Source: Firmicutes bacterium CAG:460 (GTDB taxonomy: Bacteria > Bacillota_I > Bacilli_A > RF39 > UBA660). Taken from it: 64,000 bases of DNA. The notes under the pieces are model-generated. The model saw only the letters and a program-made list of their open reading frames with translations. It was not told where the DNA came from and ran no database searches. This document shows positions 1-64,000 of the stretch, piece by piece. The number at the start of each line of letters is the position of its first letter. Within the stretch, counting starts at the first letter, position 1. A program made the translations under genes and the position numbers. The DNA lies in assembly GCA_000437355.1 (NCBI GenBank), contig FR899775.1:32523-96522 (forward strand), written 5' to 3'.

Positions 1-56
1 GAATGCCACGAATTAGAGTAAGTGAAATTCTAGTTGGAGGTGAAAAAAGTGAATAA
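1..56 (+). CDS. 3' end of a TldD/PmbA-family gene (5' part lies outside the window)
   Basis: Frame 3 reads [17 protein letters not shown] followed by TAA at 54-56. The RVSE-LVGG tail resembles the conserved C-terminus of TldD/PmbA proteins. The next gene belongs to the same family, and these genes usually come in pairs. The fragment is too short to be sure. Confidence 0.4.
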   Translation, partial: MPRIRVSEILVGGEKSE

Positions 57-1308
57 TTTAATAGCTAAAGGTAAAGAAAGAAATATTGATATTGAAATAT
101 TTAAAACCAGAAATAAATGTACTGATATAAATTCAATGAATGATACTATAAAATTATTTCAAATAAGTGATATTACAAGATATAAAATAAAAGCTATTAA
201 AAATGGTAAGTGTATTGAAATAGTTACAGAAAGTTTAAAAAATACTAATGAACTATTAGATGCTCTTGAAGACATTTTTTCACTACAAGAAAATGAAAAT
301 AAGAATAGTTTTTGTAAGAATAATTTAGTTGAAAAAGCTGAAAATAGAGAAGAAATAGATATTGAAAAAATAAAGAATGATTTATTATCATTAAATGATT
401 TGAAGAAAGAATATCCATGTATTAAAAGTATTGAAGGAAGTTATTCATATTATGAAAAGGAAAGAAAAATAAAAAATGATGATTATAATATGGAAGATAG
501 TTCGTATTTTAATGCTTATGGCGCATCAATTACTGTTAGTAAAAATGATGTAACTAGGGTATTATATCTAGGATATTTTACTAAGAATTATGACTTTTTA
601 GAATTTAAAAATTATTTATTAAAAAGACTTAATAATGTATTAATTAAATTAGATAGTAGTTCCTTAAAAACTGATAAATATAAAGTATTACTAACAAATG
701 AAGTTGTTACAAGCATCCTTAGTACATTTGTGGATTCTTTTAATAGCAAGAAAATATATCTAAATGAGTCAGTATTTACTGATAAATTCAATAAAAAGAT
801 ATTTAGTGATAAGATAAATATTGTTGAAGACTCTAGAAATGGTATTGAAACAGAATATTTTGATAGTGAAGGAACTATTAAAGAATTTCAAAGTATTGTT
901 AAAGATGGTAAATTTATAAAAGAAATAAATAATTTAGAGTATGCTTTATTAACTAAAAAAGATGCTACTGGAAATGCCAATGGTGTTAATAATTTATATA
1001 TTGTTCCCGGGAATAATTCTTATGAAGAATTAGTTAAAAAACTAGATAATGGAGTTATTATAGATGAAGCATATGGTTTTCATGCTGGTGTTGATACGAA
1101 AACTGGTATAATTTCTGTTCAAGCTGATGGTTTAAAAGTTGAAAATGGAGTTATTACTAAGGGACTTAATATGATTATATTATCTACAAATATATTTGAA
1201 GTATTTAGTAATGTTTTAGAAGTTGGTAATGATTTATCAAAAGATAATTTAAATATTAGTGCACCATCATTATTACTTGAAAATATTACTATTGCTGGAA
1301 AGGAGTAA
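49..1308 (+). CDS. PmbA/TldD-family metalloprotease homolog
   Basis: ORF 34..1308. The C-terminal region ([34 protein letters not shown]) is typical of the PmbA/TldD fold. The start is uncertain (TTG 34, GTG 40 or GTG 49). GTG 49 lies 8 nt after GGAGG at 36-40. Confidence 0.7.
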
Positions 1309-1312
1309 AGTT

Positions 1313-2440
1313 ATGAATAAAAAAGATTATTATGAAATACTTGGAGTAAGTAAAACTGCTACTGATGAAGAAATAAAAAGAGCTTTTAGAAAGCTTGCTA
1401 AACAATATCATCCTGATATAAATAAAGAACCAGGAGCTGAAGAAAAGTTTAAAGAAATTGGTGAAGCTTATGCAGTATTATCGGATGCTACAAAGAGACG
1501 TCAATATGATCAATTTGGTCATGCAGCTTTCCAAAATGGAGGAACTGGTGGTGATTCAGGTTTTCAAGGTTTTGATATGGGAGATATTGACCTTGGTGAT
1601 ATTTTGGGAGATTTATTTGGGGGCGGATTTTCAAGTTTCTCTGGATTTGGAAAAAGTTCTAGGTCTAGTTCGAGAGCCACAAAAGGACAAGATGTTCGTG
1701 TTGTGTTAAATTTAACATTTGAAGAAGCAGCTTTTGGCTGTGAAAAAGATGTAAAATTAAATTTAACTAGTGAATGTTCTAGATGTAAAGGAAAAGGCGG
1801 TTTTAACGAAACTACATGTCGTACTTGTGGTGGTGCTGGAAAAGTATTAGAACAAGCTCAAACTATTTTTGGTTACATGCAAACTCAAAAAACATGTCCA
1901 AATTGTCGTGGTGTTGGTAAAACTTATGAAACAACTTGTGATGATTGTCATGGTAAAGGCGTTGTTGAAAAAGTTAAGACATTAACTGTAACCATTCCAG
2001 AAGGTGTCGATGAAGGATATCAATTAAGACTTAGTGGTAAAGGAAATGCTGGAGTTAATGGTGGCCCCAATGGCGATGTTTTCTTAGAATTTAAAATTAA
2101 AGAACATCCACTATTTGAAAGAGATGGTGCTGATATTTACTTGGAAGTTCCTGTTACTATTACTGATGCTATTTTAGGATGTAAAAAAGAAATACCTACT
2201 CTTTATGGTAACATTATTTTAGAAATAAAACCCGGTACTCAAAACTATACAAAATTAAAAATTAAAGGTAAAGGTATTAAATTACCAAATAAAATTGGTA
2301 AAGGAGATATGTATGCAGTTGTAAATATTATTACTCCGACTAAATTAGATAGAAAACAAAAAGCATTATTACAAGATTTAGCTAAAACTGACCTTGAGGA
2401 TGCTCCAGAATTTAAGAATTTTAAAAAATATATGAAATAA
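1313..2440 (+). CDS. dnaJ: Molecular chaperone DnaJ (type I: J domain, G/F region, four CxxCxGxG zinc-finger repeats)
   Basis: [12 protein letters not shown]...[10 protein letters not shown] (HPD motif), a Gly/Phe-rich linker, and CSRCKGKG / CRTCGGAG / CPNCRGVG / [11 protein letters not shown] 1313 is preceded by GGAG. The tracked ORF start at 1259 is upstream read-through. Confidence 0.95.
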
Positions 2441-2522
2441 GAATTGTAAAATAATTCTTATTTTTTCTATACAATTTTGATTTTAAATGATATAATAAAC
2501 ATATATTAAAAGTAGTGAGGTA

Positions 2523-4052
2523 ATGGATATGGATGAAAAATTCGAAAATGGGGAAAATGTTATGGTTGAAAACATTGCTAGTAAAAGTAATGAAAGAAAA
2601 GAAAAAAAAGGTATAATTGTTGGTATAGTCTTAGCAATAGTTGTTATTGTTGTTGGATGTTTTATTTATGTTAAAATGACTTATACAGCATCAAGTTTCT
2701 TAAATCAAAATTCTAAAAAGATTAATGCTTTTGTAAATGAAGCTTTTGAAGGAATAACATTGAATAAAGATTATTTAGAAAATATCGATGAATATGATAT
2801 TTCTAGTGATGCTAAGTTGAAACTAACAACTAATGCAACTGATTTAAAAAATTTTAATAATCTAGAAATTGGTTTGAAAACAGAAAGTAGTTTAAAAAAT
2901 AATTATGTAAGTTTAGATGTAAATTTAAAACAAGATAAAGCATCTTTAAGGGGTACTATTACAGTTGATAATAATAAGATTTATCTTGATAGTAAAGATT
3001 TACTTGATAAAACATTAACTACAACTAGTGAAGAAAATCTTTTTGGCAGTGTTGAAGATTTAGAAAACACATTAAAATCATTTAGTAGTATTAGTGATTT
3101 AGATGATGCTCTTAATAATTTAGTAAAATACTTATTTGAAGCTTTAAAAGAAGCTGATTTAAGTACTAAATATAATGGCTTAAATGTAGTTTATACTTAT
3201 GAAATTAATGATAATAATAAAGAAAAAATAATTGATAAATTTAAAAGTTTAATAAAAGATGATGAAGTTTTATCTAGTTATTTAGAAGATGATGAATTAA
3301 GCCTTGAAAATGTTAAAATAGTTGTAGAAGTAAGTATTTTTGGTAATAAAATAGAAAACTTTACTATTACTAGTGAAGATATGGAAGTAAAAGGCGTTAG
3401 AACTAAGGGAAATACTTATGAAGTAACAAGTGGTGAAGAAAAATTTAATCTTGAAGTAACAAAAGAAAAAATAGTTATTTCAGGAAATGATGAATATAAT
3501 GAACCATTTAATTTAAAAATTGAAGTTAAAGATAAGAAAATTGAAATGAATTTAAAATCAAGTACTACAGTATTTAATATGACTTTAATTAATAAGAAGA
3601 ATACATCAAATATTAAATTGAATATTGAAGCTGAAGGTTTAAAAGTTGATGGAAATATTGATGTAACAACTGATAATAAAAATAAAAAAGAAGATTTAAC
3701 TGGTAAAATAAATGTTTCTTATAGTGATTATAATATAACTTTAGATATAAGTAGTAAGTCAGAATATGGTAAAAATATTATAAATAAGAAAGATTATAAA
3801 GATGCTGTTGATATAAATGATATTACAGAAAAAGATAGTAATACATTAATGACTAATACAATGGATAAAATTAGTGAATTTAAAGCTTATAAAGCAATTG
3901 AAGATTTACTTAGTTCTTTTAATACCTCTGGGGATGATACTGAAGATGATTTATTGGAAAATACATGTGAAAATATATGCCCAGGTGGTAAAGTATCTGA
4001 TTATGATTTTGGAACTTGTATTTGTGAAGATGGTGAAGAAATTGAAGTTTAA
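2523..4052 (+). CDS. Hypothetical membrane-anchored protein with a Cys-rich C-terminal tail
   Basis: 509-aa ORF with one N-terminal TM helix (GIIVGIVLAIVVIVVGCFIYV) and RBS GTGAGG upstream. It ends in CENICPGGKVSDYDFGTCICEDGEEIEV. I recognise no family. Confidence 0.6.
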   Translation: MDMDEKFENGENVMVENIASKSNERKEKKGIIVGIVLAIVVIVVGCFIYVKMTYTASSFLNQNSKKINAFVNEAFEGITLNKDYLENIDEYDISSDAKLKLTTNATDLKNFNNLEIGLKTESSLKNNYVSLDVNLKQDKASLRGTITVDNNKIYLDSKDLLDKTLTTTSEENLFGSVEDLENTLKSFSSISDLDDALNNLVKYLFEALKEADLSTKYNGLNVVYTYEINDNNKEKIIDKFKSLIKDDEVLSSYLEDDELSLENVKIVVEVSIFGNKIENFTITSEDMEVKGVRTKGNTYEVTSGEEKFNLEVTKEKIVISGNDEYNEPFNLKIEVKDKKIEMNLKSSTTVFNMTLINKKNTSNIKLNIEAEGLKVDGNIDVTTDNKNKKEDLTGKINVSYSDYNITLDISSKSEYGKNIINKKDYKDAVDINDITEKDSNTLMTNTMDKISEFKAYKAIEDLLSSFNTSGDDTEDDLLENTCENICPGGKVSDYDFGTCICEDGEEIEV

Positions 4053-4119
4053 GTGAAATTAAACTTCTTTTTTTGACATAAACATAATCTAGTGTTAAAA
4101 TAATATAGGTGTTAGATAT

Positions 4120-5070
4120 ATGAATGAAGAATTATTGATAATAATTAACTATTGTGATGAAAATATAACTTTATTTAAGGAAAATATTGATAAATTATCA
4201 GAGTTTTTTAAAAATATTGTTATATGTAATAAAGGTAATTTAAATTTAGATATAAATTATCCAGTTTTTAATGGTATTAATTATAATTATTTAGAAAAGA
4301 TAAATGAACATATAAAACTAAATAAATTAGATGTTAAAGCTATTGTTTCTATTGATAATATATTAGAAGTTGCTAGTGATGATATCGCAAAATGTGGTTA
4401 TGAAGCTATAAATACAAAAGATGCTATTATAATGGGTTCAGATGATAGTAAATGTATTAGTAAAAATTTTATAAATAAATTGTTTAATACACTATTTAAT
4501 ACTAATTTTAAGACAGTTTTACCAAATATAAAAGCAATAAATATTGAATTATTAAATAGTCAATTAAATAAAATTACTACTGGTAATAATTATTTGATTA
4601 CTGCCATAAATGAAAATATTTCTCTAAAAGAGGAAGATATTAAAACAATTTGGCGAAAAAACACGATTAAAAAAGAGAAGGGGAGACATAAAGTAATCCC
4701 CTATTTAAAGAATTTAGTTCCTTATATTATTAAATCATTAATACCATATTTAATTAGTTTAGTGTTATTTATGATAATTTTTTATATAAAATCTGATGTA
4801 AATGATTTAAAAGGTATTATATTTGCAAATTTAATATCTGAAGGAGTAGGGATAGTATTACATATTATTATTAACTATCAAAGTATATATAAATATAACT
4901 TAATATCTAGAAATATATTATTTTTATTAAAAAAGATATTTAGAATAATATTATCTTGTTTCTTTATTTATATCTTATATAATTTATTAAATATAAATCT
5001 TTTAATAAGTAAATTAGTAGTAGATTTTATTTTAATGATTGTAATTGCTTTAATATTTACTATAAAATAA
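4120..5070 (+). CDS. Hypothetical membrane protein (soluble N-domain plus about 4 C-terminal TM helices)
   Basis: 316-aa ORF preceded by TAGGTG. The N-terminal half is vaguely glycosyltransferase-like (LLIIINYCDEN...) and the C-terminal third is hydrophobic. Functional assignment is weak. Confidence 0.55.
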   Translation: MNEELLIIINYCDENITLFKENIDKLSEFFKNIVICNKGNLNLDINYPVFNGINYNYLEKINEHIKLNKLDVKAIVSIDNILEVASDDIAKCGYEAINTKDAIIMGSDDSKCISKNFINKLFNTLFNTNFKTVLPNIKAINIELLNSQLNKITTGNNYLITAINENISLKEEDIKTIWRKNTIKKEKGRHKVIPYLKNLVPYIIKSLIPYLISLVLFMIIFYIKSDVNDLKGIIFANLISEGVGIVLHIIINYQSIYKYNLISRNILFLLKKIFRIILSCFFIYILYNLLNINLLISKLVVDFILMIVIALIFTIK

Positions 5071-5074
5071 ATCC

Positions 5075-5105
5075 AAAGTCCCCTATCAATTAAGTAGGGG
5101 ACTTT
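5075..5105. terminator. GC-rich hairpin just after the 316-aa gene
   Basis: AAAGTCCCCTA-tcaattaag-TAGGGGACTTT forms a perfect 11-bp stem. The U-tract is short, so it is terminator-like only. Confidence 0.45.
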
Positions 5106-5534
5106 GCACATATATACGTATACGCGCATATATCCTTATTTATATTATATATAAGGTTATAACACGTGCATAATCATTATATTTATATATAAATAAGGTT
5201 ATAAAATAAAATCCTTAATTCATAGAAAATAAAAAATAATTTTAAATTGAAAAAATTAATTTTTATAAAATTTGAAATCAAATATGTATATTATATGTGT
5301 TTGTTACAAAATGTTATGAAAGAAGTTATAATGTTAGTTAAATTGGATAATTTTACTGATTAATATCTTGGTTATATTTACTAAATAATATATATTATGT
5401 TAACTAAATTATGAGAAAAAATTAATAATAATATTACTATCTGATTTATTATTAATATTAATTATTATAGTTTTATTCTTTTTAAATAAGCTTTTAATAA
5501 TTTCTATAACTAACTTTAGCAAATAAACCTCAGG

Positions 5535-5756
5535 TTATAGAAACCTATCTTTAATATAAGAAATATCTTTGCTAATTTGTTCTAGTAATTTGTTTTGTTT
5601 CTTTAGTTCACCATAAGTTAATAATGGTAATATTGACCTAATTATGGCAATAACTAAAATAATTGCTCCTACAATCATTGCATAATTTATAATTAAATCT
5701 AAATTTATATTATTTAGTTCCATGAGTAACACATCCTTACTTTTAAAGTTTATCAT
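5535..5756 (-). CDS. Small hypothetical membrane protein (73 aa)
   Basis: ORF with one TM helix (IINYAMIVGAIILVIAIIRSILPLL), lying downstream of zupT on the same strand. Confidence 0.4.
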   Translation of the reverse strand: MINFKSKDVLLMELNNINLDLIINYAMIVGAIILVIAIIRSILPLLTYGELKKQNKLLEQISKDISYIKDRFL

Positions 5757-5792
5757 ATAAATTCTTAAAAGTAAATACTCTCCCCCACTCTA

Positions 5793-6551
5793 CTAACTAA
5801 TTAAAACGTTTATAATTACTAAAATTGTTCCACAGAATAAGCCTAGATAAATAAATTTGATTTCTTTATATTTTAAAGCTTTTGGTAACATTTCTTGAAT
5901 AGATAAAGTAATCATAAGACCTGCAACTACTATTAAAACTATACTTATCATTAACTCTGAAACAAACCTTTTTAAGAAAACATATGCAAGTATTGCTCCG
6001 AGTGGTTCGGATAAACCTGATATAAGGGTTGCTTTTATAGCTTTTTTCTTGTTATTTGTAGCATAGTAAATTGGAACTGCAATAGAAATACCTTCAGGAA
6101 TATTATGAAGCATTATGGCAATTGATAATCTTAAACCTAGATTAATACTGTGATAACTACTTAAAAACGTGGCAATACCTTCAGGTAAATTATGTAAAAC
6201 TAAAACAATCATATTAAGAATTCCTAGTTTATAAAGGTCTCCTCCACTCTCTTTTTTTTCTACTAAACTACTTAAATAAGTAATAATAATATAACTAATT
6301 ATAAAAGCTATTATTAAAATAATAAATGTCTTTGAAACACCATAAAAGTTAACTATTTCAAAAAATGATGTTGGTATTAAATCAAAAATACTTATAGATA
6401 TCATTATAGCAATAGAAAAAGAAAGACAAAAACTAATAAATTTGTTTAAGTTTATCTCTTTAATTCTAAAAAATATAGGTATAGCACCGATTAAAGTGGA
6501 TAGACCAGCTAATGTAGATAATATAAGTGGAATTATAATATTTTGCATCAT
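5793..6551 (-). CDS. zupT: ZIP-family zinc transporter
   Basis: 252-aa polytopic protein with the paired ZIP motifs HNLPEGIATF and HNIPEGISIAVP. Confidence 0.85.
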   Translation of the reverse strand: MMQNIIIPLILSTLAGLSTLIGAIPIFFRIKEINLNKFISFCLSFSIAIMISISIFDLIPTSFFEIVNFYGVSKTFIILIIAFIISYIIITYLSSLVEKKESGGDLYKLGILNMIVLVLHNLPEGIATFLSSYHSINLGLRLSIAIMLHNIPEGISIAVPIYYATNNKKKAIKATLISGLSEPLGAILAYVFLKRFVSELMISIVLIVVAGLMITLSIQEMLPKALKYKEIKFIYLGLFCGTILVIINVLIS

Positions 6552-6574
6552 ATCACCACTTAATTATATTCAAG

Positions 6575-7270
6575 TTATCTTACTAAATTTCGTTTTAATT
6601 CCTCATTATGGAAAATTGAATGATCAACAGTTGCTGTTTTCATTGATTTCATAATAGCTCTTTTTTGTGGTGCTAATTTAGCTAAATCTTGCAAAAGAAA
6701 GTTGTAAACTGATAAATAACTGATTACAGGAATTATAGTTATTAAAGAGTCTGCCATAATATCCCAAGTACATTCAGTTAATGATGATTCATACCAAATT
6801 GGTTGTTTCTTATTTATTCTTTCATTTAAAGCTTCCATTACTTTTTCTAATATCTCACATTCAGAAGAAGATAAGAATGGACTCTTAGTGTTTTCTAGTC
6901 TTTTTAATTCATATCTTAAAGCTTTAACAAAAAAGGTATTTTCTCCATCACTATGACATAATAAATTTTCACTAAATAGTAAATTGCCATGTTGAAATAA
7001 TTCTTTTTTATAAACCATTGAAAAGTATAATCTTAAAAGTAAGCTTATAGATGCATTATCCGATATTAAATAATCATTAATATTACTTCCTCTTTTTTTA
7101 ATTGTAGCTTTTTCATATTCTAAAAACGCTTCTAAACTAAATGTTTTTTTAGAAAATCTTCTTTTTAATTCTTCATAAGCATCTTTTTGTAAATCAATAC
7201 TAAATTGATTAGAAAAAATAATAAAAGATAACTCAGACAAGCTAATGTTTTGTATGTTTTTTGTTTTCAT
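6575..7270 (-). CDS. Hypothetical protein (231 aa)
   Basis: Long ORF lying 23 nt upstream of zupT on the same strand. No recognisable motif. Confidence 0.5.
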   Translation of the reverse strand: MKTKNIQNISLSELSFIIFSNQFSIDLQKDAYEELKRRFSKKTFSLEAFLEYEKATIKKRGSNINDYLISDNASISLLLRLYFSMVYKKELFQHGNLLFSENLLCHSDGENTFFVKALRYELKRLENTKSPFLSSSECEILEKVMEALNERINKKQPIWYESSLTECTWDIMADSLITIIPVISYLSVYNFLLQDLAKLAPQKRAIMKSMKTATVDHSIFHNEELKRNLVR

Positions 7271-7313
7271 AAATGTCTCACTGTCTATATAGTATCACAT
7301 AGTTTATTAAAAA

Positions 7314-7931
7314 TCAAATTAAACTAATAAAATATTTAAATAATTTATCTTGATCTATATCATCCATGTCTTCTGGATGCCATTGAACTCCGAATATAAA
7401 TTTATATCCAATTAAACTTATCGCTTCAATAATACCATCATCACTTCTTGCTTCAACTTTAAAGAAATTTTCATTTATAATTGTATCATGATGTCTGCTG
7501 TTAACGTAGATTTTCTTTTTACCAATTATATCTTTTAAAATGCCATCATATATAGTTATTTCATGAACATATTCTTTATCTGGAACGTAATGATTTATAT
7601 TACTATCAACTTTTATAGTGTGGTCCATAAAGGTATTAGCATTAGCAATTGCTTGCATTCCTGCACATATTCCTAGTAATGGTTTATTGTGTTTCATAGC
7701 ATGTTTTAATACTTTTACATCAACATCATTCCAAGTAGTTCCTCCGGGAATAATGAAGGCATCACAAGTATCAAGGTAATAATTAATATTATCAATACTT
7801 GGAATTATAATGGGTAATACATTAAATTGTTCTATTTTTTTTATTAATGAATGTGGTATTTTTTCTATTTCTAAACCAATTTCATTAATTAATATTCTTG
7901 TTGTAACACCAATTTTTATCAAATTTATCAC
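7314..7931 (-). CDS. Class I glutamine amidotransferase / gamma-glutamyl hydrolase (peptidase C26-like)
   Basis: Nucleophile elbow LLGICAGMQ and a C-terminal GVQWHPE motif. Confidence 0.8.
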   Translation of the reverse strand: MINLIKIGVTTRILINEIGLEIEKIPHSLIKKIEQFNVLPIIIPSIDNINYYLDTCDAFIIPGGTTWNDVDVKVLKHAMKHNKPLLGICAGMQAIANANTFMDHTIKVDSNINHYVPDKEYVHEITIYDGILKDIIGKKKIYVNSRHHDTIINENFFKVEARSDDGIIEAISLIGYKFIFGVQWHPEDMDDIDQDKLFKYFISLI

Positions 7932-8001
7932 TTCCTTAATTTACCATAAAATATATGATTAAAAATTTATATTTGTTACATAATAATAGTGGGAGGTAAA
8001 C

Positions 8002-8112
8002 ATGAGCAAAAATAAAGAAAACGCAAGAAGTAGAGCTAAAAAGACAGCTAAAGCTTCTAGCCGTGCAAGATCAAGTGCACGTAACGATGCAAGAAACGAA
8101 AACTCTAGATAG
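8002..8112 (+). CDS. Unannotated small basic protein (36 aa)
   Basis: ATG 8002 lies 5 nt after GGGAGG (7991-7996). It reads MSKNKENARSRAKKTAKASSRARSSARNDARNENSR and ends at TAG 8110-8112. An intrinsic terminator follows. The ORF is below the length cutoff of the ORF track, and the antisense tracked ORF 7959..8150 is a shadow of it. Confidence 0.45.
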   Translation: MSKNKENARSRAKKTAKASSRARSSARNDARNENSR

Positions 8113-8115
8113 TTT

Positions 8116-9006
8116 TTAGAAATGTGCATGAGGGTGATTGTTATAATCATCCTTTATTTTTTTGTTTTGTAAATGAGAATATATTTCTGTTGTTTCTAAA
8201 TTTTCGTGTCCAAGTAATTCTTGAATAACTCTTAGGTCAGCTCCATTATTAAGTAAGTTTGATGCAAAAGAATGTCTTAATGTATGAGGACTTATTTCTT
8301 TGGTTATTCCAGCTTTATTAGCTAGATTTTTTAATATTTTAAATATCATCTGACGACTTATTTTTTCACCATTTTTATTTAAAAACACGTAATTACATGT
8401 CTCATTTTTTATTAAAAAAGGTCTATAATTATTAATATAGTTATCTAAAGCTTCAATAGCAACATCATCTAGAGGAATAATTCTCTCTTTTTTACCCTTC
8501 CCCACAACTCTAATAATGCACTCTTCAAAATCTATTTGATTTAATTCTAAATTAATTACTTCACTAATTCTGGCCCCAGTTGCATACATTACTTCTAAAA
8601 TAGCTTTATTTCTATAATCAACTGGTTTAGTTAATCTTATATTAAATAATTTGGCTATTTCTTCATTAGTTAAGTATGTTGGAAGTTTTTTTTCTAATTT
8701 TGGAGCTTTTATTCCATCACAAGGATTACTTTTTATTTTATCCATAAATAATAAATACTTGTAAAATGAATTAAAAACTGTTAAGTAATGAGCTTTTGTT
8801 CTAGCAGTAGCTTCAACATTATCTAAAAAATCTTTTATATCTTCTTTTTTTAAACTAATTAAATCTTTATTAGTGTAATTTTTTAATAATAAAAGGTTTT
8901 CTCCGTAAGAATCAACGGTGTTAACAGATACTCTTCTTTCATATTTTAAATATTCTAAAAAGTCTTTTGTACTTCCATCTGTTATATTACTTATAATATT
9001 TCGCAA
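8116..9006 (-). CDS. xerD: Tyrosine recombinase, XerD-like
   Basis: ARISEV...(R), HTLRHSFASNLLNNGADLRVIQELLGHENLETTEIYSH (the H-x-x-R ... H ... Y catalytic signature) and an N-terminal SAM-like domain (VNTVDSY). Assigning XerD rather than XerC is tentative. Confidence 0.8.
   Translation of the reverse strand: MRNIISNITDGSTKDFLEYLKYERRVSVNTVDSYGENLLLLKNYTNKDLISLKKEDIKDFLDNVEATARTKAHYLTVFNSFYKYLLFMDKIKSNPCDGIKAPKLEKKLPTYLTNEEIAKLFNIRLTKPVDYRNKAILEVMYATGARISEVINLELNQIDFEECIIRVVGKGKKERIIPLDDVAIEALDNYINNYRPFLIKNETCNYVFLNKNGEKISRQMIFKILKNLANKAGITKEISPHTLRHSFASNLLNNGADLRVIQELLGHENLETTEIYSHLQNKKIKDDYNNHPHAHF
8131..8163 (+). terminator. Intrinsic terminator for the small ORF, embedded in the 3' coding end of the convergent xerD-like gene
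   Basis: AGGGTGATT-gttat-AATCATCCT forms 9 bp including one G-U pair, followed by TTATTTTTTT. Confidence 0.4.
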
Positions 9007-9079
9007 TTTTTATCACCTAATTTCTAAATATATTGTATCAAAAAAATAGAAAATGTGCTATAATTATTTACGTGATATT

Positions 9080-10273
9080 ATGGAAATTTTAGCAGATAAA
9101 TTAAGACCTAAAAAAATAGATGACATTATTGGTCAAAAACATTTAGTTGGTGAAGGAAAAATACTTACTAATCTTGTAAAAAACAAGAAACTTTTTTCAA
9201 TGATTTTCTATGGAAAACCAGGTATTGGAAAAACTAGTATTGCTACTGCTTTAGTTAGTGAACTTGAAATGCATTATAAGTTTTTAAATGCTACAGTTAA
9301 TAATAAAAGTGATTTTGATACAGCGATTATGGAAGCTAAAATGTATGGAGATATGGTTTTAATAATTGATGAAATTCATAGAATGAATAAAGATAAACAA
9401 GATTTATTACTTCCTTATATTGAAAATGGAACAATTATTCTAATCGGTCTTACTACATCTAATCCATATCATAAAATTAATCCTGCTATTAGAAGTAGAT
9501 GTCAAATATTTGAATTACATGAACTATCTAAAGAAGATATTATTGATGGTTTAAATAAAGCATTACCAAAACTTGATAATATTAAAATTGATAAAGATGC
9601 TATAGATTATGTTGCTAATCTTGCTAGTGGAGATATGCGTTTTGCTTTAAATCTACTTGAAGTTGCATATTACTCTAGTGATAAGAAAATAACTTTAGAA
9701 GATATTAAAAAGATTAATAATAAACCAGTATTTTTTCATGATAAAGATGGTGATGGTCATTATGATGTACTTAGTGCTTTACAAAAATCTATTCGTGGTA
9801 GTGATGTTGATGCGTCCCTTCATTATTTGGCTAGATTAATTGAAGCCGAGGATTTAGATAGTATTTATCGACGTTTAAGCGTTATAGCTTATGAAGATAT
9901 TGGCATGGCTAATCCAGGAATTGGACCAAGAGTTATGGCAGCAATAAGTGCTGCAGAATTAGTTGGATTGCCTGAAGCTCGTATTCCACTCGGACAAATT
10001 GTGGTTGAAATGGCATTATCACCGAAAAGTAATAGCTCTCACCTAGCCTTAGATGAAGCAATAAATGATATTAGAAAAGGAAATACTGGAAATGTTCCTG
10101 ATAATATTAAAACATCAAGTCCGGATTATTTGTATCCACACAATTATCCGAATGACTGGGTTAAACAAAATTATATGCCAAAAAACTTAATTGGAAAAAA
10201 ATATTATCGACCTAAAAATAATAAAATAGAACAAAGTTTAAATAAATTACATGAAGAAATGAGGAATGAATAA
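9080..10273 (+). CDS. rarA: Replication-associated recombination protein A (AAA+ ATPase)
   Basis: LADKLRPKKIDDIIGQKHL, Walker A GKPGIGKTS, Walker B LIIDEIHR, and the MgsA C-terminal domain (HYDVLSALQKSIRGSD). ATG 9080 was chosen because TGcTATAAT at 9056-9064 would leave only a very short leader. Confidence 0.9.
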   Translation: MEILADKLRPKKIDDIIGQKHLVGEGKILTNLVKNKKLFSMIFYGKPGIGKTSIATALVSELEMHYKFLNATVNNKSDFDTAIMEAKMYGDMVLIIDEIHRMNKDKQDLLLPYIENGTIILIGLTTSNPYHKINPAIRSRCQIFELHELSKEDIIDGLNKALPKLDNIKIDKDAIDYVANLASGDMRFALNLLEVAYYSSDKKITLEDIKKINNKPVFFHDKDGDGHYDVLSALQKSIRGSDVDASLHYLARLIEAEDLDSIYRRLSVIAYEDIGMANPGIGPRVMAAISAAELVGLPEARIPLGQIVVEMALSPKSNSSHLALDEAINDIRKGNTGNVPDNIKTSSPDYLYPHNYPNDWVKQNYMPKNLIGKKYYRPKNNKIEQSLNKLHEEMRNE

Positions 10274-11250
10274 TGAAAATAAGTGTTATAGGTCTTGGGG
10301 TTTACAGTCTTGCAATAAGCAAAATGTTAGCTAAAAAAGACGAAAATGAAATAGTTATATGGACAGAAAATAACGAAAAGTATGAAGAATATAAAAAGAC
10401 AAAAAAAGTAGCATCTGTTTTTGATACAAAATTACCTAAAAATATCAAAATAAGTGCTAGTATGGAAGATACATTAGAAAATACTAATCTTATATATATT
10501 ATTACTGCAAGTAAATATGTTGATATTGTAACTAAACAAATGAAACCATATTATAATCCTAAAATACCAGTTTGTATTGCTAGTAAAGGTATTGAAGAAT
10601 CTCGTGAAGAATTATTATCAAATATTGTTAAAAACGCTTTAAAAACTAATAATATTGCTGTTATATCTGGTCCAACTTTTGCTGTAGATATCTTAAATAA
10701 TGAACCAGTAGCTTTGGCACTAGCATCAAAAACTAAAAAAGCTAAAGAATATGTATTAAATACTTTAGCAAATGATACATTAAAACTAAGACCTTCAAAG
10801 GATATGATTGGTATTCAAATGTGTGGTTCAATTAAAAATGTTATTGCTATTGCATCAGGTATTTTAAGCGGATTAGGTTATAGTAATTCTACCCAAAGTT
10901 TTTTAATAAATGAATCATTACATGATATAAAGGATATTATTAAAATATTTGGTGGTAACCCAAAAACTATTTTATCTTTTGCTGGTGTTGGGGATTTAAT
11001 GCTTACTTGTACAAGTACTAAAAGTAGAAACTTTAGTTTTGGGGTAATTATTGGAAGTACTAAAGACCAAAATAAAATAAATGAGTATTTAGCTACTCAC
11101 ACAGTTGAAGGTTATAACACTTTAGAAATTGTTTATAAAATGCTTCAAAAGAAAGGTATTGAAATAGAACTTATTACTACTATATATGATATTGTATATA
11201 ATGGTGTTGATGCTAATACATTAGCTAAATTCTTAGTAACAAAAAAGTAA
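10273..11250 (+). CDS. gpsA: NAD(P)H-dependent glycerol-3-phosphate dehydrogenase
   Basis: ISGPTFA, KNVIAIASG and GVGDLMLTCTSTKSRNFSFG motifs. The start overlaps the rarA stop by 1 nt. Confidence 0.9.
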   Translation: MKISVIGLGVYSLAISKMLAKKDENEIVIWTENNEKYEEYKKTKKVASVFDTKLPKNIKISASMEDTLENTNLIYIITASKYVDIVTKQMKPYYNPKIPVCIASKGIEESREELLSNIVKNALKTNNIAVISGPTFAVDILNNEPVALALASKTKKAKEYVLNTLANDTLKLRPSKDMIGIQMCGSIKNVIAIASGILSGLGYSNSTQSFLINESLHDIKDIIKIFGGNPKTILSFAGVGDLMLTCTSTKSRNFSFGVIIGSTKDQNKINEYLATHTVEGYNTLEIVYKMLQKKGIEIELITTIYDIVYNGVDANTLAKFLVTKK

Positions 11251-11919
11251 TCATTCGTTGATTACTTTTTCTATTATATAATAAGCAAGCATTAAACCTG
11301 CTGTTGAAGGTACAAATATACTTGATGCAACAACTCTATCATTATTTATTATATCTTCTTTAGAACATACAACAGGTATTTTTAAACTTAAACCTCTTTT
11401 TCTAGCTTCGTATCTTATTTTTTTAGCTAGTTTATCATTGCTTGTCTTATCTAGTCTTGTAATAATTACATTACTTGGATTAAGTCTTTTACCAGTGCCC
11501 ATTGAACTAATTAATGAGATATTTTCTTTGCCTGCATATTCTATTAATAAAAGTTTAGCGTTTACATCATCACAAGCATCAATAATATAATCAAAATGCC
11601 CAATTGTATTGATATTCTCTTCATTCAAACGCATTTTAAAACCAGTAATATTGACATTTGGATTAATACTTTTACATCTTTTTATACCAACATCTACTTT
11701 AAAAGACCCAATATCATTATATGTTGCAAGTATTTGTCTATTTAAGTTACTTTCAGCAAAAACATCAAAGTCTATGATAGTAATGTTTTTAATACCACTT
11801 CGAACTAAAGCTTCTAAAGCAGTACCACCTACTCCACCAATACCTACAATTAAAACATTAATTTTGCTTAACTTATCTAAATTTTCTTTTCCAATAAGTA
11901 ATTCTAATCTATCAAACAT
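11251..11919 (-). CDS. tcdA: tRNA threonylcarbamoyladenosine dehydratase (ThiF/E1-like)
   Basis: VLIVGIGGVGGTALEALVRSGIKNITIIDFDVFAESNLNRQ. ATG 11919 lies 7 nt after GGAGG, and the upstream part of the tracked ORF overlaps the RNA below. The stop codon is TGA. Confidence 0.85.
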   Translation of the reverse strand: MFDRLELLIGKENLDKLSKINVLIVGIGGVGGTALEALVRSGIKNITIIDFDVFAESNLNRQILATYNDIGSFKVDVGIKRCKSINPNVNITGFKMRLNEENINTIGHFDYIIDACDDVNAKLLLIEYAGKENISLISSMGTGKRLNPSNVIITRLDKTSNDKLAKKIRYEARKRGLSLKIPVVCSKEDIINNDRVVASSIFVPSTAGLMLAYYIIEKVINE

Positions 11920-11935
11920 AATTTTCCTCCAAAAG

Positions 11936-12115
11936 AAAACCCAAAGGTTGCCATGCATTGATAAAAACCCGCTCTCGCGAGGTGGGCATCACATGAACTA
12001 TTTTAGGATCCTTACTCACTTAATGGTTAAGTCTTCTACACCATAATTCAATTAGATTCCCTTATTATCTATCTAGTCGGTTTTATATTGACATAGACAT
12101 TTACCCTTTAGGTAT
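11936..12115 (-). ncRNA. ssrS: Candidate 6S RNA (about 180 nt)
   Basis: A GC-enriched island in AT-rich DNA with no ORF.
- The ends pair: ACCUAAAGG (12113-12105) with CCUUUGGGU (11947-11939). Further pairs extend the stem: UGUC/GGCA, AUG/CAU and AUAAAACCG/CGG(G)UUUU(U)AU.
- There is a large asymmetric central region.
- There is an apical hairpin, ACUUAA-CCA-UUAAGU.
- A near-consensus promoter lies directly upstream.
- As far as I recall, B. subtilis 6S-1 (bsrA) also lies next to yrvM/tcdA. Confidence 0.5.
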
Positions 12116-12119
12116 CTTA

Positions 12120-12148
12120 ATTATATCAAATTAATAATCATTTAACAA
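12120..12148 (-). promoter_or_regulatory. Sigma-A-type promoter for the candidate 6S RNA
   Basis: On the minus strand: TTGTTA (12148-12143), a 17-nt spacer, then TGaTATAAT (-10 at 12125-12120). The predicted start is about 6-7 nt downstream, at the ACCUAAAGG stem. Confidence 0.5.
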
Positions 12149-12154
12149 GTCTTA

Positions 12155-12952
12155 CTAAACATTTTTTAAACTTAACAGTAAAGTTGTATCAACAGCTTCA
12201 ACTTCTATAAAGTCTTCCATAGCAAGAGTTACATTATAAACCCAGGTTGGTTTAGCAGTTTTTACTCCAGACTCATTAATCATCGGATTATATACACGAC
12301 CTATATCTTCAACTGTTACAAGGCCTTTACCAAAGTATCCTTCACTTAATAATTTTATAAATTTTAAAGTACCATACTCAATATTTTTATAACCAATTAA
12401 GTTACCATTATACATACCACCAAATATATTGTTTTTATTTAACATATATTTTGATGTATAACCAGATTCTACTTTAGCAATACCAGCAGCTATACTAAAG
12501 TCAACATTATCATAAATATTACTAAAATATTTAACTAATTTTACAATATAATCCTTATCTTTATTACCATTTGTTCTCTTATTATTAAATAGTGTTTTTT
12601 CACTTTCTTCAAGTTTAAATAAGTAATCTACAACTATTTTATCAAAATTTTCATTACTTTCAGCAAGATTTAATTCCTTGAAGTTACTTGTTAACTTTTC
12701 AGTTAATATTTCTTCATTTATTTGGAATGTTTCTGCTAAGAATGTAATTGAATCTTGATGTTCTTTTAATGTTAAATCAATGGTGTCTTCGTAAGATATC
12801 TTATTTAAGCTTTCCAGGGGAACACCGTTTTCTACTTCATGTTCTACCTCAAGATGTTTTGTACCACTTGGTTGTAATAATATTACTACTCCCACAAGTA
12901 CACCAATAATCACAAGTATCCTTTTCATATTGGTTTTTATATAATTTATCAT
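12155..12952 (-). CDS. Membrane-anchored glucosaminidase-domain (peptidoglycan hydrolase-like) protein
   Basis: N-terminal TM segment (RILVIIGVLVGVVILL). The C-terminal region AAGIAKVESGYTSKYMLNKNNIFGG...YGTLKFIKLL resembles the mannosyl-glycoprotein endo-beta-N-acetylglucosaminidase domain. Confidence 0.55.
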   Translation of the reverse strand: MINYIKTNMKRILVIIGVLVGVVILLQPSGTKHLEVEHEVENGVPLESLNKISYEDTIDLTLKEHQDSITFLAETFQINEEILTEKLTSNFKELNLAESNENFDKIVVDYLFKLEESEKTLFNNKRTNGNKDKDYIVKLVKYFSNIYDNVDFSIAAGIAKVESGYTSKYMLNKNNIFGGMYNGNLIGYKNIEYGTLKFIKLLSEGYFGKGLVTVEDIGRVYNPMINESGVKTAKPTWVYNVTLAMEDFIEVEAVDTTLLLSLKNV

Positions 12953-13051
12953 ATATTTATATACTCTCCTTTAACGAATACATTGTCTATTATACCATAT
13001 TTTTATTAAAAATGCAAATTTACATGGCAAAAGCTATATAATAAAACAAAA

Positions 13052-13078
13052 TAGAAGTATTACAAATTAATACTTCTA
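13052..13078 (-). terminator. Intrinsic terminator after the HerA-like gene
   Basis: TAGAAGTATTA-caaat-TAATACTTCTA forms a perfect 11-bp stem, followed on the minus strand by a T-rich run. Confidence 0.55.
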
Positions 13079-13088
13079 CTATATTATA

Positions 13089-14870
13089 TTAAATAAATTC
13101 TTCAATATTTCCAGGGTTATTTTCCATTTTCCAACAGTTGCTTACATCACAATTGCTACTGTAAGGCATTGGATTTGGCATTTCTAACTTAACAATCATT
13201 GGTATTTTGAAGGCTCCGCCGAAACATACACAAGTACCTGGTTGTAATACTTTTTGCTTGTCTAAGATATCTTGACTGATATTTGGTAACATTTCTCCAA
13301 TATATTTTATGTCTAGAGGATGGGTCATCTTAAATATTAAGAAATTATTACATTGGGCAATAACTGTATCACTAATTTCTACGGGTCTTTGACTTATAAT
13401 ATCAAGTATAACCCCATATTTACGCCCTTCTTTAGCAATTCTATCAAATATGTTATATCCAAGCAGGAATGTATCATTATCTTTTTGAATATATCTATGA
13501 GCTTCTTCTAAGAATAAGTGAAATGGCATTGATGCTCTTTTTTCACTTGATTTTGCATAATCAAATAAAATTCTAGAGAAAATCTTAACAAATACTTTGG
13601 CATAAATATCATCAACATCTTCTAAATTTATATTTATTATTTGAGCTTTTTTGCCATTATTATCTATTAATGATTTAATATAATCAGGAATATTTATTAA
13701 TTCATCTGAGAAATAATCATTAAGTCTACTATTTATGATACCATTAAGTCTAACTCTTAGGATAACAGCATCATCATGTAAGTTTTGATTGTGTAAGAAG
13801 CCTTCACTAATTAAAGTAAATTCTAGGGATGATGCTAAATCTTTTATACTATAATTAACATAATCCGGAGCTTTAATGTTATCTAAATTATCGTTTAGTT
13901 TACTTAAAATGTAATTAGTTATTAAAACAGACTCACCAAAATTACCATTACTATCTATTTCAAAACATTCACTAAATGTTCTAGTATATCCTAAACCTGG
14001 AATTACTGTATCAAAATTAAATTCTGGTGTATTACATACTTCAATTATTGTAAAAATTTCATTTTTCTTACTTGATATTGTTTCATTACTAAATAAAACT
14101 GCAAGTAATGCTTTAGCTATTAAATGGTTTTTATAATCTTTAGCTTCTTCCGTATTAGTTGAAAATATTTTGGCAAGTTTAATCATATTTTCAATAATTG
14201 GCAATTGAGCATGATTATTTGCTTGTAATAATAAAGCTATGTCATCTAAAGTAAGTAAACAAACTGGTATTTTTAATAAATTATCATTTTCATCATGAGG
14301 ATTACTTGTAATAAATTTATATGAATAATTACTATTTATTTCATTTAATTTGCCAAAAGCATTTTTATATTCTCCGAAAGCATCAAAAATAAAGATATTA
14401 GCATTATATTGTACCTGATACATGCTTGAAAATAAATTTTGAACTATTCTAGCTACTCCACACGATTTGCCTGAACCACTATTACCAAAGATTGCTAAAT
14501 GATTGGAAAATAAACTATTAATACTTGGATATATATTAAATCCTTTATATATTGCACTTTCTCCTAAAACAAAGCTACTAGCACTATATGTTCCAACTAA
14601 TTCAGTTAACTCATTTTTAGTAATCATCCTAATTTTAGATGACAACAATGGTTTTCTTAAAACACCATTTACATATTTTCCATTAATATATTCACCTAAA
14701 AAACGAATTTTTATTACATCACTATTTATTTCTTCAACTTCACCTAGAATACATCCTCTGCTATCTTCAAAAATGACATTAACATTCATCAAATCAGCAG
14801 CATTGGCATCTTTAATTAAGTTTTCTACATGAGCTTCAGACTCACCAATATACATAATTTTACCAAACAT
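13089..14870 (-). CDS. HerA-like (DUF87, FtsK/HerA superfamily) P-loop ATPase
   Basis: An N-terminal HAS-barrel-like segment, Walker A FGNSGSGKS, Walker B-like HLFLEEAHRY, and GRKYGVILDIISQRPVEISDTVIAQCNNFLIFKM. It has its own promoter-like TGaTATAAT upstream and its own terminator. Confidence 0.75.
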   Translation of the reverse strand: MFGKIMYIGESEAHVENLIKDANAADLMNVNVIFEDSRGCILGEVEEINSDVIKIRFLGEYINGKYVNGVLRKPLLSSKIRMITKNELTELVGTYSASSFVLGESAIYKGFNIYPSINSLFSNHLAIFGNSGSGKSCGVARIVQNLFSSMYQVQYNANIFIFDAFGEYKNAFGKLNEINSNYSYKFITSNPHDENDNLLKIPVCLLTLDDIALLLQANNHAQLPIIENMIKLAKIFSTNTEEAKDYKNHLIAKALLAVLFSNETISSKKNEIFTIIEVCNTPEFNFDTVIPGLGYTRTFSECFEIDSNGNFGESVLITNYILSKLNDNLDNIKAPDYVNYSIKDLASSLEFTLISEGFLHNQNLHDDAVILRVRLNGIINSRLNDYFSDELINIPDYIKSLIDNNGKKAQIININLEDVDDIYAKVFVKIFSRILFDYAKSSEKRASMPFHLFLEEAHRYIQKDNDTFLLGYNIFDRIAKEGRKYGVILDIISQRPVEISDTVIAQCNNFLIFKMTHPLDIKYIGEMLPNISQDILDKQKVLQPGTCVCFGGAFKIPMIVKLEMPNPMPYSSNCDVSNCWKMENNPGNIEEFI

Positions 14871-14956
14871 ATATCACACATCCCTTTAGTATATTTAAAT
14901 TATATCACAGAAAGAAAAAAAGCAAAAGTATTTTATTAACTTTTACTCAAATTTAA

Positions 14957-16429
14957 TTAATTTAAAATTATTGGATTATCTTGAGTTCCAAGACCTGATT
15001 TATATATAACGTTTTCATCTAAATTAAACACCATTCTAACACTTGCTGTTGCATCGTATGTGGTAGTTGATCCAACATTACCACTTGCAAGTGTACGCAT
15101 TACTACATTAGTATAATCTGAAAGCCTAGTAATTATCCAATCATAAAATCCACCATACATCCAGTTTGCTTCTGCAGCGGCACTATAATCTTTAGTTGCA
15201 TCAGATGAATTATATTCTTGATAAGTCCAGTATTTAGGGTTTGCAGCATAACCATAATCACTGATATACATTAAACCTATTTTGGCATCATAAGTAGTCG
15301 ATGTTGCTGGAGTTTTAACTTCATTTTGATAAACAAGGTTCATTGTTGTTCTTCCAATTTTTGCTAAAGTATTACCTCCAACTTGCCAGGTTGTTGTGAC
15401 TATTTTGTTTGACCAATCACTACCTAAATTATTTAAGTAATTTGTATTTAGATTTATTGTATTTAATTCAGCATCACTCCATGAATTAGTTTTAGTAGTT
15501 TTATTCCAAGTATACCATTCTATATTATCTTGACTTTCTTTGTCTCCTGAATAGTAAAATACTTGTGTGTTATTGTTATATCCACCATTCGTTCCAAGAA
15601 TTGCACTTGTTGCATAATCATATTTTATTAATTTAATTTTGTTATCAATTACACCAATTATTCGATATAAGTTTTCTGTTGGGCATGGACTTTCATTTGT
15701 TCCAAAACATACAAAGTTTTTAATATTATTTTGTGTTAAATATCCGTCCGCTACTGCTTTTGCTAAGGCTTCTTTATATGATTGATACTGAGTATTTGAT
15801 GTATCATATTGCAAACTATAATATCTGGTATAAGTTGAAGTGCAAGTAAATCCAACATATTGTTTTGTTCCATTACAATAAAAATTTATTACTCCGTCAG
15901 ATGCGGTTTTTACACTTGTTATAACAGTTTTTAATCCTGCTGATGTTGCCTTTAATGTTAATTGATAATCACCACCAGCAAATCTATATGAGTTATCTCC
16001 TGCTCCATTGGTTAAATTGCTTTCATGATAATAAATACCATTTTCTCCTTGTGTTCCTGTATATTTTGAAGTGATATAATTAGTTAATTTAACCGGTGGA
16101 ACATAATCAAAATAAATATAGCATTTGTCACTTAGGTTTCCTGAATACTCCACAGCTTTTTTTGCATCTATCCAATTTAATGTTGAACCATTTTCACACC
16201 TAGATAGTTCTGCATTAAAAACATAATCACCAGTGGGCCATAAACTATTATTAGATTTTTCGTATTGTCCAGAAGCCTCACCAGTTTCTATCATAATAGA
16301 AAGAAGATTATTGTCAAATTTATTTTCTTTTCCACAATAAATATTATTAGTTATACTATTAGACAAAACTATAACTAATATTAACAAAATAACCCAAATT
16401 AATATATGATATATTTTCATTTTTTTCAT
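14957..16429 (-). CDS. Hypothetical secreted or membrane-anchored protein (about 490 aa)
   Basis: ATG 16429 lies 7 nt after GAGGAG. Signal anchor MKKMKIYHILIWVILLILVIVLS. The rest is rich in Thr/Asn/Tyr/Trp. There is no LPXTG motif and I recognise no family. Confidence 0.6.
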   Translation of the reverse strand: MKKMKIYHILIWVILLILVIVLSNSITNNIYCGKENKFDNNLLSIMIETGEASGQYEKSNNSLWPTGDYVFNAELSRCENGSTLNWIDAKKAVEYSGNLSDKCYIYFDYVPPVKLTNYITSKYTGTQGENGIYYHESNLTNGAGDNSYRFAGGDYQLTLKATSAGLKTVITSVKTASDGVINFYCNGTKQYVGFTCTSTYTRYYSLQYDTSNTQYQSYKEALAKAVADGYLTQNNIKNFVCFGTNESPCPTENLYRIIGVIDNKIKLIKYDYATSAILGTNGGYNNNTQVFYYSGDKESQDNIEWYTWNKTTKTNSWSDAELNTINLNTNYLNNLGSDWSNKIVTTTWQVGGNTLAKIGRTTMNLVYQNEVKTPATSTTYDAKIGLMYISDYGYAANPKYWTYQEYNSSDATKDYSAAAEANWMYGGFYDWIITRLSDYTNVVMRTLASGNVGSTTTYDATASVRMVFNLDENVIYKSGLGTQDNPIILN

Positions 16430-16681
16430 AACTACGCTCCTCTTTATTATCATAACAAATTTCTTTTAAATAATTTGTCATTTTATGTAATGTCTACTCT
16501 ACTATTTAATTTTACTACATATTTTATAATTAGTAAATATCAAATTGATATCATTTTAGGTAGAAAGCAAGTGATAAAATGAAAATTATAAATTCATATC
16601 CATTAAGAATAAATGAAGAGTTAATGGAAGAATTAAAAAAGCTATAAGAGAAAGAGGAAAAAGTTCCTCTAGAAATAAAAT

Positions 16682-16709
16682 AAGACAAGTTAATTATCTA
16701 ACTTGTCTT
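16682..16709. terminator. Bidirectional hairpin overlapping the gatB stop codon
   Basis: AAGACAAGTTA-attatc-TAACTTGTCTT forms a perfect 11-bp stem with T-rich sequence on the minus-strand 3' side. Confidence 0.5.
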
Positions 16710-18120
16710 TTAATATTTCTTTAGTTAAACTTGGATTTGCTTTTCCTCTAGTTTCTTTCATTACTTGACCTACAAAGTAATCAAATAAGTTTGTTTTACC
16801 ACCCTTATAAGCTTCTACTTGTGAGGTATTATTTTTTAATATATTATCTATAATGATAGTAAGCTCATTACTATCAGATATTTGGGCATTATCTTTACTA
16901 ATAAAGTTTTTAGGTTCTTTTTCTTCTTCTAAAGCTTTATTAAATATATCTTTAGCTTGTTTAGAAGAAATATTACCTTTTTCTAATTCACTAATTATTT
17001 GATTTAATAAATTTGGTTTTAAATAAAATTCATTTAAACTAATAGCTTCTTTATTTAAATAAGCAATAATTTGTACAATTAAGTAGTTGGCAACTATTTT
17101 TTTATCCATACCTAAACTTACACATTCTTCAAAATAATCAGCATATTCTTTATTTTTTATAATAATATTCGCATCATATTCACTTAAACCATATTCATTT
17201 ATATATTTTATTTTTCTTTCGTTTGGTAAGACAGGAATACATTTTTTTATTTCTTCAACCAAATTACTATCTATTTTAAATTTTGGAATATTTGGTTCCA
17301 CAAAATACTTATAATCGATAGCATCAGCTTTAGTACGCATTCTTATAGTTGTTCCGGTTTCTTCATCAAATCTTCTGGTTTCTTGAACAACTTCATCATA
17401 TCTTCCTTCATCTTTTAATTTGCTTTGTCTTTCTATTTCATATTTAATAGTTTCATAAACATTTCCAAAAGAATTAACATTTTTAACTTCAACCTTTGTT
17501 CCTAGTTCATTACTATCTTTATCCATTATTGAAACATTGACATCGCATCTTATTTGACCTTTTTTGGTATCTGCTTCAGATATATCAGCATATTGATATA
17601 TTCTTCGCATTTCTTCAAGGAATGCAACAGCTTCTTCTGGTGACTCAATACAAGGCTCAGTAACAAGTTCTAGTAAAGGAACTCCTGCTCTATTATAATT
17701 AATTAATGATACATCACTAAAATGTTCCATTGATGCTGCATCTTCTTCAAGGTGAATATCATGGATTTTAATTTCTTTAGTAACACCATTACAATCAATC
17801 TTAATTGAACCATTAACACCAACTGGGTCATGTAATTGAGTAATTTGATATCCTTTTGGTAAATCTGGGTAATAATAATTTTTTCTATCAAAGTACATAT
17901 ATTCTGGAACTTTACAATTTAGGATTAAAGCTGCCATGATAGCTTTTCTTACGCATTCTTTATTTAGTACTGGCAAGATACCTGGAAATGCCATATCTAC
18001 AGGATTAACGTTAATATTGGCAATATCACTATAACTATTTTTAGCACTAGAAAATACTTTCGTATTACTTTTCATTTCACAATGCATTTCTAGTCCAATA
18101 ACTGCTTTATATTTACTCAT
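16690..18120 (-). CDS. gatB: Asp-tRNA(Asn)/Glu-tRNA(Gln) amidotransferase subunit B
   Basis: MSKYKAVIGLEMHCEM...NRAGVPLLELVTEP...YFVGQVMKETRGKANP. The start was taken at MSKYK, which overlaps gatA by 8 nt. Confidence 0.95.
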   Translation of the reverse strand: MSKYKAVIGLEMHCEMKSNTKVFSSAKNSYSDIANINVNPVDMAFPGILPVLNKECVRKAIMAALILNCKVPEYMYFDRKNYYYPDLPKGYQITQLHDPVGVNGSIKIDCNGVTKEIKIHDIHLEEDAASMEHFSDVSLINYNRAGVPLLELVTEPCIESPEEAVAFLEEMRRIYQYADISEADTKKGQIRCDVNVSIMDKDSNELGTKVEVKNVNSFGNVYETIKYEIERQSKLKDEGRYDEVVQETRRFDEETGTTIRMRTKADAIDYKYFVEPNIPKFKIDSNLVEEIKKCIPVLPNERKIKYINEYGLSEYDANIIIKNKEYADYFEECVSLGMDKKIVANYLIVQIIAYLNKEAISLNEFYLKPNLLNQIISELEKGNISSKQAKDIFNKALEEEKEPKNFISKDNAQISDSNELTIIIDNILKNNTSQVEAYKGGKTNLFDYFVGQVMKETRGKANPSLTKEILKDKLDN

Positions 18121-19564
18121 TTTTATCACCTACAACCATATTTTTATAATCCATTAAATCTTCTAGGGCATATGCTAAATTTAAAACTGTTTGATCATCA
18201 TAGCAATTACCGGTAATATTAATTCCAACAGGTAGTCCATTTATAAAACCATTTGGAATTGTAATTGATGGAAAACCTCCGAAATTACCTATTTGTAAAT
18301 GATTTTCTAAAATAGCTAATTCATCATCATCAACTTTTTCATTTAAACCTTCAATTAATGGAGCTACTCCACTACCTACAGGTAAAATAAAGCCATCGTA
18401 TTCTTTAAATAAACTTTTAAATTTATCTACAATTAATCTTCTAACACGACAAGCATTTAAGAAATATCTTTCTTGATTTTCTTTTTGTAAAACATAAGAA
18501 CCAATTACAAATCTTCTTTTAATTAATGGTGAAAACCCTTTAGTACGATAATCTTTAATCATATCCATAACATTTTCGCCATTTCCTCGTGGACCAAAAG
18601 AAATACCTGTTAAATTAGACATATTACTTGTTGCTTCAGCACATGAAATACAAACATAAACACCAGGTATTACACTAAGAAGAGTTTTATCAATTGATAC
18701 TTCTTCAACAGTAACACCAATATTTCTTAGCTTTTCTAAGGCTTTTTGATAATTTTCTAAATGCATCTTTAATTCATTTGAAGCATGTGGATAGTTACTT
18801 ATATCAGTAATTTCTTTTATATAAAACATTTTTTTACCTTTTACATCTTTAGATAAATCATTATATAAATTTATATTGCTAGAGTTCCAACTTGTTTGGT
18901 CGTTTTCATCAATGCCTTTCATGCCATCAACAACAATAGCAGCATCTTCAACACTTCTTGTTAAAACACCACAAGTATCTAAGCTTGATGCAAATGGAAA
19001 CAAACCAAATCTAGAAATCATACCATAAGTTGGTTTATATCCAACAATTCCACAATAACCTGCTGGTTTACGAATAGAGTCTCCAGTGTCACTTCCTAAA
19101 GCATAAGGATAAACCCCATAAGCAACACTACAAGCTGAACCTGCTGATGAGCCCCCACAAATTCTTGTTGTATCCCAAGGGTTTTTGATAATACCAGTGT
19201 GAGCAGTTAAACCTGTGCCTCCCATACCAAATTCATCTAATGCAGTCTTAGCTATACCTACAGCTCCATTTTTCTTTAAGTTGGCTACAGCAGTTGCATC
19301 AAAAAAAGGTACATAATCTTTTAAAGTATTACTTGAACCAGTTGATAAAATACCTTTTGTAGAATAATTATCTTTAATTCCATAAGGAATACCACTTAGG
19401 AGGTTATCATTAACTTCAACTTTGGTATCATCCATAATTGTAACAAAAGCATTACATTTTTCTTGTAATTCATGTGCTTTTTTTAATGAATCATTAACTA
19501 ATTCTTCAACAGTTATTTCATTATTTTTTAACATTTCATGAAGTTTTATAATACCATAATTCAT
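18113..19564 (-). CDS. gatA: Amidotransferase subunit A (amidase signature family)
   Basis: GGSSAGSACSVA amidase signature, and GIPYGIKDN. Confidence 0.95.
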   Translation of the reverse strand: MNYGIIKLHEMLKNNEITVEELVNDSLKKAHELQEKCNAFVTIMDDTKVEVNDNLLSGIPYGIKDNYSTKGILSTGSSNTLKDYVPFFDATAVANLKKNGAVGIAKTALDEFGMGGTGLTAHTGIIKNPWDTTRICGGSSAGSACSVAYGVYPYALGSDTGDSIRKPAGYCGIVGYKPTYGMISRFGLFPFASSLDTCGVLTRSVEDAAIVVDGMKGIDENDQTSWNSSNINLYNDLSKDVKGKKMFYIKEITDISNYPHASNELKMHLENYQKALEKLRNIGVTVEEVSIDKTLLSVIPGVYVCISCAEATSNMSNLTGISFGPRGNGENVMDMIKDYRTKGFSPLIKRRFVIGSYVLQKENQERYFLNACRVRRLIVDKFKSLFKEYDGFILPVGSGVAPLIEGLNEKVDDDELAILENHLQIGNFGGFPSITIPNGFINGLPVGINITGNCYDDQTVLNLAYALEDLMDYKNMVVGDKNE

Positions 19565-19869
19565 TAGCCCACCACCTTTGGAACACTTACTAAATCATCT
19601 TCATAAGAATCACAATTTTGTAATAATTCTTCTACTGGAGTACTGTCTTTAATTATATCTTCTCTTAAAGTAAATGAAAAATCATCTAGAGCGTGTGTCA
19701 TTGGTTCAACTTTTTCTATCCCAGGCATATTTGCTATTTTTTCCATGGTATTTTCTATAACATCAAACTCATTTAAAACCATTTCATTTTCTTCTTTTGT
19801 AAGGCCAATAAGTAGTTTTTCAGCATACATATCAACCATTTCACTTGTAAATTTACTCAAAATTATCAC
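19564..19869 (-). CDS. gatC: Amidotransferase subunit C
   Basis: 101-aa ORF immediately upstream of gatA with overlapping stop and start codons. Its size and position are typical of gatC. Confidence 0.8.
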   Translation of the reverse strand: MIILSKFTSEMVDMYAEKLLIGLTKEENEMVLNEFDVIENTMEKIANMPGIEKVEPMTHALDDFSFTLREDIIKDSTPVEELLQNCDSYEDDLVSVPKVVG

Positions 19870-20407
19870 TTCCTAAATCACTTAATATTTCAGCAAGTCG
19901 ATTATGAAAATCGTTTATTGTGCCATTATTAAATATATAATAATCAGCATAAGCTATCGGACCAGCCTTAGCTATATTTTCTATTTCTGAAACATCTCTT
20001 TTAATTGCATCACTTTTACTAAAAGGTCTAACTACCCTTTTTTCTAGTCTTTCGTAACGTAATTTTTTATCAGCAACTACTGCAATTGTAGTCATTTTAA
20101 ATTCATTATTTAATATAACAAGTTCATCCCAGGAATAAAGCCCATCTAAAACAACGTTATTATTTATAGATAATTCTTTTATTTTAGGTAGCAGTACCTT
20201 AGCATAAGCACCCATTCCTAAATCTTGACGTAATTTTTCACGCATCATTTTCTCATTGTCTGGAGTTATTTCAAGACCAATTTCTTTTAACTTGTCCATA
20301 GTAACTCCCCCAAAATAAACTTTTTTATAACCTAAATTCTCCAAATAATCACAAGCTACGGATTTTCCACTGCCACACATTCCAACAATTGCAATAATCT
20401 TACCCAT
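19853..20407 (-). CDS. P-loop nucleotide/nucleoside kinase-like protein (dephospho-CoA-kinase-like fold)
   Basis: N-terminal Walker A IAIVGMCGSGKS in a 184-aa protein. It overlaps the gatC start by 17 nt. The substrate is unknown. Confidence 0.6.
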   Translation of the reverse strand: MGKIIAIVGMCGSGKSVACDYLENLGYKKVYFGGVTMDKLKEIGLEITPDNEKMMREKLRQDLGMGAYAKVLLPKIKELSINNNVVLDGLYSWDELVILNNEFKMTTIAVVADKKLRYERLEKRVVRPFSKSDAIKRDVSEIENIAKAGPIAYADYYIFNNGTINDFHNRLAEILSDLGSDNFE

Positions 20408-20416
20408 AAAGCCCCC

Positions 20417-21793
20417 TTAAAATTCGCATGAACCTGGTGTTCTTGGATATGGAATAACATCGCGAATATTTTCAATACCTGTTAGATACATAATTAGTCT
20501 TTCAAATCCCATACCAAATCCAGAATGGATACATCCACCATATCTTCTTAAATTTACATACCATTCAATACTTTCTTCTTCTACACCTAGTTCTTTCATT
20601 CTAGCTAGTAAAACATCTAATTTTTCTTCTCTTTGAGAACCACCGATAAGTTCACCAGCTCCAGGAACTTCTAAGTCTACACCAGCAACAGTTTTACCAT
20701 CTTCATTTAATTTCATGTAGTATGCTTTAATTCCAGCTGGCCAATTTTTAACAAATACCGGAACATTAAAATGATTTGTTAACCATCTTTCGTGTTCTTT
20801 AGCTATATCTTCTTCATAACTTGGTTCAAATTCCCATTTTTCACCGCTATTTTTAAGTAAATCAATTACATCTTTGTGGTCAATTCTAACAAAAGTACTA
20901 TTTACTACTTTTTCTAATTTTTCTTTTAATCCTTTTTCTACAAATTTATCAAAGAATTCTATTTCATCTGGACATGTATCTAAAACATATTTAACAATGT
21001 ATTTTAAGAAATCTTCTTCAATATCCATTAAATCATTTATATCTGCAAAAGCAATTTCAGGTTCAATCATCCAAAATTCATTTGCATGTGTTTTAGTGTT
21101 TGAGTTTTCGCATCTAAATGTTGGTCCAAAAGTATAAATTTTACTAAATGATAAAGCAAATGTTTCCCCATGTAATTGTCCTGAACCTGTAATAAATGTC
21201 TTTTTATTAAATAAATCTTTACTAAAATCAACTTTACCATCTTTTTTAGGTAGATTATCAAAATCAAATGTTGTTACTTTAAACATTTGGTCAGAACCTT
21301 CACAATCGGCAGTTGTTAAAAGTGGTGTATGTACATAAATATAGTTTCTATCTTGAAAATATTTATGTATTGCATAAGCAGCTACACTTCTTACTCTAAA
21401 TACTGCTTGAAATGTATTAGCTCTTGGTCTAAGATAAGCTATACTTCTTAAAAATTCCATACTATGTTTTTTAGGTTGCAAAGGATAATCTTCTGGACAA
21501 TCACCTAAAAGTTCAATAGATTTTGCTTTTAATTCATAATCTTGTCCACTACCTTCAGATTTAACAAAATCCCCAACTACTTTAATACTTGAACCATTAT
21601 GTAATTTAGTTAATTCACTAAAATCTTTAAGTTCATTTGTATAAACTACTTGTAGATGTTTAAAACTTGTACCATCCGAAAAATCTATAAACCCAAACTC
21701 TTTTTGAGGTCTATGATTTCTAATCCAACCACTGACTTCTATTTCTTTATCTAAATATTTTTCACTATCTTTTTGTAATTCTTTAATTGTCAT
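20417..21793 (-). CDS. asnS: Asparagine--tRNA ligase
   Basis: Class IIb aminoacyl-tRNA synthetase with an N-terminal OB fold. The C-terminus GFGMGFERLIMYLTGIENIRDVIPYPRTPGSCEF is diagnostic for AsnRS. Confidence 0.95.
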   Translation of the reverse strand: MTIKELQKDSEKYLDKEIEVSGWIRNHRPQKEFGFIDFSDGTSFKHLQVVYTNELKDFSELTKLHNGSSIKVVGDFVKSEGSGQDYELKAKSIELLGDCPEDYPLQPKKHSMEFLRSIAYLRPRANTFQAVFRVRSVAAYAIHKYFQDRNYIYVHTPLLTTADCEGSDQMFKVTTFDFDNLPKKDGKVDFSKDLFNKKTFITGSGQLHGETFALSFSKIYTFGPTFRCENSNTKTHANEFWMIEPEIAFADINDLMDIEEDFLKYIVKYVLDTCPDEIEFFDKFVEKGLKEKLEKVVNSTFVRIDHKDVIDLLKNSGEKWEFEPSYEEDIAKEHERWLTNHFNVPVFVKNWPAGIKAYYMKLNEDGKTVAGVDLEVPGAGELIGGSQREEKLDVLLARMKELGVEEESIEWYVNLRRYGGCIHSGFGMGFERLIMYLTGIENIRDVIPYPRTPGSCEF

Positions 21794-22833
21794 TTTACTT
21801 CCCTCTTTCTTTTTAAATTACTACTTAATATTTCAATAAAATCTTCTTTTTTATAACTATCTTTAAACTGCATTTTTAAATTAATTCCTGCTAGTTTATA
21901 TTGATTAATTAAATCTTCAAAATCATTATTTTCTCCCATTAAGGAGATATTAATACTTCTACTTATATTAATTCCTAATGTATACATAGCCATTAATGCT
22001 TCTAAAAAATCATTCATATTACTTAAAATATAATTTTTTACTTTATTAAATTCGTTAGTATTTTCTTTAAAATCACTAACACTTTTCCACCAATTTAACA
22101 AAATATTTTCATTTTTTCCAATACCAAAATTTAACCATTCTTCTATATATGCACGTTCTTCAAAGCCATAAAATTCATTTTCTATATCAGCATGAGTATT
22201 ACTTAATTCTTCTTCTAAAGATAATATAAATACATTCTTCATTGCATGATATTCACTATTTAATTCTATTTTAACATTTCTAACTATAGTCATTAACTTA
22301 TCTAAATCTGCATCAACACTACCTCTTTTAAAAGAACTTCTAATACCAGCAATAATGTTTATATTTAAAAATTCCATGATAAATAAAGCATCCATTACAT
22401 CTTCACATCTATTTTTTATTAAACTTAAAAACATTTCATATTCTAAAGTATCTTTCTTAAATAAATTCATTTTATTAACAAATTTAATTAATAAATTTTC
22501 TAAATAACTATTATCTATTGCAACATTATCTTTATATTTATTAGCATTATCTCCTAAAAATAAATATCTCATTAACTCTAAATCTTCATCTGATGAAAAA
22601 TAATTAGACATATACTTATTTAGTTTTCCCTTTTTACTTGCATTTATAATATTTGTACTATCTTTTCCTAAGCAATAAAGAAATGATACAACATCCAAGG
22701 CTCTTTTACTATTTTTTAAAACATATTTAATAATACTTTTTCTTACTTCATTGTTATATGTTACTTCGTTATTGTAAAGTATCCAATTTATAACTATTTT
22801 ATTTATATAATCCATATTAACCTCTCTATACAT
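21790..22833 (-). CDS. Hypothetical protein (347 aa) with three internal repeats
   Basis: Its stop overlaps the asnS start by 4 nt. Three repeats are visible by eye: ALDVVSFLYCLGKDSTNIINASKKG, VMDALFIMEFLNINIIAGIRSSFKRG and FLEALMAMYTLGINISRSINISLMG. It ends in NLKRKREVK. Confidence 0.55.
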   Translation of the reverse strand: MYREVNMDYINKIVINWILYNNEVTYNNEVRKSIIKYVLKNSKRALDVVSFLYCLGKDSTNIINASKKGKLNKYMSNYFSSDEDLELMRYLFLGDNANKYKDNVAIDNSYLENLLIKFVNKMNLFKKDTLEYEMFLSLIKNRCEDVMDALFIMEFLNINIIAGIRSSFKRGSVDADLDKLMTIVRNVKIELNSEYHAMKNVFILSLEEELSNTHADIENEFYGFEERAYIEEWLNFGIGKNENILLNWWKSVSDFKENTNEFNKVKNYILSNMNDFLEALMAMYTLGINISRSINISLMGENNDFEDLINQYKLAGINLKMQFKDSYKKEDFIEILSSNLKRKREVK

Positions 22834-23530
22834 TACCTAATATATATTCTAAAACATCTGCTTCATCTATTTTTATTACTTCTTCAGTATAATTATCTTT
22901 TATACTAATAATTCCTTTATTTAAGTCTTCTTCATCTAATAAAATATTAAACTTACTATTTACTTTTTCATTTATAACACAATTTATATTATTAATTCTT
23001 AAATCTTGAGCTATTTTTAAAGCATGATAGCTTTCTTCTTCACTAACACCAATAACACTAACATCAATATTTACATCTAAGGCATTATCTCTGATAATAT
23101 TCATTACAGCATTAATTAAAATTTCTATATTTATTTTAACAGTTATTTCATTACTATTTTTACTACCAACACCTAAAATAGCATCTTCATACATATATGA
23201 CCAACTTAAGATATCACTATCATCATTAATGTAATATATTTCTAGCATATCAAGAATATCATTCATTTCATTATCTTTATTTATAAGTATTTCTACATTT
23301 TCTAAACCCATTCTTTTAAATAGGTTATATCCAAGACTTATTACTTCAGCATCACTTATTTTATCAAGAGAATTTTTTACATGTATTTCTATATTTTTTA
23401 AATCATTAGTATAATATTTATTAGCATTAGTTTCTCCAATAACAAACTCATAATTGTAATTATCCATATGTTGATTTAATATTTCTATTAAATAATTATA
23501 TAATCTTGCTTTCTTACCACTTAATATCAT
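22826..23530 (-). CDS. Degenerate histidyl-tRNA-synthetase-like (HisZ-like) protein
   Basis: SDAEVISLGYNLFKRMGLENVEILIN resembles the HisRS DAEVI...LGL.n..l.iN segment. The C-terminus (IDVSVIGVSEEESYHALKIAQDLRINNINCVIN...DEEDLNKGIISIKDNYTEEVIKID) resembles a class II anticodon-binding domain. At about 235 aa it is too short for a full catalytic core. ATG 23530 lies 9 nt after AAAGGA. Confidence 0.45.
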   Translation of the reverse strand: MILSGKKARLYNYLIEILNQHMDNYNYEFVIGETNANKYYTNDLKNIEIHVKNSLDKISDAEVISLGYNLFKRMGLENVEILINKDNEMNDILDMLEIYYINDDSDILSWSYMYEDAILGVGSKNSNEITVKINIEILINAVMNIIRDNALDVNIDVSVIGVSEEESYHALKIAQDLRINNINCVINEKVNSKFNILLDEEDLNKGIISIKDNYTEEVIKIDEADVLEYILGNV

Positions 23531-23713
23531 AAATATCAGTCCTTTCAATTACTCTTTATTTTACCATATTTAAAAAGGAAATAGAATACTATTTCCCAAA
23601 ATTTTACAAAAATAATGATTAAATTATTGAAATTTTAATATTTAAATAGTTTTCATAAACCAAGAGCATCAAAATAAAATAACATATCTTTTTATATTAA
23701 AAAGAAAGTATTT

Positions 23714-24436
23714 CTACTTTCCTTCATTAGTCTTAAGCCAAAGCATAAAATCATCTAATAAATCATACTCTGTATCTTTATAATTATCATATACATATTT
23801 TAAAATATCTATAACATTAGCATCTTTATTATCTAGTGTTACAACTCTAATATCTTTCGTAGCAACATATCTTCCTCTGAAAGTAGACATATTCCATGAA
23901 TCCATCATTTTGCTATCAAAATTACTATATTCACCATATATTTCTTTCATAATTAAATAATCTGTTGAATCTTCATCATGATTAAATTTTGTTTTTATTT
24001 CATCATATTCTAATCTATTATAATCACAACCATTTGATACATTTAATACCATATAACAATATTCTAGCATATCATGGTAATATTTTGTAAAAACAATATT
24101 TTTTCTATAATCATCTTTTTTATATTCTTTAGTTATAAAAGTTCTATTCCATTCATAAATTTTAGTTTTCTTTAAATTATCATCATATTTATTTTCAATA
24201 GCTTTCTTACCAAAGATTTCATTCATTCTCCATTTTAAATAGACATCATGGAACTTTAATATACCACTTACACCGGTAGAAAAATATATTCTTCTTGTTT
24301 CTTTAAGTAAAGCACTACAATCTGCTTGCTTACTTGTTAAATTGTCTTTTTCAATTCTTCCTAAATTACTTATTTGATTAAAATGGAAATATGCTCTTGA
24401 TAATTCTAAATCTTGTAAATCAACCCTTCTTAACAT
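23714..24436 (-). CDS. Hypothetical protein (240 aa)
   Basis: Long ORF 11 nt downstream of aspS. No recognisable motif. Confidence 0.5.
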   Translation of the reverse strand: MLRRVDLQDLELSRAYFHFNQISNLGRIEKDNLTSKQADCSALLKETRRIYFSTGVSGILKFHDVYLKWRMNEIFGKKAIENKYDDNLKKTKIYEWNRTFITKEYKKDDYRKNIVFTKYYHDMLEYCYMVLNVSNGCDYNRLEYDEIKTKFNHDEDSTDYLIMKEIYGEYSNFDSKMMDSWNMSTFRGRYVATKDIRVVTLDNKDANVIDILKYVYDNYKDTEYDLLDDFMLWLKTNEGK

Positions 24437-24447
24437 ATTTTTCCCTC

Positions 24448-26187
24448 TTATATATCTAGTTTAATATGAGCTTCTTTTAATTGTTCTGGGAAAGCTTCAC
24501 TAGGACAACCCATCATAGCATCAGCTCCGTTTGCACCGATTGGGAATGGTACTATTTCTCTGATATTTTCTTCATCTTTTAATAACATAATAATTCTATC
24601 AATACCAGGAGCCATACCAGCATGTGGAGGTGCTCCATATTTAAATGCTTCATATAAACTTGGGAATTTACTTCTTACAATATCTTCACCATAACCAACA
24701 AGTTCAAAGGCTTTTTTAAGTATTTCTGGAGAATGATTACGAACTCCACCAGAAGCCATTTCATAACCATTACAAACAAAGTCATATTGGAACGCTTCAA
24801 TTTCAAATGGATTTTTATTATTTAGGGCATCTAACCCACCTTTTGGCATACTAAATGGATTGTGTGAAAATTCAATTGCTCCAGTTTCTTCGTTTTCTTC
24901 ATAGAATGGAAAATCATTTATAATACAAAATTCATATCTATTTTTATCAATTAGGTCTAGCTCTTGACCTAATTTAGTACGCAGATTACCCATTATTCTT
25001 GCACATCTGTTTTTATCTGCAACAATAAATAAGGCATCATTTTCATGTAAATTCATTTTTTCAATTAATTCATTCTTTACTTCATCACTCATAAACTTAG
25101 TTAAAGATGATTTTAATTCCATACCTTCCTTTACTTGAATATAACCTAAATTACCATGAATTCCTTTTACATACTCTTCCATAGATTTATACCATGAATT
25201 AGATTTTTCAATATTTTCTACTTTAATACATCTAACAACAGTATCTTTAAATGGTGCAAAATCACTTTTACCCATTATATCAGATATATCTTCAATTATT
25301 AATGGATTTCTTAAGTCTGGTTTATCACTACCATATTTTAATATTGCATCTTTAAATTTAATTCTTCTAAAAGGTGCTGGACTTACATATTTGTCACTAA
25401 ATGTACTAAATACATCATAAAATACTTTTTCACCAACTTTATAAACATCTTCATCAGTTGCAAAACTCATTTCAAAGTCAAGTTGATAAAATTCACCATA
25501 CAATCTATCACTTCTTGGGTCTTCATCTCTAAAACATGGTGCTATTTGGAAATATTTATTAAATCCAGATACCATTAATAATTGTTTAAAGATTTGTGGT
25601 GATTGAGGAAGGGCATAAAACTTACCTGCAAATTTTCTTGATGGAATTATAAAGTCTCTAGCTCCTTCTGGACTTGTTGCTGTAATAATTGGTGTTTGCA
25701 CTTCTAAAAAGTCCATTTCTTTCATTGTTTTTCTTAAGAAATCCATAATCTTACTTCTAAATATAATATTATCATGAACTTCTTTATTTCTTAAATCTAG
25801 ATAACGATATTTAAGTCTTGTATCTTCATTAGATTCTTTAGATTTATTAATTTCAAGTGGTAAAACATTTATACAATCCCCAAGAACTTCAAGCGTCTCA
25901 AGTCTAACTTCAATTTCTCCAGTTTTCATGTTTTTGTTAACCATATCTGGCGTTCTAGCCTCAACTACCCCAGTAATTGTAACTGTTGCTTCACGATGTA
26001 AATTTTTATATTTTTCTACATCTTCAGATATTAATTGCACAATACCTGTTTCATCTCTTAGCGTAATAAATACTAAATTACCAAGATTTCTAATACTATT
26101 AACCCATCCTGCTAACCTAATATTTTTACCAATATATGAAGAATTTACTTCTCCACAATAAATATCTCTGTACATATTTTCTTTCAT
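24448..26187 (-). CDS. aspS: Aspartate--tRNA ligase
   Basis: 579-aa bacterial-type AspRS with an N-terminal OB fold, FYALPQSPQIFKQLLM, FRDEDPRSDR and GMAPGIDRIIMLL motifs. RBS GGAGGAG lies upstream. Confidence 0.95.
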   Translation of the reverse strand: MKENMYRDIYCGEVNSSYIGKNIRLAGWVNSIRNLGNLVFITLRDETGIVQLISEDVEKYKNLHREATVTITGVVEARTPDMVNKNMKTGEIEVRLETLEVLGDCINVLPLEINKSKESNEDTRLKYRYLDLRNKEVHDNIIFRSKIMDFLRKTMKEMDFLEVQTPIITATSPEGARDFIIPSRKFAGKFYALPQSPQIFKQLLMVSGFNKYFQIAPCFRDEDPRSDRLYGEFYQLDFEMSFATDEDVYKVGEKVFYDVFSTFSDKYVSPAPFRRIKFKDAILKYGSDKPDLRNPLIIEDISDIMGKSDFAPFKDTVVRCIKVENIEKSNSWYKSMEEYVKGIHGNLGYIQVKEGMELKSSLTKFMSDEVKNELIEKMNLHENDALFIVADKNRCARIMGNLRTKLGQELDLIDKNRYEFCIINDFPFYEENEETGAIEFSHNPFSMPKGGLDALNNKNPFEIEAFQYDFVCNGYEMASGGVRNHSPEILKKAFELVGYGEDIVRSKFPSLYEAFKYGAPPHAGMAPGIDRIIMLLKDEENIREIVPFPIGANGADAMMGCPSEAFPEQLKEAHIKLDI

Positions 26188-26420
26188 ATTTTTTACTCCT
26201 CCATAAATATAAAAAATTCTATAAATTAATTTAGCTTAAGGACGAGTATAACCCGCGGTGCCACCTTAATTCATAGAATTCTATGCATCTTAATTTGCTA
26301 TATCGGGCTTACCCGTTTACTTTCAAGGTACTATCTTCAATAACTTAAGTTACTAGTTTTCACCATCCACTAGTTCTCTATAAACTATCAGTTACCTACT
26401 GGTTTACCAAATAAATCATA
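26188..26420 (-). promoter_or_regulatory. T-box leader with an Asp (GAU) specifier, upstream of aspS
   Basis: On the minus strand:
- an AGAGA box (26379-26375);
- a distal hairpin ACUAG...CUAGU;
- a specifier-loop context AGUA ... GAA-GAU-A, with GAU at 26335-26333;
- the canonical T-box sequence AAUUAAGGUGGCACCGCGGG (26271-26252);
- an antiterminator-like fold AAGG[UGGCACC]GCGGG-UUAUA-CUCGU-CCUU. Confidence 0.8.
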
Positions 26421-26425
26421 ATTAA

Positions 26426-26454
26426 AATATACTACTTTTTTAATCATTTGTCTA
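26426..26454 (-). promoter_or_regulatory. Putative promoter of the T-box-aspS unit
   Basis: On the minus strand: TAGACA (26454-26449), a 17-nt spacer, then TATATT (26431-26426). Confidence 0.4.
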
Positions 26455-26460
26455 GATATT

Positions 26461-27156
26461 TTATTTATTTTTCTCACGTTTTAACTTTATATCTTCTTCT
26501 CTTTCAAAGAAACTATTATAGATTTTATCATAAAGCATTTGTTCATCTTTATATTTTCTAGCAGCAAAATCACAAATATAAGGGATTTCAATCGAAATAT
26601 CACTATATTTTGCAACAATTACATTTGCATCCTTTAAAATCGAAACAATAATTATATTTTCATAAAAATACAACAATGTTGCATCACTTGATGTTTCTTT
26701 TACGGAACAACGCTTTCCATAAAAATATGCTTGTTTTAAATATTCTGTAAACTTACGATATTTTTCATAAAATTTATAACTAGACATATAGAATGTCTCT
26801 GTTGGTTCCGTACCATTGTTGCTTTTCTTTAAATAAGATACAAAATTACCAACTATGCCATTTTTTAAAACAATTTCAGGAACCTCATCTTCAGAAACTT
26901 TAGCTGATATATATAATTCATATTTATAATCTTCATGTATTTCGTCTTTACCTATAAATGTTAAACTTCCAAGAGTCCCTAAAACCTTTTCATCTTCAGT
27001 ACCCAATTGAACAGCTTTTAATATAACCATAGCTTTATTAAATGTTTGCAAGGCATTATTAATTTCTTCTAAATCGGTTGATTGCAATTCCATCAATCTA
27101 TTTTTTAGTTTATCTACCAACATTTTATAAATGTCTCTGTACATATTTTCCTTCAT
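26461..27156 (-). CDS. Hypothetical protein (231 aa), a paralog of the C-terminal half of the J-domain protein with an aspS-derived N-terminus
   Basis: AVQLGTEDEKVLGTLGSLTF...IVLKNGIVGNFVSYLKK matches AVQFGTEDEKVLGILGNLAF...IVLKKGEVGNFVSFLKK in the 481-aa protein. Its first 10 codons (MKENMYRDIY) match those of aspS at 28 of 30 nt. Confidence 0.65.
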   Translation of the reverse strand: MKENMYRDIYKMLVDKLKNRLMELQSTDLEEINNALQTFNKAMVILKAVQLGTEDEKVLGTLGSLTFIGKDEIHEDYKYELYISAKVSEDEVPEIVLKNGIVGNFVSYLKKSNNGTEPTETFYMSSYKFYEKYRKFTEYLKQAYFYGKRCSVKETSSDATLLYFYENIIIVSILKDANVIVAKYSDISIEIPYICDFAARKYKDEQMLYDKIYNSFFEREEDIKLKREKNK

Positions 27157-27192
27157 TTTCTCTCTTCTTTCTTTGTTTTTTGTCTAGATATT

Positions 27193-28638
27193 TTATTTAT
27201 TCTTTTCTCTTTTTAATATATTATTTTCATTATTTTTAAACTTTATTTCTTTTTTGCTATTAAAGAAACTATTATAAATTCTATCATATAACGCTTGCTT
27301 ATCTTTATATGTTCTACTAGCAGTATCCGTTGCATGAGTATTTAATGAATGGAATTCATTAAAACTCACTAGTAATATTTTATCATTTTCTGTTAAAAGA
27401 ATATAACAACCAGTATTTTCATAATAATATAATGCTGTAGTTATAAATTTTGTATTTAAATATTGAATATAACCTTTATCACCTAAGAAATTCAAATCTT
27501 TTAAAACATCTTTAAAATTATTATATTTTTTATAAAACCCTTCTTTAGTCATAAAAACTTCTTCTGCCATGCCAGATGGGAACTTCTTTAAAAAAGATAC
27601 AAAATTTCCTACTTCACCCTTTTTCAAAACAATCTCAGTTTCTTCATTATCAGAAAAATTGGCTGTAATATATAATTCATATTCACTTTCTTTAAGCTCA
27701 TCATCATTTGTAAAAGCTAAATTACCAAGAATACCTAAAACTTTTTCATCTTCAGTACCAAATTGAACGGCTTTTAATTTAGTCATAGCTCTATTAAATA
27801 CATTCATAGCGATATCAATATCTTCTGTATCTGTTGGTTTTAACTTCATCATTCTTTTGTTAAAGTTGTTCATTATTGCTTTATAAGTATCCCACATTTT
27901 ATTATTTAATTCTTCATCTTTTAAAATTCTTGTCTTTATTTCAGCTTGTAATTTATATATACCATCATCTAATGTAATTTTTTTATCAATAATTTCTTTA
28001 ATTATTATTTCTTTTACATCAAAAATCTCTTCTAATATTTTACTATTAACATTTTTATCTTTAAACATAGATAATATAATTTGATTTAAGCTTTTATCAA
28101 TTTTTTCATATTTTCTTCTAATTTCATTTACTTCTTTTACATAATCATCAAAAGAACAATCATCATTAATTGGTTCAAAGTTGCTTATCCAAAATTCAGG
28201 TACATTTTTTAATATTTCATTTCTATAACTTTCAAATAAATCTTTTATAGCACCATTAGTAATATAATATTTAAAATCTATTAGTTCTATTAGTTGTATT
28301 GTTTTTTCTAAAGTAAAAGTTTTAATGACATTATCAATTGCATTTGCATATTTAAATTCTAATGTATCAGGCAAATAAACTGTTTTACTAGTATAAAATT
28401 TTAATTTCTCCTTTAAGTCATTATACTTCTTCATGAGTTCATCATTAACAGTACTTTTACTTGACACTTTATGACTTTTTAATACTTCATATGCAGAATT
28501 AATCTTCTTCATCATCTCTTCATCCCCATTTAAATCCGGATGATATTTTTTAGATAATTTCAAAAATCTTTTCTTTAATTCTTCTTTTGTAAAATTACCT
28601 GTAAATCCAAATAACTTTAATGCTTCATTATAATTCAC
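27193..28638 (-). CDS. J-domain protein with a long uncharacterised C-terminal region (481 aa)
   Basis: The N-terminus NYNEALKLFGF...ELKKRFLKLSKKYHPDLNGDEEMMKKINSAYEVLKS is a J domain with the HPD motif. There is no G/F or zinc-finger region. The start is GTG, 7 nt after GGAGGA. Confidence 0.8.
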   Translation of the reverse strand: MNYNEALKLFGFTGNFTKEELKKRFLKLSKKYHPDLNGDEEMMKKINSAYEVLKSHKVSSKSTVNDELMKKYNDLKEKLKFYTSKTVYLPDTLEFKYANAIDNVIKTFTLEKTIQLIELIDFKYYITNGAIKDLFESYRNEILKNVPEFWISNFEPINDDCSFDDYVKEVNEIRRKYEKIDKSLNQIILSMFKDKNVNSKILEEIFDVKEIIIKEIIDKKITLDDGIYKLQAEIKTRILKDEELNNKMWDTYKAIMNNFNKRMMKLKPTDTEDIDIAMNVFNRAMTKLKAVQFGTEDEKVLGILGNLAFTNDDELKESEYELYITANFSDNEETEIVLKKGEVGNFVSFLKKFPSGMAEEVFMTKEGFYKKYNNFKDVLKDLNFLGDKGYIQYLNTKFITTALYYYENTGCYILLTENDKILLVSFNEFHSLNTHATDTASRTYKDKQALYDRIYNSFFNSKKEIKFKNNENNILKREKNK

Positions 28639-28652
28639 GATTTATCCTCCAT

Positions 28653-29963
28653 TTAAATTTTTTCTCTTTTTAAAACAACATTTTTATTACTTTTATTAAT
28701 TGCTCTTTTAGCATCAAGATAATCTACAGCTTTATTAATTATACTTATTTCACTAGAGTTTAGTAAATCATCATCTAAAGGCATTCCAATCATACTAGCA
28801 AATTTTAATAAATATTTTTTATCAATTTTTCCTGAAGTTAACAAATCATATAAACTAATATAATTTCTAATGAATGTTGATCTATGAAATTCAAATGTTT
28901 CTTCTCCAAATGGTGTAAAACCTGTACAATAAAGTCTACTATTAGCATAACCAGTTTTAAGCAAGATAGTTTCACCATCGTATTTTTCTTTTATTTTAAC
29001 AAAAACATTTTTCGTTTTAGATTGAACTATATCATATATTTCTTCGACATTTTCAAACTTAATACTTGTAAGAGTTCTTAAAATATCTCTACTTTCTTGA
29101 CCTTTTAATACTCTTTTTAATATTTCCTTTATCATTTCAAGCATTTTATTGGCAACATCTATTTTACTTAAATCATTTTTACCTGATGAATTTATTCTAG
29201 TATTATAATTTTCTTTAATTAAAGCTAAACTAGAAAAAACATCACTTTTTCTTGATTGAAATTTTTCTAAAGATAAATTCATACCAAAAACTAATGAATC
29301 TAAATACGCATAGCGACCTTCCCAAAGAGCTAGACTAATATTGTTTAGAAAAATTATTAATGAATCTGGGGCACAATCTCCGATTATATTTTCTAACTTT
29401 GAAACTGTTTCACAATATACTTGATGTTTATTCATCATAGTTGCTAAATTCTTTAACATTTTATTTATTTCATTTACATTTTTATTAAAATCTATAGAAC
29501 TATCAATTTCAATTAATTTACGTTTTATTTCATCAACAAAATTAATTATTACTAAATTATTTTCTTTTCCTTCAGTTAATTCTTGTATTCTTTTTTCTGT
29601 TTTAAATACTAAATGTCTATTTCTAACATAAACTTTTATTATTTCATGCACTTGGTTAACAAATGTATCAAAATTACAATCAAAATTTAAATCAATATAT
29701 GCCGTTATTTTATGACTTGCAAATATTTCATTAGCATATTCTTTGAACTTTATTTTTAAATTATTTATTAAAATATTATATTCCTCATCTAATTTATTTT
29801 TATCTTCAAAAAAATCAAAACCATCAATTAATCTATTAATAGATGTTGCATATTTTTCTTCTAAGGAACCATTTAAATATTTTCTATTACCCCTTATTTT
29901 CATTAAATTATTTACTAAACATTCATAATGTTTATATAATGTAAATCTTTCATTATCACTCAT
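28653..29963 (-). CDS. Hypothetical protein (about 436 aa), a J-less paralog of the 481-aa protein
   Basis: By-eye alignment to the post-J region of the neighbour gives three matching segments:
- LEEKYATSINRLI with LEFKYANAIDNVI;
- NFDCNFDTFVNQVHEI with INDDCSFDDYVKEVNEI;
- the C-terminal VVLKREKI with ILKREKNK.
ATG 29963 lies 7 nt after AAGGAG. Confidence 0.65.
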   Translation of the reverse strand: MSDNERFTLYKHYECLVNNLMKIRGNRKYLNGSLEEKYATSINRLIDGFDFFEDKNKLDEEYNILINNLKIKFKEYANEIFASHKITAYIDLNFDCNFDTFVNQVHEIIKVYVRNRHLVFKTEKRIQELTEGKENNLVIINFVDEIKRKLIEIDSSIDFNKNVNEINKMLKNLATMMNKHQVYCETVSKLENIIGDCAPDSLIIFLNNISLALWEGRYAYLDSLVFGMNLSLEKFQSRKSDVFSSLALIKENYNTRINSSGKNDLSKIDVANKMLEMIKEILKRVLKGQESRDILRTLTSIKFENVEEIYDIVQSKTKNVFVKIKEKYDGETILLKTGYANSRLYCTGFTPFGEETFEFHRSTFIRNYISLYDLLTSGKIDKKYLLKFASMIGMPLDDDLLNSSEISIINKAVDYLDAKRAINKSNKNVVLKREKI

Positions 29964-29975
29964 AACCATTCTCCT

Positions 29976-31415
29976 TTACTTAACTTTCTTCCTTGGAACT
30001 GATGTTTCAATTACTAAATTTCCATCTAGAACCATTTTATTTCTATCTTCAGCATTTTTCATTAGTTCTTTTAATTCTTCAATATACTTTTTATTTAAAT
30101 GATATCTATTTATATCTAAGTTAAAACCTTCATTTATAGAGTGAACTCCAATAATTAGATATGTATCAAAAGCTATTTTACAAAAACTAATTGATAGATT
30201 AGAACCATTTATAAATAGTAATTCTCCAGCTTTTAAGTTTCCATCTAAAACTGTACGATGATTATTACCACTTTTAACTTTTTCAAGTAATAAATCTATT
30301 TTACTTTTTAAACTATTATCAACATTATCTAAGTCTTCTTTAAAATAGCAATTACCTTTAATATCATTTAAGAAAACAACTTCTGGTTTTCTAATCTTTT
30401 TATCTATATGAAACATATTTAATAATATTTTTAATTTATTAATGGCATCATTTATTATTTCATCAAAATATTCTTTATCTTCATCATTATATAATTCTTC
30501 AAGACTTTGAATATCTAATAAAGCTTCCATGTAATAATCATAATCACTTCTGCCAACAAGAGAACTTATAAGGTTACATGCCATAAGATATATTTCTTTA
30601 TCTTCATCAGTTAAAAAACTTAATTTTTCTGTTTCTACTATAATTGGGTCAAGAGCTTCTTTTCTTACCTCAGACTTCTTTTCTTTTTTCATTTCAGGTT
30701 TCACTTCTCTTTTTATAGCAGTTTTTAAATATTCTTCATAACTACTTCTTAATTCAATCATTAATTTGTTAGATAAAGAAGTATACTTTATTAATTTTAA
30801 TTCATCATTATTTATACCAAGTTCTTTTAGCCTTGTAGCTTTACTTAATTGATTAAATAAAATCATAAATAATTCAGCATCTCCACCATTTTGAAAATTA
30901 CCATAAATATCAAAATAATTACTTAGTGGTCGTAAACTTTCAAAATCACATTTCCATAAATCTTCAGGAGTTTTATTTTCACCAGTTTTCTTACCTTTAA
31001 AGGAAATGGCACTGCCAAAGATTTTAATAGCTTCTTTGTTTGTTAGGTAATTTTTACCAATTATTGATATTAGTGTTACATAAAATAGTGGAAAGTCTTC
31101 AATTGCACCGATAGCTTTTTCATTATCAAAAGCCCTAATTTGGCTATCACATATATAAATTTGTGTATTTAACATTCCAATATGTTTTTTTAGTCTTTCT
31201 TTAGCACTTTTAATATCATATTTTGTTAAATCTCCAAGAGCTTCTTTTAAAATATTTGTTAATTCATTTGATTTAGTGTCTTTTAGCATTTCAACATACT
31301 TTTGAAAATCTAATGGCCAAAGTTCTAACATATTTACAATATTTTTATAACCTTGCAAATCACTAATCATATTACTTTTAACATTTTTCATATATTTTTT
31401 AAATTTAATAAACAT
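29976..31415 (-). CDS. Hypothetical protein (479 aa), first gene of the operon
   Basis: Long ORF with RBS GGGGGA 5 nt before the ATG and a promoter directly upstream. It has a charged low-complexity linker (EVKPEMKKEKKSEVRKE) and no recognisable domain. Confidence 0.6.
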   Translation of the reverse strand: MFIKFKKYMKNVKSNMISDLQGYKNIVNMLELWPLDFQKYVEMLKDTKSNELTNILKEALGDLTKYDIKSAKERLKKHIGMLNTQIYICDSQIRAFDNEKAIGAIEDFPLFYVTLISIIGKNYLTNKEAIKIFGSAISFKGKKTGENKTPEDLWKCDFESLRPLSNYFDIYGNFQNGGDAELFMILFNQLSKATRLKELGINNDELKLIKYTSLSNKLMIELRSSYEEYLKTAIKREVKPEMKKEKKSEVRKEALDPIIVETEKLSFLTDEDKEIYLMACNLISSLVGRSDYDYYMEALLDIQSLEELYNDEDKEYFDEIINDAINKLKILLNMFHIDKKIRKPEVVFLNDIKGNCYFKEDLDNVDNSLKSKIDLLLEKVKSGNNHRTVLDGNLKAGELLFINGSNLSISFCKIAFDTYLIIGVHSINEGFNLDINRYHLNKKYIEELKELMKNAEDRNKMVLDGNLVIETSVPRKKVK

Positions 31416-31444
31416 ATATATCCCCCTTAAACAAGTGTTTTTCT

Positions 31445-31473
31445 ATCTTACCACAAAATGCCTGATTTTGCAA
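31445..31473 (-). promoter_or_regulatory. Promoter of the 479/438/481/231-aa operon
   Basis: On the minus strand: TTGCAA (31473-31468), a 17-nt spacer, then TGgTAAGAT (-10 at 31450-31445). Confidence 0.55.
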
Positions 31474-31480
31474 GAAAATA

Positions 31481-31509
31481 TTGACTTCTATTAGGAATTA
31501 TCCTATAAT
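31481..31509 (+). promoter_or_regulatory. Promoter of the 964-aa gene
   Basis: TTGACT (31481-31486), a 17-nt spacer, then TATAAT (31504-31509). RBS GGAGGGGG (31523-31530) follows, then ATG 31536. Confidence 0.65.
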
Positions 31510-31535
31510 AAAAACTACTTTAGGAGGGGGTACTC

Positions 31536-34430
31536 ATGAGTTTATTTTTTAAGTTTTTCAAAAAATCTAAATTAAACCAAGAGGTTTTATGTCTTGTTAA
31601 CTTACAAGATAGTATTATCATGCCTCCGAATAGTTTTTTTGACAACGTTAAAAATAAAGAACTTTGTGAACAATATTATCAAGAATATAAAAGAATTTTA
31701 TCTAATAAAAAGACAATATTAAGTACTCATTTAAAATCAATAGAAACTGATGATATCAGAGTTTACATAGATATTTTAACTAGTTTAGAAATACATATTC
31801 ATGATATTTTAAGTAATTCAAATAGCAAAGGATATAACTATGAATATGTAACCAATTTACTTGCAAGACTCAATGGTTATGCTCACATTTTAAAGGCTAT
31901 CGAAGAAGAATCTTTTTTAAGAATGGCAGCTTTATCAAGTCTTAAATCTATTCCATTTTTATCTAATAACAAAAAGAATGCTATAGATAATGAAATATCT
32001 AGATTACAAATTCAAATATTTAATGCGCAGAAAGATATTGAATTAATAAATTTACAAACTAACTCATGTTTTTCAATAATAGAAAATTCAAATTTAGAAA
32101 AAGATCCTAAATATTATAATGATTTACGTGGAAGACTTATTGGTTATATTTCTACATTTATACCTGATTCATTAAAAGAATATATAGAAAATTATCAAGA
32201 TAAAAATTATCTTACATTAATGCAAATAAAGTTAGAAGTATTACTTTTTAAAAACAAAAATATATTAAAAGATTTGGAAAATGAATTTGATAATCTTTTG
32301 GAATTTACACATTTAGACAGAATTACAAGAATACACTCTATAAATAGATTAATTACTAAATATATGGCAATCAAAGAATATAAAAGAATTGAAAACAAAG
32401 AACTTCTTTATAAACTTGTAGAATACAAAGTAAATTCTTGCGAAATAGATTATGGTAACTATAGAGAAATTTTACATGACTATGCAAGGTCTAAAGAAGA
32501 AAAAGAAATTATGAAAGAAGTATTCTTTGAAAAAGTAAGCACTTTTATGCAAAGTAATGGTGTTTTTGAAGAATATAAAAAATTTGATTTTTCAAAAAGA
32601 GATTATAGAATATTAGCTAACTTAATAAATAATGCTGTAAAAAATGAATATGGTGTTTTTGATTATGGTAGAATATTATGTTCTCCAGAACTAACAATGT
32701 TATTATTTTCTATTAATAATCCTTATAAAATGAAAGAATTTTTCCAAAACTATCAAGTAAGTAATTGCACATATCTTGCAGCTACATCATTAAAAAGAAA
32801 TATGTTTGAATTTGAAGAATATATTCCACTTGAAACAGTGATGCAATTAACTGAGGTGTTTTTAAAAAATCCCCATCATAAAGATAGAATATTAAAAGAT
32901 AAAGAACTTTATGATTTATATAAGATATATGATTGCTTATTATATTCTGTAATAAAGCCCAAATCCCCATCTCACGTTTTTGAAAATGTTTCAAAAATTA
33001 CAATTACTGGTCAAAATATTTTATTTTATCCAGAATTAATAAAAATTTATAACAAAGAAATGGCGCAAGGAAGAAAGTTAGTATTTCCTAAATCATTAAA
33101 AAAGCTAACTATTAGAGTAGATAACTATGATAGAGAATTTTTAAAATTTTACGAATTTGAACTAAATGAAGGGCTTGAAGATTTATCTATTTTAGAAACA
33201 CATACCTATGCAACACCACCAAAAGTATTAGAGTTACCTTCTACTCTTGAACACTGTGAGATAACTATAAGGCCAGAAACTATAAGATTTAGAGATTATA
33301 CAAATTCACAATTATTAGTAAGCGAAATAAGATTTAAAAATTTTTTGAAAAATTTAATGCATGCCCAAAGATTATTAACACCCAATGAATTACCACTAAT
33401 TAAAACTATTGAATTCAAAGGAAAATCATCTATTACAACTTTTAGTCTTAATATTAGAAAACTTGTATTTGGTCGTAAATTTGAACGTGAAACAATATAT
33501 AATGATTTTCAAAATAAAGTAAAAGAAATGTACGAAAAACTATATGAAGTAGTTCAAGCATTTGAGTTAGAAATTCCTAAAGAAGAAGCAAATTTTGATA
33601 ATTTAAAAAAACTAGAAGATGAATTATATAATTATGTACAATCACAATACAAAGAAATAACAAGTTTTGATATAATGATGGAAACAGATATACTTGCAGC
33701 AAAATATGATAAATATACAAGAGATGCAGAAGCAGACAAAGATAAACTATTAAAAGAAATGAATAATAAAATTTTAAAATTAAGATATATTATTGAAACG
33801 TTATCAATTTACACAAATACTGAAGATGCAATTGAAGATTTTAAATCACTTTTAACAATAAAGTTTAAATTATTAATTAGTATTCTTCCTGAGTCAAGTA
33901 AACCACTTATTGATGAAGATACTCCAAAAGATGAAGTAGAATTATTTAAAGATTTATTAATTGATTATTTGAAAAATTTTGTAATTTATATTTATAAAGA
34001 TAAAGAATTATCAAAAAAAATAGAAGAAATAATTGAAAAATATCGTGGAGACTATAGTTATTTTGAATACTTATTAAGAAATCCATTTTTATTAAAGTTA
34101 AAATTGTCAATTGAAGACCCAAATTATCATGATACCATGTTAGATGTGTTTAAAAAACATAAAGTAAAAACACCTAAAGAAATAATTGATAAGGTGAAAA
34201 ACAAAAATCAAGAAGATTGTATTTCTTATCTTCAATTGATGAAAATTATTATAAAAATTGAAAACATATCTACTCCATCAGAAAGTAATTTTACTTTTAA
34301 TCCCTATCTTGATGATTTATCTCTTATATATAAAAGAGCTAAATCTAAGCTATATAATTATAATTTTGTAGAATATGAAACATTTGAACTTGATGCTAGT
34401 GAAAGCCAAAAATTAATTAGGAAAAAATAA
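31536..34430 (+). CDS. Large hypothetical protein (964 aa)
   Basis: Uninterrupted ORF with a strong promoter and RBS. It looks mostly helical and K/E/N-rich. The central stretch (LVFPKSLKKLTIRV..., VLELPSTLEHCEITI..., LPLIKTIEFKG...) is faintly leucine-rich-repeat-like. It has no P-loop, TM segment or signal peptide. Confidence 0.7.
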   Translation: MSLFFKFFKKSKLNQEVLCLVNLQDSIIMPPNSFFDNVKNKELCEQYYQEYKRILSNKKTILSTHLKSIETDDIRVYIDILTSLEIHIHDILSNSNSKGYNYEYVTNLLARLNGYAHILKAIEEESFLRMAALSSLKSIPFLSNNKKNAIDNEISRLQIQIFNAQKDIELINLQTNSCFSIIENSNLEKDPKYYNDLRGRLIGYISTFIPDSLKEYIENYQDKNYLTLMQIKLEVLLFKNKNILKDLENEFDNLLEFTHLDRITRIHSINRLITKYMAIKEYKRIENKELLYKLVEYKVNSCEIDYGNYREILHDYARSKEEKEIMKEVFFEKVSTFMQSNGVFEEYKKFDFSKRDYRILANLINNAVKNEYGVFDYGRILCSPELTMLLFSINNPYKMKEFFQNYQVSNCTYLAATSLKRNMFEFEEYIPLETVMQLTEVFLKNPHHKDRILKDKELYDLYKIYDCLLYSVIKPKSPSHVFENVSKITITGQNILFYPELIKIYNKEMAQGRKLVFPKSLKKLTIRVDNYDREFLKFYEFELNEGLEDLSILETHTYATPPKVLELPSTLEHCEITIRPETIRFRDYTNSQLLVSEIRFKNFLKNLMHAQRLLTPNELPLIKTIEFKGKSSITTFSLNIRKLVFGRKFERETIYNDFQNKVKEMYEKLYEVVQAFELEIPKEEANFDNLKKLEDELYNYVQSQYKEITSFDIMMETDILAAKYDKYTRDAEADKDKLLKEMNNKILKLRYIIETLSIYTNTEDAIEDFKSLLTIKFKLLISILPESSKPLIDEDTPKDEVELFKDLLIDYLKNFVIYIYKDKELSKKIEEIIEKYRGDYSYFEYLLRNPFLLKLKLSIEDPNYHDTMLDVFKKHKVKTPKEIIDKVKNKNQEDCISYLQLMKIIIKIENISTPSESNFTFNPYLDDLSLIYKRAKSKLYNYNFVEYETFELDASESQKLIRKK

Positions 34431-34545
34431 AATTGACAATAACTATGTTTTGTTGTACGTTGTATATAGCAAAGAAAATTTGCATAAATTAAAAATGGAA
34501 CATCCAGCTTTTTCGCGAGATTGGATGCTATCAAATATTGGTTTT

Positions 34546-34583
34546 GCATCTAAATCAACCTCGTTGATTCAGATGCGTTTTTC
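34546..34583 (+). terminator. Intrinsic terminator downstream of the 964-aa gene
   Basis: GCATCTAAATCAAC-ctc-GTTGATTCAGATGC forms 14 bp with one mismatch, followed by GTTTTT. Confidence 0.5.
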
Positions 34584-34596
34584 ATTTTACAATTAT

Positions 34597-34633
34597 AAAA
34601 ACTACAAAGTGTTGCAACACCTTGTAGTTTTTA
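34597..34633. terminator. Bidirectional terminator between convergent genes
   Basis: AAAA-ACTACAAAGTGTTG/CAACACCTTGTAGT-TTTT. It serves the gtrA-like gene on the minus strand. Confidence 0.55.
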
Positions 34634-35038
34634 GTTTTTCCTAAATATAACTAATTTTTGTAGGAAATAATTTATAATAAATATAATAGAGTCTATAATA
34701 ACTTTTATGAATGTAGCATTTAAATGAATATAATTATAAACCTTAGTTACAAGTAAACCAGAGATTGTAATATTAATTATAACAAGCAAGAAATATTCTA
34801 TAAAAGCTTTATAATTTCTTTTCTTTTCATTTTTAAATACATATTTTTTGTTAACAATATAATTAACTACACTAGATATTGCTCTAGCAACATAAGAAGA
34901 TAATAATATTGCATCAACAAATTTATCTTTTATAAAATAAAGTATTATGGAAAATGATATTATATCAACTATAAAAGATAATCCACTAGATAGTAAATAA
35001 GTAAATACAGTTTTATACTTATTTAAAAAATTTTTCAT
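34631..35038 (-). CDS. GtrA-family membrane protein
   Basis: 135 aa with four TM helices. Its size and pattern (VNYIVNKKYVF, INYFLQKLVIF) are typical of GtrA-like proteins. Confidence 0.65.
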   Translation of the reverse strand: MKNFLNKYKTVFTYLLSSGLSFIVDIISFSIILYFIKDKFVDAILLSSYVARAISSVVNYIVNKKYVFKNEKKRNYKAFIEYFLLVIINITISGLLVTKVYNYIHLNATFIKVIIDSIIFIINYFLQKLVIFRKN

Positions 35039-35473
35039 TTAAAACTCCATTATTAAAGTTATTGGACCATCATTAGAAATGTTAACCATCATTTCTGCTC
35101 CGAAAATACCTGGTTTAGTTACAACATACTTATTCATTTCTTCATTAAATGTTTCGTATAACTTAATTGCTTCTTCACCATTTAAGGCTTTCATATATGA
35201 AGGTCTATTTCCTTTGGTGGTATCTCCATATAAAGTAAATTGTGATATTGATAATATTTCTCCACCAACATCTAGGATTGATTTATTCATAATGCCTTCT
35301 TCATCATCAAATATTCTTAAATTAGCTATCTTTTTAGTCATTTTTAAAATATTATCAATTGTATCCCCTTGGGTAAAAGAAACCAATAAAACCATGCCAT
35401 TATCTATTTCATTTACTATCTTTTCTGAAACACTAACACTACTTTTTTTACTTCTTTGTACTACTACTTTCAC
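35039..35473 (-). CDS. dtd: D-aminoacyl-tRNA deacylase
   Basis: MKVVVQRSKKSSVSV..., SQFTLYGDTTKGNRPSY and the C-terminal NDGPITLIMEF. Confidence 0.9.
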   Translation of the reverse strand: MKVVVQRSKKSSVSVSEKIVNEIDNGMVLLVSFTQGDTIDNILKMTKKIANLRIFDDEEGIMNKSILDVGGEILSISQFTLYGDTTKGNRPSYMKALNGEEAIKLYETFNEEMNKYVVTKPGIFGAEMMVNISNDGPITLIMEF

Positions 35474-37599
35474 TACATTTCCTCCTTAACATCTATAACA
35501 TTATGTATTTTTCTAATACTTTTCATTACATTATCTAGTTCTTCTTTATCTTTTATTCTTATATTTAATTCATACATTGTTTTATTGTCAAATTCTTTTG
35601 TATTACAAGACCTTACAATACAACCAAGTTTACCTACTTCTGTAATAATATTTACTAGTAAATCAAAACCTGATGCAACATAAACATAAATATTAGTAAA
35701 GTAATAATTACTTGCATCCATATTCCATGATACATCTACTACTCTTTCACTATTATTTGGGACATTTGCACAACCTTTTTTGTGAACACTTATCCCTTGA
35801 CCTTTTGTAATAAATCCAACTATTTCATCACCTTTAATTGGCATACAGCATTTAGCAATATTAACCATGATATTAGAGTTTCCTTCAACTAAAATATCGC
35901 TCTTATAATTGATTTTAGGTATAGATAATTTTCTTTCAAATAAAGCATCATCTACTTCATGTCTATCTTCTTTGGTTAAATTAATAATATAACCTGCCGT
36001 AAATCTTAGTGAACCAATACTTAAATAAATCTCATCTAAATCTTTAACTTTTAAATCTTTAATTAATTTATCAATTACTTCTGGAGTTAAAACTTCATTA
36101 AAAGCCATCTTACGTTTTCTAAGTTCGGTTTCTAAAATGTTTTTACCTTTTAAAATATATTCTTCTTTGTCTTGTTTACTGAAGAAAGCCTTAATTTTGT
36201 TTCTTGCTTGATTAGTTTTAACAAATGGAAGCCAGTCTTTATTCGGTGTACTATTATTATTTGTTTTAATATTTACAACATCATCGTTTTTAAGTTCATA
36301 TGAAAGTGGCACAATTTGGTCATTTACGATTGCTCCAACAGTGGTGTCTCCAACTCTAGAATGAATTCGATAAGCAAAATCAACTGGAGTTGACCCAATT
36401 GGTAACTCAACAACATCGCCTTTCGGTGTATAAGTATAGATTAAATCGCTGAAAATATCTGCATTAACAGCATTTTCAAAATCAGCATCAGTATCATTAT
36501 TACTTGATTCAATAACATTTCTAAACATTTCTAATTTTTGTTCCATCACATTTTGAATCTTTTTAGTACCTTTTTCTTTATAAGACCAGTGACTTGCAAT
36601 ACCTTTTTCAGCAATTTCATCCATTTCATAGGTTCTTACTTGAATTTCAAAAACATGTCCTTCAACCCCAAAAACAGTGGTATGCAAACTTTGATACATA
36701 TTTTCTTTTGGACTTGCTATATAATCTTTAAATCTCTTTGGCATTGGTCTAAATCTAGAATGTATTAAACCAATAACTTGATAACAATCAGATTCTTCTT
36801 CTACAAATATTCTTAAAGCTAAGATATCATATATTTTATTCCATTCTTTTCCATTAGATAATTTATTATAAATACTATAAACGCTTTTAACTCTACCTTT
36901 TATTTCAAATTTAATACCAGCTTCGGTTAAAATATCTATAATACTTTCTTTCATTTCTTCTAAACAATCATTTAATTCATCAACTGTTTCATTTAATTTT
37001 TCAAGTATATCATTGTAAACATCTGGTTTTAAATAATAAAGTGATAAGTTTTCTAACTCACTTTTAATAGAATTAATGCCTAAACGATGAGCAATTGGTA
37101 CTAAAACAGACATTGTTTCTTCAGCTTTTTGCTTTTGTTTAGATGGATTAATTGCCCAGTTGGTACGCATGTTATGTAATCTATCAGCAAGTTTAATATA
37201 CATAACTCGAACATCTTGGGCAAGTCCAACTAATATTTTTCTTAAATATATAACACTAGATTCATTATTATCAGGTAACTCTAACTTATTAATTTTAGAC
37301 ACACTTAAAACAATCTTAGCTATATCTTTTCCAAAATCATTAACTAAATCTTCATATGTTTTATTACCATTATTGATAACTTCATGTAAAAGTGATGCAA
37401 TAATGGTAGTATCATCAACATTTAAATCCATAAGAATTTTTGTAACTTCTAAAGGATGAGTTATAAAATCATCTCCAGTAAGTCGTTTCATTCCCTTATG
37501 TTCATTATAGGCATATTCATATGCTTTTTTTATTGTTTCAAATTGTTCCCTTTTTTCTAATCTTGGAACTAATTCTTCAAAATTAATTGTATCTGGCAA
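35473..37599 (-). CDS. relA: Bifunctional (p)ppGpp synthetase/hydrolase (RelA/SpoT homolog)
   Basis: HD domain (HPLEV...LLHEVI), synthetase domain (YQSLHTTV), and TGS and ACT regions. The start was taken as TTG 37599, 5 nt after GGAAGGTGG. The tracked ORF extends 15 codons further upstream. Confidence 0.9.
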   Translation of the reverse strand: MPDTINFEELVPRLEKREQFETIKKAYEYAYNEHKGMKRLTGDDFITHPLEVTKILMDLNVDDTTIIASLLHEVINNGNKTYEDLVNDFGKDIAKIVLSVSKINKLELPDNNESSVIYLRKILVGLAQDVRVMYIKLADRLHNMRTNWAINPSKQKQKAEETMSVLVPIAHRLGINSIKSELENLSLYYLKPDVYNDILEKLNETVDELNDCLEEMKESIIDILTEAGIKFEIKGRVKSVYSIYNKLSNGKEWNKIYDILALRIFVEEESDCYQVIGLIHSRFRPMPKRFKDYIASPKENMYQSLHTTVFGVEGHVFEIQVRTYEMDEIAEKGIASHWSYKEKGTKKIQNVMEQKLEMFRNVIESSNNDTDADFENAVNADIFSDLIYTYTPKGDVVELPIGSTPVDFAYRIHSRVGDTTVGAIVNDQIVPLSYELKNDDVVNIKTNNNSTPNKDWLPFVKTNQARNKIKAFFSKQDKEEYILKGKNILETELRKRKMAFNEVLTPEVIDKLIKDLKVKDLDEIYLSIGSLRFTAGYIINLTKEDRHEVDDALFERKLSIPKINYKSDILVEGNSNIMVNIAKCCMPIKGDEIVGFITKGQGISVHKKGCANVPNNSERVVDVSWNMDASNYYFTNIYVYVASGFDLLVNIITEVGKLGCIVRSCNTKEFDNKTMYELNIRIKDKEELDNVMKSIRKIHNVIDVKEEM

Positions 37600-37669
37600 A
37601 ATAACCACCTTCCAACATATATTTATTATATAACAAAATTGCATTTAAATAAAGGAGAAATTGTATTAC

Positions 37670-38956
37670 ATGAAAAAGAATTTATTTATAAAATCAACTT
37701 TAATCCTTATTCTAAGTGGTTTTTTAACTAAAATGCTCGGATTTATTATAAAAGTAGTTTATACAAGAATAATTGGAGAATATGGGATAAGTTTATTTAC
37801 TATAGCAACCCCAACATATTCATTATTGCTTACAATTTCAACTTTAGCAATACCTATTTCAATATCTAAATTAGTATCAGAAAATAAAGGACGTTCCATA
37901 AGAATACTAACATCTGCAACTTTTTTAATTTTATCAATTAACTTTTTACTTATATTAATAATTTTCTTAACTAAGGACTTTATTGCTACAAATTTATTAA
38001 AAGAACCACTTGCATCCCCAATACTAATGGCTTTTGCTCTTACACTTCCTTTTGTATCTATTTCTGCAGTATTAAAAGGATATTTTGCAGGGAAACAAAA
38101 TATGGTTCCTCATGCTACAAGTAATATTTTAGAACAAATAGTAAGATTAATTATTATTGTAACTATACTTCCTATACTTATGAAAAAATCTGTTATGTAT
38201 GCGGTACTTGGTTTAATACTTTTAACTATTTTATCAGAAATTTCTTCTATTATAGTATTTTTATTTTTCTTGCCAAAACATATAAACTATAAAACTAATT
38301 TACTTCCTAGTAAAAAGCATACTAAAGATATTTTAAATATTTCTCTTCCTACAGTATCTAGTAGAATTATTGGTAATATTGGTTACTTTTTAGAACCAAT
38401 TATTCTTACTAATTTACTTTTATTCTCAGGTTATACAAATGCTTACATTTTAAGAGAATATGGAGCTTATAACGCTTATTCTTTAGCACTTTTAACTATG
38501 CCAGGATTCTTTATTGCAGCCATTTCTACATCATTGTTACCAGAAATAAGTAAGTTTCATGGAGAAAGAAATTCTTCTATGGTTAAAAGAAGAATTAAAC
38601 AAAGTCTTTTATTTGCACTTTTAATTGGAACATTTTTTTCATTTATAATATTTACTTTTAGAGATAAATTATTATTTACTTTATATAACACCACAAATGG
38701 TTCTGATTATATCAAAATACTTGCTCCATTCTTTGTACTTTTTTACTTAGAAGGTGTTCTTACATCTGCTTTACAAGCTTTGGGACATGCTAAAATTACC
38801 ATGAACATAACTTTATGGGGAGTTATTTTAAAATTACTTGTTATGGCAATTTTATCTTTATGTCACATTGGAATTTATAGTTTAGTTATTGCAGAAATAA
38901 TAAATATTTTGTTTGTTGTTTTAATCAATTTCAAATATTTAAAAATATATGTTTAA
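37670..38956 (+). CDS. MOP-superfamily flippase (MurJ/SpoVB/Wzx-like polysaccharide biosynthesis protein)
   Basis: About 428 aa and polytopic (12 or more TM segments), with an N-terminus KSTLILILSGFLTKMLGFIIKVVYTRIIGEYGISLF typical of SpoVB/MurJ-type proteins. Confidence 0.7.
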   Translation: MKKNLFIKSTLILILSGFLTKMLGFIIKVVYTRIIGEYGISLFTIATPTYSLLLTISTLAIPISISKLVSENKGRSIRILTSATFLILSINFLLILIIFLTKDFIATNLLKEPLASPILMAFALTLPFVSISAVLKGYFAGKQNMVPHATSNILEQIVRLIIIVTILPILMKKSVMYAVLGLILLTILSEISSIIVFLFFLPKHINYKTNLLPSKKHTKDILNISLPTVSSRIIGNIGYFLEPIILTNLLLFSGYTNAYILREYGAYNAYSLALLTMPGFFIAAISTSLLPEISKFHGERNSSMVKRRIKQSLLFALLIGTFFSFIIFTFRDKLLFTLYNTTNGSDYIKILAPFFVLFYLEGVLTSALQALGHAKITMNITLWGVILKLLVMAILSLCHIGIYSLVIAEIINILFVVLINFKYLKIYV

Positions 38957-38977
38957 AATATTTGAGTCTCAGTGTTT

Positions 38978-40702
38978 TTATATTTCATTTTCATATAAAC
39001 TTTTATAAATTTTACTTTTCTTTAATAGTTGTTTATGTGTACCACTTGCTACAACTTTACCATCATCAATTAAATAAATAAAATCAGCATCCATTATTGT
39101 AGATAATCTGTGAGCAACTATTATAATTGTATGATTTTCTACAAGATTATCAATTGCTATTTTAATTTTGTTTTGATTTTCATTATCGAGTGCACTTGTG
39201 GCTTCATCAAACAAAATTATCTTACTATCTTTAAGTAGCGCCCTAGCTATTGCTAATCTTTGTTTTTGGCCACCCGATAAATTAATTCCACCTTCTCCAA
39301 TCATAGTATCATACTTATTTGGAAGACTCATAATATATTCATCTATTTCTGCTAACTTACAAGCATTTCTAATTTTTTTTAAAGACATATAAGGATCAAT
39401 TATTTTTAAATTTTCAAGAATAGTTTTATTAAAAATAAACGGTTCTTGTCTAATAATAGCTATATTTTGCCTTAAAGCATCTTCTGTAAAATCTTTTATT
39501 GGGATATCATCTACCAAAATAACTCCAGCATCCGGGTTAAAATATCTAAGTAGTAAATTAAATATTGTTGTTTTACCTTGTCCACTTTTGCCAACTATAG
39601 CAACTTTTTTACCCGTTGGAATATCTAAATTAAAATCCTTAAATATTTCTATATCTTCATTTGGATATTTAAAAATTATATTTTTAAATACGACATTTCC
39701 TTCTATATCAGTTTTAGAAATAATACCAAACTTTTCATCTTCATAAAGTTTATTATCAAGTATCTCACTTAATCTTTCAATTGATACTTTCATTTTTTGT
39801 ATACTAGTTGATAAATTCATCATTAATTCAATTGTATTCATAAACCTATAAATATAATATGTCATAGCCATAAAGAAAGCAAAAGAACCATTTCCATTAA
39901 TAATAAGAAGGATACAAGTAGTAAATATAACAAACTCTAAAATACTATTTAAATTATAAATCCAAGCATTATAATTTCTTTCTATAATCATTTGTTTATT
40001 AATTTTAAAATATATATTTCTAATTATATTCTTAAAATTATCATTCATACTTTTTCTAATTCCTAAAGCTCTTATTTCTCTAATACCACGAACAGATTCA
40101 CTTACATCTGCAACTGCTCTATCTTTTTCCTTATTTATTTCTTTTTGTTTTTCCTTAATACTAGGCAAATACTTATGAGAAATAATATAGAACAACACTA
40201 AATATATTATTACTTCCAAAGCTACTATCCATGAATTAAAACAAATATAAATAAATACAATTGCACAAGTAAGAAGGGATATTGTTATTCTAAGAATTTG
40301 CCTGAAAGAATCCGCTATTGTAGATGAATCATTAGTAATTCTATTTATAAATTCTCCACTAGATTTTTCTTCGAAAGCTCTAGCTGGTAATAACCCTACT
40401 TTTTCATAAACTGCATACCCAATTTTTTCCATTATATTATTAGCACACTTTTCCATATAAATTCTACCATATCTATCAAAAAATAAATTATCTAAAACAT
40501 CAATAATAAATATTAAAAATAATACTGCTATTGCTAAGCCAAATGAACTAATTCTAGTTTTATCTATTGCAAGTCCAATTAAATAACCATACAAAGTTCC
40601 TGTCGTAGAGGTAATAAATAAAAGAATAAAAGATTTAATAAAAAGTTTCTTTTCTCCACTACAATACTTTTTAAAAAATCTTATTATTTCCTTTAACTTC
40701 AT
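38978..40702 (-). CDS. ABC exporter, fused permease/ATPase (MsbA/LmrA type)
   Basis: Six-TM N-domain, Walker A GKSGQGKTT, ABC signature LSGGQKQR and Walker B ILFDEATSALD. Confidence 0.9.
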   Translation of the reverse strand: MKLKEIIRFFKKYCSGEKKLFIKSFILLFITSTTGTLYGYLIGLAIDKTRISSFGLAIAVLFLIFIIDVLDNLFFDRYGRIYMEKCANNIMEKIGYAVYEKVGLLPARAFEEKSSGEFINRITNDSSTIADSFRQILRITISLLTCAIVFIYICFNSWIVALEVIIYLVLFYIISHKYLPSIKEKQKEINKEKDRAVADVSESVRGIREIRALGIRKSMNDNFKNIIRNIYFKINKQMIIERNYNAWIYNLNSILEFVIFTTCILLIINGNGSFAFFMAMTYYIYRFMNTIELMMNLSTSIQKMKVSIERLSEILDNKLYEDEKFGIISKTDIEGNVVFKNIIFKYPNEDIEIFKDFNLDIPTGKKVAIVGKSGQGKTTIFNLLLRYFNPDAGVILVDDIPIKDFTEDALRQNIAIIRQEPFIFNKTILENLKIIDPYMSLKKIRNACKLAEIDEYIMSLPNKYDTMIGEGGINLSGGQKQRLAIARALLKDSKIILFDEATSALDNENQNKIKIAIDNLVENHTIIIVAHRLSTIMDADFIYLIDDGKVVASGTHKQLLKKSKIYKSLYENEI

Positions 40703-40704
40703 AA

Positions 40705-43254
40705 TTACTCACCCTTTTTAATCTTTTGTTTTAAATCAAATAAGACATTTAATGCTTCCATTGGTGTTGTATTTAAAACATCAATATTTTCTATTGTCTC
40801 TTTTATTATATCATCTTTTTTAACATTTGTTTCAAAATCCATAGTAAGTTGTATTTTTTCTTCTGGATTTTTCTTTTTAGCATTACTTTCATATTCATTT
40901 AATATTTCATCAGCTCTTTTTAATAAAGAATCTGGCATTTTAGCAAGTCTTGCTACATGAATACCATAACTTTTGTCAACAGCACCATTTTTAACTTTAT
41001 GTAAGAAAGTTATTTCATTACCATTTTCTACTGCACTAACATGAACATTTTTAATATTTTTATATTTTTTATCAAGTCTTGTAAGTTCATGATAATGAGT
41101 TGAAAATAAAGTAAATGATTTAATATTATCACTGATATATTCTAATATTGCTTGAGCTAGACTCATACCATCATATGTTGCTGTACCTCTTCCTAATTCA
41201 TCAAATAAAATTAAACTATTAGCTGTAGCATTATGAATCGCATTTCTAGCTTCTTTCATTTCTACCATAAATGTTGATTCTCCACTTACTAAGTCATCAC
41301 TAGCTCCAATTCTTGTAAAAATCTTATCAATAATTGGTAGTGTTGCAGATTCACAAGGAACAAAAGACCCCATCTGTGCCATAATAACTATAATAGCAAG
41401 TTGTCTCATAAATGTTGATTTACCACTCATATTAGGACCAGTTATAAGTAAAGTATTTACACCATTATCTAATTCACAATCATTTGGTACATATTCAAGT
41501 TTACTTACCACTTCCACAACAGGATGTCTACCATTTTTAATATCAATAATGTGTTCATCTGTAATATTTGGTCTAACTAAATTATATTCTTCACTACAAA
41601 CAGATAAAGAAACTAAAGCATCTAATTCACCTAAAACATCTGCTGCGGCATTTAAATGTGGTACTTCTTGTTTTACTATATTTTTAATATCACAAAATAT
41701 TTTATATTCTAAATCTATAATATTTTCTTCAGCATTTAAAATCATACTTTCTTTTTCTTTTAATTCTGGAGAAATATATCTTTCACAATTAGTTAAAGTT
41801 TGTCTTCTTTCCCAATGATATTCATCTTTAACTAAATTCTTACTTCCATTAGGTATTTCAATAAAATAACCAAAAACTTTATTAAAACCAACTTTTAAAC
41901 TCTTAATACCAGTTTCTTCTTTAACCTTTGCTTCAAAAGCCGCCACAAAATCTTTACCACCACTACGAATATTTCTAAGTTCATCAAGTTCACTATTAAA
42001 CCCGGTCTTAATCATATATCCTTCTTTTATAGATATCGGTGGGTCATCAACTATTGAAGCATCTAAAAGTTTAAATAATTCTTCATGAGTATCAAGTGAA
42101 TAATCGAAACCTAAAGCAGCAATTTTTTCTTTAATCATTGGTATTACTTTAATACTATTTTTAAGTTGTAATAAATCTCTAGCATTTAGGGAACCATTTA
42201 TTACTTTACCAGATAATCTTTCAATATCATAAACTTCATATAATAAATTTTTAAGTTCATCTTTTATAATAAACTCATTATTTAATTTTTCTATTTTATC
42301 ATATCTTTCATTTATTTTATCTTTATTCTTTAATGGATTTAACATCCAACTTTTTAACTTACGACTTCCCATTGCAGTTTTACATTTATCTAAAAGCCAT
42401 ACTAAAGAATAAGTTCTTTCTTTTAATCTTAATGTTTCAACTAACTCTAAATTTCTAATACTATGAATATCCATTTCTAAATAATCATTTTTATGTAAAT
42501 AATTTATTTTAGTTATATGACTTAAATCTTTTAATTGTCTTACATCTAAATAATAAAATAAATGTGCAACTCCACTTTTAACTCTAGCATCTGGTATTGA
42601 TTCTAACATGGTTTTATATTTATCCCACAAGAATTCACTATTTATTGTTACTTCAACATTATAAGTATTTTTAAGTAAATTAATTAGATTTGTATTTAAA
42701 TTATCTACTAATATTACTTCTTTTAAATTAAGTTCAAGTATTTCATTTATTAATGTTTCTTCATTATTTTCAATAGATATTGTAGCAAGATAACTTGTAG
42801 AAATATCTAAAATTGTAAGTAAAATACTATCACTAAAAAACAATATACTTGCTATATAAGATGTATCTTTATCATTTAATAAATCATTATCTGCTATTGT
42901 ACCTTTACTTATTACATCTACTATTCCTCTTTTAACCATTCCTTTAGTGTATCGTGGGTCTTCTAATTGTTCACAGATAGCAACTTTATAACCTTTATTT
43001 ACTAGTTTTTCAATATACGTTTTAACACTAGCATGAGGAACTCCACACATAGGAACTTTCTCTTCAAGGCCAGCTACTCTTCCTGTTAAAGTTAATTCAA
43101 GTTCTCTAGATGCAATTAAAGCATCATCAAAAAACATTTCATAAAAGTCCCCAAGGCGATAAAAGACAAGTTCATCTTTATACTTATCTTTTATTTCCAT
43201 ATATTGAGCCATCATCGGACTTAATTTACTTCTATCTACTTCACTTAATTTCAT
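40705..43254 (-). CDS. mutS: DNA mismatch repair protein MutS
   Basis: N-terminus SPMMAQYMEIKDKY...FYRLGDFYEMFFDDA, Walker A GPNMSGKST, and STFMVEM. No mutL gene follows it; an ABC exporter follows instead. Confidence 0.95.
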   Translation of the reverse strand: MKLSEVDRSKLSPMMAQYMEIKDKYKDELVFYRLGDFYEMFFDDALIASRELELTLTGRVAGLEEKVPMCGVPHASVKTYIEKLVNKGYKVAICEQLEDPRYTKGMVKRGIVDVISKGTIADNDLLNDKDTSYIASILFFSDSILLTILDISTSYLATISIENNEETLINEILELNLKEVILVDNLNTNLINLLKNTYNVEVTINSEFLWDKYKTMLESIPDARVKSGVAHLFYYLDVRQLKDLSHITKINYLHKNDYLEMDIHSIRNLELVETLRLKERTYSLVWLLDKCKTAMGSRKLKSWMLNPLKNKDKINERYDKIEKLNNEFIIKDELKNLLYEVYDIERLSGKVINGSLNARDLLQLKNSIKVIPMIKEKIAALGFDYSLDTHEELFKLLDASIVDDPPISIKEGYMIKTGFNSELDELRNIRSGGKDFVAAFEAKVKEETGIKSLKVGFNKVFGYFIEIPNGSKNLVKDEYHWERRQTLTNCERYISPELKEKESMILNAEENIIDLEYKIFCDIKNIVKQEVPHLNAAADVLGELDALVSLSVCSEEYNLVRPNITDEHIIDIKNGRHPVVEVVSKLEYVPNDCELDNGVNTLLITGPNMSGKSTFMRQLAIIVIMAQMGSFVPCESATLPIIDKIFTRIGASDDLVSGESTFMVEMKEARNAIHNATANSLILFDELGRGTATYDGMSLAQAILEYISDNIKSFTLFSTHYHELTRLDKKYKNIKNVHVSAVENGNEITFLHKVKNGAVDKSYGIHVARLAKMPDSLLKRADEILNEYESNAKKKNPEEKIQLTMDFETNVKKDDIIKETIENIDVLNTTPMEALNVLFDLKQKIKKGE

Positions 43255-43374
43255 ACTTCAAAACCTCTGTTTAGATATTATAACACAACACACATTAATT
43301 TTTTATAAAAATTTCTTATAATCTGTAATTTTTAACTAACTTTTATAAAATTTTGTGAGGTAATACCGACATTT

Positions 43375-43606
43375 GAACATAACTTAATTTTCTAACGAAA
43401 TTCAAGTATCTGTGTTACCTCACGGTAACACTTTTCTGTTTCACCGAAACCTTAGGTTTCTCCACAGACCAATTTTGGATGGTCGCCACCCTACTTATTT
43501 TTATTTCGTTCTTATTTATATTATACATTCTTTCATATATATTTTCAATCCTTCAAACATTATATTTATACTTGCATTTATATCTCTATCATGTATCATT
43601 CCACAT
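43375..43606 (-). mobile_element. Solo right-end fragment of the IS200/IS605-type tnpB element (last tnpB codons plus an omega-RNA-like scaffold)
   Basis: About 232 nt that is nearly identical to 43976-44211. Similarity stops at 43606, where Mn-catalase coding sequence begins. Confidence 0.6.
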
Positions 43607-43996
43607 AATGAATTAGGTCACTTAGAAATGGTTGCTACAATAGTTTCACAATTAATTGCTAATGCTACAATTGATGAAATTAAAGAAGCGGGACTTGAAA
43701 GTTTTTATACAGAACATGGAAAAGGAGTTTTCCCAATGAGTGCTGATGGAGTTGCTTTTGATGCATCAACATTTGCAGTTACTGGCAACCCACTTGCAGA
43801 TTTAGTTGAAGATATGGCTGCAGAACAAAAAGCTAGAGTTGCTTATGAACATTTAATTGATTTGGCAACTGACCCTAAAGTAATTGAACCACTTTTATTC
43901 TTACGTCAAAGAGAAATTGTTCACTTTAATCGTTTTCAAGAACTATATAATTATTATAAGGATAAAGGATATAAAGAACATAACTTAAATTTCTAA
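43607..43996 (+). pseudogene. 5'-truncated manganese catalase gene (CotJC/YjqC family)
   Basis: HNELGHLEMVATIV...DLVEDMAAEQKARVAYEHLIDLA...LLFLRQREIVHFNRF matches the central and C-terminal part of Mn catalases. The N-terminal metal-binding helix region is absent. The N-terminal 65 aa of tracked ORF 43412..43996 are read-through of IS DNA. Confidence 0.7.
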
Positions 43997-44215
43997 CGAA
44001 ATTCAAGTATCTGTGTTACCTCACGGTAACACTTTTCTGTTTCACAGAAACCTTTGGTTTCTCCACAGACCAACTTCGGATGGTCGCCACCCTACTTATT
44101 TTTATTTATTTTGTTCTTATTTATATTAAATAACTTTTCATATATATTTTCAATCCCTCAAACATTATATTTATACTTGCATTTATATCTCTATCATGTA
44201 TCATTCCACATTTTG
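43976..44215 (-). ncRNA. Putative omega-RNA (reRNA) scaffold at the tnpB 3' end / right end
   Basis: The region is GC-enriched and structured on the minus strand, with hairpins GAAACC-uaa/aaa-GGUUUC and GUUACC-guga-GGUAAC. Its position overlaps the tnpB stop, as expected for TnpB guide RNAs. The boundaries are not defined. Confidence 0.4.
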
Positions 44216-44573
44216 GACATGCCCATTTTCTTACACTTAAATCTTTTAATTCTTCATTTTTATAATCACATCTATTACAACATTGACTACTTGGGTAATA
44301 TTTATTTATTTCAATTACTTTTTTACCTAACCAATTTGATTTATATTTTAAGACTCGTATAAATTCACTGATTGGTAAGTTTTTTAAGTGTTTTGCTATT
44401 TTATGGACTTGATACATACTTTTAATATCTAATGTTTCTACTGCTACAATGTCATTTTCCTTCAAAATATTATTTGCAAGCTTATATATCATATGTTTTC
44501 TGGCATTTCTAATCTTTAAATACAATCTTTGTATTTTTAATTTTACTTTATATCTATTCTTACTTCCGTCCAT
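44121..44573 (-). pseudogene. tnpB: tnpB fragment (C-terminal part, includes the true stop)
   Basis: ...AVETLDIKSM...CCNRCDYKNEELKDLSVRKWACPKCGMIHDRDINASINIMFEGLKIY. Confidence 0.75.
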
Positions 44574-44914
44574 TTTCTTACACTTAAATCTTTTACTTCT
44601 TCATTTTTATAATCACATCTATTACAGCATTGACTACTCGGATAATATTTATTTATCTCAATTACTTTTTTACCTAACCAATTTGATTTATATTTTAAGA
44701 CTCGTATGAATTCACTGATTGGTATGTTTTTTAAATGTTTTGCTATTTTATGGACTAGATACATGTTTTTAACATCTAAGCTTTCAACAGCTACAATGTC
44801 ATTTTCCTTCAAAATATTATTTGCAAGTTTATATATCATATGTTTTCTGGCATTTCTAATTTTTAAATACAATCTTTGTATTTTTAATTTTACTTTATAT
44901 CTATTCTTACTTCC
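44221..44914. repeat. Tandem duplication, 2 x about 347 bp, inside tnpB
   Basis: 44221-44567 and 44568-44914 align end to end with about 5 percent substitutions (by eye). Confidence 0.85.
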
Positions 44915-45040
44915 AGGCTTACATCTTGATAACCATTTTTGTAATCCTTTTAGCCTTTTTTCATTTATCTTTACTTCATTTTTTAATTTTTCTCCATTTG
45001 AAGTTACTATAAAATCTTTAATTCCTAAATCTAATCCCAC
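44543..45040 (-). pseudogene. tnpB: tnpB fragment (middle part, ends at a duplication junction)
   Basis: MGLDLGIKDFIVTSNGEKL...AVESLDVKNM...CCNRCDYKNEEVKDLSVRKW, then out-of-frame read-through into the next repeat copy. Confidence 0.75.
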
Positions 45041-45240
45041 GATTGATGTTGGATTTATTGAATACTTAATAAATGGCTGGTTTACATCTTGATAACCACT
45101 TTTGTAATCCTTTTAATCTCTTCTCATTTATCTTTACTTCATTTTTTAGTTTCTCTCCATTTGATGTTACTATAAAATTCTTAATCCCTAAATCTAATCC
45201 CACGATTGATGTTGGATTTATTGAATACTTAATAAATGGC
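44915..45240. repeat. Tandem duplication, 2 x about 163 bp, inside tnpB
   Basis: 44915-45077 and 45078-45240 align: GGCTTACATCTTGATAACCA...AATAAATGGC against GGTTTACATCTTGATAACCA...AATAAATGGC. Confidence 0.85.
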
Positions 45241-45315
45241 ACTTCAACAAGGATGCTTACAAAATACTTGTTAGCATCTTTGCTAATTGTTGCTGATTTT
45301 ATTTTACCTACAATT

Positions 45316-45539
45316 TCTTTAGTTGTTCTATATCCTCGAAACTTTACTTCTTTTAATTTTGGTAATGTTATTACTCTTTTATTAAAATCTACTCTGATAG
45401 TTTCATACTTTTTATTTTTATAAGTACTTCTTTAGTTGTTCTATATCCACGAAACTTTACTTCTTTTAATTTTGGTAATGTTATTATTCTTTTATTAAAA
45501 TCTACTCTGATAGTTTCATACTTTTTATTTTTATAAGTA
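45316..45539. repeat. Tandem duplication, 2 x about 112 bp, inside tnpB
   Basis: 45316-45426 and 45429-45539 align (TTCTTTAGTTGTTCTATATCC(T/A)CGAAAC...TTTTTATAAGTA). Confidence 0.85.
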
Positions 45540-45886
45540 TTCAGTGTATTATTAGTTCTAAAACTATCATGTACACCTTTTGCCCTAAATTTTGGATAAC
45601 CATTTCCTCTAAAAAACTTTTGAAATGCATCATCTAAATTATATACACACGCTTGCAAAGCACATGAATCTATTTCTCTTAACCATTCTTTTTCTCTTTT
45701 TAAATCTGTTAGCTCTTTTAATTGTTCATAAACATGCACTTTTGTTTTACTTTCTTCATATTTATTTTTTCTTTCTGCTAGAAAATTATTATAAATATAT
45801 CTAGTACATCCAAAAGTTTTTTCAATTAATTCTCTTTGTGAATCAGTAGGATAAATTCTTAATTTATATGCCTTATAAGTATTCAT
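45389..45886 (-). pseudogene. tnpB: tnpB fragment (N-terminal part, copy 2)
   Basis: MNTYKAYKLRIYPTDSQRELIEKTFGCTRYIYNNFL...KLKEVKFRGYRTTKE, then truncated at a duplication junction. Confidence 0.75.
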
Positions 45887-46377
45887 TAAACCATCCCCCT
45901 CGGATGATTAAATTATATCATATGTTCGGCCATATATCAAGATTTATTTTTGCAAAATTTGGATGACTTTCTTCATGTACACCTTTTGCCCTAAATTTTG
46001 GATAACCTTTACCATGAAAAAATCCTTGAAATGCATCATCCAAATTATATACACATGCTTGTAAGACACATGAATCTATTTCTCTTAACCATTCTTTTTC
46101 TCTTTTTAAATCTGTTAGCTCTTTTAATTGTTCATAAACATGCACTTTTGTTTTACTTTCTTCATATTTATTTTTTCTTTCTGCTAGAAAATTATTATAA
46201 ATATATCTAGTACATCCAAAAGTTTTTTCAATTAATTCTCTTTGTGAATCAGTAGGATAAATTCTTAATTTATATGCTTTATAAGTGTTCATTAAACCAT
46301 CCCCCTTGGATGATTAAATTATATCATATGTTCGGCCATATATCAAGGTTTTATTTTGCAAATTTTGGATGACTTTC
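45567..46377. repeat. Tandem duplication, 2 x about 405 bp (tnpB codons 1 to about 105 plus the left end)
   Basis: 45567-45971 and 45973-46377 align. Both copies contain the left-end sequence TTAAACCATCCCCCT(C/T)GGATGATTAAATTATATCATATGTTCGGCCATATATCAAG. Confidence 0.85.
45918..46292 (-). pseudogene. tnpB: tnpB fragment (N-terminal part, copy 1, reads into a second left-end copy)
   Basis: The N-terminus is the same as copy 2 up to RAKGVH. The ORF then continues into the duplicated left-end sequence. Confidence 0.75.
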
Positions 46378-46385
46378 CTAGTATA

Positions 46386-46416
46386 CAAGAAAAAAAGTGC
46401 TTAACTATTGCACTTT
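46386..46416 (-). terminator. Intrinsic terminator of proS
   Basis: AAAGTGC-ttaactatt-GCACTTT, followed on the minus strand by a run of seven T. Confidence 0.55.
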
Positions 46417-46493
46417 ATTTTATAATTAACTAACTCTTATTGGGTCACTACTTGTACCAATTCCACTAGTATAAAATATAGAACTTTTTAAAA

Positions 46494-47906
46494 TTAATAT
46501 TGTCTTCCAATATATAATCTAGTTGTTGCCTTTTCACCACATACAGTACATGGTCCAGTTACTTCTTCATCATCAATTAAACATCTAGATTTAATGCCAA
46601 AATCATCTTTAATTTTATTTTCACAAGATTCATTACCACACCAATTGATTTTAATAAATCCTCCATCTTTTGTTGTAGCTATTTCTCTTAACTCATCATA
46701 AGTTTTAGCATCATAAATCATGCTATCTCTTCTTGCTTTAGCACGTTTGAACATATCACTTTGAATTGTTACAAGTAATTCCTCAACTTTAGGTAAAATT
46801 TCTTCAAAAGGAACAACTATTTTTTCTAAAGTATCTCTTCTAACTAAAGTAACATGATTATTTTCTAAATCTCTTTTACCAAGTTCAATTCTAATTGGAT
46901 ATCCTTTTACTTCAGCTTCAGCAAATTTAAATCCTGGAGTTTTATTGGTTTCATCAACTTTAAATGTAATATTATTTTCTTTTAAAGCATTTTTTAATTC
47001 ATCAAGTTTTTCTGAAACTTCCCCGATAGGTATTATTATAACTTTAAAAGGTGCAATCATCGGAGGTAAAACTAATCCATGGTCATCTCCGTGAGTCATA
47101 ATTATAGCTCCAATCATTCTAGTTGAAACTCCCCAACTAGTTTGATATGGAGTTTTTAAAGTATTATCACTATCAGTAAATTTAATACCAAAAGCTTTAG
47201 CAAAATGATTACCAAAATAATGACTTGTCCCATTTTGAAGAGCGTAACCATTATACATCATAGCTTCCAAAGTATAAGTTTCTTCAGCTCCAGCAAACTT
47301 TTCTTTTTCGGTTTTCTTTCCAGTAATAACAGGTAGTGCTAGATAATCTTCTTGAAAAGTTTTATAAACATTAAACATTCTTAAAGTTTCTTCTCTTGCT
47401 TCTTCGGCAGTTCTATGCATTGTATGACCTTCTTGCCATAATATCTCACGACTTCTAAGAAAAGGTCTTGTTGTTTTTTCCCATCTTACTATTGTACACC
47501 ATTGATTATAAAGAATAGGTAAATCTCTATAAGTATTTATTATTTTTTTATAATGGTCACAGAATAATACTTCACTTGTTGGTCTAACACACATTCTTTC
47601 TTCAAGCTTTTCTTGTCCCCCATATGTAACCCAAGCAACTTCGGGAGCAAATCCTTTAACATGTTCTTTTTCAACATTTAACAAGGATTCTGGAATAAAC
47701 ATTGGCATTTGCACATTTTCATGTCCAGTTTCTTTAAACATTCTATCCATATTCTTTTGTATTTCTTCCCAGATTGCATATCCAAGTGGTCTTATTATCA
47801 TACTTCCTTTTACACTTGAATAATCTACTAAATCAGCTTTTTTACATACATCAGTATACCATTTAGCAAAATCCACATCTCTATTTGTTATATCTTTTAC
47901 TTCCAT
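46494..47906 (-). CDS. proS: Proline--tRNA ligase (archaeal/eukaryote-like type lacking the bacterial insertion domain)
   Basis: 470 aa with N-terminus FAKWYTDVCKKADLVDYSSVKGSMIIRPLGYAIWE, C-terminal cysteines (CGNESC...CTVCG) and a terminal Tyr (YIGRQY). Confidence 0.9.
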   Translation of the reverse strand: MEVKDITNRDVDFAKWYTDVCKKADLVDYSSVKGSMIIRPLGYAIWEEIQKNMDRMFKETGHENVQMPMFIPESLLNVEKEHVKGFAPEVAWVTYGGQEKLEERMCVRPTSEVLFCDHYKKIINTYRDLPILYNQWCTIVRWEKTTRPFLRSREILWQEGHTMHRTAEEAREETLRMFNVYKTFQEDYLALPVITGKKTEKEKFAGAEETYTLEAMMYNGYALQNGTSHYFGNHFAKAFGIKFTDSDNTLKTPYQTSWGVSTRMIGAIIMTHGDDHGLVLPPMIAPFKVIIIPIGEVSEKLDELKNALKENNITFKVDETNKTPGFKFAEAEVKGYPIRIELGKRDLENNHVTLVRRDTLEKIVVPFEEILPKVEELLVTIQSDMFKRAKARRDSMIYDAKTYDELREIATTKDGGFIKINWCGNESCENKIKDDFGIKSRCLIDDEEVTGPCTVCGEKATTRLYIGRQY

Positions 47907-47915
47907 ATTCTCACC

Positions 47916-48134
47916 TTATTCTGCATTAAATTCTTTTAATTCATTATCTTCAGTTAATATTTTATTAACTTTTTTAGTAGCATCATTTAATTTTTCGCCA
48001 CAATATTTAGCTAATTTCATAGCTTCTGTATATTTATTAATTGCATCATCTAAATTAACATTACCACTTTCTAATTCTTTTACAATTGTTTCTAATTCTT
48101 GTAAAGATTCTTCAAAATTTTTATTTTCTTCCAT
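47916..48134 (-). CDS. xseB: Exodeoxyribonuclease VII small subunit
   Basis: 72 aa; FEESLQELETIVKELESGNVNLDDAINKYTEAMKL is the XseB signature. Confidence 0.85.
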   Translation of the reverse strand: MEENKNFEESLQELETIVKELESGNVNLDDAINKYTEAMKLAKYCGEKLNDATKKVNKILTEDNELKEFNAE

Positions 48135-48166
48135 AATTTATTTCCTTTCTTTATTTATTATACCAA

Positions 48167-48703
48167 TTATTTTAAATTAATCCAATACCTATTTAATGGT
48201 TCATTATTCCACATAACAGTATTTTCTAATACTCCACCTTCTGAAATAATTGTTTTATTACTTAAAGTATTTGTTTTATCTGCAGTTATTAAATACTTTT
48301 CTATTCCTAAATCTTTAGCAATTTCTAAAGCCATCTTAAGTTGTAGCTTTCCATAACCTTTACCACGTTCACTCGGAGTAACTGAATAACCGATATGACC
48401 TCCAAAATTAAATAAAAATTCATTTAATTCATGTCTAATACTTATAGAACCACATACTTTATTATCACTCATTCTTTTTAAAAATAATGTTGTGCACGGA
48501 ACATAACCATCTCTTAAATCTATACCATTTTTTTCATTTGCTTTTTCTTTAACCCAATCTTCATAAGATGTTGCCTCTTCCAAATTAGCAAGGCCTGAAT
48601 ATTGCCATGGAAGCCCAGCATCAACAGCTTTAATTTCATCAAGCATTAAAAGAGCACTTTTTTTATCATTATTATCTGGTATAACTAACTTTAAATCATT
48701 CAT
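48167..48703 (-). CDS. GNAT-family N-acetyltransferase
   Basis: 178 aa. The acetyl-CoA-binding motif RGKGYGKLQLKMALEIAK and overall layout resemble the COG3981-type predicted acetyltransferases. Confidence 0.75.
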   Translation of the reverse strand: MNDLKLVIPDNNDKKSALLMLDEIKAVDAGLPWQYSGLANLEEATSYEDWVKEKANEKNGIDLRDGYVPCTTLFLKRMSDNKVCGSISIRHELNEFLFNFGGHIGYSVTPSERGKGYGKLQLKMALEIAKDLGIEKYLITADKTNTLSNKTIISEGGVLENTVMWNNEPLNRYWINLK

Positions 48704-48705
48704 TT

Positions 48706-49515
48706 TTATCTTCCTTCCTTTTTTATGAGACCTTTATCTTTTAATAAATCTCCAATTAATTCATAGTTTCTTCTAAAAAGTTCCATATTATAATCTTTAT
48801 CATGATTAATAATCCCCGTAGATTTTTCTTTTTCTAAAATATTAGAATATACAACCTCTGGAGCAAGTTTATTATAAAAATCAACTACTAATTTGCAAAA
48901 ATAATTTGATGATGTTGTTAAAAAATATTCTAATAGTTCCATGTTTTGTTTCATTCCAATTGTTGCTTTTGGATTTCTTATTATCCTTGTACCATTTCTT
49001 AAAAAGTCTCTTTTATCATACTTAGGACTTAATTCAACTCTAAAAACAGATTCAAATATAGATTCATTATCAAATATATAAATTTTAGGTTTCCCATTTT
49101 CTTCTACAATTGCATAATTACCAGCATGTCTATCTCCATTAAGCATAAATATATCAAAAATAAATACTTTTACTAAATCAAATATTAAATCTTTACATTC
49201 TTTGGGATATTCTTTTTCTACTACATACCACAAATTATATATAGTATTAGAAAAGTAATCTATTCCAATTAAATCTTTTCCACTTTTAAAACTTCCTAAA
49301 TTATTAAAACTATAACTTAAATAATATAAGTCTTTATTTACTCTAACAATGTGATAAAGGGGACAATTAATACCTACAATATTTGCTAATCTATATGCTA
49401 ATATTTCATTACAATCATTTTTAGCAATTTTACAGAAATATTCAATACCATCTAAATTAACATAATCATGTTCTTTAGATACTATCTCTTCTTTCTGTTT
49501 TTCAGTTAGTTTCAT
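48706..49515 (-). CDS. HipA / PI3-PI4-kinase-like catalytic-loop protein (paralog 2)
   Basis: FDIFMLNGDRHAGNYAI is a D-x-H-x-x-N catalytic loop, followed by IYIFDNE, a metal-binding Asp candidate. At 269 aa it has no HipA N-domain. It is paralogous to 51416..52228. Confidence 0.55.
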   Translation of the reverse strand: MKLTEKQKEEIVSKEHDYVNLDGIEYFCKIAKNDCNEILAYRLANIVGINCPLYHIVRVNKDLYYLSYSFNNLGSFKSGKDLIGIDYFSNTIYNLWYVVEKEYPKECKDLIFDLVKVFIFDIFMLNGDRHAGNYAIVEENGKPKIYIFDNESIFESVFRVELSPKYDKRDFLRNGTRIIRNPKATIGMKQNMELLEYFLTTSSNYFCKLVVDFYNKLAPEVVYSNILEKEKSTGIINHDKDYNMELFRRNYELIGDLLKDKGLIKKEGR

Positions 49516-49528
49516 ATTTATCCCTTCT

Positions 49529-50179
49529 TTATTTATTACTAATTAATTTATTCTTACTTTCTTTTTCTAACGTTTTTAAACTTTTTTCTGGTGTTGGAAA
49601 CTCTTCAGGCATCGTACCACCGATATCAGAAATAGCTTTTCTTACTTTTTTACCGACTTCATAATGAACATCATTTGCTTTAGTTTCACCTTTTACATTA
49701 TCCCTTTTTAGTTTTTGTTCTGTTTGAGATATTCTAAACAAATTAGCTATAAGTTCATCACTACCCATGTTATCTAAGATATCTTCTCTATATCTTAAAC
49801 CTTTTCTCTTTGCTATATCATTAGCAGTTTCACCATTATATAATCCCTTATAACCAGAATTATGAAATCTATCAAAGTTTTTAACTCCAGCATCTTTTGC
49901 AGCTTGATTTAAAGAATAGTTTCCTTTTTTAGTTAAATTTCTTTGATAAAACCTTTTCTCGTCTTCTGTTAAACTAGAATATTCTCTTTCAGTAATTTCC
50001 ATTTTTCTAGTTTGAAACGCAAAGTATGTTTGAGCAAGAGCTATCGTTTTCTTTCTACTATCACCATTCTGAGCAATTAAGTAACATGCATAACGGGATA
50101 ATTTATAATCAGAAATATTTCTGGAAGTTTTTGATCCTATGTTGACCATTTTCCCCACTTGGGGAAAATGGTCTAACAA
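49529..50179 (-). pseudogene. dinD: DinD-like (DNA-damage-inducible protein D family) gene, apparently 5'-truncated
   Basis: LSRYACYLIAQNGDSRKKTIALAQTYFAFQTRKME...LIANLFRISQTEQKLKRD...GGTMPEEFPTP matches the DinD family as I remember it. The N-terminal roughly 60 residues of that family are missing. The frame begins at a TTG 2 nt after the xseA stop with no RBS. Confidence 0.55.
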
Positions 50180-50181
50180 AC

Positions 50182-51444
50182 TTATTTTTCTACAACTTTA
50201 GCTTTAATATTACCTTCATGTAATTTAACATTAATAATATCATCGATATTAACATCAGTACTTGATTTTATAACTTTATCATTAATTGTTGCCAACGAAT
50301 ATCCTTTTTCTAAAATACCCAACGGATTAACAAGTTTTAATGTATTAATTAAAAGATTATATTCATTTTTCTTCTTATCAATTAAACTCATTGGATTTTG
50401 CATAACGTAAGACATCTTTATTTTATTTAATTTAATCTCATTATTTTGTAATATAACTTTTATATCTTTATTTAAATTATCCAGTAAAACATCTAATTTT
50501 TGTTCTTTTATTTCATACATACTCATTGGATTTTTTAAAACAAAACTATTTTTTAAACTTCTCCATTTAATGAATTTAGTATTAACCATATTTTTAATAT
50601 TTTTATTAAGACGAATTTTGTAATTATTTAAAAGGGTATTAATATCAATAACAGTTGGAACAGCCATTTCTGCAGCTCCAGTTGGAGTGGGGGCTCTTAA
50701 ATCTGCCACGAAATCAGCAATTGTCCAGTCAATTTCATGACCAACAGCACTTATAATCGGTGTTCCACATTCATATATTGCATGAGCAACAATTTCTTCA
50801 TTAAAAGCCCATAAATCTTCAATAGAACCACCACCACGGCCCACAATAATTGTATCAACTCCATAAGCATCAGCTCTTTTTATTTGTCTTACAATATCTG
50901 GAGCAGCATCTCTTCCTTGCACTAAACATGGAAACAAAATAGCTTCACAAATTGGATATCTTCTTCTAATAGTACTCATAATATCTCTAACGGCAGCTCC
51001 AGTTGATGCTGTTATAACTCCAATTTTCTCAGGAAATCTAGGAATAGCTTTTTTATGGGTTTCATCAAATAAACCAACGCTTGCAAGTTTCTTTTTTAAT
51101 TTTTCATATTCAATATATAAAGCCCCTAAACCATCTGGTTCCATTTTTTCAATATAAATTTGATATGACCCTTGAGAAGGATAAGCGCTAATTCTTCCCT
51201 CTACTAAAACATTCATTCCATCCTCAGGAACAAAAGATAATTTTATTGCACTACTTTGAAACATTACTGCACTTATTCTAGAAGTATCATCTTTTAAAGT
51301 GAAATATAAATGCCCTCTAGTATGATTTTTAAAATTACTTATTTCTCCTTTTAAATATACTTTATTTAAAAATATATCATCATCTAATTTTCTTTTAATA
51401 TAATTATTTAAATCGCTAATTTTTAGATATTCTTTGTCCATCAA
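50182..51444 (-). CDS. xseA: Exodeoxyribonuclease VII large subunit
   Basis: N-terminal OB fold (VYLKGEISNFKNHTRGHLYFTLKD), the catalytic core GVITASTGAAVRD...IVGRGGGSIEDLWAFNEE, and a C-terminal coiled coil. Confidence 0.9.
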   Translation of the reverse strand: MMDKEYLKISDLNNYIKRKLDDDIFLNKVYLKGEISNFKNHTRGHLYFTLKDDTSRISAVMFQSSAIKLSFVPEDGMNVLVEGRISAYPSQGSYQIYIEKMEPDGLGALYIEYEKLKKKLASVGLFDETHKKAIPRFPEKIGVITASTGAAVRDIMSTIRRRYPICEAILFPCLVQGRDAAPDIVRQIKRADAYGVDTIIVGRGGGSIEDLWAFNEEIVAHAIYECGTPIISAVGHEIDWTIADFVADLRAPTPTGAAEMAVPTVIDINTLLNNYKIRLNKNIKNMVNTKFIKWRSLKNSFVLKNPMSMYEIKEQKLDVLLDNLNKDIKVILQNNEIKLNKIKMSYVMQNPMSLIDKKKNEYNLLINTLKLVNPLGILEKGYSLATINDKVIKSSTDVNIDDIINVKLHEGNIKAKVVEK

Positions 51445-52228
51445 TAAGTCCCCTTTCTACTAATAATTTTCCAATTAAATTATAATTCATTTTATATAAA
51501 ACAAGATAATAATCTCTTTCAACTTTATCTAAAACTATACCATCTTGTTCATATTTACTAAACACTGACAAGACATATTCAGGTGTTAATTTTTGATAAA
51601 AATCCACCACTAAATCACTATATTCACTAGAAGATGTCCCCATAAAATATTCTAAGCCTTCTAAGTTTCTTTCTACATTAAGAGGTGTATGATTATTTAA
51701 TATATCTTTATAATAAGACTTTTTCAAACGTTCTTCATACCCAATTTTGGCTCTTAAATCTGCTTCATAAGTACTAAAAACAAATTCATTATCTAAAATA
51801 TAAAGATAAGCTTTTCCATCACTTTCTAAAATACCAATATTACCTAAGTTTCTATCTCCATTTAATAAAAATATATCATATAAAAACACTTTTACTAAAT
51901 CATTTACTAAATGTCTACTAAATTTTGGATACTTTTTCTCAAGAAAAACCCAAATATCATACAAACTATTTGAATTAAAGCCAAGTTCTTGACCATTTTT
52001 AAAAGTTCCAAAATTATTTAAACTTAAACTTAAATAATATGCATCATCACTAGTTTTTATAAAATAATCTTTAACACAATTAATATTTAAATATGAAGCA
52101 ATTTCATTAGCAACTAACTGAAGTCCTTCGTCTACAGAACTTTTTACATAATATTCAGTACCATTAATAGTAACAAAACCATCTACATATCTAGTAATTT
52201 TTTCAATATCTTCTAAAGTTAAGTTCAT
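51416..52228 (-). CDS. HipA / PI3-PI4-kinase-like catalytic-loop protein (paralog 1)
   Basis: YDIFLLNGDRNLGNIGI and LYILDNE. It shares DLVKVF-DIF-LNGDR, LEYF--TSS, LVVDFY-KL-PE and NY-LIG-LL with paralog 2. It starts 2 nt after the nusB stop and overlaps xseA by 29 nt. Confidence 0.55.
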   Translation of the reverse strand: MNLTLEDIEKITRYVDGFVTINGTEYYVKSSVDEGLQLVANEIASYLNINCVKDYFIKTSDDAYYLSLSLNNFGTFKNGQELGFNSNSLYDIWVFLEKKYPKFSRHLVNDLVKVFLYDIFLLNGDRNLGNIGILESDGKAYLYILDNEFVFSTYEADLRAKIGYEERLKKSYYKDILNNHTPLNVERNLEGLEYFMGTSSSEYSDLVVDFYQKLTPEYVLSVFSKYEQDGIVLDKVERDYYLVLYKMNYNLIGKLLVERGLIDGQRISKN

Positions 52229-52230
52229 AA

Positions 52231-52626
52231 TTACTCTTTAATATATTTATCTAAGACAGCATTAATAATTTTTCTAACAGCTTCATCACAATACTTCTTA
52301 GCAAGTTCAACAGCTTCATTAATTACAACAATTTCTGGTGTATCAGTAAACTTAAGTTCATATAATCCCATTCTAAGAATAGCAGCTCCAGTTTTATCAA
52401 TTCTATCAATTGTCCATCCATCAATATATTTATTAGCAATTCTATCTAATTCATCTTTATATGTAGTAACACCATAAACAATACTTTTAACAAAGTCATT
52501 ATCAACATTTAAATTTTCTTTAATAACATCATCAAGATTAAACGGGACACATCTACTCTCATAAATATCAATTTGATATAAAATAACCATAATTACATTT
52601 CTTAATTCACTTCTAGATTTTGCCAT
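52231..52626 (-). CDS. nusB: Transcription antitermination factor NusB
   Basis: 131 aa with RSELRNVIMVILYQ... and AILRMGLYEL... motifs. Confidence 0.85.
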   Translation of the reverse strand: MAKSRSELRNVIMVILYQIDIYESRCVPFNLDDVIKENLNVDNDFVKSIVYGVTTYKDELDRIANKYIDGWTIDRIDKTGAAILRMGLYELKFTDTPEIVVINEAVELAKKYCDEAVRKIINAVLDKYIKE

Positions 52627-52677
52627 AATTCTTCTCCTCGTTAAATAATTATATCAAATTTTTAACTAAATGCCTAG

Positions 52678-53178
52678 CTATTTTATTAAACTTCCTTCAA
52701 TAATTAATTGATATCCTTTCTTTACTTGATTACAAGTTGTAAGTATCACTTGATTTTTTTCATTTTTTATATTTATTTTGCCATTTTTGATTTCATTTCT
52801 AATATTTACAACTTCATAATTCATTATATTACCATCAATAATTAAAGTAATTTTATCACCCACAGATAGATACCTCAAATCATTAAAGTATGCAAGAGGT
52901 CCACTACCAGAATGAGCAGCTAAAAGATAAGTATTATTAATGCCAGTATCTATTAAAGTTACATTTTCTCCTACATTATTTTTTTCATTATCAACATTGT
53001 AAAAACCCAATTTCATATTAACTTTAGGTATAACTAAATAACCATAATACTCCAAATTATTTACATCAATAAACTCACTTTCAACTACATCACTATTACA
53101 TCCACAAAGACACATTAATAACAATATTATAATTATATTTTTCACCAGTTTTATAAGAATAACTTCTAATATCATCAT
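52678..53178 (-). CDS. Sortase-like transpeptidase
   Basis: LLAAHSG (catalytic His), VGDKITL and VILTTCN (catalytic Cys). The position where the catalytic Arg is expected after TxTC reads YQLII. The N-terminus has a lipobox-like LCGC. Confidence 0.65.
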   Translation of the reverse strand: MMILEVILIKLVKNIIIILLLMCLCGCNSDVVESEFIDVNNLEYYGYLVIPKVNMKLGFYNVDNEKNNVGENVTLIDTGINNTYLLAAHSGSGPLAYFNDLRYLSVGDKITLIIDGNIMNYEVVNIRNEIKNGKINIKNEKNQVILTTCNQVKKGYQLIIEGSLIK

Positions 53179-53438
53179 TCAAGTACAAATACCCCCTTAC
53201 TTGTATCAACTTCTACATTATTATTAAATAATCTTACTTCATAATTTGGATTTACATATTCTAAAATCATTTTTTGAATAACATTATTTTTCATCTCATC
53301 ATATGGATTTGCTAAATTTGCTATTAACCATTTATCAAACTCATCAACTTCATCCTCCTTTCTTACTTCTAATTTCATGGCATCAACACTTACTATGTTA
53401 GCGACAAATACTACTAAAACAACTACGATTTTTTTCAT
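53175..53438 (-). CDS. Small secreted hypothetical protein (87 aa)
   Basis: Signal peptide MKKIVVVLVVFVANIVSVDA. It overlaps the sortase-like gene by 4 nt. Confidence 0.5.
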   Translation of the reverse strand: MKKIVVVLVVFVANIVSVDAMKLEVRKEDEVDEFDKWLIANLANPYDEMKNNVIQKMILEYVNPNYEVRLFNNNVEVDTSKGVFVLE

Positions 53439-53502
53439 AAAATCATCTCCTTCGCCAACTAATCTAACATTTAAAAACCTAAATGTACATAGGAGATTTT
53501 GT

Positions 53503-53531
53503 CAAAAAAAGAAGGATTTTCATCCTTCTTG
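53503..53531. terminator. Bidirectional intrinsic terminator
   Basis: AAGAAGGAT-tttc-ATCCTTCTT, flanked by a run of A on one side and T-rich sequence on the other. Confidence 0.55.
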
Positions 53532-53553
53532 TCGATTTTTGTTGAAAGTTTTA

Positions 53554-53664
53554 TTATTTAGCTTTCTTTTTAGTATTTTTATTTATTAATCTTACCTTTA
53601 CACCTTTATATAAAGCAAATTGTTTTTTAACACCTTCAGGTAGATTTTTCTTAAATGTTTTCAT
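53554..53664 (-). CDS. Unannotated small basic protein (36 aa)
   Basis: On the minus strand: TTGCTA, an 18-nt spacer, TGtTATAAT, then RBS GAGGTG and, 5 nt later, an ATG. It reads MKTFKKNLPEGVKKQFALYKGVKVRLINKNTKKKAK and stops at 53556-53554, and a terminator follows. It is below the length cutoff of the ORF track. Confidence 0.5.
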   Translation of the reverse strand: MKTFKKNLPEGVKKQFALYKGVKVRLINKNTKKKAK

Positions 53665-53748
53665 TCTCGCACCTCACTTCTTTCTTAAAGATTATAACAC
53701 AATATATTATTTATTAGCAATATTTTACAAGCTATTTTTATAAATATT

Positions 53749-55311
53749 TTACTTAACCCCACTATACTTTTTATAAATACTTTCAAAAACTTTTAAACCA
53801 TCCATCGCACTAGTGGTAATACCTCCAGCAAAACCAGCCCCTTCACCGCAAGGATAAATACCTTTTATATTAGAATTAAATTCATCATCTCTATTTATTC
53901 TAACTGGACTACTAGTTCTTGCCTCCGGCGCAGCTAAAATAGCATCATTACTATTAAAACCATTTATCTTATTATTAAAATAATCTATCCCTTCTTTTAA
54001 ACTTTCGTTTATAAAATCAGGAAAAATATCATTTAAATTACCACAACAAGTTTTACCTTTAAAAGCATCAATATTTAAATTATTAGAAACAACATTATTT
54101 TTATAATCTCCATATTTTTGTACTGGAATTAAACCATTACCAACTTCATAAGCTTTACTTTCTAACTTTTCTTGAAAATACATACCATCTAAAATATTTT
54201 TGCCATAATCATCTGGACCAACAGTTACAACAATTGCACTATTTGCATATTTTGTTTCTCTTTTATAATTACTCATACCATTTACACAAATACCATTATT
54301 TGTACTTCTAGCATTAACCACAAAGCCACCTGGACACATACAAAAGCTATATACACCACGTCCTGTTTTACTCTTATAAGTTAATTTATATGATGCCGGC
54401 GGTAAAAAAGGATAGTTAACTGGATATTGATTTTCATTTATAACCTCTTGAGGATGAATTATTCTAACACCAACTGCAAATGGTTTTGGTTCCATAAATA
54501 TCTTTTTTTCATTTAACATTTTAAATGTATCTCTAGCAGAATGACCAATTGCAAGTATTAAGATATCTGTATCTATTTGCTTTTCATTTACAACAATAGA
54601 TTTTATTTTATTATCTTTATAAATTATATCTTGAAATAAGGAATTATAATGAATTTCTCCCCCAAAAGAGATAATCTTTTTTCTTAAATTTACAATAACC
54701 TGCCTTAATATATCAGTTCCAATATGAGGTTTATTATCATACATTATATCCTTCGGAGCACCACATTCTACAAATATTTTAAATATTTCTCTCATTCTAT
54801 TTTCTTTATCTTTAACTAATGTATTTAACTTACCATCACTAAATGTACCTGCTCCACCTTCACCAAATTGCACATTACTATTTAATTTAAAATTATTATT
54901 TTGCCATAAATCTTCAACAGTTTTTATTCTATCTTCAATTTTTTCTCCTCGCTCAAATATAATTGGTTTATAACCATTTTTAGCTAAGAAATAAGCAGCA
55001 AATAGACCCGCTGGACCAGTTCCAATTATTATTGGTCTTTTATCAAGGACTACATTACCTCTCTTTGGTAAAACATAATCTTCATTTTCAACCTTCACAA
55101 CATCATTTCTTAAGTATTTTTCTTCATTACTTATTTTTACATCTAAATCAAAAAAGTATGCAAACATCATTTTACTTCTAGCATCAATAGATTTTTTATG
55201 TATAATTACTTCATCAATTTGTTCTTTAGAAACACGTAACTTCTTACTAGCAAGTTCATAAATATCAATATTCTCTTTAATTTCTGTTCTAATATTTTTA
55301 ATTCTAATCAT
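53749..55311 (-). CDS. FAD-dependent oxidoreductase (COG2509-like)
   Basis: Dinucleotide-binding motif IIIGTGPAGLFAAYFLAKNGYKPIIFERG. ATG 55311 lies 5 nt after AGGTGG. Confidence 0.8.
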   Translation of the reverse strand: MIRIKNIRTEIKENIDIYELASKKLRVSKEQIDEVIIHKKSIDARSKMMFAYFFDLDVKISNEEKYLRNDVVKVENEDYVLPKRGNVVLDKRPIIIGTGPAGLFAAYFLAKNGYKPIIFERGEKIEDRIKTVEDLWQNNNFKLNSNVQFGEGGAGTFSDGKLNTLVKDKENRMREIFKIFVECGAPKDIMYDNKPHIGTDILRQVIVNLRKKIISFGGEIHYNSLFQDIIYKDNKIKSIVVNEKQIDTDILILAIGHSARDTFKMLNEKKIFMEPKPFAVGVRIIHPQEVINENQYPVNYPFLPPASYKLTYKSKTGRGVYSFCMCPGGFVVNARSTNNGICVNGMSNYKRETKYANSAIVVTVGPDDYGKNILDGMYFQEKLESKAYEVGNGLIPVQKYGDYKNNVVSNNLNIDAFKGKTCCGNLNDIFPDFINESLKEGIDYFNNKINGFNSNDAILAAPEARTSSPVRINRDDEFNSNIKGIYPCGEGAGFAGGITTSAMDGLKVFESIYKKYSGVK

Positions 55312-56482
55312 TATTACCACCTGCTAAAAGTCCTGTTATAAAAGCAATTGTTAAATTATATCCTCCACAATCACCATCTAAATCTAAAACCTCACCAATA
55401 AAATATAGATTATTTACGAACTTAGAACTCATATCATTTAAATTGATTTCATTTAAACATACTCCTCCACAAGTAACTTGAGCATCTAAATAACCTTTCG
55501 TATCTTTAATATCTACTTTAAAATCTGTTAAGACATCCACTATTTTATTTTTATCAAAATCCCTTAACTCATTCCAAGTTTTATTAGTATCAATACCTAA
55601 ATATTTATATAAAATATTAGTTAACTTATAATCCATAAAGCCATCACATATAACAGATACTTTTTTATCTTTAAAATTATCTAAAAAACTTCTTAAATCA
55701 TTCGTCCATGGTGTAAAATTAATTCTTATTTCTTCTTTACAATTATGATTTAAACCTAATTTTATATTTCTACTTAAATTAAATATACAAATACCACTTA
55801 AACCTTCACTATTTAGTTGAAGTTCTCCATGTTCACTTTTAATAAATTTATCATTTTCATATAAAGAAACTATAGCTTCACACCTTATTCCTTTCCATTC
55901 TTTTTCTAGTGAATTTTTTGTATAAAGTGGCACTAAAGAAGGAAATAAATCAGTTATATTGTGACCAAAATTCTTAGCAATATCATAACCAATTCCAACA
56001 CTTCCAGTTTTTGGGTAACTACATCCCCCTGTAGCAACAATTAATTTATCAAATTTTTCACCATTAACAATAAACTTATCATTAATTTTTTCAACATTTA
56101 AAATAGTAGAACAAAATCTAAAGTTAACTTTACTTTCTAAACAAGCATTTTTTAAAGCTGATAAAACACTTGATGACTTTTCACTAAAAGGATAAAGATA
56201 ACCATTTTTATTTTTAATAACTAAACCAATTTCTTTAAACAATTCATTAACTTTATTTAAATTACTATAATTAATTATATATTTAATAAGTTCATCATTA
56301 CTTGAATGATATTTACTTAAACTATTATCAACATTTCCTAAGTTACATCTACCACTTCCAGTTAATAATAATTTCTTACCTACATCACTATTTTTTTCAA
56401 ATACATAAACTAAATTGTTTTTGGCTAAATTTAAAGCAGCTACCATGCCTGAAGCTCCAGCTCCAATAATTGCTATTTTCAT
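55304..56482 (-). CDS. HI0933/YhiN-like flavoprotein (aminoacetone-oxidase family)
   Basis: MKIAIIGAGASGMVAAL..., GSGRCN and the C-terminal GEVLDLDGDCGGYNL. Confidence 0.8.
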   Translation of the reverse strand: MKIAIIGAGASGMVAALNLAKNNLVYVFEKNSDVGKKLLLTGSGRCNLGNVDNSLSKYHSSNDELIKYIINYSNLNKVNELFKEIGLVIKNKNGYLYPFSEKSSSVLSALKNACLESKVNFRFCSTILNVEKINDKFIVNGEKFDKLIVATGGCSYPKTGSVGIGYDIAKNFGHNITDLFPSLVPLYTKNSLEKEWKGIRCEAIVSLYENDKFIKSEHGELQLNSEGLSGICIFNLSRNIKLGLNHNCKEEIRINFTPWTNDLRSFLDNFKDKKVSVICDGFMDYKLTNILYKYLGIDTNKTWNELRDFDKNKIVDVLTDFKVDIKDTKGYLDAQVTCGGVCLNEINLNDMSSKFVNNLYFIGEVLDLDGDCGGYNLTIAFITGLLAGGNND

Positions 56483-59400
56483 CTAAACACCAACCTTTTT
56501 CACAACATTATCAAGTATTGAATATAAATATAATTCAATATTTTTATCACTAATACTTTTAACATAATCATAATAAACACTTAGTTGTTTAATATAATTT
56601 TCATCATCAATGTTTTTTAATTTATAATCTATTATACATATTTTATCACTATATTCAAGCATTAAATCTATAATACCATGATATTTTATATCATCTTTTA
56701 CAAAAACAAATTCTAATTCTTGATAAATAGTTGCATCCTTAAAATTAAATGTATTAAGTAAATTATTTATATATTTATTATTAGTTTTAACATTTTTAAA
56801 ATCAGTTAACTCAAGTATTTCATGCATATCTGTCCCAAATTCTAATGTTTTTGCTTCTTCTTTACTTATAATATTTTTAATTATTTTAGATGCGTGCTTA
56901 GTCTCTATTTCTTCATAATCTATATTACAATCAATAAATTCCATTAATTCAGCATTACTATCTAAAGTATTATTTCTTATTACTTTACTAAACTCATATT
57001 CTTTAGTTAAACCTAAATTATTTATATTTACTTCTTTTTCGTATCTTGCAACATTACCAGATAAAGCCACTAAAAAATCATAAAAAGATTTAAACTTTAT
57101 TCCATCTATAAACTCTATTTCATTAACAGGATTATTTCTTTCTTCATATTTTGGCATTACCATAATAATCTTTTCTTTAGCTCTAGTTAAAGCTACATAA
57201 AATAACCTTATTTTTTCAGCAACTTCTTCTTTTAAATATTCATTTTTAACTAATGTTTTTACAAAAGCTTCACCAATACCATCTTTATAAAAAGGTGTTA
57301 CAATTCCATATTTATTATCAAACATAAACTTATTTTTTAAATCCCTAATATTAAATGTTTTTGGAAAACCTGCAAAATAACATATTGGGAACTCTAACCC
57401 TTTAGATTTATGAATATTCATTATTTTAACAGAATTACTGCTACTTTTATTTTCTTTATATTTTATTTCACTTTTACTTTCTATTAGTTCATCTAAATAA
57501 TCACTAAAATCATTAATTGTAAAACCTAATTGTTCTTCATTTAAAGATAAATCTAATAAATAATTTATTCTTTTTATTCTAGCATTTATATCCCCAACTA
57601 AAATAAACTTTTCATAAAAATTAAACTCTTTTATAATTCTTTTAAGTAACATATTTATTGTTAAACTATCTAAATCCCTACTAATATTTTGACATATTTG
57701 ATAAACATCTGTTTTAAACATTTTATTCTCTTCAAAACATTTAAATATTTCATTATCATTTAAATTGCCAACATAACTTCTAGCAACACTAGTAAAATAA
57801 TACTTTAACTTCTTATCAAAAACACCATTTTTTATAGCAATAATAAGATTAATAATATTTTTAATTATATAAATATCATCGGCATCCATCAAGTTACTAT
57901 CTTTATAAATTTGCATTGGTATATTAAAATATTCAAATACTTTCTTAAACAAATTCATCTTACTACCACGATCTAATATTATACAAAAATCATTATAAGT
58001 AATATCTCTATTTTTTTCTAAATCAAAATCATATACTTGATACTTACTTTCTACCTTTTTCTTAATATCATCTGCAATTATAAACATTTCTATTTCATCA
58101 TTACTAAATTTCTTATCTTCATTATGATATTCTAAAATATCCATATAATTGTTATTAGAATTACTTCCCTTTTTGATATATGCTAAATTACCATAAATCA
58201 TGGCATGGCTTTCTTTATAATTAATTCCCCCGATATCTTTAGTCATAAGGGGAGCAAAGACTTCATTTATATTAAATAATACTTCTTCTCTAGACCTAAA
58301 ATTCTTAAGTAAATCTATTTTCTTACCACCATCATTATTAGTATATTTATCATATTTTTCTTTAAATATCATCGGATTAGCATTTCTAAATCTATAAATA
58401 GATTGTTTGATATCTCCAACCATATAAACATTATCATTTTCTAAAAAACTAATGAATGTCTCTTGTAAATCATTGGTATCTTGATATTCATCTATCATTA
58501 TTTCATTAAATTTATTTTTAAGTTCTAATCTAATATCTTCATGTTCTGCTACTATTTTAATAGCTAGTTTAGCAATATCACTAAACTCAAAAGCATTATG
58601 TTCATATTTATACTTATTTACTTTTTCATCTAACATCTTTATTATTTCAATAATTACTTCTACATATTTTTTAGTATCTAAATAATAACTTTTTAATTCA
58701 TCTTCACTATAATAAATTAATTCTTTTAAATCACTAAACGTATCTTTTATTTCTTCTTTTATCTTTATTCCATCACTATCTAACTTCATAAATTTAGGCA
58801 ACGTTACATCCTTATATCTATATAAATCATCATATTTATTCGGTCTAAATAATTTACTTAAAGTATCATACACTTTTTCATAACTTGCATCATCCATAAA
58901 ATTTTCAATACTTAAAACTAAATCTTCTAATTTTAAAGATAATTCCTTTACATACATAAAATACTCATCAAATATTTTATTTACATATGTATCACTATAA
59001 AAAATATTTATATAACTATCTAAATATTTATCTTTATCATATTTTAAATCTAAACACTCATTAATATTTAATATCGCCTCAACAATAGTATCATCATCTA
59101 ATCTTGTAAAATTATTAATCATTTCTAAAAAATTACTATTTTTTTCTTCATACAAACTTAAAAATATTTCTTCTAAAAACTTCTTTTTCTTTAACCCAAT
59201 AATTGATGCATCTATTATAGAAATATCTTTACTCATATTTAATATATAATGATATTTTTTAACTAAATTTAAAGCAAAGGCATCAAAAGTCATAATATAT
59301 GCTTGGTCTAAAAACGCAAGTTGTTCATCTAACCCAGCTTTTTTCATTTTCTTTCTAATTCTTGTAGACATTTCTCCTGCAGCTTCATTTGTAAATGTTA

Positions 59401-59563
59401 AAATTAAAATATCTCGAATATCTACTCCATCTTTTAATTTTCTTATAACTCGCTCTGATAATACTGCAGTTTTACCAGAACCAGCTCCAGCAGACACAAT
59501 AATATTTGAACCTTCCAAATCTACCGCAAGTTGTTGTTCTTTAGTTAAGTTCATCTTCTTCAC
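56483..59563 (-). CDS. addA: ATP-dependent helicase/nuclease subunit A (UvrD/Rep family plus C-terminal nuclease)
   Basis: LTKEQQLAV...VSAGAGSGKT, IMIDEYQDTN, and the C-terminal GIIDLM...IIDYKLK nuclease motif. Confidence 0.85.
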   Translation of the reverse strand: MKKMNLTKEQQLAVDLEGSNIIVSAGAGSGKTAVLSERVIRKLKDGVDIRDILILTFTNEAAGEMSTRIRKKMKKAGLDEQLAFLDQAYIMTFDAFALNLVKKYHYILNMSKDISIIDASIIGLKKKKFLEEIFLSLYEEKNSNFLEMINNFTRLDDDTIVEAILNINECLDLKYDKDKYLDSYINIFYSDTYVNKIFDEYFMYVKELSLKLEDLVLSIENFMDDASYEKVYDTLSKLFRPNKYDDLYRYKDVTLPKFMKLDSDGIKIKEEIKDTFSDLKELIYYSEDELKSYYLDTKKYVEVIIEIIKMLDEKVNKYKYEHNAFEFSDIAKLAIKIVAEHEDIRLELKNKFNEIMIDEYQDTNDLQETFISFLENDNVYMVGDIKQSIYRFRNANPMIFKEKYDKYTNNDGGKKIDLLKNFRSREEVLFNINEVFAPLMTKDIGGINYKESHAMIYGNLAYIKKGSNSNNNYMDILEYHNEDKKFSNDEIEMFIIADDIKKKVESKYQVYDFDLEKNRDITYNDFCIILDRGSKMNLFKKVFEYFNIPMQIYKDSNLMDADDIYIIKNIINLIIAIKNGVFDKKLKYYFTSVARSYVGNLNDNEIFKCFEENKMFKTDVYQICQNISRDLDSLTINMLLKRIIKEFNFYEKFILVGDINARIKRINYLLDLSLNEEQLGFTINDFSDYLDELIESKSEIKYKENKSSSNSVKIMNIHKSKGLEFPICYFAGFPKTFNIRDLKNKFMFDNKYGIVTPFYKDGIGEAFVKTLVKNEYLKEEVAEKIRLFYVALTRAKEKIIMVMPKYEERNNPVNEIEFIDGIKFKSFYDFLVALSGNVARYEKEVNINNLGLTKEYEFSKVIRNNTLDSNAELMEFIDCNIDYEEIETKHASKIIKNIISKEEAKTLEFGTDMHEILELTDFKNVKTNNKYINNLLNTFNFKDATIYQELEFVFVKDDIKYHGIIDLMLEYSDKICIIDYKLKNIDDENYIKQLSVYYDYVKSISDKNIELYLYSILDNVVKKVGV

Positions 59564-61853
59564 CTCCTAACACTAATTCTTGTTCCTTAGTTACATAACA
59601 AATGTCTTTAAATTTACAATACTCACAGGCAATATTTTTACCCTTTATAACCTTTGGATTTATCTCATAATCACCATTAACAATACTTTTTATAACCTTA
59701 TCAATTATTTCATCAACTACAATAATTAATTTATCCATCTCTTCATCACTTAACACTTTACTTGTGCTATAAAAAGAACCATCATTTTTAAATCTTAATC
59801 CTTTAATCATCTTACTATCTAAATAATTATCATCAAGTAAAGATATAATTGTCTTATTACTATTAGTATATCCTTGTAATCTTAAATTTTCTTTCTTTAA
59901 TGTTTCTAATGATTTATTCTTATCAATATTTAAACAATTATTAAGTACTTTTTCTATATAAAAACCTGCTATAACAGAGTTTTTAAATCTACTAGATTTT
60001 TTTAACAAATATAAATAAATTGGTAATTGAATATTTATTCCATATTCTAAAGTATCTAGTTTTATATTCTTATCTCCAGTTTTATAATCTATAACAGCTA
60101 TAACTTCTTTATCATTATATTTAGTCATCATAACTTTATCAATAACACCTTTAAAAGTTATATCTATACCATCATAACTTTTATCAATACTAATTTCTTC
60201 TTCAAATAAATATTCATTTAACTTAGAATGTTTCTTTTGTTCTTCTAAATAATCTAATAAGAATTCTATTTCTTTAGTTATTTTATGTAAATAAAATAAC
60301 TCTTTTGGTCCAAAACTAAAATCTAAATCTTTTATAAAATTACTTATTTCTAAATCTATATCTAATTTTTTATCTAACCCTATTTCTAAAATATGATGCA
60401 CTATTTTACCAACAACTATTTTAAAAGTATTTTCAAATATATTTAACTTCATAATACTATTTAAAAAATATTTAAAACTACATTCATTATACATCTCAAG
60501 TGATGTATATGATAATGTAATCCCACTTTCTAAACTATCTTTAAGTAGGGCTTTATCTACTTTAAAATATGTATTATTATATTCTTTATATGGAATATTT
60601 AAATTCTTTTGATACATTTTTAAATACTTACCCTCATCATTATATTTATATAAATTATCTAAATCTTTAGCATAACTTAAATTACTTAAACTTTTTGAAT
60701 ATGATATTCTTCTATCTATTTCTATTTTTTTTACATCAACTTTTAACTCTTCAATTATATTAGATGGATACTTAACTTTTTCACCATCAAACAAGTTATA
60801 TGTAATTACTAAATTAGGAATATTTCTAATAAATTCTAAGTTTTTCTTTATTTCTAATTTATTTTTTTCAACTGATGTATCTAAACCTAACTCATCTAAT
60901 ATTTTATCACTAAGAAAGTTATCATCATTATAAACTTTTGGAAAAATCCCTCTATTACAACCAATTAAATAAACGTAATCATCACTACTATAATAATCAT
61001 CTAAGCTACCTATTTCTATAGCATTTTTATATAAAACACCTTTTACTTTACTTGCTTTTAAATCATTAATAATAAATTCTTTTCTTGCAAATTTATTATC
61101 TACTAAAACAGATTTATTTACAATTGTAATTAAATCATTTATATTTTCTTCATCACTTAATTTATCAATAATTTCATCTGTTTCATAGTTATCATATAAT
61201 TCTAAAAACTTTGAAGCAATCTTTGTACCATAAAAAGTATTATCACTTGCTATATTAATTGGTAGACCAAATAAATCGCAAAAATAATCTAAATATTTAT
61301 TATATTCCTTACTTGCAATTATCTTTATATTATTAATATCAATATTTTTACATAACAATTCTTTAATACTTCTAACAACATATTCTACCTCTTCTTCAAT
61401 ATTTTCTGCTTCATAAATAGAAGGTTCATAATTATTATTTAAATTATTTTCTATTCTTATATTTAAACCTTCTAATATTCTTTTTTCTTCCTTACTTAAT
61501 TTACTTTTATTATAAACAGTTATATCTTTATTTTCCAAATACTTTCTAAATTCTTTATTATATATAAGTAAGTTATTTTCATCTAAATCTTTTTTTAAAG
61601 CATTTAAAAACTTTACTTTATTATCCTCTAAATCTTTTAAAAAATATAAATTTTCTAAATATATTTTAGCAATATTTATATTAACATTATATTTATTCAT
61701 TACATATTCAATTGTTTTATTATTATAATCAAAAATAAGTTTCTTCTTTAGTTTCCTAAAACTATAAAACTTATTATTATTAAATCTCTTTTCTTTAGAT
61801 AAAACATCTAATAATCTCATTTTATTTGCTTCATTTGTTATATAAATATTCAT
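59541..61853 (-). CDS. addB: Helicase/nuclease subunit B (AddB/RexB type), short form
   Basis: C-terminal PD-(D/E)xK motif (VIDYKTG) and Fe-S cysteines (C in YNECSFKYF, then CEYCKFKDIC). The N-terminus has no Walker A. It is 770 aa long and overlaps the addA start. Confidence 0.7.
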   Translation of the reverse strand: MNIYITNEANKMRLLDVLSKEKRFNNNKFYSFRKLKKKLIFDYNNKTIEYVMNKYNVNINIAKIYLENLYFLKDLEDNKVKFLNALKKDLDENNLLIYNKEFRKYLENKDITVYNKSKLSKEEKRILEGLNIRIENNLNNNYEPSIYEAENIEEEVEYVVRSIKELLCKNIDINNIKIIASKEYNKYLDYFCDLFGLPINIASDNTFYGTKIASKFLELYDNYETDEIIDKLSDEENINDLITIVNKSVLVDNKFARKEFIINDLKASKVKGVLYKNAIEIGSLDDYYSSDDYVYLIGCNRGIFPKVYNDDNFLSDKILDELGLDTSVEKNKLEIKKNLEFIRNIPNLVITYNLFDGEKVKYPSNIIEELKVDVKKIEIDRRISYSKSLSNLSYAKDLDNLYKYNDEGKYLKMYQKNLNIPYKEYNNTYFKVDKALLKDSLESGITLSYTSLEMYNECSFKYFLNSIMKLNIFENTFKIVVGKIVHHILEIGLDKKLDIDLEISNFIKDLDFSFGPKELFYLHKITKEIEFLLDYLEEQKKHSKLNEYLFEEEISIDKSYDGIDITFKGVIDKVMMTKYNDKEVIAVIDYKTGDKNIKLDTLEYGINIQLPIYLYLLKKSSRFKNSVIAGFYIEKVLNNCLNIDKNKSLETLKKENLRLQGYTNSNKTIISLLDDNYLDSKMIKGLRFKNDGSFYSTSKVLSDEEMDKLIIVVDEIIDKVIKSIVNGDYEINPKVIKGKNIACEYCKFKDICYVTKEQELVLGGEEDELN

Positions 61854-61997
61854 AACTACCTCGCTATAAATAATTATACACTAAAAACAAAAATAAAACT
61901 AGAGTGTGCTCTCTAGTTTTTTTTAAGTTCCTCTTATGGTGGGAATCACCGCTTTTTCAAAATATATTCTAACACAAATACTTTATATTTTCTACAT

Positions 61998-62384
61998 TTA
62001 ATTAATAATTATACCATTTTCATCAAATTTATAATGAGGTATTTCAAACTCTTCAGTAGTTTTAGTATCTTCACCAAATAAATCTTCAATATTATCTAAA
62101 TCAATTAATTTGTCTTCTAATGTATCTTTACTATCAAAATTATTAACTAATGTATTATAACTATCACTTTCATAACCTTTAAAAATTACATTATCAATAT
62201 CACTATGATTAAATGAACAAATACCATTCTTAACCATTAATCCTTCTGGATAAAGACATCCTGAATAATCATATATCATTACATTTTCTTCGTATTCAAC
62301 AGAATAATATCCCGTTACCATTATTAAAACATCTTTATTTTTTAATTTAACTATACTACCAATTGGTAAATATTTTTTATTCAT
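61998..62384 (-). CDS. DUF4176-like protein
   Basis: MNKKYLPIGSIVKLK...VMIYDYSGCLYPEG resembles the DUF4176 N-terminus. ATG 62384 lies 8 nt after AAGGGA. Confidence 0.55.
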   Translation of the reverse strand: MNKKYLPIGSIVKLKNKDVLIMVTGYYSVEYEENVMIYDYSGCLYPEGLMVKNGICSFNHSDIDNVIFKGYESDSYNTLVNNFDSKDTLEDKLIDLDNIEDLFGEDTKTTEEFEIPHYKFDENGIIIN

Positions 62385-62399
62385 TTTTATCATCCCTTT

Positions 62400-62855
62400 T
62401 TATTTTAATATAATATGTTCTATATTTTTATTGCTAATAATTCCTTTTACAGCTCCTGGTTCTACATTTAGTAAAATAAATGCATCTTCCTTAACCCAAT
62501 TCATAGTTATATTATCATTTTCTAAGTTTTTAAAGTCTCCATTATATAAAGATTTATCTAGAACTGTTAAATACACAAATAAGTATTCATGTATTTTTTC
62601 ATTCTTATAAGTAAAGAAATTTTCTATACATCTTACAATTCTTAAATCATTTTCACATAAATCATAATTTAATTCTTCTTTTAACTCACGCATTAAAGCT
62701 GTCTTACTATCTTCTCCCATTTTAACATGACCACCCGGCAAACTATAGTAATCTTTATCTTTATGTTCACAAAGTAATATTTCATCACCACATCTAATAA
62801 ATGCACAAGTTCTAACGTTTAATTTATAATCATCTAGTTTTATATTTATATCCAT
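62400..62855 (-). CDS. NUDIX hydrolase
   Basis: Nudix box LPGGHVKMGEDSKTALMRELKEELN. Confidence 0.85.
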   Translation of the reverse strand: MDINIKLDDYKLNVRTCAFIRCGDEILLCEHKDKDYYSLPGGHVKMGEDSKTALMRELKEELNYDLCENDLRIVRCIENFFTYKNEKIHEYLFVYLTVLDKSLYNGDFKNLENDNITMNWVKEDAFILLNVEPGAVKGIISNKNIEHIILK

Positions 62856-62893
62856 AATTAACCTACCTTCAAAAAAATTATATCACAAATTTA

Positions 62894-63553
62894 TTAAATA
62901 TGAAATCTTTTTTCTACTTCATCTTTAATTATTTTATTATTAAAGACAAATAAATATATAAGCATTACAATACTAAATATTGAACAAATATAACTTGGAA
63001 AATAAACATGTAACTTATCAAGTAAAATTAAAAGTCCTGGTATAAGCCCAATAAGTGATGAAACACTAGCATAAAAGACAAATTCACTCTCTAATCTTTT
63101 AATAAATAATTTTATAATAAATATTAAAGTTAAATATAAAACTATAATAAATGGTAATAAATAATTAATACTCCATAACTTAAAACCAGTTGAATAATCC
63201 CAGATTAATGATAAAATAATTAAAATAATCATTTCTAAAAATAACATTTTTATTAAATTCTTTCTGCTTTTTAGGGAAATAATTAAAGTAATCCAAAAAG
63301 TAATAATACCTAAAACTACAAAATAAGACCAACTAAGAATATGTGCTATAGAATAATTAATATATAAAGAAACAAATATTCCACATAAAGATAAGAATAA
63401 TAATATTTTCTTCATTAAATGATATTTTTTATCTAAATAATTTATATGAGGAAATACATTTTCTCCTTTACTACTATTAATATTACATCCACACAAAGGA
63501 CATTTACTTGTTTTAGTATTTATAAAAACATTACACTTATTACATTTATTCAT
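62894..63553 (-). CDS. Membrane protein with an N-terminal zinc ribbon
   Basis: CNKCNVF...CPLCGC followed by about 5 TM helices. The start was taken at MNKCNKC. Confidence 0.55.
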   Translation of the reverse strand: MNKCNKCNVFINTKTSKCPLCGCNINSSKGENVFPHINYLDKKYHLMKKILLFLSLCGIFVSLYINYSIAHILSWSYFVVLGIITFWITLIISLKSRKNLIKMLFLEMIILIILSLIWDYSTGFKLWSINYLLPFIIVLYLTLIFIIKLFIKRLESEFVFYASVSSLIGLIPGLLILLDKLHVYFPSYICSIFSIVMLIYLFVFNNKIIKDEVEKRFHI

Positions 63554-64000
63554 CACAATCACCATAATCATTAGTATTTATTATTACATCAGTTCCATCT
63601 TTACTTAAAAACTTAAAGAAATTCTTTTCTATTTCACTATTTACAAATTTAGATGAAAAACTAATAACCATTTTATCTTTATAAGAACACATACACATTT
63701 GTATTTTTGATGTACTTGTAAATACACTAAAATAATCTATATATTTTTTATAAACCTCTGGCATATTAATAATACCTATATTAGATAAAGTCATAGTTTG
63801 ATATTTATTTTCTATATTACATGCTATTTTTAAAACAAAATCTTTTATAAAAACTGGTATTAATCTAACTATAAATATATCTTCTAGTTTTATCATACTA
63901 TTCATCTTATCTTTTATATTTTCTTTATCTAATTTTTCTTTAAATTTATTTTTAACACTCTTTGCTATATCCCTAAACGTATCATTATTATATAAGTAAT
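63546..64000 (-). CDS. Hypothetical protein, 5' partial (open to the window edge)
   Basis: The reading frame of ORF 63546..63905 has no stop codon upstream through position 64000, so the gene continues beyond the window. The function is not recognised. Confidence 0.5.
   Translation of the reverse strand, partial: YLYNNDTFRDIAKSVKNKFKEKLDKENIKDKMNSMIKLEDIFIVRLIPVFIKDFVLKIACNIENKYQTMTLSNIGIINMPEVYKKYIDYFSVFTSTSKIQMCMCSYKDKMVISFSSKFVNSEIEKNFFKFLSKDGTDVIINTNDYGDCDE

Follow-up and report, generated by a model that had tools for sequence, protein, structure and literature searches.

The block of five genes between dtd and the T-box-controlled aspS gene in the analysed DNA of Firmicutes bacterium CAG:460 (the window, 64,000 nt in full) is an undescribed form of the specialised J-protein theme. 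We propose tentatively, and with less than even confidence, that it couples to Hsp70 (DnaK) and is a dispensable module with a lineage-restricted range. Since the block evolves fast, changes in copy number, is mosaic and has been lost repeatedly, the data point to an accessory role, not core cell structure, possibly in biological conflict (phage, mobile elements or host). The conserved core consists of g479 plus pairs of J-less and J-bearing paralogues; g479 and one or more pairs of the g438 type (J-less) and the g481J type (J-bearing) would constitute a single operon ending upstream of T-box-aspS.

The five reading frames are laid out as given by the first-pass annotation, with exact coordinates (Table 1), and the minus-strand genes g479, g438, g481J and g231 are separated by 6, 14 and 36 nt, an operon-like spacing. 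In the divergent region, the ribosome-binding sites were read from the sequence as GGAGGGGG and AAGGGGGA. The g964 promoter TTGACT-17-TATAAT at 31481-31509 (+) scores 11/12 and is the top site of a 9-kb region, whereas the candidate promoter of the minus-strand operon, TTGCAA-17(TG)-TAAGAT, likewise read from the sequence, scores only 8/12 plus the TG extension. Since promoter-like sites are barely enriched in the AT-rich DNA here (98 found vs 80 +/- 9 expected), the earlier description of the block as strongly promoted is safe for g964 alone and not for the operon. Repeats within the block are 72-78% identical at the DNA level. A basic C-terminal tail, L-x-R-[KE]-K, is common to all block families; the strict pattern, which was defined after seeing the data, occurs in 24/64 family C-termini vs 0/107 other ORFs. 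Basic tails evolve easily in AT-rich genomes, and this and the post hoc definition of the motif count against the DnaK-coupled reading.

Table 1 Features of the block and its surroundings (positions in the window).
Feature	Position	Strand	Remarks
d347	21790..22833	-	Fast-evolving orphan, possible sixth block member; tail NLKRKREVK
aspS	24448..26187	-	90-99% identical across related loci; operon linked to aspS in all lineages
T-box leader of aspS	26235..26416	-	RF00230, 103.6 bits; downstream boundary of the block
g231	26461..27156	-	ORF, 231 aa; ends KLKREKNK
g481J	27193..28638	-	ORF, 481 aa; class-C J-domain protein
Basic C-terminal tail of g481J, aa 462-481	27196..27255	-	...ILKREKNK; flexible, pLDDT < 50
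Beta-rich domain of g481J, aa 321-431	27346..27678	-	Two small Tudor/Agenet/SH3-like barrels, predicted (AlphaFold2 strands)
J domain of g481J, aa 1-56	28471..28638	-	PF00226 match, HPD motif
g438	28653..29969	-	ORF, 438 aa; J-less paralogue of g481J; ends VLKREKI
g479	29976..31415	-	ORF, 479 aa; single-copy orphan; ends VPRKKVK
Divergent control region, 120 nt	31416..31535		Back-to-back promoters and two G-rich ribosome-binding sites
g964	31536..34430	+	ORF, 964 aa; orphan family member; ends KLIRKK
Constant N-terminal domain of g964, aa 1-190	31536..32105	+	Near-identical among paralogues and species
g964 module FPKSLK...LELPSTL...IRFRDYTNS, aa ~510-640	33063..33455	+	LRR-like by eye alone

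Homologues of the block are confined to close relatives of Firmicutes bacterium CAG:460: the J-less profile finds 36 representatives in a set of 1.84 billion proteins, while g964 is present in 5/185,579 species genomes. HMM, PDB, phage, plasmid and protein- and genome-scale searches agree with the earlier view of a lineage-specific block that matches no described family or system, and its stated place in the relA-dtd...aspS interval was recovered as a dtd...aspS position occupied in every relative examined. The organism itself is a human-gut bacterium with a tiny genome, and the longest contigs that carry the block reach only ~1.2 Mb. As to whether the five genes travel together, this holds for the set of g479, g438-type and J-type genes, which co-occur in every locus covering the region except one (L016), but not for g231, which only some of the window strain's closest relatives carry and which is absent from L001 and more distant lineages, nor for g964, which varies from 0 to 4 copies and is a remnant in three lineages. 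Homologues of g479 (36-97% identity) were found in every locus covering the region, the g438-type J-less gene has a J-bearing partner paralogue in every lineage compared, and in a rearranged distant lineage g479 lies between J-family genes. In L016, the J gene is deleted while g479, g438 and g231 are retained; therefore, either the J domain is not indispensable or this copy of the module is decaying. The dN/dS values of the block are 0.23-0.62 vs 0.02-0.07 in the flanks, where a single comparison gives 0.21. At synonymous sites, the block has diverged less than relA and the genes downstream, a hint that it was recently exchanged between lineages.

The g964 family comprises 345-351 clusters at 90% identity, none of them with a Pfam domain or a name. 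In its members, the N-terminal domain (aa 1-190 and ~262-310) is constant and the remaining sequence varies. At codons 10-190, paralogues differ with a pN of mostly 0.08-0.16 vs a pS of 0.29-0.58, which indicates that the constant domain is under purifying selection. In one inter-species paralogue pair, the N-terminus is identical (pS = 0) but pS is 0.59 over the remainder of the gene, which argues for domain shuffling. The copies in the relatives are arranged in tandem, are mosaic, and abut or overlap. Paralogues of 1110-1200 aa carry a second copy of the FPKSLK/LPSTL module; no LRR family in Pfam matched g964 or its paralogues at E <= 1. L006/L007 and L017 have lost or truncated the gene, L016 has a frameshift in it, and the losses number at least three. 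The more distant lineage L012 is without g964, and a Fic-like gene takes the equivalent divergent position.

These data bear on the alternative that the block has no joint function and that the site is a hotspot for the build-up and decay of orphan genes that are unrelated and under weak constraint. Elevated dN/dS, remnants and deletions would be expected of such a site, as would three families (g479, J family and g964) with no detectable homology to one another and a J domain as the sole known domain. On the other hand, dN/dS stays clearly < 1 over 8 kb in bacteria whose longest contigs are only ~1.2 Mb, the constant domain of g964 shows strong purifying selection, g479 and the J family stayed together through a rearrangement, the tail is common to unrelated families and the spacing is operon-like, and we regard this alternative as unlikely.

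The profile searches proposed in the first-pass annotation, run against four HMM libraries (Pfam, NCBIfam, PADLOC and PHROGs) and PDB, recognised nothing in the five proteins except the J domain, as anticipated there. No Walker A pattern, NACHT/NB-ARC/AAA match (Pfam) or effector-type domain (nuclease, NTPase, TIR or protease; Pfam, PADLOC and motif scan) was found in the block proteins, nor any hydrophobic segment indicative of a transmembrane helix or signal peptide (maximum 19-residue Kyte-Doolittle mean <= 1.7). The PADLOC-DB v2 defence models gave only weak matches (E >= 0.004, <= 15 bits). A tblastn search of the block against 50,697 phage and 72,556 plasmid records and a scan of IMG/VR for block homologues were negative, and the block sits at a fixed site among housekeeping genes with neither a defence island nor adjoining mobile-element genes; together, these results rule against prophage or plasmid cargo.

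The J domain of g481J was confirmed by PF00226 (aa 12-56, E 1.4e-10, 41.6 bits vs a cutoff of 27.8), with the HPD tripeptide intact within KKYHPDLNGD and kept in all J-bearing family members; a PDB profile search with g481J matched J domains and nothing else. Because DnaJ_C and DnaJ_CXXCXGXG matches are absent from g481J in the Pfam scan, it is assigned to class C, and class A/B was rejected. A canonical class-A DnaJ with both domains is encoded elsewhere in the window (1259-2440), beside which g481J, by these domain assignments, is an additional J protein of the specialised class-C kind; dnaK does not lie within the window. The two J-less paralogues claimed earlier were recovered by alignment to g481J: g438 matches aa 68-177 (32% identity, E 5e-6) plus a second segment, and g231 matches aa 246-481 (44% identity, E 6e-46).

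The AlphaFold2 model of g481J (mean pLDDT 86.5) predicts, after the J domain, a long helical region of ~250 aa followed by two small Tudor/SH3-like barrels, whereas the model of g479 is poor (pLDDT 53.7) and gave nothing significant with Foldseek, its RelE/HigB-type matches to the C-terminal part having E >= 1.3. Foldseek against PDB matched the predicted g481J barrels to tandem Agenet and Tudor domains with modest E values (0.018-0.3) at a probability of 0.9-1.0, and the PHF1 Tudor domain superposes on a predicted barrel with a TMt of ~0.8. The predicted fold of aa 321-431 thus resembles the tandem Tudor/Agenet 'Royal family', but no Tudor or Agenet profile of Pfam matches g481J at E <= 1, the structural E values are at least 0.018, and the bacterial setting offers no link to chromatin. 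Convergence has produced small SH3-type barrels repeatedly.

In the mechanism that we propose, the HPD-bearing J domain of g481J would stimulate ATP hydrolysis by DnaK, an activity that J domains have, and its intactness is consistent with DnaK recruitment by this protein. The helices and the two predicted barrels may be the partner-binding part, a part kept by g438 and g231, which would serve as co-adaptors or else as competitors. Co-encoded proteins are the putative clients or partners, possibly addressed via the L-x-R-[KE]-K tail, and the g964-type proteins could be optional add-ons whose constant N-terminus docks and whose variable, recombining remainder sets specificities. We counted in favour of a DnaK-coupled module the HPD J domain, the canonical DnaJ elsewhere and the g481J model, together with the operon-like gaps, the gene co-occurrence and the shared disordered tail; the raised dN/dS, the copy change, shuffling and loss of g964 and the exchange of the block speak for a dispensable, diversifying one. 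Counted against DnaK coupling were the lack of an effector domain and of a PADLOC match other than weak ones, the location of dnaK outside the window, the fixed housekeeping site outside any defence island and without adjoining mobile genes, the J-gene deletion in L016, the Tudor E values of at least 0.018 and the unassigned folds of g479 and g964.

Specialised class-C J proteins (HscB, DjlA, CbpA, phage Rki and Mycoplasma TopJ/MG200) begin, like g481J, with an HPD J domain, behind which lies a targeting region specific to the family, and are encoded besides a canonical DnaJ, adjoining their presumed partners. The non-J part of g481J matches none of them by sequence, and the block differs by its J-less paralogues, two further orphan families and its one-clade range. 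Mycoplasma TopJ is also the model for a structural or cytoskeletal reading, according to which the helical proteins form an intracellular scaffold whose assembly a dedicated J protein matures, as TopJ does for the Mycoplasma attachment organelle. In M. pneumoniae, TopJ is found at the bowl complex of this organelle (PMC4923136). While the organism is a reduced-genome relative of Mollicutes, the block proteins are long, helical, rich in K/E and without enzymatic motifs, and an extra J protein is present beside canonical DnaJ, this reading is weakened by the repeated loss of genes (g964 lost or truncated at least three times, the J gene deleted in one strain). The variable copy number, the elevated dN/dS and the very narrow distribution also speak against it, and g481J was rejected as a TopJ/MG200-type organelle J protein, since the Pfam scan gave no EAGR-box or acidic proline-rich match and proline makes up 1.2% of g481J. 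We hence consider a structural role rather improbable.

With a similarly low probability, the block may be an Hsp70-coupled intracellular recognition system. The g964 family would then provide interchangeable sensors or effectors, each with an invariant domain for docking and a variable region that recombines; the J-bearing and J-less Tudor-barrel proteins and g479 would form a holding platform; the basic tail would be a chaperone-addiction-like address under DnaK control; and perturbation of the chaperone network, e.g. by phage, would free or activate the g964 proteins. Three kinds of known systems invite comparison. Toxin-antitoxin-chaperone systems use a SecB-like chaperone and a chaperone-addiction C-terminal extension (PMC5105189, PMC6377645) and can have an antiphage role (bioRxiv 10.1101/2024.02.24.581848). 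Like the block, they co-encode a dedicated chaperone component with proteins bearing a short C-terminal extension, but their chaperone is SecB-like and not a J protein, and the block proteins are 5-10 times larger; this identity was rejected, as no SecB, RelE, HigB or antitoxin profile matched and the RelE/HigB structural E values were at least 1.3 with a poor g479 model. The bacterial NLR-related defence protein bNACHT25 senses phage through host DnaJ (PMC12169576) and, like the proposed block, ties Hsp40/Hsp70 machinery to a variable-recognition protein in a conflict setting. The block differs in having no NACHT/STAND NTPase or Walker A, which rejects an NLR/STAND-type sensor, and in encoding its own J protein. 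Polymorphic/LXG toxins and phage receptor-binding proteins share with g964 a near-invariant N-terminus, differing downstream parts, tandem arrangement and domain exchange, but g964 is without immunity-sized ORFs between copies, phage or plasmid homologues or an export signal; a polymorphic/LXG toxin was rejected, since neither g964 nor its 947-1200-aa paralogues have an LXG or toxin domain and the copies abut with no ORFs between them.

At its downstream end, the block adjoins the T-box of aspS, which had been recognised in the first-pass annotation and was confirmed, and a candidate promoter TAGACA-17-TATATT lies at 26454-26426 by this T-box. The claim that a duplicated aspS 5' end marks a rearrangement was borne out, as 28/30 nt of the coding start are shared by the first 10 codons of g231 and aspS, and the 33-nt repeat D6 has 91% identity. 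By these alignments, g231 is a recent partial tandem duplicate of the 3' half of g481J that became fused to the aspS start. The claim that hisS is missing needs qualifying: the dtd...aspS interval does hold the block, but a truncated HisRS-derived ORF lies downstream of aspS at 22826-23548 (TIGR00442, 1.3e-6; anticodon-binding domain, 0.004). It is improbable, in our estimate, that the operon serves translation or tRNA proteostasis with the ribosome or aminoacyl-tRNA synthetases as its targets, a role that would account for the permanent linkage to aspS. The operon is always directly upstream of T-box-aspS, including loci with non-adjacent relA and dtd, and dtd, relA, aspS, the HisRS-derived ORF, asnS and gatCAB are in the neighbourhood. 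RNA binding is common among SH3/Tudor-type barrels and basic tails, which would suit this role, as would the weak, non-significant RelE/HigB-type matches in the C-terminal part of g479. However, synteny in one narrow clade is weak functional evidence, aspS has its own promoter and T-box, no RNA-binding family of Pfam matched, and a dispensable module that evolves this fast does not resemble translation factors.

J, Fic, LRR-like and Tudor-like modules are characteristic of effectors, and the rapid diversification of the genes and the positively charged C-terminal tail shared by unrelated families, including the Fic-like L012 protein, could suggest that g964-type, Fic-like and J proteins are delivered to another cell with the tail as an export or eukaryote-type nuclear-localisation-like signal; this is very improbable in view of the lack of signal peptides and transmembrane segments, of secretion-system genes in the window or flanks, and of the catalytic His in the L012 protein (QVFEDGNTR).

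These very small genomes spend 8-17 kb on three protein families without relatives elsewhere. If the DnaK coupling is true, the combination of J domain, helices, tandem Tudor-like barrels and J-less paralogues would be a new architecture among the few specialised bacterial Hsp70 targeting factors. A short C-terminal tail might then direct a number of unrelated proteins to a single chaperone platform, and the diversifying g964 array would make modular specificity tractable in a human-gut lineage that is abundant but uncultured. If there is no joint function, the block is merely another lineage-specific orphan cluster. Downstream of aspS, the orphan d347 is a possible further block member by its related tail; it has a dN/dS of 0.55-0.70 and no profile similarity to the J family, and its counterparts in relatives end in HLKRERRKK and SLKRERRN.

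The five open reading frames (ORFs) of the block, named here by protein length in amino acids, and the gaps of 6, 14 and 36 nt between g479, g438, g481J and g231 were exactly as the first-pass annotation had described them. The block is bordered on the g964 side by a GtrA-like gene (gtrA), dtd and relA, and the T-box claimed ahead of aspS was likewise recovered. With regard to the promoters, the plus-strand site TTGACT-17-TATAAT matches at 11 of 12 positions and is the top-scoring site within a 9-kb region, but the minus-strand site TTGCAA-17-TAAGAT with its TG extension, read from the sequence, reaches just 8/12, and at the 22-29% G+C of this DNA such sites are barely more frequent than by chance (98 observed versus 80 +/- 9 expected). 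The first gene in each direction, g964 and g479, has a G-rich ribosome-binding site.

Positions of the block genes, their surroundings and further features (window coordinates, except for locus L012)
Feature	Position	Strand	Remark
PmbA/TldD-type peptidase gene	34-1308		adjoins canonical dnaJ
Canonical class-A DnaJ	1259-2440	plus	J domain, zinc finger, C-terminal domains
6S RNA gene	11934-12117	minus	RF00013, 54.9 bits
d347	21790-22833	minus	orphan
d240b	22826-23548	minus	240 aa
d240a	23714-24436	minus	orphan
T-box leader of aspS	26235-26416		downstream of g231; RF00230, 103.6 bits
g231	26461-27156	minus	ORF
g481J	27193-28638	minus	ORF
g438	28653-29969	minus	ORF
g479	29976-31415	minus	ORF
g964	31536-34430	plus	ORF; divergent, 120 nt from minus-strand set
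136-aa ORF	35079-35489	plus	antisense to dtd; almost certainly spurious
Adjacent ORFs within 44121-46292	45389-45886, 45918-46292	minus	identical first 14 residues
Fic-like gene of L012, also in L013	3888-4889	minus	PF02661, 3.5e-7

Scans of the block proteins against Pfam, NCBIfam, PADLOC and PHROGs recognised nothing except the J domain of g481J (PF00226, 1.4e-10) with its HPD, the one familiar element already named from the sequence, and neither a Walker A motif nor a hydrophobic segment was present in any of them. The two proposed J-less paralogues of g481J proved to be such: g231 is 44% identical to residues 246-481 (E 6e-46) and g438 about 28-32% identical across aligned segments. PDB sequence-profile searches with g479, g964 and this J family matched only J domains, and profile-profile tests detected no relationship among the three families. 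Since the window also encodes a canonical class-A DnaJ, g481J is an additional, class-C J protein. The canonical gene lies next to the peptidase gene, not dnaK.

The AlphaFold2 model of g481J, based on a 25-sequence alignment taken from an exhaustive profile search, was confident (mean pLDDT 86.5): residues 1-56 form the J domain, residues 61-305 a long helical region and residues 321-431 a beta-rich domain, after which a C-terminal helix runs out into a low-confidence tail. In Foldseek searches of the PDB, the beta domain matched the tandem Agenet/Tudor domains of ADCP1, SETDB1, 53BP1 and FMRP (E 0.018-0.3, probability 0.9-1.0) and, with TMt about 0.8, single Tudor domains of PHF1; no full-length match was found in the PDB or among the viral structures of BFVD. 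The model of g479, built from 20 sequences, was poor (pLDDT 53.7) and gave no significant Foldseek match; its top matches include a few RelE/HigB-type toxins (HigB/PfiT), all non-significant, and a RelE/Gp49-like appearance of the C-terminus by eye is no more than a hint. Sequence-profile searches thus yielded no confident match to a characterised family beyond the J domain.

The smallest gene carries traces of its origin. The segment 26432-27135, containing g231 plus its 3' flank, repeats the 3' half of g481J (27164-27891) in direct orientation at 72-78% identity, and the start of aspS recurs in the first 33 nt of g231 (91% identity), which confirms the duplicated aspS 5' end reported previously. 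The duplicated flank also includes TAGACA, the -35 element of the aspS promoter. The simplest history would be a tandem duplication that extended from the middle of g481J into aspS as far as codon 10, after which the extra T-box leader was lost.

A scan with two g964 peptide patterns, in which each of 185,579 species was represented by a single genome, confirmed relatives at only 5 loci, all of them in uncultured Bacilli or 'Tenericutes' MAGs, and an exhaustive HMMER search of 1.84 billion representatives with the J-less family profile gave 36 matches, all family members or fragments. A first g964 homologue search was useless for a deep alignment because every match was at least 86% identical. 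Homologues of g964 and g479 amounted to 345-468 clusters at 90% identity, with no Pfam domain or name among the 120 best-listed matches of each search. Phage records, plasmid records and IMG/VR held no block homologues, and a prophage or plasmid origin was rejected on these grounds.

Gene order was mapped at 22 related loci. The usual arrangement is relA-dtd-gtrA, zero to four divergent g964 copies, g479, one or two sets of a g438-type and a J-type gene, optionally g231, and then T-box aspS-d240a-d240b-d347-asnS. Loci L012 and L013, whose aspS is 91% identical, come from a more distant lineage; they lack g964, their relA and dtd are not adjacent, and an operon J486-J488-g438-like-g479-like-J444 is still joined to aspS. 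A Fic-like gene here takes the divergent position held elsewhere by g964; in L012 its motif reads QVFEDGNTR, with the catalytic His replaced by Gln. An IS605 OrfB/TnpB gene adjoins it in L012. A still more distant J-family member is solitary and in a different gene context (L011). The invariant unit is therefore g479 together with J-less and J-bearing paralogues, and the idea that all five genes travel together holds for these three types but not for the other two. Outside the window strain, g231 occurs only in some of its nearest relatives; L001, one of the two loci compared directly with the window, lacks it. g964 is reduced to a 141-aa N-terminal remnant in L006 and L007. On two short contigs of low coverage, g964 is frameshifted (L016) or has lost aa 143-928 internally (L017, 1574-2017). 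Even the J gene can be lost: on the same short, low-coverage L016 contig, the 3' ends of g438 and g481J, both of which code for LKREK, have recombined (5230-5345), removing the entire g481J gene.

Comparison of the window with L001 and L002 gave dN/dS values of 0.23-0.62 for the block genes versus 0.02-0.07, with one value of 0.21, for aspS, dtd, relA and gtrA. The block is real, and the selection acting on it is purifying, though relaxed. The dS of the block genes (0.06-0.27) is lower than that of relA (about 0.6; 0.27-0.63 for aspS and relA taken together), which suggests recent exchange or recombination of the block between related species, and AT-biased codon usage may contribute in part. 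Synonymous divergence is mosaic along 21790-37644, with 0.7-0.86 for d240a, d240b and d347. Paralogues of the g964 family are nearly invariant over their N-terminal 190 aa and over aa 262-310. Since pS was 0.29-0.58 and pN mostly 0.08-0.16 over codons 10-190 of paralogue pairs, this constancy reflects selection, and gene conversion as its sole source was rejected. Domains have also been swapped: in one inter-species paralogue pair the N-termini are identical and the remainder has diverged, and the two 1200-aa orthologues are identical in their C-terminal parts and diverged at the N-terminus. The variable part contains a 'FPKSLK...LPSTL...F-DY-NS' module, present twice in longer paralogues.

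The block proteins end in similar basic tails (g231, KLKREKNK; g481J, ILKREKNK; g438, VLKREKI; g479, VPRKKVK; g964, KLIRKK). Among window ORFs of at least 120 aa, the C-terminal pattern [LIVM]-x(0,1)-R-[KE]-K occurred in all five block proteins versus 0/51 others, and in its strict form, across all loci, in 24 of 64 distinct family C-termini versus 0/107 other ORFs. Looser variants (LIRKI, LTRKR, LKRNK, LQRKL) end further family members, and the last residues of the L012 Fic-like protein are LLKRKKK. The tail of g481J is disordered in the model. Because the motif was defined after inspection, we regard it as a lead and not as a result.

The orphan genes d240a and d347 follow aspS in all cases. 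Judged by its C-terminus (LKRKREVK or LKRERR), which resembles the block tails, d347 might belong to the same system; its profile-profile tests against the block families were negative. Between species with 97-99% aspS identity, d347 reaches just 41-42% (dN/dS 0.55-0.70). Between these two genes lies d240b, a truncated HisRS derivative (TIGR00442, 1.3e-6; anticodon-binding domain, 0.004) whose ORF is kept in all relatives (48-76% identity, dN/dS 0.18-0.24) and which may be a repurposed remnant of hisS from an ancestral hisS-aspS operon. The earlier statement that hisS is missing is thus correct for a full-length gene at this locus, but overlooks this fragment beyond aspS.

The block is chromosomal, limited to one clade and dispensable, and one of its products is a specialised J-domain protein whose architecture is new. 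The closest known systems include specialised class-C J proteins, TopJ (PMC4923136) being one example. Toxin-antitoxin-chaperone systems (PMC5105189, PMC6377645, bioRxiv 10.1101/2024.02.24.581848), which carry C-terminal chaperone-addiction tags (PMC5105189, PMC6377645), and bNACHT25, whose phage sensing depends on DnaJ (PMC12169576), are near by logic only. When compared with these classes, the block fell into the generic J-domain protein class and into neither the TopJ, the toxin-antitoxin-chaperone nor the bNACHT25 type, and literature searches on J domains combined with Tudor domains or with defence turned up no described counterpart and no bacterial J-Tudor module. As a variant of the specialised J-protein theme the block is undescribed, and its distribution is very narrow; the first-pass interpretation is partly supported, in that the block is lineage-specific but its five genes do not always travel together.

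As to function, we tentatively favour a DnaK-coupled accessory module, although the odds are against even this reading. In this reading DnaK would be the partner of the g481J J domain; co-encoded proteins would be bound by the helical and barrel regions together with the J-less paralogues, and would be addressed to the platform through the tails. The repeated losses, the recombination, the changes in copy number and the diversification are more in keeping with an accessory function of the conflict type than with a structural role, and a cytoskeletal role appears less probable still. Speaking against a conflict-type function, no effector domain, defence-island setting or connection to mobile elements was found. 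A translation-linked role, next to aspS, and the absence of any joint function also rank below the DnaK-coupled module. The same applies to exported effectors. Surface or secreted proteins are unlikely because the block proteins have no signal peptide or transmembrane segment. An NLR-like sensor was rejected for lack of an NTPase, and a polymorphic toxin for lack of a toxin domain and an immunity gene.

Elsewhere in the window, apart from the 6S RNA gene, the two adjacent ORFs sharing their first 14 residues (MNTYKAYKLRIYPT) are accompanied by shorter overlapping ORFs, and by eye the ORFs of this region resemble pieces of an IS605/TnpB-type element that has been duplicated or has decayed.

Follow-up and report, generated by a model that had tools for sequence, protein, structure and literature searches.

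We identified two genes within the nusB-xseA-xseB operon of an uncultured bacterium from the gut, here K1 and K2, whose products are assigned to an unnamed clade of about 270-residue "short Hip" kinases, which is found in a single family of gut Bacilli with small genomes. The clade falls in the superfamily of HipA, the "persistence toxin". No source names this family, so the label "uncharacterised", given in an earlier sequence-only reading of the window (the whole 64,000-nucleotide stretch of DNA that was analysed), still applies. We lean towards the view that K1 and K2 are antitoxin-less proteins of the Ser/Thr-kinase fold that act as domesticated, dispensable cellular kinases and not as a toxin-antitoxin or defence module. 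K1 sits in a slot between nusB and xseA (slot 1) that is old and has been inherited vertically; its transcription is probably shared with the operon and its translation coupled to that of xseA. K2 is a slot-1 duplicate that would have come into the xseA-xseB junction (slot 2) as part of a cassette, now apparently decaying, which also brought a Bro-N/DinD-like gene and a GNAT gene. Made at operon-set, probably low, levels, both proteins may transfer phosphate from ATP to a cellular protein, as fast-evolving, dispensable growth or stress kinases.

Operon layout and coupling

The genes of the block, from nusB to proS, all lie on the minus strand (Table 1), as read from the listing of open reading frames and the sequence itself, and their order, gaps and overlap agree to the base with the earlier description. 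Intervals of 2 nt separate nusB from K1, xseA from the truncated dinD-like gene and K2 from the GNAT gene; the others measure 13 nt (dinD-K2), 32 nt (GNAT-xseB) and 9 nt (xseB-proS). K1 and xseA overlap by 29 nt if xseA begins at the TTG at 51444, or by 26 nt from the ATG at 51441, which is the likely start. The Shine-Dalgarno sequence and start codon of xseA fall inside the final codons of K1, and this dual coding accounts for the conserved ERG(L/I)xxG(Q/K)R(I/L) tail of the slot-1 K proteins. No terminator-like site was found from the promoter-like site upstream of nusB through to proS. The promoter-like site itself, with 10 of 12 matches and an extended -10 element, is a candidate for the operon promoter; such matches occur at chance frequency in this AT-rich region, so that it is compatible with a promoter and proves nothing. 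The 2-nt gaps and overlap, the Shine-Dalgarno sequence within K1 and the lack of a terminator-like site in the block uphold the tight coupling that had been claimed, and suggest that K1 is translationally coupled to xseA and co-transcribed with the operon.

Table 1 Features of the operon, in the direction of transcription
Feature	Position	Strand	Basis and remarks
Promoter-like site	52648..52676	-	TAGGCA, 17-nt spacer, TG-TATAAT; 22 nt 5' of nusB
nusB, transcription antitermination factor	52231..52626	-	PF01029 E = 4e-32; TIGR01951 113 bits (cut-off 88)
K1, short Hip-type kinase, 270 aa	51416..52228	-	GDRNLGN loop, then ILDNE; nusB-xseA slot
xseA Shine-Dalgarno, GAAAGGGGA	51449..51457	-	8 nt 5' of ATG 51441; within K1 codons ...ERGLI...
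xseA, exonuclease VII large subunit	50182..51444	-	TIGR00237 474 bits; PF02601 E = 3e-91
Palindrome, 14+14 nt, perfect (GACCATTTTCCCCA..TGGGGAAAATGGTC)	50144..50173		Inverted repeat I12; dinD deletion junction
dinD-like remnant, 216 aa	49529..50179	-	NF008573 273 bits, profile positions 64-276 of 288
K2, short Hip-type kinase, 269 aa	48706..49515	-	GDRHAGN loop, then IFDNE
GNAT N-acetyltransferase, 178 aa	48167..48703	-	PF00583 E = 5e-9
xseB, exonuclease VII small subunit	47916..48134	-	TIGR01280 78.5 bits
proS, prolyl-tRNA synthetase, last in co-directional block	46494..47906	-	TIGR00408 557 bits

Fold, catalytic residues and nearest known kinases

Full-length identity between K1 and K2 is 40% (BLASTP E = 4e-63, far beyond chance), and the two have the motifs GDR(N/H)xGN and (L/F)DNE in common, which bears out the proposed paralogy. 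In the profile searches that had been suggested, K2 only just reached the gathering score of Pfam HipA_2 (PF20613; 27.9 bits, cut-off 27) and scored 26.4 bits with HipA_C, whereas K1 stayed under the HipA_2 cut-off (17.9 bits); among other profiles, K1 matched PADLOC PDC-M66A (E = 3e-6) and phrog_3162 (E = 2e-10), and K2 matched PADLOC PDC-M03A (E = 3.5e-10). The AF2 models (K1, pLDDT 83 and pTM 0.84; K2, pLDDT 79.8 and pTM 0.80) predict that both proteins fold as complete two-lobed kinases of the HipT/CtkA/HipA type, as the kinase-like designation had implied: the top Foldseek matches of each were Legionella HipT (8ezs_B, TM 0.62 with K1), CtkA and HipA, with probability 1.0 and TM 0.55-0.62.

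The family profile aligned with CtkA (E = 4.8e-5) and with Legionella HipT (E = 3e-4) such that DRxxxN corresponds to FDRHNGN of CtkA and DN to the Asp that binds Mg; YYvK and nE fall on the HipT Lys and Glu. Seven residues (K29, D121, D128, R129, N133, D149 and N150) show conservation of at least 97% across 59 diverse members, and K1 and K2 have them all, which suggests that both are catalytically competent. Position 130 of the catalytic loop is N in 23 of the 59 members and H in 20, so the N of K1 and the H of K2 represent ordinary variation within the family. The helix-C Glu is found in 52 of the 59 members and is replaced by Q37 in K1; because of this substitution and the score under the Pfam cut-off, K1 could be a weak or inactive kinase.

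The nearest relatives by structure are HipT and CtkA, and by profile HipI/PDC-M03A. CtkA (JHP0940) of Helicobacter pylori (PDB 3akj, 3akk, 3akl), the best PDB match by sequence profile, is a stand-alone, compact HipA-fold Ser/Thr kinase that, like K1 and K2, has no adjacent antitoxin, and its loop DRHNGNWG is near-identical to the family consensus DRnlgNwg, although its identity to the K proteins is only 12-16%. CtkA is a 325-residue protein encoded in the plasticity zone, or an integrative element, of a proteobacterial pathogen and acts on host cells, whereas K1 and K2 belong to a chromosomal operon in a lineage of gut commensals. The top structural match over the full length (TM 0.57-0.62) is HipT of the HipBST system (E. 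coli O127; Legionella pneumophila Lpg2370, PDB 7vkb, 8ezs), which has the same truncated architecture, without N-subdomain 1; it is, however, neutralised by HipS and regulated by HipB, both absent beside K1 and K2. Since only about 22 residues precede the Lys-bearing strand of the K proteins in the alignment, they presumably lack the Gly-rich loop with autophosphorylated serines of HipT.

The HipI kinases of hipIN (PADLOC PDC-M03) are likewise short core kinases without the HipA N-subdomain 1 (279-321 aa; clade XI of Gerdes et al. 2021, PMC8262856), and PDC-M03A gives the best profile match. They differ in forming their own bicistronic module with a downstream HipN (HipS-like plus HIRAN), whereas K1 and K2, even shorter at 269-270 aa, lie within a housekeeping operon. 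In the tree, the slot K proteins form one clade (99% support) and the hipIN kinases a separate one (100%); among solo K relatives, matches to PDC-M03A reach E = 3.5e-18. HipH/YjjJ of E. coli K-12 is a monocistronic Hip kinase that, like K1 and K2, has no separate antitoxin (PMC8262856, PMC9948734), but it is a protein of 443 aa whose N-terminal HTH, which may have a cis role, is an extra domain; K1 and K2 have none. PDC-M66, matched by K1, pairs a HipA-like kinase with DUF3037, which is absent from this block and genome.

Origins of the two kinase slots

In relatives from other families of the class, nusB, xseA and xseB lie directly next to one another, and the operon is therefore interrupted, as had been claimed, relative to the ancestral order. 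For slot 1 the interruption is old: a K gene adjoins xseA in at least six genera (g1, g52, g19, g108, g80, g112), and the combined xseA and nusB tree indicates one gain of K and at least five losses within this genus, so that the position of K between nusB and xseA goes back to the ancestor of a clade spanning several genera and has been passed on vertically. A recent interruption by K1 is thereby ruled out. The earlier reading would have yielded to a known housekeeping family routinely linked to nusB/xseA; the linkage is indeed routine in this lineage, but the family is neither known nor, given at least five losses within the genus, housekeeping. In K1, dN/dS lies at 0.12-0.56 and in K2 at 0.2-0.47; xseA, nusB and proS have values of 0.01-0.14. 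A regional scan found no part of K consistently above 1. The slot-1 kinase evolves 5-10 times faster than its neighbours, yet under purifying selection. Between this genome (G000) and its sister species, K1 is 48% identical and xseA 93%. The K genes show no composition anomaly, the inserts are not flanked by mobile-element repeats and tblastn of phage records returned no homologues.

Only the dinD-K2-GNAT insert behaves as an acquired and decaying cassette, so the insertion proposed earlier stands for slot 2 and fails for K1 as a recent insert. In the tree, the slot-2 K proteins group as sister to the slot-1 K proteins of G009 and HadzaB, which identifies K2 as an intragenus duplicate of a slot-1 allele. 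The dinD-like gene (PADLOC PDC-S13, E = 2e-80; phrog_8036) is truncated, as had been noted, and has lost its 5' end; its full-length orthologues comprise 275-279 aa with a Bro-N domain at residues 13-108. The alignment indicates that the deletion took the promoter, the ribosome-binding site and about 60 codons, and the gene is probably a decaying remnant. Relatives with full-length dinD carry two copies of the 30-bp palindrome (one after the xseA stop, the other inside dinD codons ~55-65; folding energies, -16 to -23 kcal/mol), whereas the copy here is the sole one in the genome (chance expectation in the window, 0); the truncation is thus attributed to deletion, presumably by recombination, between the two copies. 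The GNAT gene is present as described and has no PADLOC match. As a correction to the earlier reading, its family is widespread in Bacilli (one paralogue lies elsewhere in this genome), and it is kept in slot 2 without K2 in G004, G005, G011 and G015.

Partner genes, neighbours and possible roles

Scanning each gene of the block against Pfam revealed no antitoxin-type partner, whole-genome searches found no DUF3037, Couple_hipA/HipS, HIRAN or HipN, and HipB was found neither adjacent to K1 and K2 nor elsewhere in the genome. With such a partner absent in cis and in trans, the "toxin-like" character once suggested is not supported by gene content, and K1 and K2 are unlikely to be a complete toxin-antitoxin or defence module in themselves. 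With the MAG 94% complete, a trans-acting partner could fall in the missing 6% of the genome.

It nevertheless seems possible, if rather unlikely, that the two are kinases of the abortive-infection or toxin type, comparable to HipA, HipT and HipI, and are held in check by autophosphorylation, paralogue pairing or low coupled expression instead of a cognate antitoxin, and released by phage infection or DNA damage to phosphorylate a translation factor and halt growth. Their PADLOC matches and that of the dinD-like gene are to defence candidates, genuine hipIN modules are present elsewhere in this bacterial family, even within this genus, and the accessory genes of slot 2 vary by species. Such a role would also suit the fast evolution of K and its repeated losses, duplications, fusions and kinase plus degenerate-kinase pairs in relatives. 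It is harder to reconcile with vertical inheritance inside a translationally coupled housekeeping operon, with the missing B component, HipS, HipN, HipB and DUF3037, with the absence of anomalous composition, flanking repeats and phage homologues, with dN/dS below 1 in all regions and with the separation of the solo K clades from the hipIN kinases. The dispensable cellular kinases that we prefer are not singled out by every observation: the losses, copy-number changes, pairs and fusions, like the similarity to phage-defence candidates and the PDC-S13-like gene alongside, would suit a conflict system as well.

The neighbours of solo relatives hint at a DNA-repair link. Solo K genes lie directly upstream of ligA with 4-11 nt overlap (three genomes, two genera), after ku-ligD, one small ORF before tag, and within rpsF-ssb-rpsR-K-rplI-dnaB. 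In the nearest partnered relatives, the hipIN modules, the antitoxin carries the DNA-end-binding HIRAN (PMC8262856), and one such module follows dinB. The DNA-damage theme of the earlier reading thus gains some independent, suggestive support. An unlikely extension of it is that K partners the DNA enzyme encoded downstream (ExoVII here; LigA, LigD or Tag in relatives), phosphorylating it or signalling DNA-end damage, with the genomic neighbour taking the part that HIRAN plays as DNA-end sensor in hipIN and HipL systems. The K-xseA linkage across genera agrees with this, but xseA works without K in at least eight genus members that lost it, further solo K genes adjoin tgt/queA, whiA, tex, galE, gltX or ybeY, and the enrichment of DNA genes is marginal in a rough binomial estimate with two neighbours per gene.

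We consider it very unlikely that K1, K2 or both are pseudokinases, scaffolds or small-molecule kinases. Q37 and the catalytic-loop N of K1 would be in keeping with this, as would the tail of the Foldseek matches (PI4K type II, CotH, Fam20) and the degenerate copies still under purifying selection in relatives (the s1a copies of G148 and G158, which read DF..N/Q, and the C-terminal half of a G175 fusion, which lacks any motif). The N is nonetheless the commonest family residue at its position, dN/dS is below 1, both K1 and K2 retain the catalytic Asp and Asn, the Mg-binding Asp and the ATP-binding Lys, and their nearest structures are all protein Ser/Thr kinases.

Gene order and coupling of the block

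Instead of adjoining one another directly, nusB, xseA and xseB are separated in the window by one gene at the nusB|xseA junction (slot 1) and by three at the xseA|xseB junction (slot 2). The gene map drawn in the sequence-only reading, with its gaps and overlap, was reproduced exactly in the ORF list and in the raw sequence, and the paralogy proposed there for the two small kinase-like genes, K1 in slot 1 and K2 in slot 2, holds over the full length of their products (40% identity, E = 4e-63). A composition scan gave a GC content of about 25%, even across the block, and a site scan placed a promoter-like site 22 nt upstream of nusB. Because no terminator-like site was found inside the block by the site scan, and because the Shine-Dalgarno sequence (GAAAGGGGA) and start codon of xseA are embedded in the final K1 codons and the ribosome-binding site of the GNAT gene lies within the final K2 codons, the block is likely to be co-transcribed and translationally coupled.

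A 54-nt patch encoding the YYLSxSxNNxGxFK region is 85% identical between K1 and K2, clearly above the gene-wide level, which would reflect either strong constraint or gene conversion. Directly upstream of nusB lie a gene for an 87-aa secreted protein and then a small sortase-like gene (166 aa), conserved genus-wide, and just downstream of proS are two near-identical tandem N-terminal fragments of an IS605-type TnpB-like gene (MNTYKAYKLRIYPTDSQ...).

Features of the nusB-xseA-xseB block and its surroundings, in window positions
Feature	Position	Strand	Junction	Product or identification
nusB	52626-52231	-		ORF list and sequence; identity by curated model
K1	52228-51416	-	2-nt gap after nusB	270 aa
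xseA	51444 (TTG) or, more likely, 51441 (ATG) to 50182	-	overlaps K1 by 29 or 26 nt	curated model
dinD-like ORF	50179-49529	-	2-nt gap after xseA	216 aa
K2	49515-48706	-	13-nt gap after dinD-like ORF	269 aa
GNAT gene	48703-48167	-	2-nt gap after K2	curated model
xseB	48134-47916	-	32-nt gap after GNAT gene	curated model
proS	47906-46494	-	9-nt gap after xseB	curated model
Secreted-protein and sortase-like genes	52678-53438
TnpB-like fragments	45389-46292
54-nt patch in K1	51987-52040
54-nt patch in K2	49274-49327
Palindrome at the xseA-dinD junction	50144-50173

Kinase fold and known partners

Against Pfam, K2 scores 27.9 bits with HipA_2 (cut-off 27) and 26.4 bits with HipA_C (cut-off 30.5), and K1 stays under the HipA_2 cut-off at 17.9 bits. 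AlphaFold (AF2) models from input alignments of 14 sequences reached a pLDDT of 79.8 and a pTM of 0.80 for K2, and 83.0 and 0.84 for K1. For both, a Foldseek search of the PDB returned HipT of Legionella (7vkb, 8ezs), CtkA of H. pylori (3akj, 3akk, 3akl) and HipA on top (probability 1.0, TM 0.55-0.62), with PI3K and PI4K ranking lower. A family profile searched against PDB sequences found CtkA at E = 4.8e-5 and HipT(Lp) at E = 3e-4, with the catalytic loop in register and likewise the Mg-binding Asp, Lys and helix-C Glu. The residues K29, D128, N133 and D149, present in both proteins and at least 97% conserved among 59 members, align with the CtkA and HipT motifs, and conservation of at least 90% in the same alignment (K2 numbering) covers Y26, K29, S67, D121, D128, R129, N133, D149 and N150. 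At the helix-C Glu, found in 52/59 members, K1 deviates with a Gln. Position 130, His in K2 and Asn in K1, varies across the family (Asn in 23, His in 20 and another residue in 16 of the 59 members), and the difference is therefore uninformative on activity; with D128, R129 and N133 invariant, the idea of K1 as a pseudokinase on account of DRN in place of DRH was rejected. Both proteins therefore have a complete two-lobed ATP-binding HipA/PI3K-like kinase fold and are putative Ser/Thr kinases; the objection foreseen in the sequence-only reading, that they might lack any ATP-binding fold, does not apply. An exhaustive HMMER search collected 562 clusters at 50% identity (E <= 1e-3; 233 at E <= 1e-10), mostly of 250-290 aa next to a small number of 520-560-aa fusions; none of the 562 carries a name at its source, and a profile search of a further protein database added just four distant proteins, none of them named.

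Known Hip kinases are partnered by HipB, by HipS, by HipN (a HipS-like protein with HIRAN), by another antitoxin or by an HTH domain in cis (PMC8262856); in PDC-M66, the HipA-like kinase has a DUF3037 protein as its partner (PMC12548924). A Pfam scan of the block genes found no HipB, HipS, HipN, DUF3037 or other listed Hip partner, and whole-genome searches of the 94%-complete source genome (G000) for DUF3037, Couple_hipA, HIRAN and a congener-derived HipN protein gave no match. In hipBA systems, the HTH antitoxin HipB adjoins HipA, which has about 440 aa and includes N-subdomain 1, whereas K1 and K2 have 270 and 269 aa and the block holds no HTH gene. In hipBST, the genes for HipS and HipB lie upstream of a short kinase, a place taken here by nusB and the dinD remnant. 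In hipIN (PDC-M03), a short kinase (A) is followed by a HipS-like plus HIRAN protein (B), but downstream of K1 and K2 are xseA and the GNAT gene, and the likeness to PDC-M03A is moderate (E = 3.5e-10). The DUF3037 gene of PDC-M66 is missing from block and genome, although a control genome gave a match. Systems of the TacAT/AtaRT type have a GNAT toxin next to a small RHH/DUF1778 antitoxin; the block has the GNAT fold but no small antitoxin ORF or domain. Short Hip kinases, i.e. compact members of the HipA superfamily without N-subdomain 1, that have no antitoxin and are built into an operon represent a variant form of the known Hip kinases.

The only further Hip-like gene of the source genome lies on another contig (G000:C23:19681-22908, locus L003) and encodes 418 aa with GDRHADN followed by YDNS; its HipA_C score is under the cut-off. 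It is trailed, with a 4-nt overlap, by a 201-aa ORF of unassigned function, which may encode a partner of the 418-aa protein.

History of the two slots

The host is an uncultured gut member of the Bacilli with a genome of 1.1 Mb and about 25% GC; among its relatives are 'Clostridium sp. CAG:609', UMGS686 and MAGs of Hadza gut origin. In other families of the class and in the second family of the order, nusB, xseA and xseB are adjacent (comparison genomes G025, G029, G030, G032, G036, G038 and G039). Among 24 sampled genomes of the genus, slot 1 holds an intact family gene (K) in 13, one of them a K-K fusion, and a pseudogene in one; it is empty in eight and cut by a contig end in two. Across 200 sampled genomes of the order, K-family genes adjoin xseA in six genera (numbered g1, g52, g19, g108, g80 and g112), several with tandem K pairs or fusions, and the xseA genes of these genomes are just 56-71% identical to that of the window. 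On the xseA+nusB tree, the slot-1 gene is ancestral to the clade and at least five losses within the genus are required. When 300 genomes sampled from the class were searched, matches outside this bacterial family were weak only (E >= 2e-14). Recent horizontal insertion of K1 was ruled out by its vertical inheritance in the species tree, the lack of a GC anomaly and the lack of flanking transposon-type repeats. A phage origin has no evidence behind it: in tblastn, K2 matched none of 50,697 phage records, a Foldseek search of the BFVD viral structures returned distant PI3K-like domains only, and the sole phage link is phrog_3162 (E = 5e-13).

Slot 2 varies among species: it is empty, or it holds a full-length Bro-N/DinD-like gene alone, dinD-K2-GNAT (G018, and G000 with a truncated dinD), K2-GNAT (a Hadza MAG), a dinD fragment with GNAT, GNAT by itself (G011, its xseA sharing 99.5% identity with the G018 gene), GNAT with a C-terminal remnant of K2 (G015), or unrelated coiled-coil or membrane proteins. 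The slot-2 kinases group together (98% support), with the slot-1 kinases of G009 and of a Hadza-sample relative, HadzaB, as their sister group (99% support), and K2 thus arose within the genus by duplication or transfer of a slot-1 allele. Between G000 and G018, dS is 0.25-0.37 for dinD, K2 and GNAT against 0.82 for xseA, 0.59 for nusB and 0.52 for proS, which hints, weakly given the short genes, that the cassette was exchanged later than its flanks. The GNAT gene is kept under purifying selection without K2 in G004, G005, G011 and G015, and an obligate or toxin-antitoxin pairing of K2 and GNAT is not supported. The GNAT family is widespread and can occur alone, with a paralogue elsewhere in the source genome, and slot-1 kinases are found without any GNAT gene. 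In genus relatives, the xseA|xseB or xseB|proS junction carries unrelated coiled-coil or transmembrane proteins of 215-258 aa (loci L030, L031, L034, L035, L033 and L026), with three paralogous membrane proteins in G003, and both junctions are landing sites for accessory genes in general.

The match of the 216-aa ORF to the DinD model NF008573 (273 bits) starts at profile position 64 and covers the C-terminal 213 positions. Compared with orthologues, which at full length have about 275-290 aa and begin with a Bro-N domain, the gene has lost the first ~60 residues, half of Bro-N, its ribosome-binding site and its promoter, and the full-length PDC-S13/DinD architecture is absent. In a junction alignment (the window, L015, L016, L018, L020, L026 and L067), full-length dinD loci contain a palindrome of about 30 bp, ACCATTTT-N12-14-AAAATGGT, twice, first just past the xseA stop and again inside dinD codons ~55-65, with predicted hairpins of -16 to -23 kcal/mol. 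In G000, and independently in HadzaB, exactly the segment between the two copies (promoter, ribosome-binding site and half of Bro-N) has been lost, and the truncation of dinD is due to this deletion; the palindrome of the window is now a single copy in its genome. The inner stem differs between species with self-complementarity kept, four codons changing from SQVG to PEFR, ADVG or VGAD, and such compensatory change within a coding region points to selection on nucleic-acid structure.

The two kinase genes evolve rapidly, with dN/dS of 0.12-0.56 for K1 and 0.2-0.47 for K2 against 0.01-0.14 for xseA, nusB, xseB and proS; compared with close relatives at similar dS, K1 of G000 is 45-49% identical and xseA 93-94%. 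Degenerate copies in relatives are also constrained. Positive selection was not detected in a crude region-level test, in which region-wise dN/dS in eight close pairs was never consistently above 1. Taken from these rates, the K genes appear to be functional, fast-evolving and dispensable.

A radiation of solo kinases and its possible roles

Twenty further K-like loci of the same bacterial family are of two kinds. Six are true two-gene modules (L081, L082, L085, L088, L089 and L091), in which a kinase of 284-308 aa precedes a partner of about 225 aa, matching PDC-M03A and PDC-M03B at 1e-54 to 1e-69; one such module lies in the same genus (G004) and another directly after dinB (G165). The partner has a HIRAN domain at its C-terminal end, as in the hipIN modules described by Gerdes et al. 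(PMC8262856), and hipIN (PDC-M03) kinases are the closest K relatives that come with a partner. The remaining kinases are solo and sit within housekeeping operons, their neighbours being checked in part with Pfam. The arrangement pcrA-NTP transferase-K-ligA, with a 4-11 nt overlap with ligA, occurs in three genomes of two genera (L061 in G231, L062 in G147, and G179:C21:14583-17325). Other contexts are ku-ligD-K (L093, G172), K-(74-aa ORF)-tag (L077, G008), rpsF-ssb-rpsR-K-rplI-dnaB (L095, G132), queA-K-tgt (L090, G127), gltX-(297-aa ORF)-K (L080, G047), where gltX is the classical HipA target, and whiA-K, together with K-tex, galE-K and K-ybeY-era-recO, whose neighbours were identified by eye from the N-terminal parts of their sequences. 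In a tree of 62 sequences, the hipIN kinases form one clade (100% support) and the nusB/xseA-slot kinases a separate clade of 35 (99% support), with the ligA-, tag-, tex- and parB-linked solo kinases in a neighbouring clade. The residence of solo kinases in conserved operons and their separate clades therefore indicate a lineage radiation of antitoxin-less short Hip kinases.

We lean towards reading K1 and K2 as active, antitoxin-less, dispensable short Hip kinases resident in the operon, K1 being ancient in its slot and K2 part of a decaying cassette. The sequence-only reading of a regulatory or toxin-like addition to a repair operon is upheld in part. Its toxin-like side, in which K1 and K2 would form a defence or toxin-like system, draws on the fast evolution, the changes in copy number and the likeness to PADLOC candidates, but the partner gene and signs of mobility are absent, and we regard it as a minor possibility. 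As for its DNA-damage theme, several, though not all, of the K-bearing operons encode DNA repair or replication enzymes, and the enrichment is marginal (a rough binomial estimate with two neighbours per gene); we take it as a lead. That the K proteins are dedicated to DNA-repair coupling, which would fit the recurrence of their genes beside xseA, ligA, ligD and tag as well as the precedent of HIRAN, seems improbable to us.

HIRAN is the DNA-end sensor of the hipIN and HipL systems, and one may speculate that the solo kinases are an operon-wired equivalent of it, dedicated partners of DNA-end-processing enzymes that would each be coupled in translation to a repair gene (ExoVII in the window; LigA, LigD/Ku or Tag at other loci) and would either phosphorylate the encoded enzyme or signal the substrate of that enzyme; this more specific proposal is a long shot. 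It is very unlikely that K1 and K2 are non-catalytic or act on a non-protein substrate. The idea that the co-located ProRS is the target, as GltX and TrpS would suggest by analogy, does not fit, as proS is unlinked to K in genus g52 and in the ligA contexts.

HipA-family kinases are understood almost wholly as toxins that cognate antitoxins keep in check and that act in persistence and phage defence. The whole short Hip radiation described here has shed every known antitoxin, and overlapping frames tie its kinases into housekeeping operons of ~1.1 Mb genomes. If the kinases are active, both the tolerance of a toxin-type kinase without an antidote and the target of phosphorylation call for explanation, and the answer could reveal a route of domestication from toxin to regulator, or a new layer of control on ExoVII or ligase in abundant uncultured bacteria of the human gut. 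Were the proposal of dedicated partners true, these would be the first HipA-fold kinases acting as DNA-repair regulators and not as translation toxins. Species with and without K, and duplicated, fused and degenerate copies, offer natural comparison sets at the locus. In other genera, slot 1 is occupied by tandem K pairs or K-K fusions (L053 in G148, L054 in G158, L055 in G084, L059 in G175 and L034 in G017), in which one copy is often degenerate (DF..N/Q, or all motifs gone) yet under purifying selection, so that the paired copies look like a recurring kinase plus pseudokinase arrangement.
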